The notes under the pieces were generated by a model. That model was not told where the DNA came from, ran no database searches, and saw only the letters and a list, made by a program, of their open reading frames with translations. The position numbers were made by a program, and so were the translations under genes. This document shows, piece by piece, positions 1 through 64,000 of a stretch of 64,000 nucleotides of DNA. Source of the stretch: Phallusia mammillata (taxonomy: Eukaryota). Location: positions 20,522,001-20,586,000 of the forward strand of contig OZ281500.1 in assembly GCA_965637545.1 (NCBI GenBank), given 5' to 3'. Positions within the stretch are counted from its first letter, which is position 1; every line of letters begins with the position of its first letter.

Positions 1-3000
1 GTCAACGCAACTTTTTATGTTGCAAGTTTGTCAATGTCGTAATACAAAATTATTATATTCTCTACTTGAGAAATTGTCAAATAAAGACGAAACCAAAAAT
101 GTGAAACACAAACGGTTCCATTTGTCGAACACCAAATAAACAATAATAAATGTTTTTATGCATTGAAATATGCAATGGTCACAATAAAATGGAATTGCTT
201 GTTTGCAATTTGTGTCAAAAAATAATTATTACCACTCAATAAACGGAGAGTCAAAGTAATTATTCAGCTTCTGATAAAAGCTTAAGTCACAAAATAAAGT
301 ATTTGATTTACCAGCAGGTTATGCTGGCGACGTCATTTAATAAAATTGGTACCTCCCTAATAAGAAGGTAAAGTCAATAGTTGCAAGGTAATGCAACATT
401 GTCAGACACATGATGTGTACAAAACAACTGAATGCGAATCAAATCATATTCGTTGTCAAATTATAAATATTTGCGATTTGGTATTCAAATAACATTCAAA
501 TACCGCGTTGTAGTAACAGAATAAGAACAATTTACAATGTACATGTTGGCAGTCATGGATGAAAAATTTAAGCAGTTTCCAAAACTGGGAGATGATGTGC
601 AGATGCTATCCGCAATGATCTTACTCCTGATGAGCACTTCTTGTCAACATCTTTTCACTCGTCAGCTGCAAAAGAATAAGATTCACGATTAGCAAATAAC
701 TTTAAATCTTTTATATCTTGAACCAACTAATCTTAACGATTTTATTTTATGTTGCTAAAAGTAACTTCTTCTTACCTTTGACTAGAATTGCTGATGTGTA
801 GATTGACACATTCGTCAAAACACAACTGTCGTTGCCGTTTAGTTGACCATGTTTCCATTTAGTTGCAAGTTGCCAACCAGAAACATCAAGTCACTCCCTC
901 CAATCGGGAATGGAGATTTGCTGATTCTGATTCGCTTTTGTGCATTTTGCTTTGTTTCGCTGTTGCTCGCAAGGAACCAATTTTGTCGAATGAATCCCAA
1001 AGCATATGCTACCTGTATATATATGGACTCTACAATGGATGATCGAAACGCTATCTGCAGTCGAACGATGCTTCTCAGAGCTTTCCCACTTGCTGTATAG
1101 ATCTGGAGGTATCGATTACAGCGTTACGAGTGTATTCTGGCGCTGATGATGATGATTATTACAGCTTTGTTGTCAGACCGGGTCCCACACGAAGAGAAAC
1201 AAGCTTCACTGACGGTTTCCACGAAAGACAATGGGACGAAGGTGTAGATTTCATGTTATGTCATGATGGCACGAGACTGTACAAGTGATCACAATTCCCA
1301 AACTATATTTGATCAAAATCTTGTTTTAACAAGATTTTTAAAACACCTACACCAAATTCACAGTGTTAACACGTTGACTCCCGTAGCAAGTTAAACCAAA
1401 CCCAAACCAGCTAACTATTCGCAATCGCATCGTTTACAGCTAACTCATACCACGTCAAAACATAGGCTAATATAAAATTTCGTCTTGTATCGCGCGTTGG
1501 TATGTGAACATGCATTTTCTCGTTATACTTTCATATACACGGTGATAACCTTTTTTTAGATTATTAGTTTAAGCATCTTTTTTATTACAAAGGTTTCTTA
1601 TTATGAGCCTTGACCCCACGCATATATATGTTTTTGAAGCAACAGTTTAGTGGCGTTTCTATAGTTTTCAATGTCAATGAATAGAAATACCAGTCATTTG
1701 TGTATCGATAACTTATGTTTGTGTTTTGCTTATCTGGTAACTTGATCTTTTTTCAGATAGCTCGAGACAATATCAGTTTTGACTTTCAAACGCATAATTT
1801 ATTGCGAAAAAAAAACAAAGGTCAATAAATGAAAAATGAAAATGTCATTTTAATGGTCGCAATACAATCAATGCAATTTAATTTCACCCAATTGGGCAAA
1901 TCAAAGAAATCGTAAACGCAAACGATGCGTCAAAGTCAATTGATGAAATATCGTTCGAAGTCGCATTAGACTTACACGTTGAAATGTTAACATACGAATA
2001 CACTTTGATAAAGCGAGTCAACGCAACTTTTTGTGTTGCAGGTTTGTCAATGTCGCCATACAAAATCATTATATTCTCCACTTGAGAAATTGTCAAATAA
2101 AGACGAAACTAAAAATGCGAAACACAAACAGTTCCACTTGTCGAACACTGAATGAACAACAATAAATACTTTTATGCATTGAAAAATGCAATGGTCACAA
2201 TGAAAAGAAATTGCGTGTTTGCAACTTATGTCACAACATATCGTCACCATTCAATGAGCGGTAATGTCAAAAGTATTACTCAGCTTTTTGATAAAAGTCC
2301 AAGTCAGAAAACAAAAATAATTACCAGCAATTAATGCTGGCGACGTCAGGTCAAAAAATTGTTACCTTCCTAACAAGAGGAATAAGTCAATGTTAAATAG
2401 TTGCAAGTTAATGCAACATTCTCAGCCACACGGTGTGTACAACACAACTCAATGAGAATCAAGTCATATTTGTTGTTAAATTGACAAAATATTTGCGAGT
2501 AAGTATTCAAATAACGTTTGAATACCACGTTGAAGTCACAAAACAAATATGTACACTATGTAGATAACCATGGTTGAGAACACATTTCTCAAAACTTGGA
2601 CGTTGCGTAGATGATGTGCAAATGCTTTCTGCAACGATCTTGCTACTGATGAGCACTTCTTGTCAAAATCATTTCACTCACTTCTGTAAATAAACAAGAT
2701 CAGCGATTAGCAAACAAAATTTTGTTGTTTATGTTGTGGACAAGCCTAATTAACGATTTTATGGTATTGTATACAGTGACATCCCCTTACCTTTGTGCAG
2801 AATTGTTGAGATGTAGATTGACAGCTTTGTAAAAACATAACTGTCGTCGCCGTTTAGTTGATCATGTTTCCATTAAGTTGCAAGTTGCTAACTATAAGCA
2901 TCAAGTCACACCTTCCAATCGGGAATGGAGATTTGCTGATTCGTTTTTCCACATTTTTCTTCTTTTGCTGGTGCTCACAAGGAACCGAACTTGTCGAATG

Positions 3001-3300
3001 AATCCCAAAGCATATGCTACCTGTGTATATAGGCACTCAACAACGGAGGCTCGAAACACGATCTGCAGTCGAACGATGCTTCTCAGAGCTTTCCCACTTG
3101 CTGTATAGGTCTGGAGGTATCCATTACGGCGTTATGATGATAAATGTTGTTTACTTGACGCGTGATGACCCAACAGGCTTTATGAAAAGGGGCCCACGCG
3201 TCCGGGTGCCAGCGATATTTGGCGTTTCCACGACAGACAATGAGGAGCCGGTGTACATTTCGATGTACCTTCGAAGAATAGGCAACCACGCGCAAAGCGT
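1..3300 (-). repeat. ~2-kb repeat family, copies U1 (1-~1330, partial) and U2 (~1331-3300); intron-bearing strand is minus
   Basis: The same blocks recur about 2 kb apart, e.g. gtcaacgcaacttttt at 1 and 2017, cttacctttg at 771 and 2786. They are reverse complements of the copies at 3.9-5.6 kb and 12-19.5 kb. Confidence 0.9.
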
Positions 3301-3337
3301 AGGATTTTTGTCTGCTTATAGTTACCGATGGGTTATT

Positions 3338-3345
3338 TGACGTCA
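3338..3345. promoter_or_regulatory. CRE-like palindrome TGACGTCA in a CpG-rich spacer between inverted repeat copies
   Basis: TGACGTCA at 3338-3345, with further ACGT/CGCG motifs to ~3390. Function is inferred only. Confidence 0.3.
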
Positions 3346-3929
3346 TACTGTTACGCGTGCGACGTACGTGCAGCAAACTTTGACGTCGCATTGAAATTGA
3401 GCTGCTGATTTCAACACTCGTTTGAAAATTTTCCAGGAACAATTTAGCCGTAATAAACACATAAACACAAAATATTAATCTCTTTCAGTAAGTAAATCTT
3501 TTAGTAGATCCTTACTGCATACTTCATAGTATTTTTCTGAAGCTAAAAAATTTTGTTCGTATCAATAGCATTGTAATCTACATATGTTTAAGTTTTAATT
3601 TCAGTCCATGTTAATCCGTTTTCAATATAACTCATGCTTGTTACTCTGCTCTAGTTAACACCACGACAAAGGCCTCTGCAGAAAACGCCATTTGACACCA
3701 GTTTGTCTTGTACGAGTATTTTAAAGCATAATTTGTAAAAAACGTACATTTGCGTTGCAGTAAAATTTGCGACACACGATATCTTTAAATCATAAGACTG
3801 GTAAATTGGACTTGAAATTTTCATTTATGGATTAAACCAGTTTGGCAAATAGGCTAAAACCTCGCTTGTAGTACTGGCTTATTGTGCTACAGTTGTAAAC
3901 GACAATAATTCATCTTGTAAAGGTTGTTA

Positions 3930-5600
3930 CAGTCATAAATAACACGTGTCTCGAATATGATGTCTCGTGCCATCACGACATGACATGAAATCTACACCTT
4001 CGTCCCATTGTCTTTCGTGGAAACCTTCAGTGAAGCTTGTTTCTCTTCGTGTGGGAGCCGGTCTGACAACAAAATTGTAATAATCATCATCAGCGCCAGA
4101 AAACACTCGTAACGCTGTAATCGACACCTCCAGAACTATACAGCAAGTGGGAAAGCTCTGAGACGCATCGTTCGACTGCGGATCCCGTTTCGAACATCCA
4201 TTGTTGAGCCCTATATATACAGGTAGCATATGCTTCTAGATTCATTCAATAAATTTGGTTTCTTGCGAGCAACAGCAAAAAAGGAAAATGGCGGGAATCA
4301 AATCAGCAAAGCTCCATTTCCAATTACAAGGAGTGACTTGATGTTTCTGGTTGGCAACTTGCAACGAGACAGAAACATGATCAACTAAACGGGACGACAG
4401 CTGTGTTTCGACAAAGGTGTCAATCTACACATCAACCATTCTACTGAAAGGTAAGAAAATGTCACTTTAAGTAAAAAATCTTAAATCGTTTACTAAAATG
4501 ATTTAAGATATAAAAGGTTAAATGCATTTTGCTAATCGAGAATCTTATTCTTTTGCAGCTGACGAGTGAAAATATGTTGACAAGAAGTGCTCATCAGGAG
4601 CAAGATCATTGCGGATAGCATCTGCACATCATCTACGCATTGTCCCAGTTTGGGAACTGTACATTTTTTATCCATGACTGTACGGTGTAAATACTATTTT
4701 TGTTATTACAACGCGGTATTCAAACGGTATTTGAATATCAAATCAGAAATATTTTGTAATTTTGACAACGAATGTGACTTGATTCGAACTTATTTGTTAT
4801 GTACACATAATGTGTCTGACAATGTTGCATTTACTTGCAACTATTTAACATTGACTTCTCCCTTTGGTTAGGGAGGTACCAATTGTTTGCCTGACGTCGC
4901 TAACATATACTTACTGGTAATTTACATTATTAATTTGATTGATCTTTTATATAAAAAAAATGACTTGAGCTTTTATAACAAAGCTAAATAGTGTTTTTGA
5001 TTTTCTGCTCATTGAGTGGTGACGATATTTTTGTGATACTTTATTTTGTAACTTAAGCTTTTATTAGAAGCTGAATAATGACTTTGACTCTCCGCTTATT
5101 GAGTGGTGATAATAATTTTGTGACACAAATTGCAACCACGCAATTTACTGTTATTGTGACCATTGCATTTTTCAATGCACAAAAACACTTATAGTTGTTC
5201 GACAAATGGAACCGTTTGTGTTTTGTTTTATTGGGTTTCGTCTTTATTTGACAATTTCTCCGGTGGAGAATATAATAATTTTGTATTAAGACATTGACAA
5301 ACTTGCAACATAAAAAGTTGCGTTGACTTGCTTTACCAAAGTGTATTCGTATGTTAACATTTCAACGTGTAAGTCCAAATTGAGACTTCGAACAATGTTT
5401 TATCGATTGACTTTGGCGCATTGTTTGCGTTTACGATTTGTATGACTTACCCAATTGGGTGCAATCAAATTGCAATTATTGCACTTGTGACGACTGAAAT
5501 GACATTTGCATTTTGCATTTAATGACCGTTGTTTATCGCAATAAATTGTGTGTACAAAAACCAAAACTGACTTTGGCTCAAGCTTTACAAACAAAAAATT
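3930..5600 (+). repeat. ~2-kb repeat family copy U3, inverted relative to U1/U2
   Basis: Reverse complement of the U2 blocks. Intron GTAAG at 4451 to TTGCAG at 4558. Confidence 0.9.
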
Positions 5601-5694
5601 ATAAAATCCCAGACAAGCAAAATGTAACTTAGGATTTGATATACAGTCGAACGATGCTTCTCATGGCTTTCCCACTTGCTGTATAGGTCTAGAG

Positions 5695-5725
5695 CAGGGG
5701 TCACCAAACTACGGCTCGCGGGTCT
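5695..5725 (+). mobile_element. Truncated hAT/Charlie-type MITE end
   Basis: CAGGGGTCACCAAACTACGGCTCGCGGG preceded by GTCTAGAG (Charlie-like target site). It interrupts a short repeat-family fragment. No partner end found. Confidence 0.45.
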
Positions 5726-6803
5726 GACTGCAATACTAGCACGGAAACCTTTTATTTACTTATTTGATTCTCATACTGTCGTATTGAATCATGATATTTC
5801 TTATGAAATTATAAAGTCACCAACGTTCTGCCCAAGGACCACTGCCTAACGTAAAAGAACTTTTTTGATCGATCTAAGTTATATTAGAAAATAAAAGAGT
5901 CTATTGTTGAAGATTTATTTAGGTGCCTATAGTTGCATAGATATTTTAGTTTCGCGCAGAGTACGACTGTTACGAGTGTAAATCCATCACTAAAAATGTT
6001 TGCAAATGTTGACTTAGCCTAACTGCATGACCAGTTTTTATAATGAAATAGTAAAACAAAGATGACATTTTTTGTGCATACTACTAAATAAATAAATCTT
6101 CTCTATCATATTTGTTTTAATGTCTTATAAATTTGCCTTTTTGTTATCCATTTTATTGCAGGCTAACATGAGGCTACGTAAATACACACAAAAGTTATTA
6201 GAGTTGTTGATTTGTCGTCAGTGTTAAGGATTTACACAAGGTCGAAAGCCAGAAAGGACAGCTTGCTCGCTTTTTCCTGGTATATAACAGGCTCCTGAAT
6301 TTTCTTCCATATAGTTCTTCACTCGCCGTTTAAAGTCAAAAGGTATAGACGACCGCATTAGCTCGGGGCTTCTATAACTTCTAGTTGTAATTTTTTTGCG
6401 CACGCGGTAAAGAATTTGTCGACTTTTTTCCATGTTTTCACGTCCGTACTCGTCAACTCGTTTCCATAGAGTTCTGTTAAAGTACTCGTACAGCGCGATG
6501 TCCTGTAAAAGTAAAATCAAGTCAAGTTTGTTTGCATTGTCAGCACTTTGTCCAGTTGTCATTGTTGAACAGCTTCGTAAACAAGCAAGGACAAAAAACC
6601 CATTGGTTATCGAGTAAAGTGTCCTGACTGTGAAAAATTCACCCAGGGTGGTCACAATTTTATGTTAGGTCTGATTTTTCTCATAGCAGTCACAAAAACG
6701 GATTAAAAAGGGGACCGCAAAAAAATACTGCCACAGAGATTTTAGTGAATAATTTCAGTTCTTGATAAGGTGCAGACAGTGCACGTTGTTTTGACCTAAT
6801 CGG

Positions 6804-7113
6804 CAAGGGTCGGCAACCTTTTTGGCGACGCGTGCCAATTTACTTGTTATTTCCAGGTGTTAATGACCTCGCGTGCCAACGTTTTTCTAAATAATTGTGG
6901 CTCGTGCCAGCAGATATCAATAATAAAGAGAAAGCAGAGTGTTTTTTGCATGTAAGGCTGAATTTTAAGACGATGGCACGTTAAAAAGCATAAACAAGCA
7001 GTGTAACAGGGTAAATTGTTACTTCATATGAACACGCAAATCGATTGGCGTGCCATAAAAAAGCACCTCGCGTGCCAACCTTGGCACGCGTGCCAGGGGT
7101 TGCCGACCCCCTG
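6804..7113. mobile_element. hAT-type MITE in the last GAL3ST intron
   Basis: Ends CAAGGGTCGGCAACC...GGTTGCCGACCCCCTG with subterminal TGGCACGCG motifs. TSD not preserved. Confidence 0.7.
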
Positions 7114-8267
7114 GTATAAGGTCTCATCAGTGCAGCAGGTGACGAGAGATGGGCCATATTGGCTAGGGTTTGACGTGCCTGTCGTATCGTACAGCTATTA
7201 ATGTAACAAATGTTTGCCATATTGCTTTATACATACAACTCGGCTAAGATTCGTGAATGTACGTTTGTGCAGTTCGGACGGAAATTCCTTTTTTCGTGCG
7301 TAAGTTCGGCTATTCATCCAAACACAACTGGCTACAATTTCCCATTCCAAACACAAAAGATCCTGGCACACAAAAAGGTTAAAACCCAGCAAAAATAAAT
7401 CGTTTTCTAGAAGTTGCACACCTTTAAAAGTATCAAGGATTCGTCCAGATATTCCAACAGCATCACTAGGTCCATGTTCTGGTCCAGCTCTTCTATTTTT
7501 CTGTCAATCTCTTTTGTATCAATCAACATCGGATCAATTCCCAAATGATGAGATTGAAAATTTTTGAATCTGATAAAAAGGATTCGAAAGCAAAATTTAA
7601 CAGCATACTGCCAGACTTTTCAAAAATGAAAACAGTATAGGCCCAAAAATTGTCCGGATTAGGCAAAGATCTGGATTAACCAATGCCGATTAGTTTAAGC
7701 CTTATCACATTACAAATCATCTGTACCTCAAGTTGTGTCCGAATTACAGATCCGGTTTTACCTAGGTTTATTGTACATGTTAATATGTTGCCTATAGACG
7801 GAATATGAAAACGTTTCCAATCATATGTACACACTTATTAAGCGACTATGTCAATTTCTCCAGAATTTTTTCTAACCAAAAACAGAAAAGAAAACCGACT
7901 TTCCAAGTGAAATTTACCTGAAGTAGAACGGAACCGAGGAATTAAGCAAAGGAGCCGCTTTCATCAAAAACTTATCAACACCTAATTTTGTATCTTGTGT
8001 AATGTAAGTTTTGGGCATTTCTTCACAAAAGGTTTTCCTTTCTCTCCGGTTTGATAAAAATTGTAGGCTGACTGAAAATTCGTCCATGGTTTGCGTATGA
8101 CTGTGAAGTATCTGAACATACGAGAAATAGTTTTTACATATAACCTACATCACGGTAAATTAGTAAGGGGTGCCATTTGAAAAAATATATTTTAAAATAA
8201 TGTCGCCGATTGTAAAAATATGCGTTTATAGCAGAACAGGAATGCAAGTACCATTCCGATTTAAGGA

Positions 8268-8698
8268 ATCAATCAATCAATCAATCAATCAATATAGGTG
8301 TCGTGTCAGAGTCTGACGTCGGCGACAATCAAATGTCATAATTGTATACAAGGGGCATTGTTCGGCGGTGGGAGCCCCAGTCCCTTCCGCCGGAGCTTTT
8401 ATCAAGGCTTGCTTTTCTAGATCCGCTCAGATCCCCTACCGAGGTAGGTGCAGAGTTTTCCTCATCCTAGCCTTCGCCTGACGAGGCATAACCTACAAGG
8501 CAGTGGGTGGTTTGAAATCAGAGTTTTCCTTCTCCTATCTCATGTGCTGGCTATGCTAAGAGTCATGAGCAACCCTTCACTCCATTGGAGACCAGAACTG
8601 CCAGTAGGGACATATCCGGAGCCACAAGGCCCTTGCTGGGGATAGGTACTGTCTCTCAGTGGAACGACGGATGCAGTTTAACGTCATACCCAAGACAC
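8268..8698 (-). mobile_element. GC-rich non-LTR-derived (SINE/RTE-like) insertion with (GATT)n tail
   Basis: GC-rich island in a GAL3ST intron. The minus strand ends in (ATTG)n at ~8268-8293. Motifs GGGTATGACGTTAAACTGCATCC and AGGAGAAGGAAAACTCTG resemble RTE-type ends as recalled, not searched. Confidence 0.45.
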
Positions 8699-9172
8699 TT
8701 TGTTTAAGCAATATCAGAGCGAAAATGTCATGTTTATTCCGAATTGGCAAAATCAAAATGAAAATAGCGTTTTCGCTCCGATAAAGCTAAATCAGAAGGA
8801 CAGCATTTACAGACACAATCAATCATATCATACTTGGTGTCGGGATGGAAGCATTTTTTCATCTCCTCAGCATCGAACCTCGAATGATCCACCACAATAT
8901 TAGCATTCTTTGGAAGCATAAATTCACATTTAAAGCGTCCAGGATACCCACCAACGAACCAGCACGGAAACATGGCGGCACAAAGCTGTAAACATTATTT
9001 GTATTCAACCACAGTTGAGTACCAACACAAGATATCACAACAGAAATGTTTGCTAAATGCCGATAGAAATAGCGCAGGTACTTAAATTAACGATAAAACT
9101 GGGTTAGGGTTAGGAACTAATTTTAATGTTAAGAACTAACGAGTTTATAGAGCTCTTCTGGCAAATGTATTT

Positions 9173-9224
9173 TTATTCCGACGTTTCGACGTACTATACA
9201 GGTCGCCTTCATCAGGGTAAATAA
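9173..9224 (-). ncRNA. Minimal type-I hammerhead ribozyme, Penelope-like
   Basis: Minus strand: ttatttacc-CTGATGA-A-GGCG(loop)CGTC-GAAACGTC-ggaataa. Core intact, 4-bp stem II, palindromic stem III, imperfect stem I. Confidence 0.55.
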
Positions 9225-10679
9225 CACTGAATGCGCGTAGCACAGTGCACGGTAAACAAAGGAAAAAACAAATGGTGTCACAACGCAACGAAAACACTGC
9301 GCGATAACGAATGATTTAATCTTTGAGCAGGTGCCTGTAGCACGTTAATTTTTTAGGAACTAACTTTTAGGTTAATTTTATTGTTGTTATTATTATGAAA
9401 CCTCATCTCAAACGTAATAATCCTAACCGTCAGCATTTTTGCACAAATAGCATTCAAAATATTTTGGAATGCTCTTTGCTTCAGCTAACGGTATTTATCA
9501 AACTTGTGCGGTGTGAGTTCTTGTGTTAGTAGATTTTCTCTTTAGTTGGGTTACCGGTTACTTACAAATTGTCCCTTTTCTTAAATTTAAAACGAAATAA
9601 ATGATGCCATAGGAGTACGGTATAAATTCAATCTCCGAAAATCAAGAAACATGAGCTTTAACACTAACCTTGTCGAAACGATGTTGCTTAATGTAATGAA
9701 GTAAAATAGTTTGCACCGTTGTTGAACCAGTTTTGTGGGTTTTAATGAACACGAATTTCGAAACAGGTTTGCACTGATTCTCTTTAAACTGGGACAAATT
9801 ACTTGTTGTTTGATTTCCATCAAATGTCGTTGGTGTTTGTTGTGTTGGCCAAAAAACAAAATGAACCTCATTTTTAAATACTTAGTTTACTCTAAAGAGT
9901 ATAGAGCGACCCAAAGTACAATAACTTGTCTTGTTGAAACAAAGCACAAAATGTCTGCAAGACTTAACCTGTTAGTCCCCATCATGGCTTACGGCGCATG
10001 ACCTATTCGTTATGGAAGCTAGTAGCCTATATGCCGTGTACTAACTTACTGGTAAAAAATGGAGAAATCTTTACCTTCCAACTTACTCCAGTTGCGTCTC
10101 GGACTTTTGCTGTTGATGTGTTGGATCTGTGGTTATAGAAACTGCTGATTGTTTGAAAGGTCGGTATGTTAGCAAACACTAGGAAAGTTAGTGTGACAGA
10201 GATGCACAGAATAAAACATTTCTTCGTTTTTGAAATCATTTTATCGAGACAGACTGTGAACAAATTTAAACTTTGATCCAAGCTGTTTCTAACACTGGAA
10301 AAAAATAAAACAAAATTACTCACAGCACAAACACATTGTCAACCGCCTTTTACCTTTGGACTTCTTTTCGTTTCAGAATTTGACTTACTTGTTCTTTTTC
10401 TGTCAAGGTAAGTAGTAATTAGCTTTTTTGCCGCGAAGTGTTTTTTAACACCCTAGAACTACAAATGTGGACGGTTTTAGTGCATCAGTGACTATACTTC
10501 ATTTTGTATTAAACCGACAGCAGGTATGATGCTGTAGCAAAAATGTCTGTCAACTAAGAAGGTTGAGAAACACTGAACGAACAGAATCTATAAATCTAAC
10601 TAACTTTCCACGTATGTGCCTTGACAAAATCAAATACAGTTCAAACACACAAAGAATTGGGCATTGTATTACTTGTATT

Positions 10680-11570
10680 CGCGCTATTATCTTGCGTAGA
10701 AACCGTCAGTGAAGCTTGTGTCTCTTGGTGTGGAACCCGGTTTGACAACAAATTTGTAACAGTCACCATCAGCGCCAGAAAACTCTCGTAACGCCGTAAT
10801 CGATACCTCCAGATATATACAGCAAAACAGCAAAACAAAGAAAAATGAGGAGAAGTCGAATTGGAATCAGCAAATCCCTATTCCCGATTGGAAGGAATAA
10901 CTTTATGTTTCCTGGTTGGAAACTTCAACGAAATAGAAACATAATTAAAATTAAATTAAACAACTAAACTGCAATGAAAACGCTCGTAATGCGGTAATCG
11001 ATACCTCCAGTGGTGGGATTCTGCCGGTTCGCAACGGTTCTATAGAACCTTCTCACAAAATTTTATGAGATCAGCGAACCGGTTAGCATTACTGGTTACT
11101 GTCAATGGACTTTTTGTAACAGAACCGGCTGAAAAATATGACTTTTGTGAGAGAATCAGCTGACAAAAAAATGAATCCTACCACTGGTTACTTCCAGACC
11201 TATACAGCAAGTGGGGAAGCTCTGAGAAGCATCCCTCGACTGCAGATTGCGTTTCGACCATCTATTGTTGATTTTCTATATATGCCGGTAGCATACGCTT
11301 CGAGATTCATTCGTGAAGTTTCTTCCTTGTGAGCAACAGCAAAAAAGCAATATGTTGGGAAGAAAAGCAGCAAATCTCCATTCCCGCTTCAAAGTAGTGA
11401 CTTGATGTTTTCTGGTTGATTTTATGTGACGACATTGACAAACTTGCAACGTACAAAGTTGCGTTGACTTGATTTATCAAAGTGTATTCGTATGTTAACA
11501 TTTTAAGTCCATATTGAGACTTCGAACGATGTTTTATTAATTGACTTTGGCGCATCGTTTGGGTACCGCT
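10680..11570 (+). repeat. Fragmented repeat-family copy U4, internally deleted and MITE-interrupted
   Basis: Contains gaaaccgtcagtgaagctt, cagacctatacagcaagtggg and gacattgacaaacttgcaac blocks with deletions between them. Confidence 0.8.
11008..11186. mobile_element. hAT MITE, 179 bp
   Basis: TIR CAGTGGTGGGATTC...GAATCCTACCACTG. Decayed 8-bp TSD gatacctc/gttacttc. Same family as 23275-23453. Confidence 0.85.
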
Positions 11571-11779
11571 TTAACACCATACCTCACGGGAGATCCACTT
11601 TCACAAGGTGGCGTAAAGAGCTAAATTATTTATTTAGCGGCTAAAGAGGACTTAAAGGTTTTTAAATTTTTACATCAGTAACTAAGTTCTATTGCTAGTT
11701 GTATACCTTATATACCTTACCCGACCCTTATAGCCCTAACCGTAAGCATTTTTAGAGAGATATCGTTTTAAATATGAAA

Positions 11780-14700
11780 AGTGCTCTTTGTATTTTGCAT
11801 TTAATGACCGTTGTTTATCGCAATAAATTGTGTGTACAAAAACCAACTGACTTTGTCTCTAGGTTTACAAACAAAATTCCAGACAAACAAAACATACGTT
11901 ATAAGTGAGGATTTGGTTTGAAAGTTAATCCACACAAAACGACTAGTATTGGGATAACACAAGCATATTTAGTGTTGCAACTGTAATCATTTGCACTGTG
12001 TCGTGCTTTCGTGGCACAACACGAAATTTACACCTTTATCCCATTGTCTGTCGTGGAAACGCCAAACATCACTGGCACCCGCACGCGTGGGCCCCTTTTC
12101 ATAAAGCCTATTGGGTCATCGTGCGTCAAATAAACAACTTCTATTTATCATAACGCTGTAATCAACACCTCGAGACCTATACAGCAAGTGGGAAAGCTCA
12201 GAGAAGCATCATTCGACTGCAGATCGCGTTTCGAGCATCCATTGTTGAGTCCCTCTATATAAAGGTGGCATATGCTTCGAAATTCATTCGGCAAATTTGG
12301 TTCCTTGCGAGCAACAGCAAAAAGCAAAATGGCGGGAATCAAATCAGCAAAGCTCCATTCCCGATTGGAAGGAGTGACTTGATGTTTCTAGTTAGCAACT
12401 GGCAACTAAATGGAAACATGATCAACCCAACGGCGACGGCAGTTGTCTTTTAACAAAGGTGTCAATCTATACATCAACAATTCTACTCAAAGGTAAGAAG
12501 ATGTCACTTTAAGCAATATCAAATTAAACCATAAACTAATCTGGTTAACGATGTAAAAGATTAAAATGCAGTCTTCTAATCACGAGTCCTATTCATTTGC
12601 AGACGTGAGTGAAAAGATGTTGACTAGAAGTGCTCATCAGGAGTAACACCATTGCGGACAGCATCTGCACATCATCTACGCAATGTCCCAGTTTGGGAAC
12701 TGTACATGGTTTCCCACAATATTTATATATTGTAAATATAAGTTTTGTTACTACAACGCGGTATTCAAATGTTATTCGAATACCAAATCGCAAATACTTT
12801 ATAATTTTGACAATGAATATGACTTGATTTATTTGTTATGTACGCGCAATGTGGCTGACAATGTTGTATTAACTTGCAACTATTTAAAATTGACTTCTCC
12901 CTTTTGTTAGGAAGGATATATTTTTTTGACCTGACGTCGCCAGCATTAATTGCTGGTAATTATTTTTATTTTCTGACTTCAGCATTTATCGAAAAAGCTG
13001 AATAATGACTTTGACTTTCCGCTCATTGAGTGGTGACGATAATTTTGTGACATAAATTGCAAACAAGCAATTTACTTTTATTGTGACAGTTGCATTTTTT
13101 AATGCATAAAAACATTAATTGCTGTTTATTTGGTGTTTGACAAATGGAACCGTTTGTGTTTCGCATTTTTAGTTTCGTCTTCATTTGACAAATTCTCCAG
13201 TGGAGAAGATAATGCTTTTGTATTACGACAATGTCAAACTTGCATAACAAAAAGTTGCATGGGCTTAGTTTGACAATTTGTATTAATACCTCAATATTTT
13301 GACGTGTAAGTCTAATTCGACTTTTAATAATATTATCACTTGACATTAGCGCATCGTTTGCGTTTACGATTTCCATGACTTACCCAAATGGGTGAAATTA
13401 AATTGCATTTATTGTATTGTGACGATTGAAATAACATATTTATTTTTGTGTTTATTGACCGTTGTTTTTTCGCAATAAAATATTCGTTTGAAAGACAAAA
13501 CTGATATTGTCTCGAGCTATCTAAAAAAAGATGAAATTACCAGATAAGAAAAACACAAACATAATAAGTTATCGATACACAAATGACTGGTATTTCTATT
13601 CAGTGAAAATGCAACCTATAGAAACGCCACAAAACTATTGCCTTAGAAACATATACATGCGTAGGGTCAAGACTAACATAATGAAAAAAACATTCTTAAC
13701 TTAATGATCTAAATCTAAAAGAATGTTATTGCCATGTGTATGAAGGCATAACTAGAAAATGCATGTTTGCGTACCAACGCGCGATACAAGACGGAATTTT
13801 TAATTAGCCTATGATTTGACGCGGTGTGAGTTAGCTGTAAACGATGCGATTACGAATAATTAGCTGGTTTGGGTTTGGTTTAATTTGCTACGGGAGTCAA
13901 GATGTTAACACTGTGAAATTTATGTAGGTGTTTTTAAAATATTTTCGATAACAAACATATTTAGTGTTGCAATTGTGATCACTTGTACAGTCTCGTGCCA
14001 TCACGACATAACATGAAATCTACACCTTCGTCCCATTGTCTTTCGTGGAAACCGCCAGTGAAGCTTGTTTCTCTTCGTGTGGGAGCCGGTTTGACAACAA
14101 AATTGTAATAATCATCATCAGCGCCAGAAAACACTCGTAACGCTGTAATCGGCACCTCCAGACCTATACAGCAAGTGGGAAAGCTCTGAGAAGCACCGTC
14201 GACTGCAGATCGCGTTTCGATGACAACGTGTGGAGCCCCTATATATACATGTAGCATATGCTTCGGGATTCATTCGACAAAATTGGTTCCTTGCGAGCAA
14301 CAGCGAAAAAAAGAAAAATGCTGAGAATCGAAACAGAATCAGCAAATCTCTATTCCCGATTGGAAGGAGTGACTTGATGCTTCTGGTTAGCAACTGCAAT
14401 TAAATGGAAACATGATCAACTAAACGGCGACGACAGTTGTGTTTTGACAAAGGTGTCAATCTATACATCAACAATTCTACTCAAAGGTAAGAAGATGTCA
14501 CTTTAAGCAATACAAAATTAAAGCATAAACTAATCTGGTTAACAACGTTAAAGAATAAAATGCAGTTTTCTAATCGCGAGTTTTATTCATTTGCAGACGT
14601 GAGTGAAATGATGTTGACAAGAAGTGCTCATCAGGAGTAACACCATTGCGGATAGAATCTGCACATCATCACAGCAATGTCCCAGTTTGGGAACTGTACA

Positions 14701-17700
14701 TGGTTTCCCACATAAGTTATATATTGTAAATACTATTTTTTTTATTACAACGCGGTATTCAAATGTTATTCGAATACCAAATCGCAAATACTTTATAATT
14801 TTGACAATGAATATGACTTGATTTATTTGTTATGTACGCGCAATGTGCCTGACAATGTTGTATTAACTTGCAACTATTTAACATTGACTTCTCCCTCTTG
14901 TTAGGAAGGTAATATTTTTTTGACCTGACGTCGCCAGCATTAATTGCTGGTAATTATTTTTATTTTCTGACTTCAGCATTTATCGATAAAGCTGAATAAT
15001 GACTTTGACTTTCCGCTCATTGAGTGGTGACGATAATTTTGTGACACAAATTGCAAACAAGCAATTTACTTTTATTGTGACAGTTGCATTTTTCATTGAA
15101 CGAAAACATTTATTGTTGTTTATTTGGTGTTCGACAAGCGGAACCGTTTGTGTTTCGCATTTTTAGTTTCGTCTTCATTTGACAAATTCTCCAGTGGAGA
15201 AGATAATGCTCGTGTATTACGACAATGTCAAACTTGCATAACAAAAAGTTGCATGGGCTTAGTTTGACAATTTGTATTCATACCTCAATATTTTGACGTG
15301 TAAGTCTAATTTGACTTTGAATCATATTATTAACTGACTTTAACGCATCGTTTGCGTTTACGATTTCTTTGACTTACCCAATTGGGTGCAATTAAATTGC
15401 ATTGATTGTATTGCGACGATTGAAATGACATTTGCATTTTTTATTTATTGACCATTGCTTTTTGCAATAAAATATTCGTTTGAAAGACAAAACTGATATT
15501 GTCTCGAGCTATTTGAAAAAAGATGAAATTACCAAATAAGCAAAACACAAACATAAGTTATCGATTCACAAATGACTGGTATTTCTATTTAGTGAAAATG
15601 GAAACTACAGAAACGCCACTAAACTATTACCATGAAAACATACAGATCCGTGGGTTCAAGGCTAATATAATGGAAAAAAGATGCTTAACTTAATGATCTT
15701 AAAAAATGTTATCACGGTGTCTATAAAAGTATATCTAGAAAATACATGTACCCATACCAAAGCAAGATACAAATGAAATTTTAAATCAGTCTACGATTTG
15801 ACTCATGTATGTTGGTTGGAAACAGCATGTCGGCAAATAACTCCGTCGTCGACGTGTGGTTCAGTTCGCTACCTTCACAAAAATGATAACATCATCAAAA
15901 TTATATAGCCGTTTTCAAAATATTTCCATGACACAAACATGTTTAGTGAATTGCAATTATGATTACTTGTACAGTCTCGTGCCATCATGGCATAACATGA
16001 AATCTACACCTTCGTACCATTGTCTTTCGTGGAAACCGTCAGTGAAACTTGTTTCTCTTCGTGTGGGACCCGGTCTGACAACAAAATTGTAATAATAATC
16101 ATCATCAGCGCCAGAAAACACTCGTAACGCTGTAATCGATATCTCCAGACCTATACAGCAAGTGGGAAAGCTCAGAGAAGCATCGTTCAACTGCAGATAG
16201 CGTTTCGGGCCTCTATTGTGGAGCACCTATATATACAGGTAGCATATGCTTCGGGATTCATTCGACAAATTTGGTTCCTTGCCAGCAACAGCGAAAAAAA
16301 GAAAAATGCTGAGAATCGAAACAGAATCAGCAAATCTCTATTCCCGATTGGAAGGAGTGACTTGATGCTTCTGGTTGGTAACTTGCAACTAAATGGAAAC
16401 ATGATCAACTAAACGGCGACGACAGTTGTGTTTTGACAAAGGTGTCAATCTATACATCAACAATTCTACTCAAAGGTAAGAAGATGTCACTTTAGGCAAT
16501 ACAAAATTAAACCATACACTAATCTGGTTAACAATTTAAAGAATAAAATGCAGTTTTCTAATCGCGAGTCTTATTCATTTGCAGACGTGAGTGAAATGAT
16601 GTTGACTAGAAGTGCTCATCAGGAGTAACACCATTGCGGACAGCATCTGCACATCATCACAGCAATGTCCCAGTTTGGGAACTGTACATGTTTCGTGCAT
16701 GGTTTCCCACAAAAGTTATATATTGTAAATACTATTTTTTTTTATTACAACGCGGTATTCAAATGTTATTCGAATACCAAATCGCAAATACTTTATAATT
16801 TTGACAACGAATATGGCTTGATATATTTGTTATGTGCACGCAATGTGTCTGACAATGTTGTATTAACTTGCAACTATTTAACATTGACTTCTCCCTCTTG
16901 TTAGGAAGGTAATATTTTTTTGACCTGACGTCACCAGCATTAATTGCTGGTAATTATTTTTATTTTCTGACTTCAGCATTTATCGAAAATGCTGAATAAT
17001 GACTTTGACTTTCCGCTCATTGAGTGGTGACGATATTTTTGTGACATAAATTGCAAACAAGCAATTTACTTTTATTGTGACCATTGCATTTTTTAATGCA
17101 TGAATACATTAATTGCTGTTTATTTGGTGTTTGACAAATGGAACCGTTTGTGTTTCGCATTTTTAAATTTGCTTTCATTTGACAAATTCTCCAGTGGAGA
17201 AGATAATGCTTTTGTATTACGACAATGTCAAACTTGCATAACAAAAAGTTGCATTGATTTAGTTTGACAATTTGTATTAATACCTCAATATTTTGACGTG
17301 CAAGTCTAATTTGACTTTGAATCATATTATTAACTGACTTTAACGCATCGTTTGCGTTTACGATTTCTATGACTTACCTAATTGGGTTAATTTAAATTGC
17401 ATTTATTGTATTGTGACGATTGAAATGACATTTGCATTTTTCGTTTATTGCCCATTGCTTTTTGCAATAAAATATTCGTTTGAAAGTCAAAACTGATATT
17501 GTCTCGAGCTATTTGAAAAAAGATGAAATTACCAGATAAGCAAAACACAAACATAAGTTGTCGATACACAAATGACTGGTATTTCTATTCAGTAAAAATG
17601 CAAACTAAAGAAACGCCACTAAACTATTGCCCTAAAACATATATATGCTTGGGTCAGGACTAACATAATGGGAAAAAAGATGCTTAACTTAATGATCTTA

Positions 17701-19470
17701 AAAAATGTTATCACGGTGTCTATAAAAGTATAATTAGAAAATACATGTACCCATACCAAAGCAAGATACAAATGAAATTTTAAATCAGTCTACGATTTGA
17801 CTCATGTATGTTGGTTGGAAACAGCATGTCGGCAAATAACTCTGTTCAGTTCGCTACCTTCACAAAAATGATAACATCATCAAAATTATGTAGCCGTTTT
17901 CAAAATATTTCCATGACACAAACATGTTTAGTAAATTGCAATTATGATCACTTGTACAGTCTCGTGCCATCATGGCATAACATGAAATCTACACCTTCGT
18001 CCCATTGTCTTTCGTGGAAACCGTCAGTGAAGCTTGTTTCTCTTCGTGTGGGACCCGATCTGGCAACAAAACTGTAATAATCATCATCATCAGCGCCAGA
18101 AAACACTCGTAACGCTGTAATCGATACCTCCAGACCTATACAGCAAGTGGGAAAGCTCTGAGAAGCATCTTTCGACTGCATATCTCGTTTCGAACATACA
18201 TTGTGGAGCACCTATATATACAGGAAGCATATGCTTCGGGATTCATTCGACAAATTTGGTTCCTTGCGAGCAACAGCGAAAAAAAGAAAAATGAGGAGAA
18301 TCGAAACAGAATCAGCAAATCTCCATTCCCGATTGGAAGAAGTGACTTGATGTTTCTGGTTGGCAACTTGCAACGAGACAGAAACATGATCAACTAACCG
18401 GGACGACAGTTGTGTTTTGATAAAGCTGTCAATCTATATTCAACAATTCTACTCAAAGGTAAGAAGATGTCACTTTAAGCAATATCGTGAAATCGTTTAC
18501 TGAGGTTCTTAACAACGCAAAATATTAAAATGCATGCAGTTTGCTAATCGCGAATCTTATTCATTTGTAGATGTGAGTGAAATGAAGTTGACAAGAAGTG
18601 CTTATCAGGAGTGACACCATTGCGGATAATATCTGAGCAACATCTAAGCAATGATTTTTGGGAACTGTGTTCTCAACTATAGGGTTTCCCACAGTGTACA
18701 TATTTCTTTTGTTACTGGAACGTGGTATTCGAATACCTAATCGCAAATATTTTATAATTTTGACAACGAATATGATTTGATTCGCATTTAGTTGTTACAT
18801 ACACATAATGTGTCTGACAATGTTGCATTAACTCGCAACTATTGACTTTGACTGCTTGTTAGGGAGGTAACAATTTTATTAAATGACGTCGCCAGCATAA
18901 CTTGCTGGTAATACAAGTTTTTTTTATTTTTTATTTCGTGACTTGAGCTTTTATCAGAAGCTGAATAATTACTTTGACTTTCCGCTCATTGAGTGGTGAC
19001 GATATTTTTGTGACACAAATTGCAAACAAGCAATTTACTTTTATTGTGACCATTGCATTTTTCAATGCCTGAAAGCATTTATTGTTGTTTATTTGGTGTT
19101 CGACAAGTGAAACCGTTTGTGTTTCGCATTTTACTTCGGCTGACTTTCGACTATTTCTCCAGTGGAGAATGCTTTTGTATTACGACGATGTCCAACTGGC
19201 AACACAAAATTTGCGTTGACTTGCTTTATCAAAGTGTATTCGTATGTTAACATTTCAACGTGTAAGTCCATATTGAGACTTTAAACAATGTTTTATCAAT
19301 TGACTTTACGCATCATTTGCGTTTACGATTTCTATGACTTACCCAATTGGGTGAAATTAAATTGCATTTATTGTAACTTACTTGTGACGATATAAAATGA
19401 TATTTGCATTTTTCATGCAATAACTGTGGCCGTTTCCAAATAAATATTGTTTGAAAATCGCATTTAGTGT
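11780..19470 (+). repeat. Head-to-tail array of repeat-family copies U5-U8, period ~1987 bp
   Basis: cttgtacagtctcgtgcc recurs at ~13982, ~15966 and ~17952. ctcaaagGTAAG recurs at 12493, 14487, 16476 and 18459. Confidence 0.92.
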
Positions 19471-21420
19471 TTATTACAGGATCTTTCCGGCAAATAGTAG
19501 GCATTTTATGTCGACGATCACTGATATATACATGGAATTATCTGTAAGAATGATTGACGAAGCAACAGCGCTTCCTAATCAAAATCAGTCAGCAAATGTT
19601 TGAAAATCAAAACTTTTTCAGAAATGTAAACATAGAGTTATCATTTTGACAAAAACAAACATTATCAAACTGTATTTGACTGTCAGGTAGATTACAAAAA
19701 CTTTGTACTTCACCGATAATGGACTTACTGGTAACTCACAAAAATTCATTGCTTAATCAAGACATAACGCACTTTGCAGAGAAAATTATATTAGCCTTTT
19801 AGTTTCAAGTTAGACTCTATTTTTATCCCAATTTTGTGTTGATCGTGTTATTTGTCATTTTAAACGAAAGCGATACACTCATATTGCATGCGTTGACGAT
19901 TTGTCTGGAATGAAATGAGTCCCAAATCACACTAAATTTTGATTCTTCATTAAGCGTTTTGTACATTGCTGCCAAACATACTGTGCATTCTTGCCAAAAT
20001 ACGCAACAAATATAATATGAATCACAGTACGCCAGGCCCATTGAAGGCGCTATACCGAATCAGAATTTATGTTCATCTTAACTGAATTTATGTTCAAATA
20101 TAACATGGTTAGAAATTCGCAGCTCTCAAGACATTTAAAGGTACAACGAAGGCTACAAGTGAAGTCTATAGTGAAAAGTATTTTTTATGCCACACACTTT
20201 TACTCCTATACGTAAATTAAACACTTTTGTAATGTTTCAATTACTGCATGTAGTTTGCATTAGGTAGCTACAGAATTGCGGGTTTAGGCTACTATTACTT
20301 GTAGCAGTCAGCAGGAATTTAACTTGTAATTGTTGAAAATAAGACAAAATAGGGACTCAAGTCAGAAACAAGGACATTTCTTAGAAATAAGGAAAAGGAC
20401 GGTATGGCAGCCCGGGCTATAGTGAACACAATTTGTAGCTGCAAAAATGCTTAAAACGAACTTTGAAATGGGCCTATTGTTAACCTGCAAGCGTTAAAAC
20501 GAACAGCTGTTTTCTAATGAATCGGGATTGATAAAGCCACTTTATAAGCATTTTTAAAGCAAACAAACAACAAATCAACAATTATTGTACTTGAGAACTT
20601 GTATTTAATATAATTGTTTTCTGCTGCCTTGTTTAATGTATGCATAACTACTCATGTAACGTAGTGACAAATCCGTTTTATTCAAATTCGGAACTCATTA
20701 ACTGCAGTGTTCATATTTTGATTGCTTCATTTCCGGCGCGATATTTTAATTGGCGTTTTTATTAAAACAGCTTTAAACGTCGTGCAGGCAGCATGGCTTG
20801 AGTGAGGAGATTTAAGTTCGTTTCAGTGTGGATAATATTTTTCTACATGCCAGAAAAACTAGTCATGACCGAAACAGTTATTTATACTTTGTATTTAAAA
20901 TGCAGACACTTTATTGTCTTTCTGAAGTCGTGTACTCAGTAAGCACTCAGTCAAAAATTAACCAGTAAGTAGGTGGAAATCGAAAAGGACGCCAAAATAC
21001 GGACAACCGAAAAGTTGTATTTTCATACGAAACGAAACAACTTTTAAAACAAATCTTTGCATTTTACATGAAACAAGACATATCAATTGCGAAATATTTT
21101 GCCATAAACAATCTATTTCAGCAACTTCTTGTCTGTAGAAAATGTTTCGTGTATATCACTACATTTCAGATCTAGGTTTACTTCCCTGTGGCAGGGATTT
21201 GACTGTCATTTCACTAAGTTTGTTTCTTGTAATTGTTAAAAAAGGGACTCAGGCCAAAAACAAGAACATTTCTTAGAAATAAGGACAAAGAATTTTACTA
21301 AGACACTACCGTTCAAAATAAGGACAAATCTTAGAAATAAGGACGTTATGGCAACCCTGCCAATCAGCAACAAAAATAGGTTTCACTTTTTTCAAGCTAA
21401 AACGAGTTTGACCATAGTTT

Positions 21421-21678
21421 TCATAGAGTTGTGCATATCGTCTTAGGTAAGTGACAGACAGCGTATTCATCCACCCTTTCGTTATAATTTTGATACATGG
21501 TTTGTATAAATGTTGAATATTCCATGATGGGTATCGCACTTAAAGCAAGTGTTTTTAAAGCAAACTGTTTTGTCTTTGTTGTCGAGCCCAAAATATATCT
21601 ATTGGCACGTTTCATAAACGTGATGATTGTAATGAAAGTCGTCAGTAACAGACAAAACACGAAGTCTGGAGTTGACAC
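21421..21678 (-). pseudogene. Possible decayed carbohydrate sulfotransferase (CHST/Sulfotransfer_2-like) N-terminal fragment
   Basis: Hydrophobic anchor FVFCLLLTTFITIITF, then YAVCHLPKTICTTL*K resembling the C-x-x-P-K-x-x-C-T-x-W-K motif. Stop follows immediately; downstream motifs were not recovered. Confidence 0.3.
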
Positions 21679-22220
21679 GTTTGTCGGTCAAGTTCCGACT
21701 ATTTTAAAGTTGCAGAGTTTCGAAATGCAGTCACATCTTTTGACTCATGCAACGCAAATAAACTTTAACTGCAGTCTGTATAGCGCATTGGGAATTTCAC
21801 AGATAAGCGTTAACTCATTTGCGGTTTTATGATAGCAAACGATCTCTTTTTATTGATGTGGTCTTCCAATCTGTCGAACAACAAAGCTTTAACAACCTGA
21901 ATGCTTATTCTAAACATTTTATAGCGACAAACAGAGATTTTCAACTCAATTTTGTAACATCGTTTTCATATTTAATTTTAGGTAATTTGCTTTATTATTG
22001 AGTTTTTGTTGATTAGTGTAACACTTGTACTGTAAGACAAGTTTTGATAAACACGGTTACTATTACGCTTATACACCGAAAAAACAAAAAATGATGTCAT
22101 TATCGTTGCTGTTCGTTATCGTGACTCATTTAAAACGAAGCATTTAAAGCATTAAAGCATTATTTGCAGATGTTACAGCAGTTCAGCTCTTAGAGGTAAA
22201 AAAAACTAGGTTTCGAAAAA

Positions 22221-23138
22221 ATGGTTTACTTGGAATTAGCAAGTTTGGTGGTCAATGGTGTTTTCGGAATTTTTGCGACATACATGCTTATCAGCCTGGG
22301 ATATTTCCAAATCAGAAGCTTTAAGGAAAACCCGTTTGGACAAGGCGATGTGACCATTCGAAACGGACACTTGCTCCGTATATTCTGCATCGCAGGAACG
22401 TTTTTTGCTTGTCTGCATTTTTGGACGGTATTTATCCGACATTTTGTTGCTGACAGTGACAACACATGCTACGCCTTTGGAATTTTGTGGCTTCTTACTT
22501 ATGCTCTGGGCATTATGTGCAGCTATATTTTCCTATGGTTTCGACAGTATGTCATCAACAACAACCCAAAGATGCCTTATCTGCGGAACAAAAAGGTCAC
22601 CGTGCTCAGTTACTTAACCCTCGTCTTTCTGATTATCGGAGCTGTGATGATCTTTCTCGCTGGTTCGCGGCTGATATTTTTCTCACAATGTTCACAAAAC
22701 CCTGACCAGGCTAGACAAAAGCTGTACACGATAATACTATCCGGGATTTTGCTTTCTATTACAGTGATTGGCCAGCTCCAATTGCTTGTCCTGTTTATCA
22801 TGCCAATTATAAAGAGCAGACAGCAAGTGGGACAAAGCGTGGTCTCGGAGTCGGGGACCAGTCCAATGGACATAGTGCATCGGTGTATAGCTGCAGCAGT
22901 TATTTGCACCTTCAGTGATGTGGCAGCGGCTGTAGTGACTATTGTCATTGAGAGCTCGGTGGGTCAGCTTATCTACGATCTGAATCTGTTTGTCAACATA
23001 ATCTGCTGTCTTGCAAGCTTCAAAAACTGGCAAAAGCTATTGAATCCTTTCGAGTATCGCCGCTTGCTGGCTAGAATTGCGATGCAGGGAGATTCCAATA
23101 CACATATGTCAACGGAGGTTACCACAACTGGACAATAG
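22221..23138 (+). CDS. Intronless orphan 7TM (GPCR-like) protein, 305 aa
   Basis: ATG-to-TAG ORF with about 7 hydrophobic segments. Motifs YIFLWFRQ, LFIMP, RC..C..SD and YDLNLFVN..C..SF.NW..LLNP match, from memory, a family expanded in ascidians. Confidence 0.8.
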   Translation: MVYLELASLVVNGVFGIFATYMLISLGYFQIRSFKENPFGQGDVTIRNGHLLRIFCIAGTFFACLHFWTVFIRHFVADSDNTCYAFGILWLLTYALGIMCSYIFLWFRQYVINNNPKMPYLRNKKVTVLSYLTLVFLIIGAVMIFLAGSRLIFFSQCSQNPDQARQKLYTIILSGILLSITVIGQLQLLVLFIMPIIKSRQQVGQSVVSESGTSPMDIVHRCIAAAVICTFSDVAAAVVTIVIESSVGQLIYDLNLFVNIICCLASFKNWQKLLNPFEYRRLLARIAMQGDSNTHMSTEVTTTGQ

Positions 23139-23274
23139 AACTATGTACATAAATTTTGTCAAAAAGTTGTCCTTGTGCGTTTGCTTGTTGTGCTGTTGTC
23201 TTTATGGTGTTGGGGCTTAAACTTTTTGTCTATAACCTTTCTGTAGTAAACGAACCAATTATATACCTAATCAC

Positions 23275-23453
23275 CAGTGGTGGGATTCAATTTTGTGTGA
23301 GTCGGTTCTATCACAACAGTCATATTTTTCAACCCGTTTGTCGATAGTAAATCCATTGACAGTAACCAGTAATGCTAACCGGTTCGCTGATCTCATAAAA
23401 TTTCGTGAGACGGTTCTATAGAACCGATGAGAACCGGTTGAATCCAACCACTA
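23275..23453. mobile_element. hAT MITE, inverted relative to the 11008 copy
   Basis: TIR CAGTGGTGGGATTC...GAATCCAACCACTA. 8-bp TSD ctaatcac/cttatcac. Confidence 0.85.
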
Positions 23454-25804
23454 CTTATCACGCCTGGGACTTCTGCGTAATGTCTTGATCTTTTGACGAA
23501 CTATGTTGTATGCTACGTTTCTTCTAATAATAAGATAAAACAGAAAACCAAAGATCGTTTTCGGACTGCATCACTTTGAAACGTTTTCTTGTTTTTAAGA
23601 TAATCGCAGTCATCTTCCATTGGGTCCCGCTATTCCGTGGTTGGGAACCACCACCTTGAGCATTATCGTACACAGCTTATATAAGTGTGAATATTTAGAA
23701 TTTTTTTATAGTTGTGAATACGCTATGAAGAAAAACATTTGGGTTCAAAGTCCCAGTATATCATCAATAAGTTAGAAGTCAGGACGCGTGTAATGTTGAA
23801 ATTTTCACAGTACTTGCTTTATTCAGGAGTCATCCGTCAAGAAAAGATATCACTAAAATTATATCATGTGATTGCTTAATTTTGACATTAAATGTACGCA
23901 GAATGACAAAATATACCAAACACGCTTAAATTGGCATTTTTTAGCGTCTTTGAAACGGTCGTGACTCGGGTCAAGTTATTTCTTAATGAGCTACTTCCGG
24001 ACCCTAACATGTTTTGACACGGATTATAACATTGCTGGTATGTAAGGATGCCCTAAATATGTCACCATGGTTTTTCCCGCGTCGAGTATATGCCAGAAGC
24101 CTGGCAACATATTGACAGTTAATAAAATTAATTGCCCTGTGAATAAGTGCAAGTTGAATGATCTTTGTTCTATGAGGATAAGAAGAGGGTTCACAAAATG
24201 CCAAGTTGTAAAGGAACTTAGTTGTGGTGTATGTATAGCATGTTTTAAGAGTTCCCTACCAACCTGGAACTATGTCACAGACAAAAGACTCTAAACACTT
24301 GACCTGAAACTGATACTTCAAATCGAAAAGTGCGTATCCAGCAAATAAACCCAACTGTTTATTAGAAGCAAAACACTTGTGCCGTAAAACGGCTAACGGC
24401 GTCGATACACGGTATGAAAGGGTATCGTGCCTTTATAGCGGATTGTTATCTGTACAAACAAGGATATACATACAGTACGGAAGTCTAGAGACGCGGCGAA
24501 TGGATTACAAAATTCCGGCAGCTAAACGATTGATAACCTTAAATTTAATGCGCCAATGCCGACGTTCCGTTCCAAGACTGGCTAGGTGAAAACCGACATA
24601 ATCCATTGCAATTGGCTAACATAATGGCGCCAGAATTAGTTTGAAGCAGCAATTTTCCGGTGTCTTGTCTGTTTAATGCACAGACAGAGCTTGTTTATGC
24701 GCCATACATCGGCGGGTACTGTTTGCACAAGATGTCGATAACGGTGTTATTTGAACAAGATGATTTGATTTTAGATAGGTGTCGATTTGGAATTCGAAGG
24801 GGTAGTACAATGAACGATGATTTAAAACGTAAATCGGACGTGCTTTTCTGCCAAAGTGCCGATTTTACCACATTCGTGTCGTATCGAATGGCACTCACGT
24901 ACCATAGCAAAATGCACACAAGCGTAAAAATGTACTAACAGTTGCAAAAATTACTTTACAGCCAATTACAACTGCCTTGTTTCAACATTTAAACAAACAG
25001 CATATGTGTTTCGTCATTATGTGTGGACACGTCACGCAAATGTCGAATTTTAAACATCATGTTAGCAGTGTAACGTTGACTAAGCATATTCAGGACCGTA
25101 TGTTAAGTGTAATGCTCGTAACAGGATGTCAAACAACACCGTGTTTGCGGAAAAGTCCATGCGCTGACGTTAGTAGGCAAAAGGGTGTTGGTAAAACAAG
25201 TTTGATGCGGCCAACAAACGCAGGCGCACAGAAAGAAAACAAAAAGTTGCAAGTGGTGGCCCAACAGCTACTGCTTCAAAATTAAATGCAAAACCAGCGT
25301 CTTTGGGCCAAATTACTCACAGTGATTGAACCTAAAGTTCAGTTACAAGGTGGCAAAAATTGTGCGAAACAGCACATTTGGTTATCTCTGCTAGCACTTG
25401 TTGATTAATTATTACTAAATTTACTGTACAGCTTGGTTGAATGACCCATAAGCTAGAAGCAAATTACCCTGTTCCCAACTTGGGAAACTGGCAAAAATGC
25501 CTTTTTATGTTTTTGAGTATTTGACGCTACAGACTGGCAGCAATTATTGAGTGACAGACTAAATGTTGGATTAAACCAAACACATGCTGTACATGACATT
25601 TTGGCAATGGTTCATGACATACACGATAGAGTTTAAAATTATATGCATGTACACTTACTGTGCAGTTTAAGAAGCAAATCTGATATCAAAACGCAACTAC
25701 CTCCCAGCAAGAGCAATTGTGCCCAGTGTACTAAAATAATTAAGGCAATGTTTAGGGCAGATCACAAAGCTCATCTGCCAGGGGGATAAGGAAGTACAGC
25801 AACA

Positions 25805-26865
25805 TCAATCTTTCTTTTTATCTTTGTCTGCTTCGCTATCACTCATATCTGAGTAGTCGGTTGGCTCCTCTCCAGGTTTCAGCAGTTTGCCCACAAAATC
25901 ATACTTTTCTAAAATTATCGCAAGCAGGAGGTTAAGAATTTGGTGTTTGGACCAAAGCACAGCATTTTTCCACTATGAAAAATACTTTCAAGAACACACT
26001 AAGTACCTGAAAATTGCATTTCCCATTCTCGCACACTTTCCATTTCCATTGCATTTAAATCACTTATATCATCATATTCATCTTTAATTGCATCTTTGTC
26101 CAACCTAAACTGTGCCAAACCACGAGAAGCATCCCGTCCGGCAAATACACCATATGGTCCGTCTGCAGCAGTTTTTAACTCGTTTCTCAACGAAAACATG
26201 GTTTTGAAAATCCTATACTAACCTGGACCATAAAATGCCTTTCCTCTGGTTACATCAAACACTTTTCCATTAACAGCCATTAATATTCTTCCATCATTTT
26301 TCACACCATCAAATTCCTTTAGTTCACTTATTGTCATGTCCTGTTGTTTAAGCTTCGGTAATCCAGGATTTGGGGGTGGGCCAAAGTCCTGAGGAAGTTT
26401 TTTGTTAAATTTAGTAATCTGGGAATGAGTGATTTTCAGGATTAAAAGCAAAAAAACACATATATGTGTTTAAAAAAAACAGTTTAAAAAAGAAAATAAT
26501 GCTCAAATAGACAGGTGTAACTGATATGGCCCCTCAAATCATTGATGATTGCATAAGCGTTTGCCGAAACGTTAGAATAGTACAGCATATCACCTTTTCT
26601 GTCTATTTAGGTCTTTATTTTCCTCTTTTAAAGCAACATGTCATAAATATTTCCAAACAATAAGCAGGCACTACAGTACTATGAAGTACCATGAGGTAAA
26701 TAAAGCTGAACACATCAAACTATAACACAAGTCAATCATTTTTACCTCTGTAGAGTTGCCTCTGACTATTTTATACAACAAATAGGCGCAGACCGATAGT
26801 AAAACAAGATTAATAGGATTGGTTACAAGACTAACGAAGATTCCTTCTCCACCCTCTTCACCCAT
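25805..26865 (-). CDS. PGRMC: Membrane-associated progesterone receptor component (MAPR, cytochrome b5-like heme/steroid-binding)
   Basis: Exons 26746-26865, 26223-26388, 26007-26162, 25805-25908. N-terminal TM; motifs [32 protein letters not shown] and [16 protein letters not shown]. Confidence 0.95.
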
Positions 26866-27926
26866 TGTAGGACCGCAGTAAAACTCTTTGCGACAGAAGA
26901 AGTCTAAATGAAAATGCTGTTCGATATTACTGTAAAATCTAAAATTGATAAACAAATGTACTGCAAAAATATCAGGAAGCACAAAAACATACAGCGACCA
27001 TGTTACAAAAAACAATACCAGTGTTAGGAAGTTTATGTGTAGAACATGTAACAATTTCCTGTTTATTATTTAATACTTTTTGACACAAATGGATGAAACA
27101 AATATCAATACACAGTTTTGACACAAATACAGGCAACAAAAAAGCAATATGGAATGTGAACTATTTTGTTATTATTATACAGCTACAAAAATATCTTTTC
27201 TATCTAGTCCTGACTTTTCTCAGAAACAGAAAGGCAAACTGCGGATGTTGAATCTTATAGTAAGCGCATAAACGACCACAATCGTTTAAATCGATAAGTG
27301 CTTAGTACACAACATGCAGTCCTAACTGTAAGGTTAATGCCGACTGCTGACCCTACGTACGCACATTTCTTCATCAACATGCATTTTTTGATTTGCTAGA
27401 ACAGCATATTCGTAAAAAAACGCAACATGCAGTTCACAAACAATTTCTGCATCACTCTTTGCATTAAATCTTTGCATTAAGTCGTAAATCATTGACGTCA
27501 TGACACTTTTTTTACACAGAGATAATAAGCAAAACATGTTTTTATGAATCAAGGATAAAAACATAAAAAGTCAAGAAACTTTTGTTTTACAATTTTTTGT
27601 CGGAAAAACAAAAAATAAAAATATAGGATACAATGTACAGACTGATACTTGTATTTTCTAACAACTTTAAAGCAGATCTAATCTTAAAAGAAACTGTTTC
27701 AAATTCAACAATTTTAGTGAATATTATTACTTACTGGATAAATTGTGTTAAAAATATTGTTATAACGTCGTTTTGTAGCGAAAAAAAGTAATAATATGGT
27801 TGTTTATGGTTCGTCGAATTTACCAAGTGAAGCCATGCGCATGTCGGATTGCCAGTCTTCAGCAAACCAAACCATTTAATATTTTTTAGAGAAAGAATTT
27901 TCGAAGTTTTCCTGTACAGTGTAGCA
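26866..27926. promoter_or_regulatory. Divergent (bidirectional) promoter region of PGRMC and NUP58
   Basis: Start codons are head-to-head ~1.06 kb apart. TGACGTCA at 27493-27500. Confidence 0.45.
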
Positions 27927-30900
27927 ATGAATTTCAAAGGCTTTGGTTCTGCTGCAACAAGCAATTCTGGTTCTACAGGTTTTACATTTGGGTAAGCTCT
28001 ATACTTTTATCATTTTTGTTTTAGAACAAAAAAATTGAGTTTTTTTGTATTTTTTGTAGAAAGACTCCAGCCACCACTGCGACAGGATTTGGCCAACAAA
28101 CTGGCACTACTGGTTCAACTGGATTTACATTTGGGTAAATACAAATAATGGTACCAGGAAAAGAAATAGGGTGACACTAAAACGCTGAATGGGCGGGAGC
28201 GGGACGTCGCGGAACCGCTAAATATCGGGTAAATTGCTGATGGTTAGTGCTATTAGGGTTGGGTTGGGGTTTTATAATAGTACACAAATAAAAAAATGTC
28301 CCTGCCTAAAACTTATTCAGCTGTTTCTTGACATTCAGCAAAAACGCTTGGGCGGGAAGACTCCCTCGGCCGCTGAACGTTTCCCTCGGTCGCGGAAGGT
28401 ATCCGGGCAAAAAAAATTATTTTTAATGATTTTATATTATAAAACCTTATCCCAACCTTAATAGCACTAACCGTCAGCAATTTAACCCGATATTCAGCGG
28501 TTTTCACGTCGCCCCGCCATCTCCTGCCCGTCCCGCCCATTCAGCGTTTTAGTGTCACCCAAAGAAATATGCCAGACTTGTTGGTTTAAGTTTTCATGTA
28601 CTCTAGTTTTTTTTGTATGAAAGATAGAATTAAGATGACCCTTCATCCACTCTACCTTTCTGGTAGGCAAAAACTGTTGGCATATTTCTTGAATTGCTGT
28701 GATAAACAATGATCATTTTTTGACTCATAAAGCTATCTATTGTTAAGACACTGAGGCAGTTTAACAGTTTCTGAAATGCTCATATCCAAGATCTGTTTTA
28801 GTTCTACAGCAACCACAACAAGCAGCACAGGATTTTCACTTGGAGGAGCTGCCAGCACATCTGCAGGAACAGGTTTTTCATTTCCAACCAAAGGATCGAC
28901 AACAGGTACCTCTAAAAATTGTGCAGAGAAATGACTGAAACAAAACATTTAGAATTATGGCAAGGTATCGCAGTCTGTTTGAATGAAATACATATTGTTT
29001 TTGTCCGTATTTTTTTTTTCTTTTTTCCCGTCTAACGCGGATTTGGTCAAGAAAGAATGGTTCAAACTTTTTCAAATTTACACACATTACAGATATTGAT
29101 CTAAAGTTGGTCCATGTGAATTTTGACCCCGTTTGACCCCTAAGTTCACCCACAGCCCCCCAAAACGTGCAATTTTTAGCGCAGATTTGTTCCCACGTTT
29201 TGGTCAAGAAAAAATGGTTCAAACTTTTTCAAATTTACACACATTATAGTTGTTGGTCTAAAGATGGTCCATGTGAATTTTGACCCCGTTTGATCCCTCG
29301 GTTCACCCACAGCCCCCCAAAACGTGAAATTTTTGAAACGGCTATACTTGCTAAAGCAGATGATTCTGGAGTTTCATACTTTTTTGATTGGTACATTGCA
29401 GCGTATTTTAAAGTATTTTGTAACTTGAAGTTGTATATATCCATTTTCACCCCCTTACCCCCAAATGTTTGTTTGTTTGTTCACATGTTAATAAGGTCAG
29501 AAATACAAACTTAACCTGCTGAAATTTTAAACAGCTGTGGATAGGGTACTCCTTATCGGCTGTTAAAAATTTCAGTGCAATCGGCTCAGTAATAGTAAAA
29601 ATATGTTTTTACATGCTGTCTTTTGTCAAATTTGTGCTCGCTCTGTGCACAGCTGATGCAATGGGAGTGATTGACGATAGTCGCGCATGGAAAAAATGCC
29701 TCTGCTTCACGCATGAATGCAGTCGCCACTTGACCATTTTCTCACTGGTTTGAATTAACATGTTACGATGTTAGTGATATTGCGCTGTAAACGTTAACGC
29801 TGCGGGGTCACGGCAGGGACAGGCGATGTGTATGACATCATGACTGTCTTGGCCTGTCGCTCAGTGCACAGCTGACGCAATGGGAGTGATTGACGATAGT
29901 GACGCATGGAAAAAATGCCTCTGCTTCATGCATGAACGCAGTCGTCACTTGACCATTTCTTATTGGTATTAAGATGTTACGATGTTAGTTATATTGCGCT
30001 GTAAACGTTAATCTAGGTCAACTTTTTCGTGTTTCGAAACGCAGAGCGACAACGCCTCACTATTTGTTACACCTGTGTAACCTAACTTCTCAAACTGAAA
30101 GCGTTAATAAAATTGTTTCAGAACAGGTTTTGGACATAAAAAGCCCAGCTAAGCAATCATATTGATGGTATGTAGAAACTTAACGGCGCCAGGGAACGCT
30201 ATGTGTGGATTAAAAATCATAATTCAACCAACTCAACCAAAGCCAATTCAACCAATTCAACCAAAGGGCTGTGACTGTTACAAAACAAAAGTTTATAAAT
30301 ATTTCTTAAATACGTCAAATTTCATCTGTGCAATTCAAATTCTTACCTAGCATATGCATGCGCCATTCATCCTGTTACGAACTCAAAATATATGTGGGTG
30401 TGGGGACCCATTGGTTTTTGCTAGCAAAAACAATTATGTTATAACAGGCCACAAAGTATTGGTACCATACTGAATGTATCCATCAAATATATATCCCTTA
30501 CAATTATAACAAATGGTGCGTAAATATGGCACAGTTTCTGTAAAATGGAATATATAGGAAAATCACTATTCCAGTTTAACAATGATTGTGCCCTATTTTT
30601 ACTGTTACCAAATCGCATGTGCACATGTGTGGGGACCCATTAGATTATGCTTGCAGAAACAATTATGGTATAAAGTGCCAGGAAAAAGATAGGGACCCAA
30701 TGAAATGTAGGTGCCAAATATATATCCATTATAAATATAGTAAATCAATATGTGATACATCGTTAAATATGATGTAGTATATATAAACTGGCAATATATA
30801 GGAAAACCACTATTCTAGTTTAAACTAGTAGCTGTTGTCTTTACTCCTTGCCACTTTATTTCTAAAAAAAACTCCCATTGACATCATTTCTCTTCAAAAG

Positions 30901-32924
30901 TTGGTTTTCACTAGGCCTTACTTTTGTGAATTTTCGACTTTGTAATTGTTGAGTGCAATTGTGCCTCTATATGTGTTTTTCCAAGCGAAAACTCAAATAC
31001 CATTCAAAGACATATTCTGAATTTAGGGCTTCTGTATTAGACTAGACCAGGATTTCAAAAATTTAACTAGTGGTTAATTTGACTCACTTAAAGGGAAAAC
31101 TAAGTAAGAATAAAAATTTAGGTTCTGTTGGATTAACATGTAACAAAAAACTCTGGGTTCAATTTTAGTGTGAAAATTTGCATTGGTAAATGACAAAAAA
31201 AATCAGAACGCATGGAATAAACATCATTGAATTCGCCATTACAGCCAGTTCAACAACTCCCAGCTTGGGACTGGGATCTTCTTTGCAACAAACCACAACA
31301 AAGCCTGCCTTTAAAGGACTTGGGGGAGTTGATCCAAGTGTTTCCACATCTAACAGCAATGGTAATGGTAACAAAAATGACACCATAAGTCAAGCTGTGA
31401 AAGAGCAAAATGTTCCAGACGAAATCTGCAAGGATGTCAAATCCTTCGAGTATGCATTATAGATTTTGTGCAGTCTAATTGTACTACCTGTGTATTAAAA
31501 TCAATTTTCAATGTTTCAGGGAATATGTGACAAAACAGAAGGCAGAAAGCAATGAGGTTGGAAAATTTTCTGTCCATTCTTTGCACAAAATAAATGAAGA
31601 AATAGGTAGTCTTTCATCAGCTTTGGCTGTAATTTCGACAGCTGTCCAGAGGTAAGTTTATTACCACCATCCAATCAACCATAGTTACAAAACATTAAGT
31701 AAAACCATTCCCTTGTCCTCAGGAATAAATCGGCAGTGGATAAACTCCGAGCAGAGTTTGGTTCTCAGTTGTGCTACACAGAAATGGCCCAAAGGACGCA
31801 AGACATCCCACCAACATTGCAACATGAAAACACTGCCCCGCTTATGTTGGTCTATGTTAAATATTTTAAAATTGAACATTTGTTTAGAAACATATGTAAT
31901 TTTAGGTATTTTGTTGACTTGGTCATGGAATTTGGAGAGAGTATGCAAATTTATCGACAACAAATAGAAGAACTTGAAAATCACCTGCATTCCCTGTCAC
32001 AGCCATCCAATCTGACACCACAAGGTGGGTTTTCCCATTGTCTTTGCAACTGTTTCTGTCATTACCTTACCCAATGCTTTTCAGACATATCAGTTGCTCT
32101 GTGCAAAATGCAGGAGAGTTTTATTTCGCTTGCATCCAATCTTCACTCTATTCACGACAGTGTGAAGGTATGAAGGTTTTGTTGTGAAGTATTATAAGAT
32201 GTATATAACCGTTACAAATTTTTTCAGCACATTAAAGAGCAATACCTCGCGTATCGTCATATGGTGGTAGGAGACTCCACGGATATCTTTGCTGCACAAA
32301 AGAAGACAAAACCAAGTATAGATTCTTGAACCAAATAAAAAAAACATTGTAAAAGAGATGTATTTTGGTCAATGCAGATTCTGTTAAAAGTCCTGGGTCC
32401 CAAGGCCCAGCACCCCTTAGTAACATGAGCAACATGGCTGCGCTGGCCATGGCAACCATGCTGCAGCAGCCCCAGCAGAACCAACAGGCCCCTCCTTCTC
32501 AAGGCTTGGTAAAGCCTGCGTTTGGCTCAGGTAGTAAAAACCAACATTAATTTACTGTTTTGTGCTCAAGCCAAACCCGGGTTTACTTACTTAGCTACAG
32601 GCAGTCTATTCGGTTCAACTGCTGCGCCTACTGGTAGTGGCTTGTTCGGGTCTACCAAGACAGGATCTACAGGATTTGCGTCTTCAAACCCCCTTAGACC
32701 AGCTCTAAGTGCAGGTAGGTTGATACAGTGTAACAATGGTTTCAATGTTTTCACCTAAAACGACTACACCCTCAGGATTTAACCCAGCGTCTAGTGGTGG
32801 AAGCGCATTCTTTGGCAACACAACCTTTAACTCGAGTGCTGGGGTTACATTCGGTGGGACTGCTTTGAACAAAACCTTCGATTTAAAGCCTCCACCCGCT
32901 GCAAGCAAAAGGAATCGAAAATAA
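27927..32924 (+). CDS. NUP58: Nucleoporin p58/p45
   Basis: FG-rich exons 27927-27991, 28060-28134, 28802-28905, then further exons from ~31245. Motifs LQHENTAP, YRQQIEELENHL, LKEQYLAYR and C-terminal FDLKPPPAASKRNRK match NUP58. Confidence 0.93.
28169..28560. mobile_element. Mutator-like (MULE) MITE, 392 bp, in NUP58 intron 2
   Basis: TIR GGGTGACACTAAAACGCTGAATGGGCGGGA...TCCCGCCCATTCAGCGTTTTAGTGTCACCC, imperfect for >100 bp. Perfect 9-bp TSD AAAGAAATA. Confidence 0.9.
29045..30830. repeat. Three consecutive tandem dimers in NUP58 intron 3 (periods ~157, ~219, ~229 bp)
   Basis: ggtcaagaaa at 29045/29202; gtgcacagctga at 29645/29864; ggggaccca at 30402/30631. Confidence 0.8.
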
Positions 32925-33768
32925 TGTTGTTTTTTGTTCGAATTATTTTCACTGCCCATTGACCTGCTGTCGTTTCCACTCCCTAGACTATTTTGTGCAA
33001 AATGTTTTTCATTTTATTAAAATACAACACAGTCACAACTTGATATTCACAGCAACTAGTATTAGGTTATGGTGGGCAGTTAATTAGACGCTTTCAGAGC
33101 CCCACATGAAGCATTATGTCTTGGATGAAACTATTGTACTGGAAGACTTGAAATCAAAAGTAGATACAACATATGGACCCAAGTAAAAACAAACGTTAAT
33201 TTTATGACAGTTAAAAAAATGCATGACTAAACCGTTCAAGGTGTTGACCACTCCATTGAAATGCATGGGTAAATTTTACTTGTCAGACCTATATTATGCT
33301 TCAAGGCTGCACAGATTACCAAAATACAATAATTTACTAATTGAGTGTGTGTTAAATGCTGCTTATAGCACCTATGTACAAATATACTGAGAAATTATTT
33401 ATCCATAATATCAGCAAAGGCATATTGGTACATCATGCTCAAATGGATAATTTTTTCAAAAAACAATAGACATGTGCCAATGCCACAGCTGTTGGAACAT
33501 AGCACACAAAATAAAATTAAATGTACTGCACTGCTTCCAAGTTGACTAATAAAGGCTGTGCTGCACAAAAAAATAGCAACAAAGTCGCGCAAATCAGTCA
33601 TTATATGAAGAAATGGAAATATTGAAAAAAACTTTACAAATCGTGTGAAAGTTGAACATACAACAATTTCAGGGAAATTTGCTTAAAGTGCTCGCAAATA
33701 GCTTCATATTAAGATAACCATGCCATGAAAATGGTGTTTCACGTGACATATTAGTACAACAGTTACTG

Positions 33769-34006
33769 CAGTGGTTCCCAACTGGGGAGGAATTTTAAAA
33801 CTTGACAGGAGGAATTTACTTTTATTTGTACATGTGATTAGTAAATAGACACTTTGGCTCTGGAAATATGACCTGTGACGTTGATAAAAGACTGAATTTT
33901 AAATGGTCTTTGCATGTCTTAGCATCTACTATGTAGCATGTGGGAGGAATAAAAATGTTTTTAATTGTTAGGGGAGGAATCTGCCAATAAAGGTTTGGAA
34001 CCACTG
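33769..34006. mobile_element. hAT MITE between the NUP58 and UBL3 3' ends
   Basis: TIR CAGTGGTTCCCAA...TTGGAACCACTG. 8-bp TSD agttactg/ggttactg. Confidence 0.85.
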
Positions 34007-34630
34007 GGTTACTGTATCAAACGCCGTTTGTAGTGTTACAGATTTAGTTGAGAGAAACCAGCCTTAAAACAAACCAAACAAAACAGACCAAATTCCCCAG
34101 CAAATATGATTACAGTTTAGGGTTTAAAAATCTAAGACATAGTGCCAACAATTTTAATTCATATGGCTGATTTTAGAAACTTTTTGATATGTAAGCACAA
34201 TTTTAAACTGCAGATTAATGCCCCAAACCATAAACCCGATTTTTCTGGTCCACTTTTTTGATGCATAAAGTTGTGGTCAAGTTAAGAAAATTTGTGAAAC
34301 GCAATACAAGACTAAACCAATGCCTAAAAATTCTGGTTTGCATGCAAGACTGGTGCAAACACAGAAATTAATCGGTGCCACAAGAGCAGAAATGCGTAGT
34401 AAGGGCATGTGATGAACAATACAAAAAAGAATCAAAAAATCTCAACCACACATATCACTCTGAACAAAAACAGAGTAAGAAGATAGAACAATACACAAAA
34501 AGAGTAAATTGACCACCATGAGAATAATAATTTAACATGTTAAGTATGGGTTTACTTGACTGTCTGATGTTCTTGACATGGGGCCATGTCCAAAAATGAA
34601 CCATATTGTCTTTTTAGTGCATCCATTGAT

Positions 34631-37600
34631 TTACAAAATGCAACAACATAATTGACAACGTCCTTCTCGACTTTTTTCTCTGCTTCTTTGCTCTGTTGAC
34701 AAGTAGCATGCATTTGAAAAGTATATGTATTTCTATAAGATACATATTTCTATCGCACCTATGTTAAGATTGTGAAATGTTTTAAAATGCAGGCAACTCC
34801 CAAAAGCATTTAAATTACAAAAATCTCATTATAAAACACAAATATGCACCTAGTCTAAAAATACAGTTTTTCCCTTTAGATGTTAAACAGGAAAAGGCAA
34901 ATACAGGTCATACAATCATAAAGGTGTTGACATTTAGATCCTAGCTACACAACATACCTTGCGAATGAGGTTCTGGCAATGTTTCTCGGCATACAAGATG
35001 CATCACTGTCATTTTTCCAACAGGAATTTTCAAAGCTTCACAAAACAACAATTGAATAAATTAATGTACTGGTAAGGTTTAAAAGTTTGCCCTTTATATC
35101 CTGTCGTGTAGGTCAGTGCTTTTAACTGGTTGTCACACAATTTTTAATGGGTGTACCATATACAATATACTGTTGGCCAGGTATCACAATAGGCATGTTT
35201 ATGTTTTAGTCCAGACTGACTGGAGTGTACAATACATGGTACAACATGTATCTCAATTGTACATAGCTTGTAAGTTACTATATTTTATTTGTGACGTCAT
35301 AATTTATTATTTCTCACGGCAATCGTTGGTAAGTGTTCCTTTTGCAGTGGAAAGTGAATTGCAATTTACAGTTTTCACTAATTGTTTGCCATAAAATAAA
35401 TGATCATGGACTTGCATTGTGCTTATCCTTATTCCTGATAGGACTACTGATTCAGTGTATTACAAGGGTGAATACGCATTTGTACACATTTTAAGAGAAA
35501 CCTTAAAAGTGTGTACCAAATAAAAGGTTGACAAGCACTGCTGTAGATTACAATTTACCACTATAAACATTAAATATGCACCTAGTCAAAAATATATTAT
35601 ATACTTTCCAAACTACTTTGTATTCCCAGAATAAGTTTTTATTCTCTAAATGCAATTCCTAAGATGTGAACAATTATAGTTTCAGAACACAATTAGTAAC
35701 TAATTGGGTATACTGAAGTGAGTTATAGTTCTATAACTTCTAAGTGAGTTATATATATATATATATTAGGCAATAATTACATACAGTTTACATAGAGGTG
35801 ACTTGGTAATGTGACAACAATGGACAAAGTGGCTACTGCTGTAGACTGATAATGAGAGATGGCGTAAATTGTGACATTTATGTTGAACAGCTTTAGCAAC
35901 TGTATGTATTAGCTTAACAAGCGAACAGAAAAGGTCATGTTTACACTAACAGGCAATATTGAACATAAGTAAATTCTAATGTTTATTTGCTATAATCAAA
36001 TACTGAACAATATTATACGAGATAATGTATACAAAAATAATAGCCTAATGGATGTGACAAGTCAGAAACTATTTAATACTGGGTTGAAATATGTTAGCTT
36101 TCTGGACATAAATGTTTTCCAATCTGTGGATATAGTAGGAGAGGTTGAAATCTTAAGAATTTCAACAAAAATCATTTTATCAATACATATATTTGATATA
36201 TACTGTATTTATACGATTGTAAGCCATGCCTTATAAAGTTTTTTACACTACCATTTAGGCGGTTTACATTCGAGGGCAGCTTACATTTTCATTTCATACT
36301 GGTATAATTTCAACACCCCTACTTTTTGACTTATTTAGCGATCACAATTCTCTTGCATGATGGATTTACATGTCAACAAACACTCTGATGGGTGATATTG
36401 TTTGGGTAACTAACAATTCTTGACAACTAGTTATACATTGTAGCAACAGGCAGAAAAATTATAAAACACTATTATCTAACTTCATGGGAAGTGGTTTACA
36501 ATCAAGGGCGGCTTACATTATTTTTTTGACACCTTAAGCTGCGGCTTACAATAGATGGCGGCTTATAATCAGGCGTGGCTTACAGTCAAGTAGATATGGT
36601 ACTGCTTTAAATAATGGCAATACAAGTCCACAGGACCAGAGACAATACAAACCTCCTAAAGTTGCATTTCCATGTAGAAATCTGCCTTGGTAAATAAGTC
36701 GCAAAACATCATGTGACGTTGCTGTGTCTTCGGTCCACTCTGCAAAGTAAACACGACAAGGGCTTGTTAAACATTTTAAAACACTGCACAACTGAAAATT
36801 GGACACACAAACACATTTGAAACCCACATTGGAATATGTAGTACTGGTACTAAACCGATTCACTAACAAAATGGTGTTTAAATAACATAAACAAAAACCA
36901 TACTCCAAAGTGAAATGTTATTAAGTTTAAGAATGATTTTTGTGGAAAGGACAATAATGATTTGAAAAATAAGTCATTATATTTCACCACCGTGACTAAA
37001 TACTATTTTGTGTGTCAGCAAGGTATTCAAACAAGCAAAAGAAGATCATTATATACTTTGTGATATATGACTTGTTCTAATTATATACATACACTTTGAC
37101 TAAACCCTAATTCAAGCGCTATAAAAATGTTACCATTATAATGTACATGTGATATAAGGACATTTGAGTCATTTTGTAATCACATTGTTATAAGAATGCA
37201 AGCAGTGAGTGGTTCTTGCAAATTAAGATGTCTGCTTCCATTGATTGACCTACATTTTCTGCATGTTTGGTATTTACATACTGTATGTGACCCAGGCTGT
37301 AACTTGCAGAATGTATAGGACAACTGTTCACACTGTTAATGTGTGTAGAAATACATTGTCCAAAAACTGTTTGTTGCAGATGAGTTTAAACTTGCACTAC
37401 AACAATCAAAATTGATAGGAACAAAATGGCATTTTGTGTGTGTGTGTTCAAAACAAAACTTTAAACCAATGGTTCTCAAACTTTTCAAACATTAACAAAC
37501 TATAATTTCTTGTCATGTCACACACATCAGGCAAACAACACGAAAAGTTGTAAAAAAAGGTCAATTTGCAACTTTGTCTTGAGTTTTTTTGTGACAAATA

Positions 37601-40600
37601 AGAAAAAATAAGCTTTCAAATATAGTCATGCATTCTCACATTTTGTCAAGTGCTACTACATCACAGAAAGTTTGTACTTTAAATTGCAAATATTTCATGG
37701 CATACTTGGACATTTTTAATAGCACAGTAGTCTGCCATGGCACGCTTTAAGGTGTTAAGAAAGGCTAATTTGTAACATTACATTTTTTTATTAAAGTTTC
37801 ATGTACTTTGATGGAAACAGTTCACAAAATCAAAAAATTAAGAACCAATACATCAATATAATACAAACAAATTCATTATGGGACTGCAGAAACAATATAT
37901 CTCCTCAAGCATTTTGTTTCCTGTGGTATTATTATAATGAAGATAAAGGTTTGATACCGAAAGCAACAAAAGTGCTTCACCAATATACCAAAGCCTATTT
38001 GATGTGTTTGGCCTAATATAGGTTTGATCAGTTGCCTCATTGTAATACATGCTGGTGACCTAATCAAGACCTGCACCAGGCGGGTTATGCTGCTCTGCAA
38101 CCTTTCATTACACAAGCCCTGTTGTTGACACAGGGGAATTTCAAGCAACAGCAACTATGTGTGGTAAATTAAGCAAAGGTAACATCACCAGAATCAACAA
38201 ACTTAAGTATACCATGTTCAAAACAAGGATTTACTGACATGCTGATAAATTCATTTTAACCATGGGGATACAGCCATATTTTACAAAAATGCAAGATGGC
38301 GAATGTAAAAATAAACTGAACTTATTGTGATGGCAGTAAAGGAACACGGAACAACAAGAATCATTTAAGAAGCCATTTATTACACACAACATGCATTGTT
38401 TGCAATAATGATCAGCGATTTACTGGCAAACGATTGTGTGTTTGGCGTCATAAACAAGGCACTAGGTTGCAACTTTAGAGCCGTTTTGTTGCCACACCAC
38501 CAGTAAGTTTGGTCAAACGAAAAATCGTTTTTGCTTTTTTCATGATTTTACAACTTTTTTTTGTACAAAAATAAGCAAAACGTCTACAGTGCCTATGGTT
38601 ACAGTGGCAGTTTCTAGCTTGGTTAAACAATGACGTGTCTAAACAAGCTACCAAGGAACATGGCATTGAACAAAAAGAATGACAAAAGACAGCGAAACGT
38701 TTGGACCTAAAATTTGAACTCCCTCTTCATTAAAAAAACAACACTTGTCAAGCCTGTTACAGGTAAAGAAGCACCTTGCTAGCACAAGAACAACATGATC
38801 AAAAAACCCCGAAATTGTTTTTATTTATATTGTTTAAACACAGATGCTAGGAAATCCATAGAGATTTTCACACACAAGCCCATGTTTGGTATTATGTAAT
38901 GGTGGCACAGCAAGCTAATGATTAACACCTAAGTGCATTTTATGTATGGTGGCTTCGCTGAACAAATACACAATGGAATTTAATAAACAAGTGCCAGTAA
39001 AGAGCATGAAGCAATCGAATACCTGCTGGCCAGTTTTCAAAAACATGCCTCGCGATATCAGATGCTGAATCACTGGGGTTAAAGTAAAAGGTTTGATACT
39101 GTCCGCTCACACGCAGCAACTTCAGGGCAATCTGTATGTAATAATACCATGTTATTATTTTGTTATTAAGTAAATCTTTACTTTTTGACACTGAAGTCCA
39201 TCGGACATTTATTATAGGTTTTAAATAATATATACAGTATGTGAATGTAAAACTTTCAGATGATTTACAAGTTTAAACACAAAAACCCAAGTCATTGAGA
39301 AATTTAGATATTTTTTAATCATACAGTATGTGAATGTAAAGCAACCAATTAAATATCAAAAGGTTAAACAAAAATCACTTTAAGTTCAAAACCTATGGAA
39401 ATATATGTGTTTCATTACACAACATCAAAGGTAAAGACTGGCAAAAAGTACAATACCAGGCTACGGTGACTCGCTAACAAAAGCTGTAATTCCCCAATGT
39501 TAACAAATGACCCATTTAACTACACTTTTCATCCATTTTCAGATTATTTTATGACCTATAGAGCAGACATGGGGTCGAATACATGCGTCCTGTATTCGAA
39601 TACTTTACGAATACCTGCATGACTGTATTCGAATTCATGAATACTTTGGTAATTTTTGAGTGACAGCAATTCGAATGGTATTCGAATAAAACGAGTCAAG
39701 TATTTGTATTCATGAATTGTTGAACAAACGATAATTCGAATTGTATTCGTAAAAATGTAGTCATGTATTTGATTTTACGTATAGGCTATTACGTTGCCAA
39801 AGGCTGACAACAATTCGAATTGTATTCGTAAAAATGTAGTCATGTATTCGATTTTGCGAATTGTTACGTAGCCACAGGCTGACAACAATTCGAATGGTAT
39901 TCGTACAAATGTGGTCATGTATTCGATTTTACGAATTGTTACCTTGCCAAAGGCCGACAACAATTCGAATTGTATTCGTAAAAAATATCGTGTATTCGAT
40001 TTTGCAAATTCTTAGGTTGGCAAAAACCTACAACAATTCGAATTGTATTCGAATAAATTTACTCAAGTTTTGTATTCATGAATTGTTGGTTCAAAAGTTA
40101 ACTTCAACTATTCGAATCGTATTCATGCACTATCGAACGAAAGCCAAAATCATTCGAATACAGCACGAAGGTGCCAAAACCTGTATTCGAATACGAATGG
40201 CCCCATGTCTGCTATAGACTAGTGAAACAAATTAGCAACATTTAGTACATGGAAAAACTGTGAAACTGAAATTATTTGTTACGTTTTACAAGCCTAGTGC
40301 AAAACTCGAGTTTTACTCGTGCCACCAAATGAGCTGACTATGCTTTCCTACATGGCACTTCAGGCAATTTTTAACAAACTTTTTTTCACAAGCACTGCGG
40401 AGATTTGCATTCCTTACATATTTTAACAGTTTGCATCACTCAGCATAAAAATTTAGCCTATTCAGTCTCAGTCCAGTGTTGCAATTATTGATTAGTTTTA
40501 ATGAAAATGTAAAGGGAGAGCATTTGAAGTGACAAAACCAACCAAAAGTATATATAACTACCTTATCCTTTTTAATAACTGGAGTGTTGTTGCCTGGGGG

Positions 40601-40630
40601 AACAGATTCAGAAGAGGTATTGTCAGTCAT
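34631..40630 (-). CDS. UBL3: Ubiquitin-like protein 3 (membrane-anchored Ub-fold, CAAX)
   Basis: Exons 40562-40630, 39023-39131, 36653-36739, 34958-35035, 34631-34692. Motifs SDSASDIARHVFENWP, LRLIYQGRFLHGNATLG, TVMHLVCRETLPEP; C-terminus CQLCCCIL. Confidence 0.95.
36201..36601. mobile_element. Tc1/mariner (pogo/Tigger-like) MITE in a UBL3 intron
   Basis: Imperfect TIR TACTGTATTTATACGATTGTAAGCC...GGCTTACAGTCAAGTAGATATGGTA. Repeated GGCGGCTTAC-like subterminal motifs. Confidence 0.6.
39564..40211. mobile_element. Non-autonomous hAT element, 648 bp, with internal ~63-bp ATTCGAAT-rich tandem repeats
   Basis: TIR CAGACATGGGG...CCCCATGTCTG. 8-bp TSD ctatagag/ctatagac. Confidence 0.85.
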
Positions 40631-41607
40631 ATTCACAAGTAATCTAGAAAAAGAAGGTACAACTGTAAAAATAGATATATACTGGTGAATTTTGGTGCGT
40701 ATTGTCTTGCAAAGATGAAAGTTGTAATGAGACAGGTGGTCAATCTCATTATGACATGAACAGGTGCTGTTCTGCACATCCAGATTTAACACTCACAAAA
40801 ATCTTGTTTAAAACCGAAACAGCAATTTTAATGCCTACACTTAATTTGCTTACGGCCTCCATGTAACCTGCAGTAACATAAATCTATTTAATACTATCAA
40901 TTTGTTAAAATATTTTTAGGACACTTATGGAACAATAAAAGAATTAAATATTATATACCTTCAATTTTTATGCCAAATTTCCAGTTCGGATAAGGCCTTT
41001 AACAATAAAATCCCATCCGAAAATTTTGCAATGCTCAAACCTATATAACGGTATGTTCCTCTGGTTCACCTAATACTATAGATGCTACAAATATGCAAAA
41101 AAAGGTTAAAATTGCTCTGGGAGACATTTTACTGGCGATCAAGCAAGATATGTTCATTAAAGTTGCGCTTTTTTCGCCAAGTATAACATTCTCTTAGTTA
41201 TACACAAGTGACTGTTAATTTATGAAATTTTGTTATATCGGACAGAAGAGATTTCTACCTTGGACAAATGTGTAGTCCTAAATATGTTCTGAAAAAGCTG
41301 TTTTTTATTGCTATTCAAATCTTAAAGTGGTTGGTTTGATTATAGAAAATCACAACCAGTCAATTCCAGTTTAAAAGCTGTCAAATGTCTCAATAATGAT
41401 TTAATGAGTCTAAACACACAGAAAATTGAAAACGGGTTCAAATGCATATTTTTGTGATTATTTGTAAAACTACTGAGACTGACATAAGAACTCCAAATGC
41501 TGTACAGGCGTTTTCGTCCACCAGGTTGCATATTTAACAAAAATGTCGTTCAACTGGTGTTAATGTTAAACAAAAATACTAGTTGTTTCTATCCATAACT
41601 TGTATTT

Positions 41608-41653
41608 TCGCTGACGTTTCGTCCACCAGAACGGTAGGACTTCTTCAGAGCAA
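41608..41653 (-). ncRNA. Minimal type-I hammerhead ribozyme, Penelope-like, inside a 31-bp inverted repeat
   Basis: Minus strand: TTGCT-CTGAAGA-A-GTCC.TACCG-TTC-TGGT.GGAC-GAAAC-GTC-AGCGA. Stems I and II pair; stem III is the palindrome ACGU. Flanking perfect IR at 41531-41561/41673-41703. Confidence 0.75.
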
Positions 41654-43420
41654 TGAATGACGAATGCAAGCAAACACCAGTTGAACGACATTTTTGTTAA
41701 ATAAGAACTCCACACAGATACAGTAAGAATGGGGTTATTTTGTGTATTTTGGCCAGACAGAATTTGTTTTTGCTACACAACATGTAAATATTCCTCAAAA
41801 AATTACTGAATATTAAGCATTATTTTTTTCTCATTACACATGAAAAGGTTATATCTGGACAATTAAAACCAAGCAAACTTAGCATATAATATCCTTAGAT
41901 CCATCTTTACAATACTTTCAATGGGGATTTTGTGAACGTGAAGAATTTCCTACAGATGCTGCAAACATATTTTCCCAACAAAACCTTAATTTGACCCAAA
42001 ACAAGGCGCCACAATAAAAACTTTTTCTGTTTTTACTGCCCCTTGTCGAAAAACCTCAAAGTGTGTTACACAGAACTTTCAACAAAGTTTATGTCCATTG
42101 TTGTTTTTTAACTTTTAAAAAATTGGTTGATCACTAAATGTAAATAAAGCTTAATTTTAACTACAGCAAAACTTTATGAACATTTATACATCTCAAACAA
42201 TAAAGGGTAAGAGAAAATGCTGTTTGATGGCTTACAAATATCTTGACAAAAAAACCAACCAATTTAACAAAAATCGAAGGGGCAAAAACGTATATTTCAT
42301 TCTCTGTTTATAATTTACTGAAACAGCTGCCCAAATCGAAAACTGCCTACGCACGAAACTAAACCTCATTGATTGATAAAGGTATACACAACACAACTCG
42401 CAAATCCAAAACAGGAAAAGAAAGGAATCGATTCGTTGTCATATCGTATGAGTGCAGCGTAAAATTAAACAAAAATGAAGTGACGATTCTTCTGATTAAA
42501 TTTGAATTACGTAATCACATTTTAAACTTATGGACAATATTTTACACAGTTCAAACAATTTACAAAATTTAAATCTTGCGAGTTCACATGCAAATTCGTT
42601 TGATATTTGTTTGTTTCAATCAAAAAATGCCAATTTCAGGTCATGGACCACCAGCCCTATTAAAAGGATATCGTGGCGTTTTGTTCTGCCTGTAAGCAAA
42701 ACGTACACAACAAGAATTATTGCAAATTATATTTCTTTACAACACAATTTCGGGATTTACATAAATGATTTTATGCATACGTTATTTATTCAGTTGATCA
42801 CCAAATATAGTGGATCGCGCGAACCACTCGAAAAGCCATCATGGCCCACTTGTTGAGAACCACGGTCCAAGTGTAACCGAAAGAAGCTGCTTAGGCTAGT
42901 GAATTGCACATAGTTTGTTTTAAAAATGCCTGTTTATGTACTAAGAACTTTTTTTAAACTTGGCGAATCAGTCAGTGACGATGCACCTACATCTTCAACA
43001 AAAATTCTTTCAGACCGGAATTGTGCTTCTGAATTTACGACTGCGTTGAGTAATTCACTTGGTTTGTTACGACTAATTTCTCCTGTATACTTTCTAGATT
43101 CAAGTTAATTCGCAATGACAGTTTGCAGACTTACTACATTTGCGCAAAATACCGGTACTTTTGATATTCTGCTTGTTACCAGAGACTCCTTTTTTGCCTA
43201 AACAACACCTTTACAACTGAATTTACTAATTAAAACTGCATATAGCGGAGACAAACTCAATTTACATTTCACCATTGCCAATACCATGTAAATGCGATGC
43301 TTTGAGGCATGTTTTCATTGCCCTAATCTGCATTACATCTGTGATTAAGCAGCTGGAAGAAAACTTGACGACATTGTTCGGTTCGCGACGTTTTAAATTT
43401 ATTGTAGGGGCCTGATGCGG

Positions 43421-45624
<2,204 letters not shown>

Positions 45625-46250
45625 GGTGCACTAAAATAACAAAACATAAATGTCAAGCAATTTTGAACAAAAGTAGCAAACTTTGTGGCAAAATAAAGTT
45701 CAAACAAATATATCTTGATTTTTGTAAAAACTCCTAATCTAATAACACTGGTACACAAACATAATTTTATGAGCATTGTCCTTTCCAACTCATTTCTAGA
45801 TTTTATCAATGTGTAATGCATACTTAAAACAATTTAAATCTTTACTGCAAAATAATAAATAGGGTCCTTCCAAGTGTTTTATTGACAAAACAGTCCAATA
45901 CTAATTTTTTAGCATATTAAGCACTAGCCATACAAATTACAAACTCAATGAAAAAATGCGCATGGTTCGGTCAAGTTCTGCATGTTGCAGTAACTATTGT
46001 AATTTCTTGAAAAACTTGCAGATAAAGTGAGAATATACCAATCCTCCTTAGCATCTTTTACTTAACTGTTGGTTCGGCCTACTGATTAAATGACAACATT
46101 TACACGGTTAACAGCACACTTTACTGCACTAAATCAATGTAAGCCTAACTGAATAACTTTAAACTGATTTGAAAACTTCGTACTGTACCAATCTGGCTGA
46201 AATTAGCTGATTTTCGCAGATATTTTACCTTAACAAAAATCTTTACTTAC

Positions 46251-46275
46251 CAGCAGCGGTGATCAAGTAAAAAGG
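46251..46275 (-). promoter_or_regulatory. RPS14: RPS14 non-coding first exon with 5'TOP
   Basis: CCTTTTTACTTGATCACCGCTGCTG followed by a GTAAGT donor; pyrimidine start typical of ribosomal protein mRNAs. Confidence 0.7.
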
Positions 46276-46698
46276 CAGCATGAATTTCGCATGGTATCCT
46301 GCTTGACAAAACATTCGCACAGCGCCACTTGCTGGCTAATATATATTCACAACACGCTGTCAGTTGTTTTCAATATCATTTTTGCTCTATTGTGGTGAGA
46401 TAACTTTTACAAAATTAAAGTCATTTTTAATATTTGATCAGCTTTTTACTAGCAAAAGTGATGGACTTGCGTGATAATCTCATACTATTTGGAAGAGAGC
46501 AAATACTTTTTTGGGAGGGAGGCATTTTTGTTTTTTTGTATTGCCTTCTAACTAACCAACAATTGGCACATTTTATAAATAGGCCAATACACGATTATAA
46601 CACCGCTATATCTTTTTTAAGAAGTATAGTTTCCGACAAGGGAAGTTCTCTTTCCATTTAATCGACAAAGTGACATTTTAAGACACGTGTAGCCGCTG

Positions 46699-47387
46699 CT
46701 GCCTCGATGACGACTTGTTAAAGGCGGCTACAATGTAAACTATGATGTTCATTGCAAATTGTTTGGTGAGTCGGATCTTTGCATCTCAATAACAGCTGAC
46801 TGATTAACAGCCACACATATGTCTCTTCTTTCTTTGTATTCTTGAATAACGTTAAAGGCGAACGTTCAAATCAGCTACACATCCACATGGGATAAAAATA
46901 GAAGACTCAAAAATAGTCTAAGAATAGACCCAGAATAGACCAAAAATAGACCGGCGACAAAGTCGAAAATAAGTTATATATAGTAGAGCAAAATATTGGC
47001 TATTGCGTGAAACCTTTTTTCCTTTAAGTTATAGAATTCATTTTATGGCAAAGGTGCAATTTATAAAGTCATAGCGCCCTCGACCGAGCTGCTATGCTTC
47101 TTCTCAAGTACTAGCGGCTGTGTTCTACTTTAAACTTGAAACGGAAACGACAGTATAAACAAGAGGAAGTATGCGTAATGATGAACAAACACCTGTCTGT
47201 GCAGAACATTCTAGAATAACAAAATGACTCAAAATATCTAATGACTTGCATGAGAACGGAAATACCAACACTTACATCCAGTTATAAAGAGGTTAAACAC
47301 TTCCCCTACATGCTGTGCAACATTATTGCAAACAACATGGTAACGTTAAACATAAACTTTGTTCACATTAATATCATGACCGCTACA
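46699..47387. repeat. ~690-bp direct duplication, copy 1
   Basis: Near-identical to 49351-50031; has one extra ~10-bp AATAGACC unit. Confidence 0.92.
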
Positions 47388-48295
47388 AAAGCTCCCCCCC
47401 AAAAGGGTGTTAAATGTGTTTGAATGAAAAACACATTTCGAAATCCTACAAAATTTGCGTGCGACACTTTACAAGCGACAAAAAAACACTAAAACGCTGG
47501 GTGACGATGGAACGAAACAATTACTTTGCGTTGCAATGATAAATAATGTCATAAATTCTTGTCAAATATGGGTATTGACTCTGCAATTCTTGTAGTAGAT
47601 ATGGTAGCAGGAGCGAAACAGCAATCAATATAACAGTGAATATGTCGACAATCATAACGTATGCAAATATGGACTAGCAAAAATGGTTAAAAACAGGGAC
47701 ACTGTTACTTTTTTTTCTCTTCTTTTTTTGTATGTATATATACAACGTAAATATGACAATATACAAAAATGTAAGTTGCGCTATTGCCTCAACCACGAAT
47801 TTTCAAATTGAAAGTTTACATTAACATTACGTTCAAAAAGTATGATACAATATATACATATTTTGGGTAGCGAGATAATAGGGAAAATTCTGCACTTGAC
47901 TAATAATGGCGAAATGGTTCAAAAACGACATGCAAAATAATTTAATTGTTGGATGTAAAAAGTTAGTGCTATGCAATAAGATATATATTGACTCTTCCCT
48001 AAAATATTGGAAGCTAATCTTAACAGAAACGATGTGTGAAGTGAAGTAAGATTATATGTGAACAAGGGTAATGTTGGCGTTAATCTATTTACGAGTAAGG
48101 GGCTGGCTAAAATGTTAACGCCGTGTGAAAAGCTCAGTTTGCTGATTGTCGGCAAATTGCTTCCTGTTGATCTTGTTGTTGTTTGACGTCTGAGTTCATC
48201 TGTTTTTGTACTGTCACGTGTGTGATGACGTGGCCAGTAAAAAAGGTGGTTAATAGCACTGCAAAACTAGTCATGGATATGACGATTGCAAATAA

Positions 48296-48754
48296 TTAAG
48301 TTGGTTCCAATTGTTGCACGTTGTTACCCACTTGAGAGAAAGTATCGTTCGCTCGTGCTGGCTCATAATTTTGTAGGCTTGTAAATAGTAGGAGCTCGTG
48401 GCTCGAAATGTCTGTTTGTAGAGTTGTGAATAGTTGGAGCTCGTGGCTCGAAATGTCTGTTTGTAGACTCGTGAACAGATGGAGCTCGATACTCAAAGTG
48501 GTATGCACCATGCAGACAAATATGGCGTAGAACGACGTCGTGTTTCGGTTAGGATGCTTGTTTTCTTGGGTTTGGGAAATTGTCCCCAGCGTAACTGAGC
48601 TCACTTGTTTTTGACAGGTTGGTCGTTTACATGTAATATTTGAGTGAGGAAAATGTGTGATCTTATTAAACAGCTCAAGCCAGGGAGTCAATACATATCC
48701 TGCAGCGTTGGTAGCAAAACGAGAACGTTTCCGGCTTGACAAAACCGTTGACAT
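48296..48754 (-). CDS. Orphan ORF (152 aa from ATG) containing a 45-bp tandem repeat
   Basis: Open frame MSTVLSSRKRSRF...; repeat ELxLFT(S/T)LQTDISSH. No recognisable family. Confidence 0.25.
   Translation of the reverse strand: MSTVLSSRKRSRFATNAAGYVLTPWLELFNKITHFPHSNITCKRPTCQKQVSSVTLGTISQTQENKHPNRNTTSFYAIFVCMVHTTLSIELHLFTSLQTDISSHELQLFTTLQTDISSHELLLFTSLQNYEPARANDTFSQVGNNVQQLEPT
48372..48488. repeat. 45-bp minisatellite, ~2.6 copies
   Basis: ggagctcg at 48391, 48436 and 48481. Confidence 0.9.
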
Positions 48755-48990
48755 GAAACGTGAAACATAAATTGACGGTGAAAAACACCGAAGCACACGT
48801 TTACAGTTTGACACTAGCAAAAAATTATATCAATTTTTACTGAATTGTAAGTTATATACACGCACACAGCTTAACATGCAACATACATCGATGAATAAAC
48901 ATAACTAATTTATCTTGAAAAGTGTTACTAAGCGAATAAAATATATATTTTACAACACAGAAAATTGTCAAGTGCAGATTTCACACGAAC

Positions 48991-49404
48991 TTACTTAACA
49001 GAGGAAAAGATGTCAGTCGGAGCGACCGCGTGAATTTCATTTCCGTGACCTTGGTAGTCGATTTCTTCCTCCTCTTTTGTTTCTGATTCCATTGGGATGT
49101 CAGTGGCGTTGCACATAACTAAAATGTCTGGTTGTGCTCGAAAAGTCTCTGGCAAGTTCGGTCGAGCGTCAGGGCAATCTGTGAGTAACCCTTGTCCAAA
49201 TGACGACTTGTTCGAACCGTTCGGGGCATCACTTTGAACGTGCTGTCCGAACCTTGCTCGTAAAGTACCAATTTGAAGTGACATCTGCCTGCGCTGGAAG
49301 CGAGTTCGGAAGGTCTGTAGCAACTCGTGGGCACCACTTTGTAGCAGCACCTGCCTCGATGACGACTTGTTAAAGGCGGCTACAATGTAAACTATGATGT
49401 TCAT
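48991..49404 (-). CDS. Orphan ORF, 137 aa, starting inside the duplicated block
   Basis: ATG-to-TAA frame MNIIVYIVAAFNKSSSRQVLLQSGAHELLQ... with an acidic tail; locally GC-richer. No confident family. Confidence 0.35.
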   Translation of the reverse strand: MNIIVYIVAAFNKSSSRQVLLQSGAHELLQTFRTRFQRRQMSLQIGTLRARFGQHVQSDAPNGSNKSSFGQGLLTDCPDARPNLPETFRAQPDILVMCNATDIPMESETKEEEEIDYQGHGNEIHAVAPTDIFSSVK

Positions 49405-50031
49405 TGCAAATTGTTTGGTGAGTCTGATCTTTGCATCTCAATAACAGCTGACTGATTAACAGCCACGCATATGTCTTTTCTTTCTTTGTATTCTTGAATA
49501 ACGTTAAAGGCGAACGTTCAAATCAGCTACACATCCACATGGGATAAAAATAGAAGACTCAAAAATAGTCTAAGAATAGACCAAAAATAGACCGGCGACA
49601 AAGTCGAAAATAAGTTATATATAGTAGAGCAAAATATTGGCTATTGCGTGAAACCTTTTTTCTTTTAAGTTATAGAATTCATTTTATGACAAAGGTGCAA
49701 TTTATAAAGTCATAGCGCCCTCGACCGAGCTGCTATGCTTCTTCTCAAGTACTAGCGGCTGTGTTCTACTTTAAACTTGAAACGGAAACGACAGTATAAA
49801 CAAGAGGAAGTATGCGTAATGATGAACAAACACCTTATGTTTGTGCAGAACATTCTAGAATAACAAAATGACTCAAAATATGTTATGACTTGCATGAGAA
49901 CGGAAATACCAACACTTACATCCAATTATAAAGAGGTTAAACACTTCCCCTACATGCTGTGCAACATTATTGCAAACAACATGCTAACGTTAAACATAAA
50001 CTTTGTGCACATTAATATCATGACCGCTACA
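49351..50031. repeat. ~680-bp direct duplication, copy 2
   Basis: Near-identical to 46699-47387. Confidence 0.92.
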
Positions 50032-50320
50032 CACGTGACAAAACTATATCTTACTCGCTAATTCGAAAACAAACCTAAAAGGTTTTGTATAGTATACAAG
50101 ATTTTATTAATGACAAAAAACAAGACAACTCAAAACAAATTCGCGACACCTACAAAGCAACTCAATGAAAGTACAAATCGGTTGTAACGCAGCTTCAAAT
50201 TAAACAAACAACTTTTGCAGTTGGTCCATTGTAACCAACGTACGGGCAGCATGTAGCTACTGTAACAGACGATACGCGTCAAAAACTGGATAAATACACT
50301 GAAGCATTTTGTTTCCTTCG

Positions 50321-51405
50321 CTACAACTCCAAATGATGCATCTCGTCACTGATGACGTCAAAGGATGATGACGAATCGACTGACGTCACAGAAGTGGTGG
50401 AAAAATTGGAATCAGTTTTCACTGCAGGAAAGATTCAAATTAAAACCTAACGTTACATTTAATTTGGCTAATGAAGTTTGCGCTGTCAAGTTACCTAATT
50501 TCCGACCAGTAGATCTTCGCTTTAGCGGTGGCGCAGTAGCTCCAGGTATCTCTGGCAGTCCAGAGGGTGGCGTTAGAGACAACGGAGACTGGCGACATTC
50601 AAGGAGAAAATCTCGTTCGTATGTTATCCTGTGCGTTCCTAAACAATTCATAAAAAACTAATTACCAAAAACAATTAAATTTTATAAGGCCACAATCCAT
50701 GCCACACAAAAGTGCATAATTAAGGAAAAAGGAAATCGCCTGAATGAGCTGTCTGTTTTATTACAAATTTGTTAAATCATTTTTTTCGCACTTGGGCAGT
50801 TGGTAACCTCAATTTTATTCCAACTATCGAGAACCACTGAGTTGGAGTATTGGCGCTAACACACACAAGCGACCGAGAAAGGATTAAAACCGGCAACAAT
50901 GTAAACACAAAACCACTCGGCCATTTGATGAGTATCTGTAGCCTACCCTTTCAAACAAAAGCAAAACATTTGCTTAAAATTGAATCGCACCTCCAGGAGA
51001 CAATCCAGTTGCCCCGCTGGCACTGCTGACCCGTGTCACTTGCTTCTTTGACCTGTGCAAGTGTCTGTGATGATTTTTTGTTGCTGGAATTGATACCGGA
51101 GCTGAAGTAGTTCTTCCGAGAGCTTTATGCCGACGTACTTTGGGAGAGACAGCTAAAATACAAAAAACTAACTTGAAACATTTATTCCCAACCAACGCAA
51201 AGACAAATTGTAAGCACTGTCTTATACTTTTGTCATGATTTTTGCTGTTAATATTAATAGCTTCGCTTTTTGGTCGCGCAGTAGGTTTGGGTGGAGAATG
51301 CTTCAACACCTCGTTATATTTCCGAACTGCACATTCCGTTGACTTTATATCAACTGCTGGAAGAACCGATTTTCTATCCAAAGCTGCTGGTGTTAATGTC
51401 TTCAT
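50321..51405 (-). CDS. EIF4EBP: eIF4E-binding protein-like (4E-BP), atypical
   Basis: Predicted exons 51228-51405, 50991-51152, 50495-50638, 50321-50421. [38 protein letters not shown] contains the YXXXXL-phi motif and matches the 4E-BP core. Terminal exons are less certain. Confidence 0.85.
50810..50923 (-). mobile_element. Decayed tRNA-derived SINE remnant in a 4E-BP intron
   Basis: A-box-like TGGCCGAGTGGTT and degenerate B-box GGTTTTAATCC; no cloverleaf. Confidence 0.3.
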
Positions 51406-52417
51406 TTCGGCTTTGCAAACAATTTTTAAACCTGTTTTTCAATTGAGTTTCTGCAAAAATCTGTCCTATTAAGTGTGTTGTCTAATTATGCTACACTGTG
51501 GCAGTCTGTTTATTATATACCAGGACTAAACCAACAGATGCGCTCACTGTAGTAGGATACTTGTTACGAGACACGTCTCGAATATTCGTAATCATCACGC
51601 GCCAATGACGTGCGACGGCAGCAGCGTATAAGACGTATGTTATCTTTGCCCTACTGCCATACAATATTTCTCCTAGATAGTTTTCAGCTATAGTATCATT
51701 TGTTTTTCTGCACTTATAACACACACTTATTACGAATGCAAAATCTAGCATTTTGAACTGTTTTTCTACCTATCAACAATATTTGCTTATAGCCTATACT
51801 GTGCGTCAGTGTGTTTCAAACGTTCAAATTTCTTTATTGTTTACTTCTCACGCTGGAGCCTTCCAATACGAAGCAGCGAGTCATCTTTCGAACGACTTGT
51901 TTTTTTCCACCAGCATGGGAATTTACACATCTGGCTAGGTTGGAGCAAAGTTCGCTCATAAACTGAATACTGAACTGTAGTGCCCATGTACACATTGAGT
52001 ATATATGTTTGCTGTTAGCAACAAATGTTCATTTAACCGAGTAGCCTACGTGTTTGTTACATGTAGTTTGAGATGACGCCAATCCACTGTTTTGAGAAAA
52101 TGGTTCGACACAAATACAAGACAAATTTCAAATACCGCACCCTATAAAAAATATGTTGTTGTTTTTCATGCATTATACAAAAAGCTGTAATATTTTGTAC
52201 CATGATGCACATTTTATAACTTACCAAACTACAAATGGCTACGCTAAGATTTTAAACGATATGAATGGAATAACGCAAATCAGTTTATGATGCTGTTACG
52301 TGCATTTTTTAAAATTTTAAAGCGTGGCAAATGAAATATTTAATTGAACTGAATACGGCTTGTATAAAGTATCTTGCAGCATTAATAAAGTAGTTATAAT
52401 AGACTAGACGTATATAC

Positions 52418-52836
52418 TAGTGATGCACCGAACCCGCCTAAAAAGGTTCGGACCGAAACCGAATATTCGGCCACGAGACCGAATCAGGCCGAACCTAAAA
52501 TCCTTTTCTTATGGATGTTTTCAACTGAACCTTGTGTCGTTGATGTGAGTGAAGTGAATTATGACATTCACAAAATCACTTACACCATCTGGAAGCTTTA
52601 CTAAACTTGCAATATTTTGCAGACAAAGTGGCTCGTATTTTATAGATACAACAATTAGTTAATTTATGACGTTTTGTATGGGTGAAAATGCTATAGTTTG
52701 GGCATTAATTTCATGCATTCAAAAAGTTCGGTTTCGGCCGAATTTTCAAAAAAGTTCGGGCCGAAACCGAAACATCGAAAAACGGCGTATATTCAGCCGA
52801 AATGTTTCGGCCAACCGACACTTCGGTGCATCATTA
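52418..52836. mobile_element. hAT MITE, 419 bp
   Basis: TIR TAGTGATGCACCGAA...TTCGGTGCATCATTA; CCGAA subterminal repeats; perfect 8-bp TSD GTATATAC. Confidence 0.92.
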
Positions 52837-52932
52837 GTATATACCATAGCCATGCAGAAAAAAACACGTGTAGAATGCGTATTGTTTCATTTCTTTTAGA
52901 GTTGAAATTTAAGACACTCTATTAGTCTATAG

Positions 52933-53630
52933 CAGGGCTTCCCAAACTTTTTTCATCGCGACCCCTATTAATCTCTTCAAATTTTCCGCGACCCTTCACG
53001 GATAATATGATAAACAATGAAAAAATACGTTTGTTGTATTTATTGAAACGACTAATTCGAGCGAAAACTAAAAACAACCTACCGGTACTCGGAGTCTACT
53101 ACTTTACAAGTTCAAACACCGATACCTTTTACGTGCTTTAGCCTTTAGTTTCTGTCACATTGTTTTGCAAATAGGCACTTGTCACCTTGGACCAAGTTTA
53201 GGTCGTTGCAGTGCTTTGCAAACGGACATTAAACACAGCTTAGAAATCGTAAATTTATTACGTATTTTATCAGAGAAAGTTATTGCGCCACACAATGACA
53301 CAATACTTAAACGTTAGTCTGTAACACTATGTGTCATCTTTATGTTGCAATTAAAATGCCTGTGTATTCCAAAACAATTGCAATTGTTGCGTTTCAACCG
53401 ACGTTTGTTCGATCAATGGCGTCTCTACAAGCTCGTTTGCGCTTAGCTGGAAACGTTTTGAAACCGACGTAACTTGAACAAAAACAACATTGTGACGTTA
53501 TACAAAGGTCAAGGCCGGGGGTGTGCGGCATTCCCGTACTCTATCCCAGTGTATGGAGTACTTCCTGCAAAATTGGTACAGCTCTCTGCGACCCCTTCCG
53601 GGGTCGCGACCCCCAGTTTGGGAAGCCCTG
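52933..53630. mobile_element. hAT/Charlie-type MITE, 698 bp
   Basis: TIR CAGGGCTTCCCAAACT...AGTTTGGGAAGCCCTG; perfect 8-bp TSD GTCTATAG. Confidence 0.92.
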
Positions 53631-56600
53631 GTCTATAGCACAAGTCTTGTCCACAACTAAAGGTTTGATATTTAATAATATTTTCAACTGTTTATTCTTT
53701 ATGGCGGTATTTTTCAACGTTTTTGAGCCGATGTATTCTTTTTTATGGCGGTAAATTTGCTGCACCCTACCAATATAAAAATGTTATAGGCCTCATTACA
53801 CACTCTGGAGTTTAGCCTAATCACCTTAAACCAATTTATTAAATAATTTAACAACAGTATATGTCAATAATATAGGCCTACTTAAGAAATATTACCCCAT
53901 ATGCTTCAACAACGTTGGATAGGGTCAAAAAAGAGTTGTAAAATTAAACAAAGAAATCACGTAAACCGGTGATCTTTAGAAGTTGATTCTTCTTTGTGGC
54001 ATCAATGGAGTTTGCAATGTGTGGCATGTGAACCGCGTATATTTTCATACGGACGCCGTCCAATTTAATGAGCAAATGACGCATCCCATGTCAACATGAA
54101 GCCATACAGTTGTAGGTCAAAACAAAGATCACGCAGATCATTCAGGGCAGCGAAACGTTTTCCTGGTAAACTGTTAGATTCCTGAGGGGCCAAACTAGGT
54201 GAAGTCGTAACATTTCAACCCACGAAATGTCGATCTAATAAAAGTCCAATAAATATCGACCACTAATACCTGGAAGACGTTAATTTGTTGCCGCTGATTG
54301 AAATAAATCCAATAGAAAACAGATACAAATCATGTAAAACATAGTGAAAAGGTTTTATCAAAAAGCATCAGTGCCTGATAAAAATATTTGTTTGGTAAAA
54401 GATGAAGGTGAAATACTTACTTTTCCTGTTCTGAACTCAGTGCAACTTGTTAGATTTTCGTAAAATGAAACAATTGCACTACGCATATTAATTAGCATTG
54501 GGTATGAAATGGGGTATGATAAAAAAACTTGTATTTTACCTACACAAGACACATGTAGTTTACCTATACACAAGAAAGACGTAGTGTAAAGTTTGACACT
54601 AAGCATCACCCCTTTATAGGTTTCAATCATATTCTTCAAAATGTTAAATAGTTTGAACGCAAAAAGGGACAAAACAGTTGAAAGGTCAACGTTCAAACGC
54701 GTTTAATATTCTTGATGAACGCTGTCGAATCAGTGCTGCCATTTGGCACACGCCGCAAAAGACAAGATTCGTCGTATGACCCACGGCTATATTGTCGCAT
54801 TGCATTTAGTCCGGCGGCCACTGATAAGCATGTGAAAAGGTTTTATTGCCTGTTTCGGGTACATGACCAGTACCGCGAATTACTACGTCAAATTATCAAA
54901 GTTTTACAAAGGTCGTACGACCCGCAACCGGTATATATGTACACACATGGAAATTAAGCTTATATAGCAGAAAAATCGTTATACTGCAGAAGCTGTGGCG
55001 GTTGGCAAGTTGTAAGATTGCAAAAAGAAGTTAGCCCCAGTAAGTCTAATTGTACATGCACAGATCAATATTAAAATCGACAGGCAATAGTCGCTCGCCT
55101 ACATTACTCCATAAGGCTGCTGGTATTAGAAAGACAAATGAGATGTCGTTAGTTCGTGTGCAGCAAACGAGTTTAGATTAGAAAAGGAATCAAGTTTGAT
55201 GGGTTTGTAATTTCTGTCTCAATAATTAGATCTCTTGGACAGGGTTAACAATATTATACGTGCACTCTATAGATTGGCTGGGTAATGAGTTTTAGATCTG
55301 TTTTGTATTAAAAAGGTCAACTTTAAAAGTTCATTGCGTTAAGAAGACATTAGTTTGTTTTAATAAACGTCCGCGAGTTAATTAATTTTGAAATCTTCTT
55401 GCTTGGAAGTAAACTAAAAAACATCGTTAACTATTTTATAAATGCTTTTATTGTACAAAACATTTAAAGCATGGGTCCTGAATCAGCAGTACGTGTAAAA
55501 AAAATGTGAAAGCTGAAATGGTGCAAGTGCAAAAAAGTTAAAAACCTCTATTATTTATTACATTACAGTTTTTAATGTAAGCCTAGTTAATGGCCCAAAT
55601 ACACAATTTAGATTTATGTTATGCAATATTGTTGAAGTAGTATTAAACTTAGATGACCTTGCTAACATTTTAAAAGTAATTATAAAGTTGAAGCTTTGTC
55701 CGCAAACCTTTTTTCTTTCCGGAAAAGTCATTAGAAGTCGATCAATTTATTGTGATCGGCATTTGCGTTGCATAGCCCGTGCTGGTTTGTACCGCATTAC
55801 GGATTCGTAATGTAGCGATTACAACAGATGGCATAGAAAGTAGGCAGTACGCTACAGCGATAGGTTCGGATTGCGTTTACATGTCACATGTGATTACATT
55901 CGTATTACAACCCGTGACGTACATAAAGCCTCTCATGGGATACTCGTCTCGCAGAATGTGATTTCTGTCCGTGTGCCGACGACGAGTCTCTCGAGAGTTC
56001 GTAACGTCATTAATCGTAGATTTTGTTGCGTGTTGTTTGCGTGAGATTTAAGTTGTACAAGTGGTTGTTTAAGAATTCACACCAGTTTACTACGCACTCA
56101 AAATCCAATGAGTGCGGTATTTAATTTTTTTATTGTTAGTGGGGTAAAACAACGCATTGATGTCTCATGGGCGTGTGTTTATTCTCTTTTTTTAGATCTA
56201 TGTTGGTTTTCATTGTTAACAAAAAGTTGTACATTTGTTTTACAAACGATTTTAATTCACTCAGGTTTGTAGGCTATTTTTTCATTTAGATTAGCAAATT
56301 ATTGGTCTTGGTCAGTTTGTTTTACGTGTAGGGCTCCATTAAATTAAAGGTTTTCCATGCGAATAGTAAGTTTGAAAAGTGATTTTTATCCAGCAAAACA
56401 AATTTGGCTTGAACAATGAGGTTACTCGCGCAAAAATGGTAGTTGATTAATCATTTCAAATCGAGTTTTTTTTTAATCACATTAATTTTTAGTTTTGCAT
56501 ACATTTTAAAAATAGCAGTAAGACCTGGGAACAATTTTAGATCTAACAAAATGATTAAACTTTTAAAAAGTCATAAAATCGAATTGGTCTCATTACGACC

Positions 56601-59600
56601 GGACGCAAGTAGAGTGCAATGGTTCGGATGACAGAAGTTGACGCAAATTCTCACGGGACCAATCGAATTTGCGTGTCAGTTTCTGACTGGATAATACCGC
56701 TACAGCGATACACGTGATTATTGGTCGAAAGTTTATTGGCATAAAATTCGATTACTCACAAGGGACCGCCCTGCAGTTGTGTGATACGCGCATTCGTTGT
56801 AATGTAAACAATCCGCGCTTTTGTAGGTACCTTTCCAGTTTTCACGGAAACCCTTAAAGTAGTTTTACCAGACATCGAAACTCTCGTAAAATTTTGTGCG
56901 TTAAGTCTAGGCCTGGAAAAACAACACCTAAAATAGTTACTGCGGATTGTTTTTCTGGGGACTCAAAGGTTTACGAAGTAGGTGATTTTTTGCGTCTTGT
57001 TAAACCCTGTTGAAAGGACGGGATCGCCCCAAAACTATACCCATCGCCATAAAAAAACATTCTGGTTTGAAACTTATTTAAAAACGAAACAGCCATTTTT
57101 TCTCCATGGTAGGCTACGTATAATACTACTTACCCAAATATGTGAAAAAGAATTATAATGCAAGTTTGGTATACTAAAAATCGTCAGGAATTTTGCCGAT
57201 TTAGATATCGTAAACCTACTTTAATTTCGCCTCTGACCAACGACTAACAATGTTTGAATTCGGCTTGAGAATTTTGGAGGCGATTTTAAGCGAGGCGAGT
57301 TGTGTCAATCAGGAAACAAAATAGAAGTATTTGCCGCGTGGACACTTGACTATAAATTGCTGTAATCAAGATACGGAACAGAAATCCCCTTCTTGGTAAA
57401 AAACCACGCGTCTGGTCTGAAATCGATGATAATGTATTAGGCTGTCAGCTAAATTGTCGTGCGGCGTTTTTCGACTTCAAACGCTATTTGGCAATTTAGG
57501 GATAAAGTTTAGGAGGAATTTAAGGTCCCCAAAGGTGTACTTGACTTTAAACGTATTACTTAGACTCGCTCAATGTCACTTTTCGGCTTGTAAAATATAA
57601 CAGGAAATATTAAAAACTCAATGTGACCCAACATACAATACAATAAGGCCAAGCTCATTTGAAAAATTTGAGTGTATAACCTTGCTAATATTACCAAATC
57701 GCAGGCAATAAAAGAGTAATTTACTGTAACAGTAATCTGATTGCTCTTGACGCACACGCGGTTTATCAGCATATACGTTATTGCCAATATCGACAGGAAT
57801 GTTTAAAAGCAAAACCAACCAATATTAAGGTTAGTTTTGCCTACTGTTCTTTAGGTATTCGGCGTGTTTAATTACTTACATTATGATATATTACATCCGC
57901 AGTTGGTTCTATAGACTGCATAATCAGAGGTGTAAATGCGTCGATGCAAGTATCATAGAAACAAGTTTGTCGGGTTTTGTACTGTCACAAACTGACAAAA
58001 CAAACTCGTAAATGCCAGTCAACAAGTCAAAGTGTCACGTTGACCGACGTGAGTGATTTGTAAGGTTAAAGAGTGTAGGAAGTTTGCATTAGCCTTGCGT
58101 TAAAAGTAGCGCATGTGCTGCGATAGACCTTATTGTCTTGTGCTGTAACAGTTTTGTATTTAGGCGTTCAGAAATGTTAATACAACAGTGCTTTGTGTGT
58201 CCCAGGACCCCTGTTTAAAGTTAGCGCCAATTGTACACATCCTACATGCATGCATTTGAATCTATTGATCTCAGCGCATTTTTGAAACTAATTCGATAGT
58301 TTAAATCGTTGCCTTTTTTGTGAAGCCGTACTACCCTAAATCAACTTCTGCTAATAACCAACTATTGGGAATTGATTGGTTTTAACCCACTAAGGAATTA
58401 TTCCGCTTATTTATTGTTAATCAAGACCAAAGTATAATGAACTTCGATTTAAAATCCGTGACCCGGTATGATTGCTAACAATCCAACGAGATATGGATTC
58501 CAATTTCTAATAGTTCGTTGGGCCATGATTGGGAAGGGGAATTAAGACCTTTGTTGCAAGTATATGGGCACAGGTATATCCCAGCCATTTCTCTTGCATC
58601 CCTTGAGACGTGATTAATCTATGAGAAAGGAGTTTCATCGTTCAACCGATATGAATACATTCATATATGCGTCATCATCCCAGCTGTATCACTGCGAGAG
58701 CGAGTTACAATTGGTGAGGGACAGTAATAATTAAATTTCAGTCCCTCCGGGCGCTTGATAACGGGTCAGTCCCGTTCTTTTGCCTGCAACCGCTGGACGT
58801 TGCGCTTCTTACATAGTCAGTCGCGCAAAAATACATACACTATACCAGACTGCGGTACGATTTGTTTCAGGGCGCCCGCCAAACAGAGATTCTTGTTAGC
58901 TGTTGTTTATTGTTTACACTCGAACTGTGGGAGTTTAAGAATGTTGTGTCAAGTCTTGTTGAGAGGTGGCTTTGCCTAATCAGGCGCATAATACAGGGGT
59001 CAGGTTTGGAAATAGTTGCTATATAGGCTTGTGATGAAATAGGAGCCTGTAGTGAAGTATGTTTTTGCGTTTGTCAAGAACTTTGTTCAGCGTCATAGTG
59101 GATTTTTCGACAATGGGAGGAAAAAATATTAAGTTGGTTTAGAGTTAGGGCAAAATTGGGCATGTTTTCCAGCTGCAAAAAATGCACAAGTTCAGAGATA
59201 TTCTATTAGTGTAGGTATAAATTGTGCAGGTAGAAACCAAACGAGGAAAATTTGTTGTCTTTACTGGCTATTCTAATATACTTAAGTGTGTCTGAGCATA
59301 ACAAAAAACTTGTGATCATATAATCAATATTAAACATTAACTTATTGAGTAAAACGTGGTACAGCGCAGGGTTGAAAATCCGTGGTATTTTATGGCCATG
59401 ATGTGAGAGGCAATTGTTTACCGAACTGTACATGACACTATTTTTAATCACACTAATTAAATCGTCAAAATTTTAAACGGTTTGTGATTTCGGTACGTGT
59501 AAGGTTACGACACATAAAATTACAGTATTAGAACGTTTTTTCTGAATATTTGCATGTGGCCGGTCGGTTTATGGAGTTTGTCGCGGCTAAAACTTACATG

Positions 59601-61130
59601 TGTATTAGAGCAATATACTTTGCAATTTAGGGCACTAACCACACGATAGTACCACCAGCGTCATTATAGTGGCATTTTAATGTCAAATTTGATTAGACGC
59701 TGTCAAGTTTGCTGTATATAGCTGCCCAGGAATAGCAGACAAACCGCCGTATCTCAGAAACCTTTAACCGGCGACAACTTGTCAGACAATCGTGAAACAA
59801 AATCAGCCATTAATTGAGCCCGGCACTAGTGAATAATTAAAGATGATTCAGGAAGTTAACGAGATAACACTTGTCTTTCAAGTGCTTTAATTCCATTTTT
59901 TCGACAGTCCCCTAAGACAGCGTTCAGTCCGCTTCAATTTTGATTTGCGCATACACCCCGGGGTCGGTAATCGATTTTGAAACGTATTTTGTGCGCTCGA
60001 AGTCATGTAACTTTCGTCCCGTCGCCTCAACTCAACACGCGTCTGCCTCATCAAGCTTTGCTCGTCAATCGATGTTGCTGTCAAGTGCTGGCCTCTCCGC
60101 CCATTGATTTCCAATGCTGGCTGCCCGGCCTATCCACCCTTGTGTAAATGCGCGCTTAATGGCTTGTCGAAGCCACCTGATGTTGACATGCGTTGCCTTT
60201 AATTCACGGATCGATACACGGCTAAGGGAAACCGTGATCACCGGGCGCCAAGAATTGCAGTAAATGAGATGCAAAGCGAAAGAAAGTCAAAAACTCCTTC
60301 ATTGCGGTCAGCGTTCGGGGCAACACGAAGGCGTGGTGTAACTATAGAACCGCGTTTGGTCGTAAATTACAGAGTTGGACGTCGTCACGCGGGTTTGCAT
60401 TTCAATCACTCGCTTGGATTTAGCTGGCGTTTTAGTCGGTTAGGCTATACGCTACAAGAGGTAAGGGGTGACAATTAGGTGCGATGCACGTGTTCTGTAG
60501 ATCGAGCACAAGATTTTCTAGACCCAACTGCGGGTATACCAAAGTGTTGTACGAATGTGAGTGTGGTTCTGTATGCAAAGTTGTAGCATAAAAGCGTTCA
60601 CTGAAACAAATGATCACAAGCTCATTGACTTCAAAGCCAGATCGCGTTGGTTAGCTTAAGGCGATGTGGTTAAGCGACCGTGCTTTGTCGCACTTAGTTC
60701 CTTCGACACTTCACCCAGGTGAGATTCGACTTATAAACTGGCAGTTGTGGGTCGACAACGCCCCAGTGCTACCCGCTGTGGAATGCTCGAATGCTAATTA
60801 TAGAGTAAATTATAATTTCCGCTGCGGACTCTCAGAAACGAATCGATCTCATAAGTACCAGTTCGGTTTGAAACCTATATCACTGCTTTAAAGTGCCAAA
60901 ATGAAGCGAACATATAACTAGATGTCTGTCTTCATCATCAGTGCTCGGATTTTCGCTGTTCTTTATAGTGAAGGAAACCCGAAATTCAGCGATTACATGT
61001 GGAAGGCTTAATCCCAGATGAAGGCGAAACTTAGTACTTACGGTAATCCGGATTTCCATAAAATGGCGTAAGCAGCTTTGGTGAGCCTCTAGTACAAAGA
61101 TGTCCCAGAACAAACACGAAATCTCGGCTG

Positions 61131-61415
61131 AAGATGCGCATTTATGAACAGGTCGAAGAAAATAATCTCGATTTGAATGAATTCAGACGCAAAGTATACG
61201 AGTATTGGATTCTATTGGTCAATAAATACTCATACTGTACTTTTGAAATAGTTAAGCGGATGAAATCTAGGTTTAAGATGCGCATTTATGAACAGGTCGA
61301 AGAAAAATAATCCCGATTTAAATAAATTCAGACGCAAAGCGTTTTTTATGTGTCTACGGGTCCTTGAGTATTCATACTGTGTTTTTGGAATACAGTTAAG
61401 TGTATGAAATTTGTG
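61131..61415. repeat. Tandem dimer, period ~144 bp
   Basis: aagatgcgcatttatgaacaggtcgaagaaaa at 61131 and 61275. Confidence 0.85.
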
Positions 61416-61710
61416 CATAAACCCGCTTTACGCATAGGCTAAAACAGGTGGTTATGCAGTTATTTCGTTTCATATGTCATGTAATTATTTTGCCCTAAAG
61501 CAGAAAACGTTTATGGACAACCTGTAAAACCTGTTGCAAATATATGATTTTGTGATAAAATGTGGTGTATTATCTTCTTTCTTCCTGTAGCACAGCTATA
61601 GAATCTGTTTATCATGATAAACCGGTGTTCTGAAATTAAATCGTTGTCGCTTTTACATCAGCCGTGCTCACGTGACTGCGGAAGCCGGGTCGTAAACAAG
61701 TTAGACCAAA

Positions 61711-64000
61711 ATGCCAACACGAAAAGATGTCGGTGAGGCAGAATTGGATTTGCATCCGAAACCGGTGGATTACGACCACGCACAAAAAAGCGGAGCAAAG
61801 ATACGAAATCTTGATGCAATGTTGGCCCAGCTGTGCACTCTGGATCGCGCTTTGGACAAACAAACAGCGAAAAAGTTGGCTAAAAGTAAGAAAAATTCGC
61901 AAAGCTCAGACGAGCGGAAGCGCAAAGAGAAGAGCTCTGATAAGAAGGAAAGGTCACAAAAACACCCCAAAGATGAAAAGTCAAGGGAATCTTCACGAAA
62001 GAAAGACTCTTCACGACCCTCGACACGCGGTGGCGATAGAGGCGCAGAAGAATATCCACTGTCTGGCGAGAGGGCAACCCAAGACAAGCACATAAGCAGA
62101 AGACCGCAGCAGAAGGCCAAGCCCGTTCAAGGTGGATCACGTAATAACAGCCCGAAGCCGCCGAAAGTCCACAAAGCGGCTGAATTTGGCTCTAGGCGAG
62201 CAGAAGAGATTTTATCGAGGAGCGACACGAATTGTTGCAGCTCATGTTTGACCGGTGGAGAATCACCGTGCGCTTGCGGAAAGCCAACCAGTAAGCCCCG
62301 ATCATTAAACGGGAGTGCCGGTTCAGGTAGTAGGAAAGCCGTTTTTCCAGCTGGTGGTAGTTTAAACTCCAATGCGTCGCGAGGCAGCACGGGTTTCAAT
62401 ACGATCGAACAAAACATTAGGGAAATGGCGCAGGCTATTGGCATTTACCCAGAGGCTCCGCGCGTGAGCGATAAAATCAGACACGACGTCGCTTATGAAG
62501 AGGACGTTCTGCGCAGTAAAGTCGGATCCATCAGCATTTGCGACGGCAGTGGAGACTTCTCAAGTTTCAAAAACAGTCCAAAGCAGCAGAACCGGACACA
62601 GAGCGACAAGCGCAAAAGCCCGAGCTACGCACTTAAGTACGAGGAAATCAATATCAAAGATGCCGATGATAAACTTGATCCAGCATCCAGGGTAAATTTG
62701 GACTCGACGCTGGCAAATTCGAACGGCGAAGAAAATCCCTTATCTGGGATTCAACCCCGCAGTGGCGGTGGAAACGAGAAACCCGAGTCGAATGACATTT
62801 TCGGCCCTAAAAAAACAGACCGCTGTTTGGATAGGACTGCTTGCGGCGATATAGAAATTTTTGATGAAAAGACAAGCGTCCTACCTTCGGAAGAAGCGTT
62901 CAGTATTGCCGAGACTCCAAAGCGCAATACGGGTTCTGGAGAGCGAAGAAAAAACTCGACAAGCGATCAAGCAAATGAGGAAAACTGTCGGGTAATCGTT
63001 GTTAGAAACCCGAAGTTGTATTCCAACAGCAAAAAGAAAAAGGGGCAAAGCTCACGAAAGAGCAAAGCTGAGAAGGTCAGCGGTGAAGTCGAAGGAAGCA
63101 AAGATACCACGAAAGGTAAGGAGAAAGAAGCTCGACGCAAAGCTCGATCAGAAAAGCATAAAAGTCACAAACATAGAAAAAAACTTAAAGATGCAAACGC
63201 TGGCAACGTAGACTTGACCGTACCCTTTGAAAACTACATTGGCGGCGACAGCATTGGTTACAAGACAAAGTCAGATAAAGTTCATAAGCTGGAGGACCAA
63301 AGCCGCCGAGATTCTAAAAAGTCTAAAGAAACGGATGAGGAGAAGCGGCGCAGACGAGCGGAGAGGAAAATGTACGAAAAGCGCAACAAGATTTCTTCCT
63401 CCGATGAGGGAATCGCCAGATCCCCGTCAAAGTCTAAAAAGCACGGCGACACCACTTCATCGAAACACAAGAAAGACAACCGCCGGGATCCCACCGCTGT
63501 TGATGTTAGCGTGATTCAAGGGACACGAGTTCAAACCGCTACCGACGCGTCAAAAAAACGAGATAAAGAAAGGTCAAGTCGGTCTAAAGACAGCTCGAGG
63601 CGAAATGGGAAAGGGGACAACGCCGATTCCAGAGCCTATAGTTCACGTACATTAAGAAAAGTCGAAGAGATTACACAGCGGTCAAAAGCAAAACCGCCGG
63701 TTGAAAAAACTTCAGAAGTGACGCGGACGCAAAAATCAGCATCCAAACCTTCCATTGACCGCAGACCAGACCCCGAAGGCGCTTACACACCTTTTAACCG
63801 CGGAACCAGAATACCAGACATTGCAAACTGGCACGCAAACATGTACGATGCCAAAACCCTTGTGCGCCCAGGACGGAGAGACACCAGATCTAAAACCAGC
63901 ATGCCAAATGAAGATAAGAAGGTAACCAATGGGCGACGAGAGAGAACACGCAGGGTATCTTCTCCCACCGACGTCTCCACCTCTTCATCATATTCTTCCG
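61711..64000 (+). CDS. Large Lys/Ser/Arg/Asp/Glu-rich low-complexity protein, >760 codons in one exon, 3'-incomplete
   Basis: Stop-free frame from ATG 61711 (MPTRKDVGEAELDLHPKP..) to the window end. In-frame TAG at 61702; acceptor-like ttttacatcag near 61661. Absent from the ORF track because it has no stop. Confidence 0.85.
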   Translation, partial: MPTRKDVGEAELDLHPKPVDYDHAQKSGAKIRNLDAMLAQLCTLDRALDKQTAKKLAKSKKNSQSSDERKRKEKSSDKKERSQKHPKDEKSRESSRKKDSSRPSTRGGDRGAEEYPLSGERATQDKHISRRPQQKAKPVQGGSRNNSPKPPKVHKAAEFGSRRAEEILSRSDTNCCSSCLTGGESPCACGKPTSKPRSLNGSAGSGSRKAVFPAGGSLNSNASRGSTGFNTIEQNIREMAQAIGIYPEAPRVSDKIRHDVAYEEDVLRSKVGSISICDGSGDFSSFKNSPKQQNRTQSDKRKSPSYALKYEEINIKDADDKLDPASRVNLDSTLANSNGEENPLSGIQPRSGGGNEKPESNDIFGPKKTDRCLDRTACGDIEIFDEKTSVLPSEEAFSIAETPKRNTGSGERRKNSTSDQANEENCRVIVVRNPKLYSNSKKKKGQSSRKSKAEKVSGEVEGSKDTTKGKEKEARRKARSEKHKSHKHRKKLKDANAGNVDLTVPFENYIGGDSIGYKTKSDKVHKLEDQSRRDSKKSKETDEEKRRRRAERKMYEKRNKISSSDEGIARSPSKSKKHGDTTSSKHKKDNRRDPTAVDVSVIQGTRVQTATDASKKRDKERSSRSKDSSRRNGKGDNADSRAYSSRTLRKVEEITQRSKAKPPVEKTSEVTRTQKSASKPSIDRRPDPEGAYTPFNRGTRIPDIANWHANMYDAKTLVRPGRRDTRSKTSMPNEDKKVTNGRRERTRRVSSPTDVSTSSSYSS

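What the first reader, a model, noticed from the sequence alone, without database searches (positions are those of the whole stretch)
1..19470. Unidentified ~2-kb repeat family amplified about 8 times in tandem and inverted orientation
Seen: U1-U2 (minus), U3 (plus), fragmentary U4, and U5-U8 in tandem with a ~1987-bp period. The units have no TIR or TSD and are not simple satellite. They keep splice signals, long nearly open frames and many palindromes, yet no copy gives an intact ORF that I can name. Inference: a young amplified gene/lncRNA family or an amplified pseudogene cassette. This is the main unexplained system in the window.
Basis: partly seen in the sequence, partly recalled or inferred. 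Interest (0 to 1): 0.8.

Follow-up and report, generated by a model that had tools for sequence, protein, structure and literature searches.

The report
Local 2-kb non-coding gene-like repeat array
A 2-kb stretch of sea-squirt DNA that looks like a small non-coding gene (promoter-like box plus one intron) has been copied about eleven times at this one chromosomal spot, with no sign that it codes for protein or is expressed, so it is an ordinary local duplication and not a new system.

Summary
The repeat is real. A unit of about 1,985 bp occurs as 7 long copies and 4 fragments, 72-95% identical. They lie on the minus strand from 3.8 kb left of the window to 3266, and on the plus strand at 3972-5622 and 10678-19456. 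Searches of the whole genome by DNA and by translated frames find it only at this locus, while short mobile elements in the flanks give hundreds to thousands of candidates. It is therefore not a transposon or a dispersed satellite.

The array sits inside a duplicated and inverted cluster of galactose-3-O-sulfotransferase-like genes. Gene B and gene C are mirror copies, so the same local rearrangements copied the genes and the units. Trees for different segments of the unit conflict, which indicates gene conversion.

The unit does not look protein-coding. It gave no Pfam or Rfam match and no protein relatives, substitutions show no codon-phase bias, and ORF lengths are at chance. A majority consensus does not lengthen any ORF.

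All 7 long copies keep a TATA-like box about 32 nt before an initiator-like motif. A 215-nt conserved block follows, then a 110-nt GT-AG segment with branch site and pyrimidine tract. Such a signature is found in at most 2% of shuffles.

Twelve probable RNA runs hold next to none of it.

Verdict: a locally amplified, gene-like non-coding unit, probably inert. Interest is low.

The parts
1..1267 (-). U1: window part of a full-length minus-strand copy that begins 721 bp left of the window (head variant alpha)
   Evidence: unit positions 1-1989 map to 1267..-721 at 81% identity
1268..3266 (-). U2: minus-strand copy with head variant beta; unit positions 1804-1955 are diverged or deleted
3267..3971 (.). 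Unique 705-bp spacer at the centre of the head-to-head (inverted) arrangement
   Evidence: a single match in the whole genome; no local repeat
3972..5622 (+). U3: plus-strand copy, unit positions 1-1546, with an internal 87-bp tandem duplication at 4963-5123
5638..5694 (-). 57-bp stray fragment of the unit (positions 157-212) in the opposite orientation
6227..9881 (-). Galactose-3-O-sulfotransferase-like gene C with several exons. It is the inverted duplicate of gene B, which lies left of the window. It is context and not part of the unit.
   Evidence: PF06990, E 8e-7; matches at window 6356-6502 and 9675-9785; 78-93% identity to -9643..-4654, inverted
10678..12064 (+). U4: broken copy made of unit positions 28-175, 300-420, 155-389, 1220-1358 and 1432-1509. 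A 180-bp element at 11009-11188, also present at 23273-23452, is inserted in it.
12148..13999 (+). U5: tandem copy with head variant beta; intron-like segment at 12493-12602
14000..15983 (+). U6: the reference tandem copy
14239..14275 (+). Core-promoter-like pair in U6: a TATA-like box at 14239-14248 and an initiator-like TCATTC at 14270-14275, with its A at 14272, 32 nt after the first T of the box
   Evidence: the initiator-like 8-mer is invariant in 7 of 7 copies; the TATA-like box is kept in all, with 1-2 changes in 3 copies
14272..14486 (+). Putative non-coding first exon of U6 (215 nt). It holds only short ORFs of 15-19 codons and lies in the best-conserved block of the unit.
   Evidence: pi 0.115 against 0.18 elsewhere; Fisher p 2e-4
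14487..14596 (+). 110-nt intron-like segment of U6: AAG|GTAAG donor, CTAATC at 14570-14575, pyrimidine tract and CAG
   Evidence: donor and acceptor present in 7 of 7 copies; interior pi 0.27; the full signature is found in 0.4-1.8% of shuffled units
15984..17968 (+). U7: tandem copy, 94.6% identical to U6; intron-like segment at 16476-16584
17969..19456 (+). U8: last tandem copy, cut off at unit position 1486 where a dispersed element of about 145 bp begins
   Evidence: 1,348 genome candidates for 19451-19601; many different loose ends at 19454-19463

Best explanation
The unit is a locus-restricted, non-coding but gene-like segment of about 1,985 bp. It was multiplied by ordinary local DNA rearrangement and is most likely inert today.

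Shown:
1. About eleven copies or fragments lie within 23 kb and nowhere else in the 240-Mb genome.
2. They sit in a cluster of galactose-3-O-sulfotransferase-like genes. Gene B and gene C, with their flanks, are mirror-image duplicates. Units fill the space between the 3' ends of the two genes, arranged head to head around a unique 705-bp centre. A further tandem run, U4-U8, begins exactly where the gene C arm ends (10671/10678).
3. Different segments of the unit give conflicting, well-supported trees.
4. There is no coding signal.

Inferred:
1. One inverted duplication copied a gene together with neighbouring units.
2. Unequal crossing-over then added tandem copies. U5-U7 are the latest.
3. 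Gene conversion between copies in both orientations produced the mosaic.
4. The ancestral unit was, or contained the 5' part of, a small RNA polymerase II transcription unit: a TATA-like box and initiator, a 215-nt non-coding exon, a 110-nt intron, and possibly a polyadenylation hexamer about 1.1-1.2 kb downstream.
5. Most copies now drift close to neutrality without producing abundant RNA.
For: Locality:
- The DNA search of the unit gives 18 matches, all within C7:20518255-20541456.
- Six-frame searches with two ORFs are also local only.
- Positive controls with flank pieces give 733, 2,742 and 1,348 candidates.

Context:
- PF06990 matches flank and interrupt the array.
- The gene B region is an inverted copy of the gene C region at 78-93% identity, a range similar to the 76-84% between units of the two arms.
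- The unit shows no similarity to the sulfotransferase modules.

Mosaic ancestry: (U2,U5) has support 1.00 in columns 0-250, while (U5,U6,U7) against (U8,U2,Um1,U3) has support 1.00 in columns 1100-1500 (identity tables). Um1 is the full copy whose window part is U1.

Non-coding:
- 20 ORF pieces gave no Pfam family over threshold.
- Two word searches found no relatives.
- Substitutions are evenly spread over the three codon phases in every 180-nt window (all p > 0.13).
- No frame has consistently low pN/pS.
- ORF lengths are at chance.
- A majority consensus has a longest frame of only 87 aa.

No known or structured RNA.

Gene-like signals.

No RNA seen: 12 probable RNA runs of the same species label (4 studies) hold about 0.00 of 571 sampled words. 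Contigs of two of them cover none of 13500-19453.
Against: - Conservation is uneven: pi is 0.115 in the promoter and exon-1 block, 0.27 in the intron-like segment and 0.18 elsewhere.
- The splice and initiator motifs are kept in all long copies. Purely neutral decay does not predict this, and it would fit ongoing selection on a transcript or a regulatory element.
- The RNA evidence is weak. The runs are only guessed to be RNA, were seen as assembled contigs and are small. They may come from embryos, and adult or tissue-limited expression would be missed.
- The intron-signature test was defined after seeing the motif.
- pN/pS has little power here. The neighbouring sulfotransferase exons themselves give 0.33-0.97.
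Confidence: 0.6

Rival explanations
1. An active, lineage-specific lncRNA gene family. Each unit would be transcribed from its own TATA/initiator promoter, spliced once or more and polyadenylated. Copies next to the sulfotransferase genes point towards those genes' 3' ends, so they could give convergent (antisense) read-through. The inverted arms could also pair as double-stranded RNA.
For: - The initiator-like motif is invariant and the TATA-like box is kept at canonical spacing.
- The donor, branch site, pyrimidine tract and acceptor are kept in 7 of 7 copies, while the intron interior is the most variable part.
- The promoter and exon-1 block is significantly more conserved than the rest.
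- AATAAA or ATTAAA hexamers are kept in 5-6 copies about 1.1-1.2 kb downstream.
- An earlier, unchecked note reports another tandem array of whole non-coding transcription units with RNA support elsewhere in this genome.
Against: - Twelve probable RNA runs hold no words of the array, and two of them laid on it give no contig.
- There is no conserved RNA structure or covariation.
- No hairpin is shared between copies.
- Uneven conservation can also come from conversion tracts and indel-prone AT-rich stretches.
Confidence: 0.25
2. A family of genes for short secreted or membrane peptides. One candidate is the minus-strand frame of 73-93 aa with a hydrophobic stretch and several cysteines. Another is a 15-19 codon micro-ORF in the putative first exon.
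For: - The minus-strand frame over unit positions 120-400 is open in 5 copies.
- It has a weak sub-threshold match to a defensin-like family (E 0.029, 15 bits against a cut-off of 25).
- A 6-nt indel inside the plus-strand micro-ORF keeps its frame.
Against: - No ATG is conserved at the start of the minus-strand frame.
- Substitutions show no codon-phase bias (region 150-400: 27/31/32 changes, p 0.79).
- ORF lengths are at chance, and the consensus does not extend any frame.
- There are no relatives.
- The frame runs over the TATA-like box on the opposite strand.
Confidence: 0.06
3. A transposable element or satellite family, for example a non-autonomous element or rolling-circle element that forms tandem arrays.
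For: The array has multiple copies in both orientations and truncated copies. Mobile elements are inserted in it or abut it.
Against: - There is no copy outside this 23-kb locus, by DNA or by six-frame search, although the same tool finds dispersed repeats readily.
- No transposase, reverse transcriptase or helicase domain was found.
- There are no terminal repeats.
- The neighbouring genes are duplicated along with the units.
Confidence: 0.03
4. An assembly artefact: a collapsed or falsely expanded repeat, or a chimeric palindrome from long-read assembly.
For: Palindromic and tandem structures are classic assembly problems. Short-read contigs show joints between copies and 78 of 201 contigs below 99% identity. 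These could be the other haplotype or unassembled copies.
Against: - The copies differ by 5-28% and have copy-specific indels.
- Copy-specific short-read contigs match with 0 mismatches.
- Depths of copy-specific contigs (about 80-160 in X1) are similar to each other. This fits one assembled copy each, but it is a rough inference without a single-copy baseline.
Confidence: 0.02

Closest known systems
Macrosatellites (kilobase-unit, locus-specific tandem arrays such as human D4Z4 or DXZ4; comparison from general knowledge)
   Same: The unit is over 1 kb, the runs are head to tail, the array is confined to one locus, and each unit carries promoter-like sequence.
   Different: - There are only about 11 copies, far less uniform (72-95% identical).
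- The orientations are mixed around an inverted centre.
- The sequence is AT-rich (35% G+C) and not CpG-rich.
- The unit has no ORF.
- Copy-number variation between individuals was not tested.
Tandemly arrayed gene clusters evolving by birth and death, as in the neighbouring galactose-3-O-sulfotransferase-like genes
   Same: Tandem and inverted duplication, truncated members, patchy gene conversion, and co-duplication with neighbouring genes.
   Different: The unit has no recognisable protein, no codon-phase signal and no relatives.
Tandemly repeated non-coding transcription units (lncRNA or host-gene arrays); one is reported elsewhere in this genome by an earlier unchecked note, s1-392425
   Same: A whole promoter-plus-exon-plus-intron cassette is repeated head to tail.
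   Different: No transcript was detected here, no small-RNA hairpin or snoRNA lies in the intron-like segment, and there is no sequence similarity to any other locus.
Large genomic palindromes and inverted segmental duplications
   Same: Two arms in opposite orientation around a unique spacer, with arm-to-arm sequence exchange.
   Different: The arms are unequal (about 12.9 kb against 6.7 kb), diverged by 7-25% and rearranged. This is far from the near-identical arms of classic palindromes.

Membership tests
Transposable element family | Copies dispersed at many genomic sites | tested here: not met
   All 18 DNA matches and all six-frame matches fall in C7:20518255-20541456. Control queries from the flanks give 733-2,742 candidates.
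Transposable element family | Encoded transposition proteins or their remnants | tested here: not met
   20 ORF pieces covering a unit on both strands gave no Pfam family over threshold.
Transposable element family | Terminal repeats and target-site duplications | tested here: inconclusive
   No inverted repeat longer than 15 nt lies within a unit. In a tandem array the true ends cannot be defined.
Macrosatellite / large-unit tandem repeat | Head-to-tail array of units over 1 kb at a single locus | tested here: met
   U4-U8 and the left arm are head to tail with spacing of 1984-2000 bp, and the array occupies a single locus.
Macrosatellite / large-unit tandem repeat | Copy-number polymorphism between individuals | not testable with these tools
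   Only contigs of two DNA runs from one study were available. Joints between copies cannot separate haplotype variation from graph artefacts.
Protein-coding tandem gene family | An ORF conserved across copies, with substitutions concentrated at third codon positions | tested here: not met
   The longest frame open in all copies is 42 codons. There is no phase bias in any window, and ORF length is at chance.
Protein-coding tandem gene family | Homologues in other genomes or known domains | tested here: not met
   The exhaustive HMMER search was not run.
lncRNA gene family | Core promoter and splice signals conserved across paralogues | tested here: met
   A TATA-like box, an initiator-like motif 32 nt on, a donor, a branch site and an acceptor are present in 7 of 7 long copies. 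These are in-silico motifs only.
lncRNA gene family | Detectable transcripts | tested here: inconclusive
   Twelve probable RNA runs hold about 0.00 of the sampled words, and contigs of two runs do not cover the array. The samples are small, of uncertain type and seen as contigs only.
Known RNA families (Rfam 15), tRNA | A covariance-model match | tested here: not met
   There is no gathering-score match in 1-19470. At E <= 1 there is only one chance-level snoRNA match (24 bits against 50). No tRNA was found.
Segmental (inverted plus tandem) duplication | Neighbouring unrelated sequence is duplicated with the units at similar divergence | tested here: met
   Gene B region -9643..-4654 matches gene C region 10671..5972, inverted, at 78-93% identity. 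Units of the two arms are 76-84% identical.

The most novel reading that the evidence does not exclude
The units are an active, species-specific family of spliced non-coding RNA genes driven by TATA/initiator promoters. Their head-to-head and tandem amplification around duplicated sulfotransferase genes would produce convergent antisense or double-stranded RNA that tunes those genes. That would make this a recently born regulatory RNA locus caught during amplification.
Probability: 0.12. Interest if true: 0.45.

Novelty: new member of a known kind. Interest (0 to 1): 0.2.

Why it matters
Taken at face value this is an ordinary product of local duplication in a fast-evolving gene cluster, and it can be dropped from the list of unexplained systems.

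Its modest value is as a clean example. A whole promoter-plus-intron cassette with no coding content was multiplied together with neighbouring enzyme genes, and conversion tracts of different ages can still be read in it.

If transcripts are found, it would be a tractable case of a newly born, amplified lncRNA family in a chordate model. The 370-bp conserved block could then be tested by standard embryo electroporation.

Tried and rejected
- Transposon or satellite: rejected by the locality tests with positive controls.
- Decayed copy of the neighbouring sulfotransferase gene or of the 305-aa membrane ORF: no similarity by BLASTN, TBLASTX or TBLASTN.
- Protein-coding family:
  - Pfam on 20 pieces and two word searches found nothing.
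  - The sliding pN/pS scan, codon-phase test, ORF-length shuffles and consensus ORF test were all negative.
  - Control pN/pS on the sulfotransferase exons was only 0.33-0.97, so pN/pS alone has little power. One of my control coordinates (gene A) was out of frame and is disregarded.
- Known or structured RNA, tRNA, snoRNA or miRNA host gene: negative.
- Bacterial-type promoter and terminator scan: not meaningful for an animal genome.
- Spliced-leader RNA gene: considered because of the motif before the donor, but the putative exon is about 215 nt, so I did not pursue it.
- Not run:
  - the exhaustive HMMER search, structure prediction and the protein atlas, because nothing indicates a real protein;
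  - the third word search;
Exons were looked at singly by reference.
- Read laying was kept to 6,000 letters.
Full report
**Observation**

Self-comparison confirms a repeat unit of about 1,985 bp. In the window the minus-strand copies are at 1-1267 and 1268-3266. The plus-strand copies are at 3972-5622, 10678-12064 (broken), 12148-14003, 14000-15988, 15984-17973 and 17969-19456. Tandem spacing is 1984-2000 bp.

The window is G000:C7:20522001-20586000. After fetching 12 kb upstream, the array continues to about -3772. The first window copy is completed there (-721..1267), and two further truncated minus-strand copies lie at -1424..-717 and -3772..-3058. That makes 7 long copies and 4 fragments in 23 kb.

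Overall pairwise identity is 72-94.6%. Short-read contigs from two DNA runs reproduce copy-specific sequence without mismatch. With divergence this large, the array is not an assembly artefact.

**Not a mobile element or a dispersed satellite**

All 18 whole-genome DNA matches of the unit lie in C7:20518255-20541456. Six-frame searches with two unit ORFs also hit only this locus.

The tool can see dispersed repeats. A 200-bp element in the sequence that interrupts the left arm, a 380-bp element at 20980-21360 and a roughly 145-bp element that abuts the right end at 19451-19601 gave 733, 2,742 and 1,348 candidates. The 705-bp centre, 3267-3971, is unique in the genome.

**Context explains the geometry**

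The 'unique' 5 kb between U3 and U4 is a galactose-3-O-sulfotransferase-like gene on the minus strand (gene C, 9881..6227). Pfam PF06990 matches it at E 8e-7, and further exons are visible. Two more such genes lie upstream on the plus strand: gene A, and gene B at -9043..-4917. The genome holds at least 103 scored matches to this family.

The gene B region (-9643..-4654) is an inverted duplicate of the gene C region (10671..5972) at 78-93% identity. The layout is therefore: gene B forward, minus-strand units, unique centre, plus-strand unit U3, gene C reverse, then the plus-strand run U4-U8. That run starts at 10678, exactly where the gene C arm ends at 10671.

Divergence between the gene arms is in the same range as divergence between units of the two arms (76-84%). 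U5-U7 are closer to each other (87-95%).

Trees built on separate segments conflict with strong support. U2 and U5 share a very different 'beta' version of unit positions 55-135 (68% identical to the 'alpha' version). In the middle of the unit, however, U5 groups with U6 and U7, and U2 groups with the full copy whose window part is U1 (called Um1 in my scripts) and with U3. I read this as one inverted duplication plus tandem duplications by unequal crossing-over, followed by patchy gene conversion. These are inferences from the pattern.

The unit itself has no similarity to the sulfotransferase modules or to the 305-aa ORF at 22221-23138.

**Coding potential**

- Twenty ORF pieces that together tile a unit on both strands gave no Pfam family above threshold. 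The best were 12-15 bits against cut-offs of 23-27.
- Two word searches against 5.8 billion proteins found nothing.
- The longest frame open in all copies is 42 codons.
- The longest frames in single copies, 93-118 aa, match Markov shuffles (mean 94-97, sd 20).
- A majority consensus of the seven long copies does not lengthen any frame; its maximum is 87 aa.
- Substitutions are spread evenly over the three codon phases in every 180-nt window and in each candidate region (all p > 0.13).
- Sliding pN/pS shows no consistent frame. This measure is weak here, because the sulfotransferase exons themselves give 0.33-0.97.

I conclude that no protein is maintained.

**RNA families and structure**

Rfam at gathering thresholds finds only two SNORA16 genes far away, at 43827-44461. 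At E <= 1 the units give one chance-level match. There are no tRNAs. The best-conserved block has a consensus fold with an unfavourable covariation term and one compensatory pair out of 89. No strong hairpin recurs between copies.

**Gene-like signals**

On the strand that is '+' for U3-U8, every long copy keeps the following features. Coordinates are for U6.

- A TATA-like box at 14239-14248.
- An initiator-like TCATTC at 14270-14275, with its A 32 nt after the first T of the box.
- A conserved block running to 14486.
- The donor AAG|GTAAG.
- A CTAATC 21 nt before the acceptor.
- A pyrimidine tract and CAG, ending at 14596.

Donor and acceptor are present in 7 of 7 copies. Nucleotide diversity is 0.115 in the promoter and exon block, 0.27 inside the 110-nt segment, 0.146 just after it and 0.18 over the rest. 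The block is significantly more conserved than the rest (Fisher p 2e-4).

A full donor, branch site, pyrimidine tract and acceptor signature occurs in only 0.4-1.8% of shuffled units. I defined that pattern after seeing it, so the figure flatters the case. It agrees with the separate first-stage note s1-394876.

The putative exon holds only ORFs of 15-19 codons. Polyadenylation hexamers kept in 5-6 copies lie about 1.1-1.2 kb downstream. Exons were examined singly.

**Expression**

The index of public runs lists two holders of the 6-kb test stretch, both evidently DNA. Twelve runs of the same species label, guessed to be RNA and drawn from four studies, hold about 0.00 of 571 sampled words.

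Laying two of those runs gave no contig on 13500-19453. Their only match is to the dispersed element from 19454 on. This argues against abundant expression in those samples. It does not prove silence, because the samples are small, of uncertain type and seen as contigs only.

**Verdict**

The finding is real, but it is best read as a locally amplified, non-coding, gene-like unit embedded in a rearranging sulfotransferase gene cluster (confidence about 0.6 that it is essentially inert). The main rival is an active lncRNA family (about 0.25). The uneven conservation and the intact promoter and splice motifs keep that rival alive, and RNA data would decide it. Peptide-coding, transposon and artefact readings are unlikely.

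The organism name (the sea squirt Phallusia mammillata) comes from earlier unchecked notes. I did not verify it independently.

Noticed in passing
window 6227-9881 (-); genome C7:20504026-20517085 (+): There are three galactose-3-O-sulfotransferase-like genes at this locus: A and B in tandem, and C as an inverted duplicate of B. The genome as a whole gives at least 103 scored PF06990 matches out of 188 candidates, many in clusters on C3 and C6, which points to a large lineage-specific expansion. B against C exon pN/pS is 0.33-0.97, so some copies may be decaying.
   Followed up: partly
window 22221-23138 (+): An intronless 305-aa ORF with several hydrophobic segments lies just right of the array. 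Its only family match is a sub-threshold one to DUF5389 (E 0.0018, 18.8 bits against a cut-off of 25). It is unrelated to the repeat unit.
   Followed up: partly
window 19451-19601; 20980-21360; 11009-11188 and 23273-23452; genome C7:20519580-20519785: Several short dispersed elements (145-380 bp, with hundreds to thousands of genome candidates) abut or interrupt the array. The 145-bp one is found as nearby inverted pairs at other loci, as the ends of a miniature inverted-repeat element would be. It marks the point where U8 is cut off.
   Followed up: partly
window 43827-43963 and 44324-44461 (-): Two SNORA16-family H/ACA snoRNA genes lie about 360 nt apart (45-48 bits against a gathering score of 35), presumably intron-hosted.
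   Followed up: no
window 31736-32173 (+): An exon-sized ORF matches the nucleoporin FG-repeat region family (PF15967, E 7e-20), so a nucleoporin gene lies downstream.
   Followed up: no
window 4963-5123; 29042-29334; 39733-40065; 48370-48488: Small tandem repeats: an 87-bp duplication inside copy U3, and arrays with periods of 157, 75 and 45 bp elsewhere in the window.
   Followed up: no
window 12050-12147 and 3140-3230 (unit positions 55-135): Two sharply different versions of the 80 nt just upstream of the conserved promoter-like block exist. 'Alpha' is in six copies and 'beta' in U2, U5 and the leftmost fragment, and the two are 68% identical. This looks like an old island that escaped conversion.
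   Followed up: partly

Follow-up and report, generated by a model that had tools for sequence, protein, structure and literature searches.

A locus of Phallusia mammillata carries at least nine neighbouring copies of a gene-like unit of about 2 kb, arranged both in tandem and in inverted orientation. Seven copies with a complete intron lie inside the 64-kb window, i.e., the whole stretch of DNA that was analysed; M1 and M2 are on the minus strand, P1 to P5 on the plus strand. Two further, partial copies, M0 and Mm1, are located just upstream of the window, both on the minus strand, and their introns (M0, 8789-8680, and Mm1, 6449-6332, in the coordinates of locus sequence L001) were aligned with those of the other copies. 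M0 and Mm1 are the two oldest copies. A genome search confined the unit family to C7:20518255-20541456, with 16 of 16 whole-unit matches and 11 of 11 matches of the 78-nt promoter block falling within 23 kb of one contig. Since the family sits at a single locus, a dispersed mobile element was rejected, as was a satellite, there being neither scattered copies nor a very high-copy array. Broken pieces of further units, comprising the promoter block and parts of exon 1, were mapped to 10678-11564 on the plus strand; none of them extends to the intron, and they are interrupted by an inserted element at 11009-11188. The last unit of the array is P5. A sulfotransferase gene is among the neighbours of the array, and an adjacent ORF of 305 aa has no entry in the protein collection that was searched.

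On the minus strand, the promoter and predicted first exon of M1 occupy 776-1032 (TATA box near 1023, A of TCATTC at 991, exon 1 991-776, 216 nt), followed by a 110-nt intron at 666-775 with an AAAG/GTAAG donor, CTAAT and a GCAG acceptor. Its exon 2 (1-665) continues past the start of the window, with AATAAA at window position -216 (L001 9784), and the plus strand here is rich in GTCA, which is sense TGAC. The corresponding parts of M2, also on the minus strand, are the promoter and exon 1 at 2791-3042 (with a TATA box, an initiator-like A at 2999 and exon 1 at 2999-2791, 209 nt), a 107-nt intron at 2684-2790 (GTAAG donor, CTAAT, ACAG acceptor) and exon 2 at 1780-2683, ending with AATAAA at 1803-1798 and holding 18 sense and 2 antisense TGAC.

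Among the plus-strand copies, the promoter and exon 1 of P1 span 4212-4450 (TATA box at 4212; exon 1, 207 nt, from the initiator-like A at 4244 to 4450), the 108-nt intron spans 4451-4558, and exon 2 spans 4559-5565, with AATAAA at 5540 near its end and 22 TGAC versus 0 GTCA; an 87-nt internal duplication at 4963-5123 is found in this exon 2 only. P2 has its promoter and exon 1 at 12254-12492 (TATA box at 12254; exon 1 from the initiator-like A at 12286 to 12492), a 110-nt intron at 12493-12602, and exon 2 at 12603-13498 (AATAAA at 13474 near its end; TGAC 21, GTCA 1). For P3 the respective positions are 14240-14486 (TATA box at 14240; exon 1 from the initiator-like A at 14272 to 14486), 14487-14596 (110 nt) and 14597-15490 (AATAAA at 15466 near its end), for P4 16228-16475 (TATA box at 16228; exon 1 from the initiator-like A at 16260 to 16475), 16476-16584 (109 nt) and 16585-17490 (AATAAA at 17466 near its end; TGAC-rich), and for P5 18213-18458 (TATA box at 18213; exon 1 from the initiator-like A at 18245 to 18458), 18459-18570 (112 nt, GTAG acceptor) and 18571-19465 (AATAAA at 19439 near its end; TGAC 17, GTCA 0).

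The sequence-only reading had proposed seven GT-AG introns of roughly 110 nt, one per complete copy, and a scan of the 64-kb window with the pattern GTAAG-N50-80-CTAAY-N14-26-YAG returned exactly those seven intervals, on the same strands. The donor, CTAAT-like motif and (C/T)AG acceptor that it reported for all copies are present in 7 of 7 and extend to M0 and Mm1, i.e., to 9 of 9. Across the nine copies the intron measures 107-118 nt and begins with an AG/GTAAG donor in every case, in which 7 successive positions are complementary to the U1 consensus. The branch motif reads CTAAT in seven copies and CTAAC in two, its A lies 23 nt before the acceptor (20 in Mm1), pyrimidines make up 62-68% of the stretch between motif and acceptor, and the acceptor is CAG in eight copies and TAG in one. 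A 1-nt difference just 3' of the acceptor, also noticed earlier, proved to be a real indel that sets M1 and P1 apart from the other seven copies.

Shuffled sequence yielded 1.94 pattern matches per window, equivalent to about 0.06 for each 2-kb unit, and a single ancestral occurrence of the pattern could therefore be due to chance; as the seven copies share descent, the 7/7 count alone is little proof. A comparative test on the nine paralogues of this one genome revealed that 10 of 11 splice-signal columns (GTAAG, CTAA and AG, positions defined after the pattern had been seen) are invariant in the alignment, compared with 14 of the remaining 115 columns of the intron (Fisher P = 1e-7). The interval has the features of a U2-type GT-AG intron, namely a consensus donor and a branch motif, pyrimidine tract and YAG, with these signals better conserved than the interior.

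That the intron interior diverges more than its flanks had been judged by eye, and computed per-site substitution divergence upheld it. Among the seven in-window copies, the values were 0.115 for exon 1, 0.287 for the intron interior and 0.150 for the first 120 nt of exon 2; with all nine copies, they rose to 0.147, 0.429 and 0.198, respectively. Compared with the other copies, M0 and Mm1 are 0.36-0.40 identical in the intron interior (about 38%, roughly random), 0.78-0.84 in exon 1, 0.71-0.72 in the first 125 nt of exon 2 and 0.93-0.94 in the block upstream of the promoter. The exons carry indels of 1-2 nt. Within the window, the rest of the unit shows roughly the same conservation as the exons (0.10-0.20), and this includes the part beyond the poly(A) signal, so that parts predicted to be untranscribed match the exons in conservation among these seven copies. 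Segment trees of the unit are discordant, which indicates gene conversion or a mosaic history; conversion, not selection, could therefore explain part of the exon similarity.

A TATATATAC-like TATA box precedes the A of TCATTC in 9/9 copies, at a distance of 31 nt (28-33 across copies) that is exactly 31 nt in seven of the nine. TCATTC, the predicted start site, fits 6 of the 7 positions of the initiator consensus (YYANWYY). The first exon so delimited is 207-218 nt long, and the first AATAAA after the acceptor occurs at a conserved position 870-980 nt (about 900 nt) downstream. The ultra-conserved upstream block occurs at this locus only; tRNA-like A and B boxes in it and an snRNA-type promoter were looked for and not found.

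The analysis also revealed a sense-strand polarity of TGAC in the 3' exon, a new observation that provides evidence independent of the intron. In 7 of 7 copies tested, exon 2 contains 13-22 sense TGAC versus 0-2 antisense (GTCA), and the bias tracks the sense strand in plus- and minus-oriented copies alike. The TGAC-rich domain of P3 (14801-15490, plus strand) holds 20 TGAC versus 1 GTCA; dinucleotide shuffles of it gave 5.4 ± 2.0 TGAC with a maximum of 13, and in the remainder of the window no 690-nt stretch has more than 9. The motif copies stand in a single orientation at irregular intervals of about 20-40 nt, across several hundred nt close to the predicted 3' end, and the domain ends at AATAAA. 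TGAC sites are conserved at 0.68-0.72, versus 0.50 for the average 4-mer (P 0.005-0.02), and the 3' exons of M0 and Mm1 are TGAC-rich although they cannot be aligned with the main family or with each other. Fold prediction revealed no preference of TGAC sites for unpaired positions. RNA hairpins in exon 2 were rejected: despite many short palindromes the fold z-score is only -2.2 for the sense and -1.7 for the antisense strand, and alignment inspection found no compensatory changes in three exon 2 stems. A literature search for proteins binding UGAC or UUUGAC gave no documented binding site.

Protein coding on the sense strand was rejected, as the frames are closed and codon periodicity is missing. 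Examined exon by exon, all frames are closed on both sides of the junction, a frame spanning it has at most 50 codons and none is open from the 5' end; substitutions show no codon 3-periodicity anywhere in the unit. An antisense ORF of 87-98 aa, open in five copies, was likewise discarded, with substitutions of 15, 25 and 18 by codon position and stops in three copies; Pfam and word searches with it gave no match. Among known RNA families, an Rfam covariance search produced a single sub-threshold chance match (E = 0.74), and an ARAGORN tRNA search detected 0 genes. A small RNA hosted by the intron was rejected too, given that conservation within the unit is lowest in the intron interior.

No spliced contig or read for the unit was found in the public runs of the species. 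Only two runs contain the stretch, and they cover exons, intron and spacers alike, with no joint at the intron borders. Twelve probable RNA runs, whose type was guessed, contain next to none of the unit's words, and a search of runs X3 and X8 against the locus returned zero contigs. A transcript confined to tissues or stages outside these runs would escape detection, and its lack there is no proof of absence. The spliced transcripts proposed by the sequence-only reading have comparative signals in 9/9 copies on their side and no spliced contig or read as direct support. Of the two observations that it had named as jointly speaking against it, the lack of spliced reads applies, weakly, and equal divergence of intron and flanks is contradicted by the higher divergence of the intron.

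Splice signals kept while the interior decayed give the unit the look of a spliced gene for a non-coding RNA. The interval is probably a genuine intron, belonging to a non-coding gene that is restricted to one lineage and amplified in tandem. The silent runs could also mean that the array is dead, i.e., that it was once expressed and spliced, that all copies have since fallen silent, and that the signals persist by descent and gene conversion. Besides the missing transcript in every listed public run, this would be consistent with the mosaic, conversion-like similarity between copies, with the broken fragments and inserted element at 10678-11564, and with the loss of one small ORF in P3 and P2. 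However, a conversion tract would homogenise the 110-nt interior along with its borders, and the difference between the interiors of different groups amounts to 0.22-0.37, M0 and Mm1 having interiors close to random, with the signals intact in 9/9 copies. TGAC density, moreover, is kept in 3' exons that have diverged beyond alignment, for which continuing selection or a very biased mutation process would be needed, and we regard a dead array as rather unlikely. Lower still we place the reading that the unit is not a gene at all, but a set of repeated DNA-level elements such as binding sites and palindromes, in which the supposed intron is a variable spacer with splice-like borders. TGAC is a half-site of several families of DNA-binding proteins, the 3' part contains many short perfect palindromes, the whole unit and not only its supposed exons is conserved among in-window copies, a splice pattern would arise by chance at about 0.06 per 2-kb unit, and no RNA was found. 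Such elements would nevertheless require four coincidences: the variable stretch is bounded precisely on its 5' side by a strong 7-bp U1-complementary donor and on its 3' side by a branch motif, pyrimidine-rich tail and YAG, and these signals share their strand with a well-spaced TATA box and initiator upstream and a conserved AATAAA downstream. DNA half-sites, in addition, need no strand bias, yet that of TGAC is 20:1 and follows the same strand in plus and minus copies.

Least probable, in our judgement, is a spliced transcript that encodes tiny peptides from conserved small ORFs, with the intron lying between cistrons. Exon 1 contains a small ORF of 17-19 codons with the C-terminal sequence ...SANL[HY]SRLEGVT; a second, of 15 codons, starts at an overlapping TGATG after it, an arrangement of stop and start seen in exon 1 of P3, and a third, of 9-14 codons, lies at the start of exon 2. 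The first ORF and that of exon 2 retain start and stop in 9/9 copies, the indels within them are only of 6 nt and 3 nt, those in the remainder of exon 1 and of the beginning of exon 2 being of 1-2 nt, the conserved tail of the first has 5 of 10 substitutions at third positions, and an A occupies position -3 of the ATG. Still, there is free variation in the N-terminal halves, P3 has a frameshift and P2 a read-through in the 15-codon ORF, codon periodicity is missing from every window of the unit, and the peptides are related neither to one another nor to any known peptide; with so few changes, no proper test is possible.

We therefore favour, with a probability of roughly 0.6, the reading of the 2-kb unit as a gene restricted to one lineage, transcribed by RNA polymerase II into a non-coding RNA and locally amplified to at least nine copies. 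The anatomy and its conservation pattern, the lack of a coding signal, the strand-specific domain of motifs and the confinement to one locus are observed; transcription, splicing, polyadenylation and the role of the motif we infer from them. Transcription would start at the initiator-like TCATTC, 31 nt downstream of the TATA box, and the first exon of 207-218 nt would end at AAG/GTAAG. A U2-type intron of 107-118 nt would then be removed through a CTAAY branch site 20-23 nt before YAG, and a second exon of about 900 nt, reaching to the conserved AATAAA, would give a mature RNA of about 1.1-1.2 kb. The 3'-terminal 650-700 nt would form a domain dense in sense UGAC, mostly UUUGAC, which may be the working part of the RNA, e.g., a multi-site platform for an RNA-binding factor, and selection may maintain splicing itself, presumably as a requirement for expression, export or stability. 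More tentatively, and as a possibility that we would not rate as likely, the family may act through this UGAC-repeat 3' domain as a multivalent platform or decoy for a UUUGAC-binding factor, with selection on motif number and strand rather than sequence, and with dosage set by tandem amplification.

Long non-coding RNAs built on many short protein-binding motifs include NORAD, with its Pumilio sites, and meiRNA of fission yeast, with UNAAAC sites for Mmi1. The array unit resembles them in lacking a coding signal, in its predicted polymerase II origin, polyadenylation and, in part, splicing, and in the persistence of motif density, here that of the UGAC domain, rather than of the surrounding sequence; it differs in the motif itself (UGAC/UUUGAC) and in its amplification to a local array of at least nine copies. 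With arrays of snoRNA and miRNA host genes it shares the duplication of promoter, exons and intron as one unit, the restriction to a lineage and the missing ORF. In host genes, however, the conserved product lies in the introns and it is the exons that drift, whereas here the intron interior evolves fastest, only the splice signals are kept and no Rfam small RNA is present. In its predicted length of about 1.2 kb, its seemingly non-coding nature and its several conserved ORFs, which have 9-19 codons and in-frame indels, the RNA recalls tarsal-less/polished rice of insects, whose peptides share one motif and clear amino-acid conservation; those of the array are unrelated, partly broken in some copies and devoid of a codon-level signal. 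Clusters of UUCAC and UGCAC occur in the localisation elements of frog vegetal RNAs, i.e., of maternal RNAs of a chordate, and the array unit is similar in its many copies of a 4-6-nt motif in one orientation at irregular spacings of about 20-40 nt. The motif is a different one, however, and the probable RNA runs contain next to none of the array sequence. Literature searches on sea squirts found no motif data for localisation elements and nothing usable on tandem non-coding genes.

Lineage-restricted non-coding RNA genes are hard to distinguish from junk, and at this locus nine paralogues in one genome substitute for the test that orthologues of other species usually provide. Their comparison marks the promoter, the intron signals and the strand-specific motif domain as the conserved parts. 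Should no transcript appear in any tissue, the array would mean that splice-like signals and promoter-like geometry can be maintained in untranscribed DNA. Should transcripts be found, it would offer a compact model for why non-coding RNAs keep their introns and for how motif-repeat domains evolve by turnover, and the short motif provides a direct bait for finding the binding partner.

The ~2-kb unit, which includes a predicted exon 1, a GT-AG interval of ~110 nt and an exon 2 up to AATAAA, is repeated across AT-rich eukaryotic DNA (~36% G+C). Two in-window copies lie on the minus strand (M1, 1-1330, running past the window start; M2, 1331-3330) and five on the plus strand (P1, 3930-5640, with its 3' end cut; P2, 11940-13940; P3, 13941-15925; P4, 15926-17910; P5, 17911-19460). 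Two partial minus-strand copies, M0 (window -658 to -1398) and Mm1 (-3198 to -3745), occur in L001, the 10 kb directly upstream, and broken pieces were found at 5638-5694 and 10678-11564. Separate whole-genome searches of the 240-Mb genome confined both the unit and its most conserved 78 nt to contig C7:20518255-20541456, so the array is local and the unit is no dispersed element. The grouping of copies varies by segment, which points to recombination or gene conversion, so that the copies are not independent samples; P2, P3 and P4 make up a single recent group. Two unrelated sequences occupy the stretch ~100-190 nt before the TATA box, one in M2, P2 and partly Mm1 (3140-3260 and 12060-12140), the other in all remaining copies (14060-14140 and equivalents), indicating that a segment was replaced and that the copies have mosaic histories.

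Two paralogous galactose-3-O-sulfotransferase genes (Pfam PF06990 matched on two exons) lie inside or beside the array (window 6224-10323, minus; L001 ~600-5100, plus). Each is tail-to-tail with a repeat unit, and the region therefore resembles an inverted segmental duplication with an axis near 3500. One broken unit is interrupted by an element of ~180 nt (11009-11188), probably a small non-autonomous mobile element, whose inverted, 85% identical copy lies 12 kb away at 23273-23452. At 2.7 kb past the last unit lies an ORF of 305 aa without introns (22221-23138, plus) that encodes several hydrophobic helices; it gave only a sub-threshold Pfam match (DUF5389, 18.8 bits) and no identical sequence in the protein collection. 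Glycoside hydrolase family 6, not known in animals outside tunicate cellulose synthase, gave one exon-level match, consistent with a sea-squirt genome. Unrelated tandem repeats occupy 39733-40065 (75-nt unit x 4.4) and 29042-29334 (157-nt unit x 1.9).

A TATATATAC-type box is present in every copy, 31 nt upstream of the A of an initiator-like TCATTC in seven of nine. Counted from that A, exon 1 measures 207-218 nt, and the first AATAAA follows the acceptor by 870-980 nt, at a position that aligns between copies, giving a predicted mature RNA of ~1.1-1.2 kb. The best-conserved part of the unit is a block of ~57-78 nt situated 30-95 nt before the TATA box (14150-14215 and its equivalent in every copy; a solo minus-strand copy at 5638-5694). 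Its divergence is ~5%, and the oldest copies still match at 93-95% identity. All 11 genome matches of this block fall at the array locus, and we presume it to be a promoter-proximal element.

The pattern GTAAG-50-80 nt-CTAAY-14-26 nt-YAG matched exactly seven times in 64 kb, all at the introns proposed by the sequence-only reading (666-775 and 2684-2790, minus; 4451-4558, 12493-12602, 14487-14596, 16476-16584 and 18459-18570, plus). Since shuffled sequence yields 1.94 matches per window, the chance that an ancestral 2-kb unit contained the pattern once is ~6%, and seven inherited copies add no support by themselves. The informative evidence on the intron is the location of conservation rather than the copy count. 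The intervals of M0 (110 nt, L001 8789-8680) and Mm1 (118 nt, L001 6449-6332) both show AG/GTAAG, CTAAC, a pyrimidine-rich tail and CAG. In the nine-copy interval alignment, 10 of the 11 splice-signal columns are invariant, compared with 14 of the 115 other intron columns (Fisher P = 1e-7), and the branch-type A precedes the acceptor by 23 nt in every copy but Mm1, where the distance is 20 nt.

The by-eye impression that the intron interior diverges more than its flanks was borne out per site: substitution divergence among the seven in-window copies is 0.287 in the interior versus 0.115 in exon 1 and 0.150 over the opening 120 nt of exon 2 (0.429, 0.147 and 0.198 across all nine). The remainder of the in-window units, including the part past the predicted poly(A) site, is conserved like the exons (0.10-0.20). 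The outlying copies M0 and Mm1 provide the cleanest contrast between exon and intron: against the other seven, identity is 0.93-0.94 in the conserved block before the TATA box, 0.78-0.84 in exon 1 and 0.71-0.72 over the opening 125 nt of exon 2, but 0.36-0.40 in the intron interior, about the level of unrelated AT-rich sequence, and 0.61-0.77 in the final 29 nt of the intron. The reported 1-nt difference at the start of the downstream exon likewise exists, as an indel just past the acceptor.

A new feature, the TGAC domain, fixes the strand of the unit. TGAC crowds the 3' part of exon 2 on the strand of the GT-AG signals, is absent from the intron and falls in density at AATAAA. In P3 (14801-15490), 20 TGAC stand against one GTCA; dinucleotide shuffles of this domain give 5.4 +/- 2.0 TGAC (maximum 13 in 1000), 690-nt windows outside the array contain at most nine, and TGAC is the top over-represented 4-mer (z = 11). 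Each of the seven exon 2 sequences tested carries 13-22 TGAC versus 0-2 GTCA, and the sites remain intact at a fraction of 0.68-0.72 versus ~0.50 for average 4-mers (P 0.005-0.02). Past the first ~130 nt, the exon 2 sequences of M0 and Mm1 can be aligned only weakly, if at all, to the main family and not to one another, yet each holds 13-14 sense TGAC, mostly as UUUUGAC, versus 1-2 antisense in ~725 nt, the run of M0 terminating at an AATAAA; TGAC density and strand thus persist while the sequence does not. Predicted folds revealed no preference of TGAC for unpaired positions, and on either strand the predicted folding of the domain exceeds that of shuffles by only a small margin. Interleaved with TGAC is a series of short palindromes, perfect or nearly so, with 5-7-bp arms, several of them ATTGC/GCAAT (14933-14951, 15013-15027, 15050-15065, 15186-15200, 15341-15357, 15377-15388, 15392-15404, 15453-15467); three were inspected, with no compensatory changes. 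An 87-nt internal tandem duplication within this domain (4963-5123) is unique to P1.

Only two public runs contained the stretch, both DNA-like and covering every bin, including intron and spacers; their joints connect different copies, none at any intron border. At 13400-19399 their contigs skip 1968 and 4034 nt and return ~1960-1975 and 3963 nt, reflecting either variation in copy number among individuals or paths in the assembly graph that connect paralogues. Twelve runs labelled as this species and presumed to be RNA (four studies, tissue or stage unspecified) contained almost none of the sampled words, and two of them, examined with no control gene alongside, gave zero contigs on the array. 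This weakens the case for expression of the unit without refuting it, and of the proposed spliced transcripts the comparative half alone was supported, namely signals kept and interior turned over. That the array is a relic, now silent, is accordingly conceivable, though we consider it unlikely. Less probable still is a set of DNA elements that are not transcribed and whose borders resemble splice sites by coincidence.

A micropeptide gene, in which the intron would still be real, appears the most doubtful. Three small ORFs are kept, of 17-19 codons (exon 1), 15 codons, and 9-14 codons (exon 2 start); all nine copies retain the first and third uninterrupted, with in-frame indels only, and P3 has a broken second ORF and P2 an extended one. 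The first stop overlaps the next start as TGATG in all nine (14374-14378 and equivalents), an arrangement familiar from termination-reinitiation systems. Translation of these ORFs is possible but unsupported. With exons examined one by one, unjoined, no open frame across the exon junction exceeded 50 codons or reached the 5' end; no 180-nt window of the unit showed codon periodicity of substitutions, and exons contain 1-2-nt indels. An opposite-strand ORF of 87-98 aa, open in five copies, was rejected as coding (substitutions 15/25/18 at codon positions 1/2/3; interrupted in three copies) and had no Pfam match or word-search relative. Rfam and ARAGORN detected no known RNA family or tRNA in the unit.

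Together, the comparative evidence suggests, with a probability of about 0.6, that the U2-type intron is real and belongs to a locally amplified non-coding gene, lineage-restricted and TATA-driven, with a UGAC-repeat 3' domain. Such a unit would fall among two known kinds: arrays of lineage-specific non-coding genes, and motif-repeat lncRNAs.
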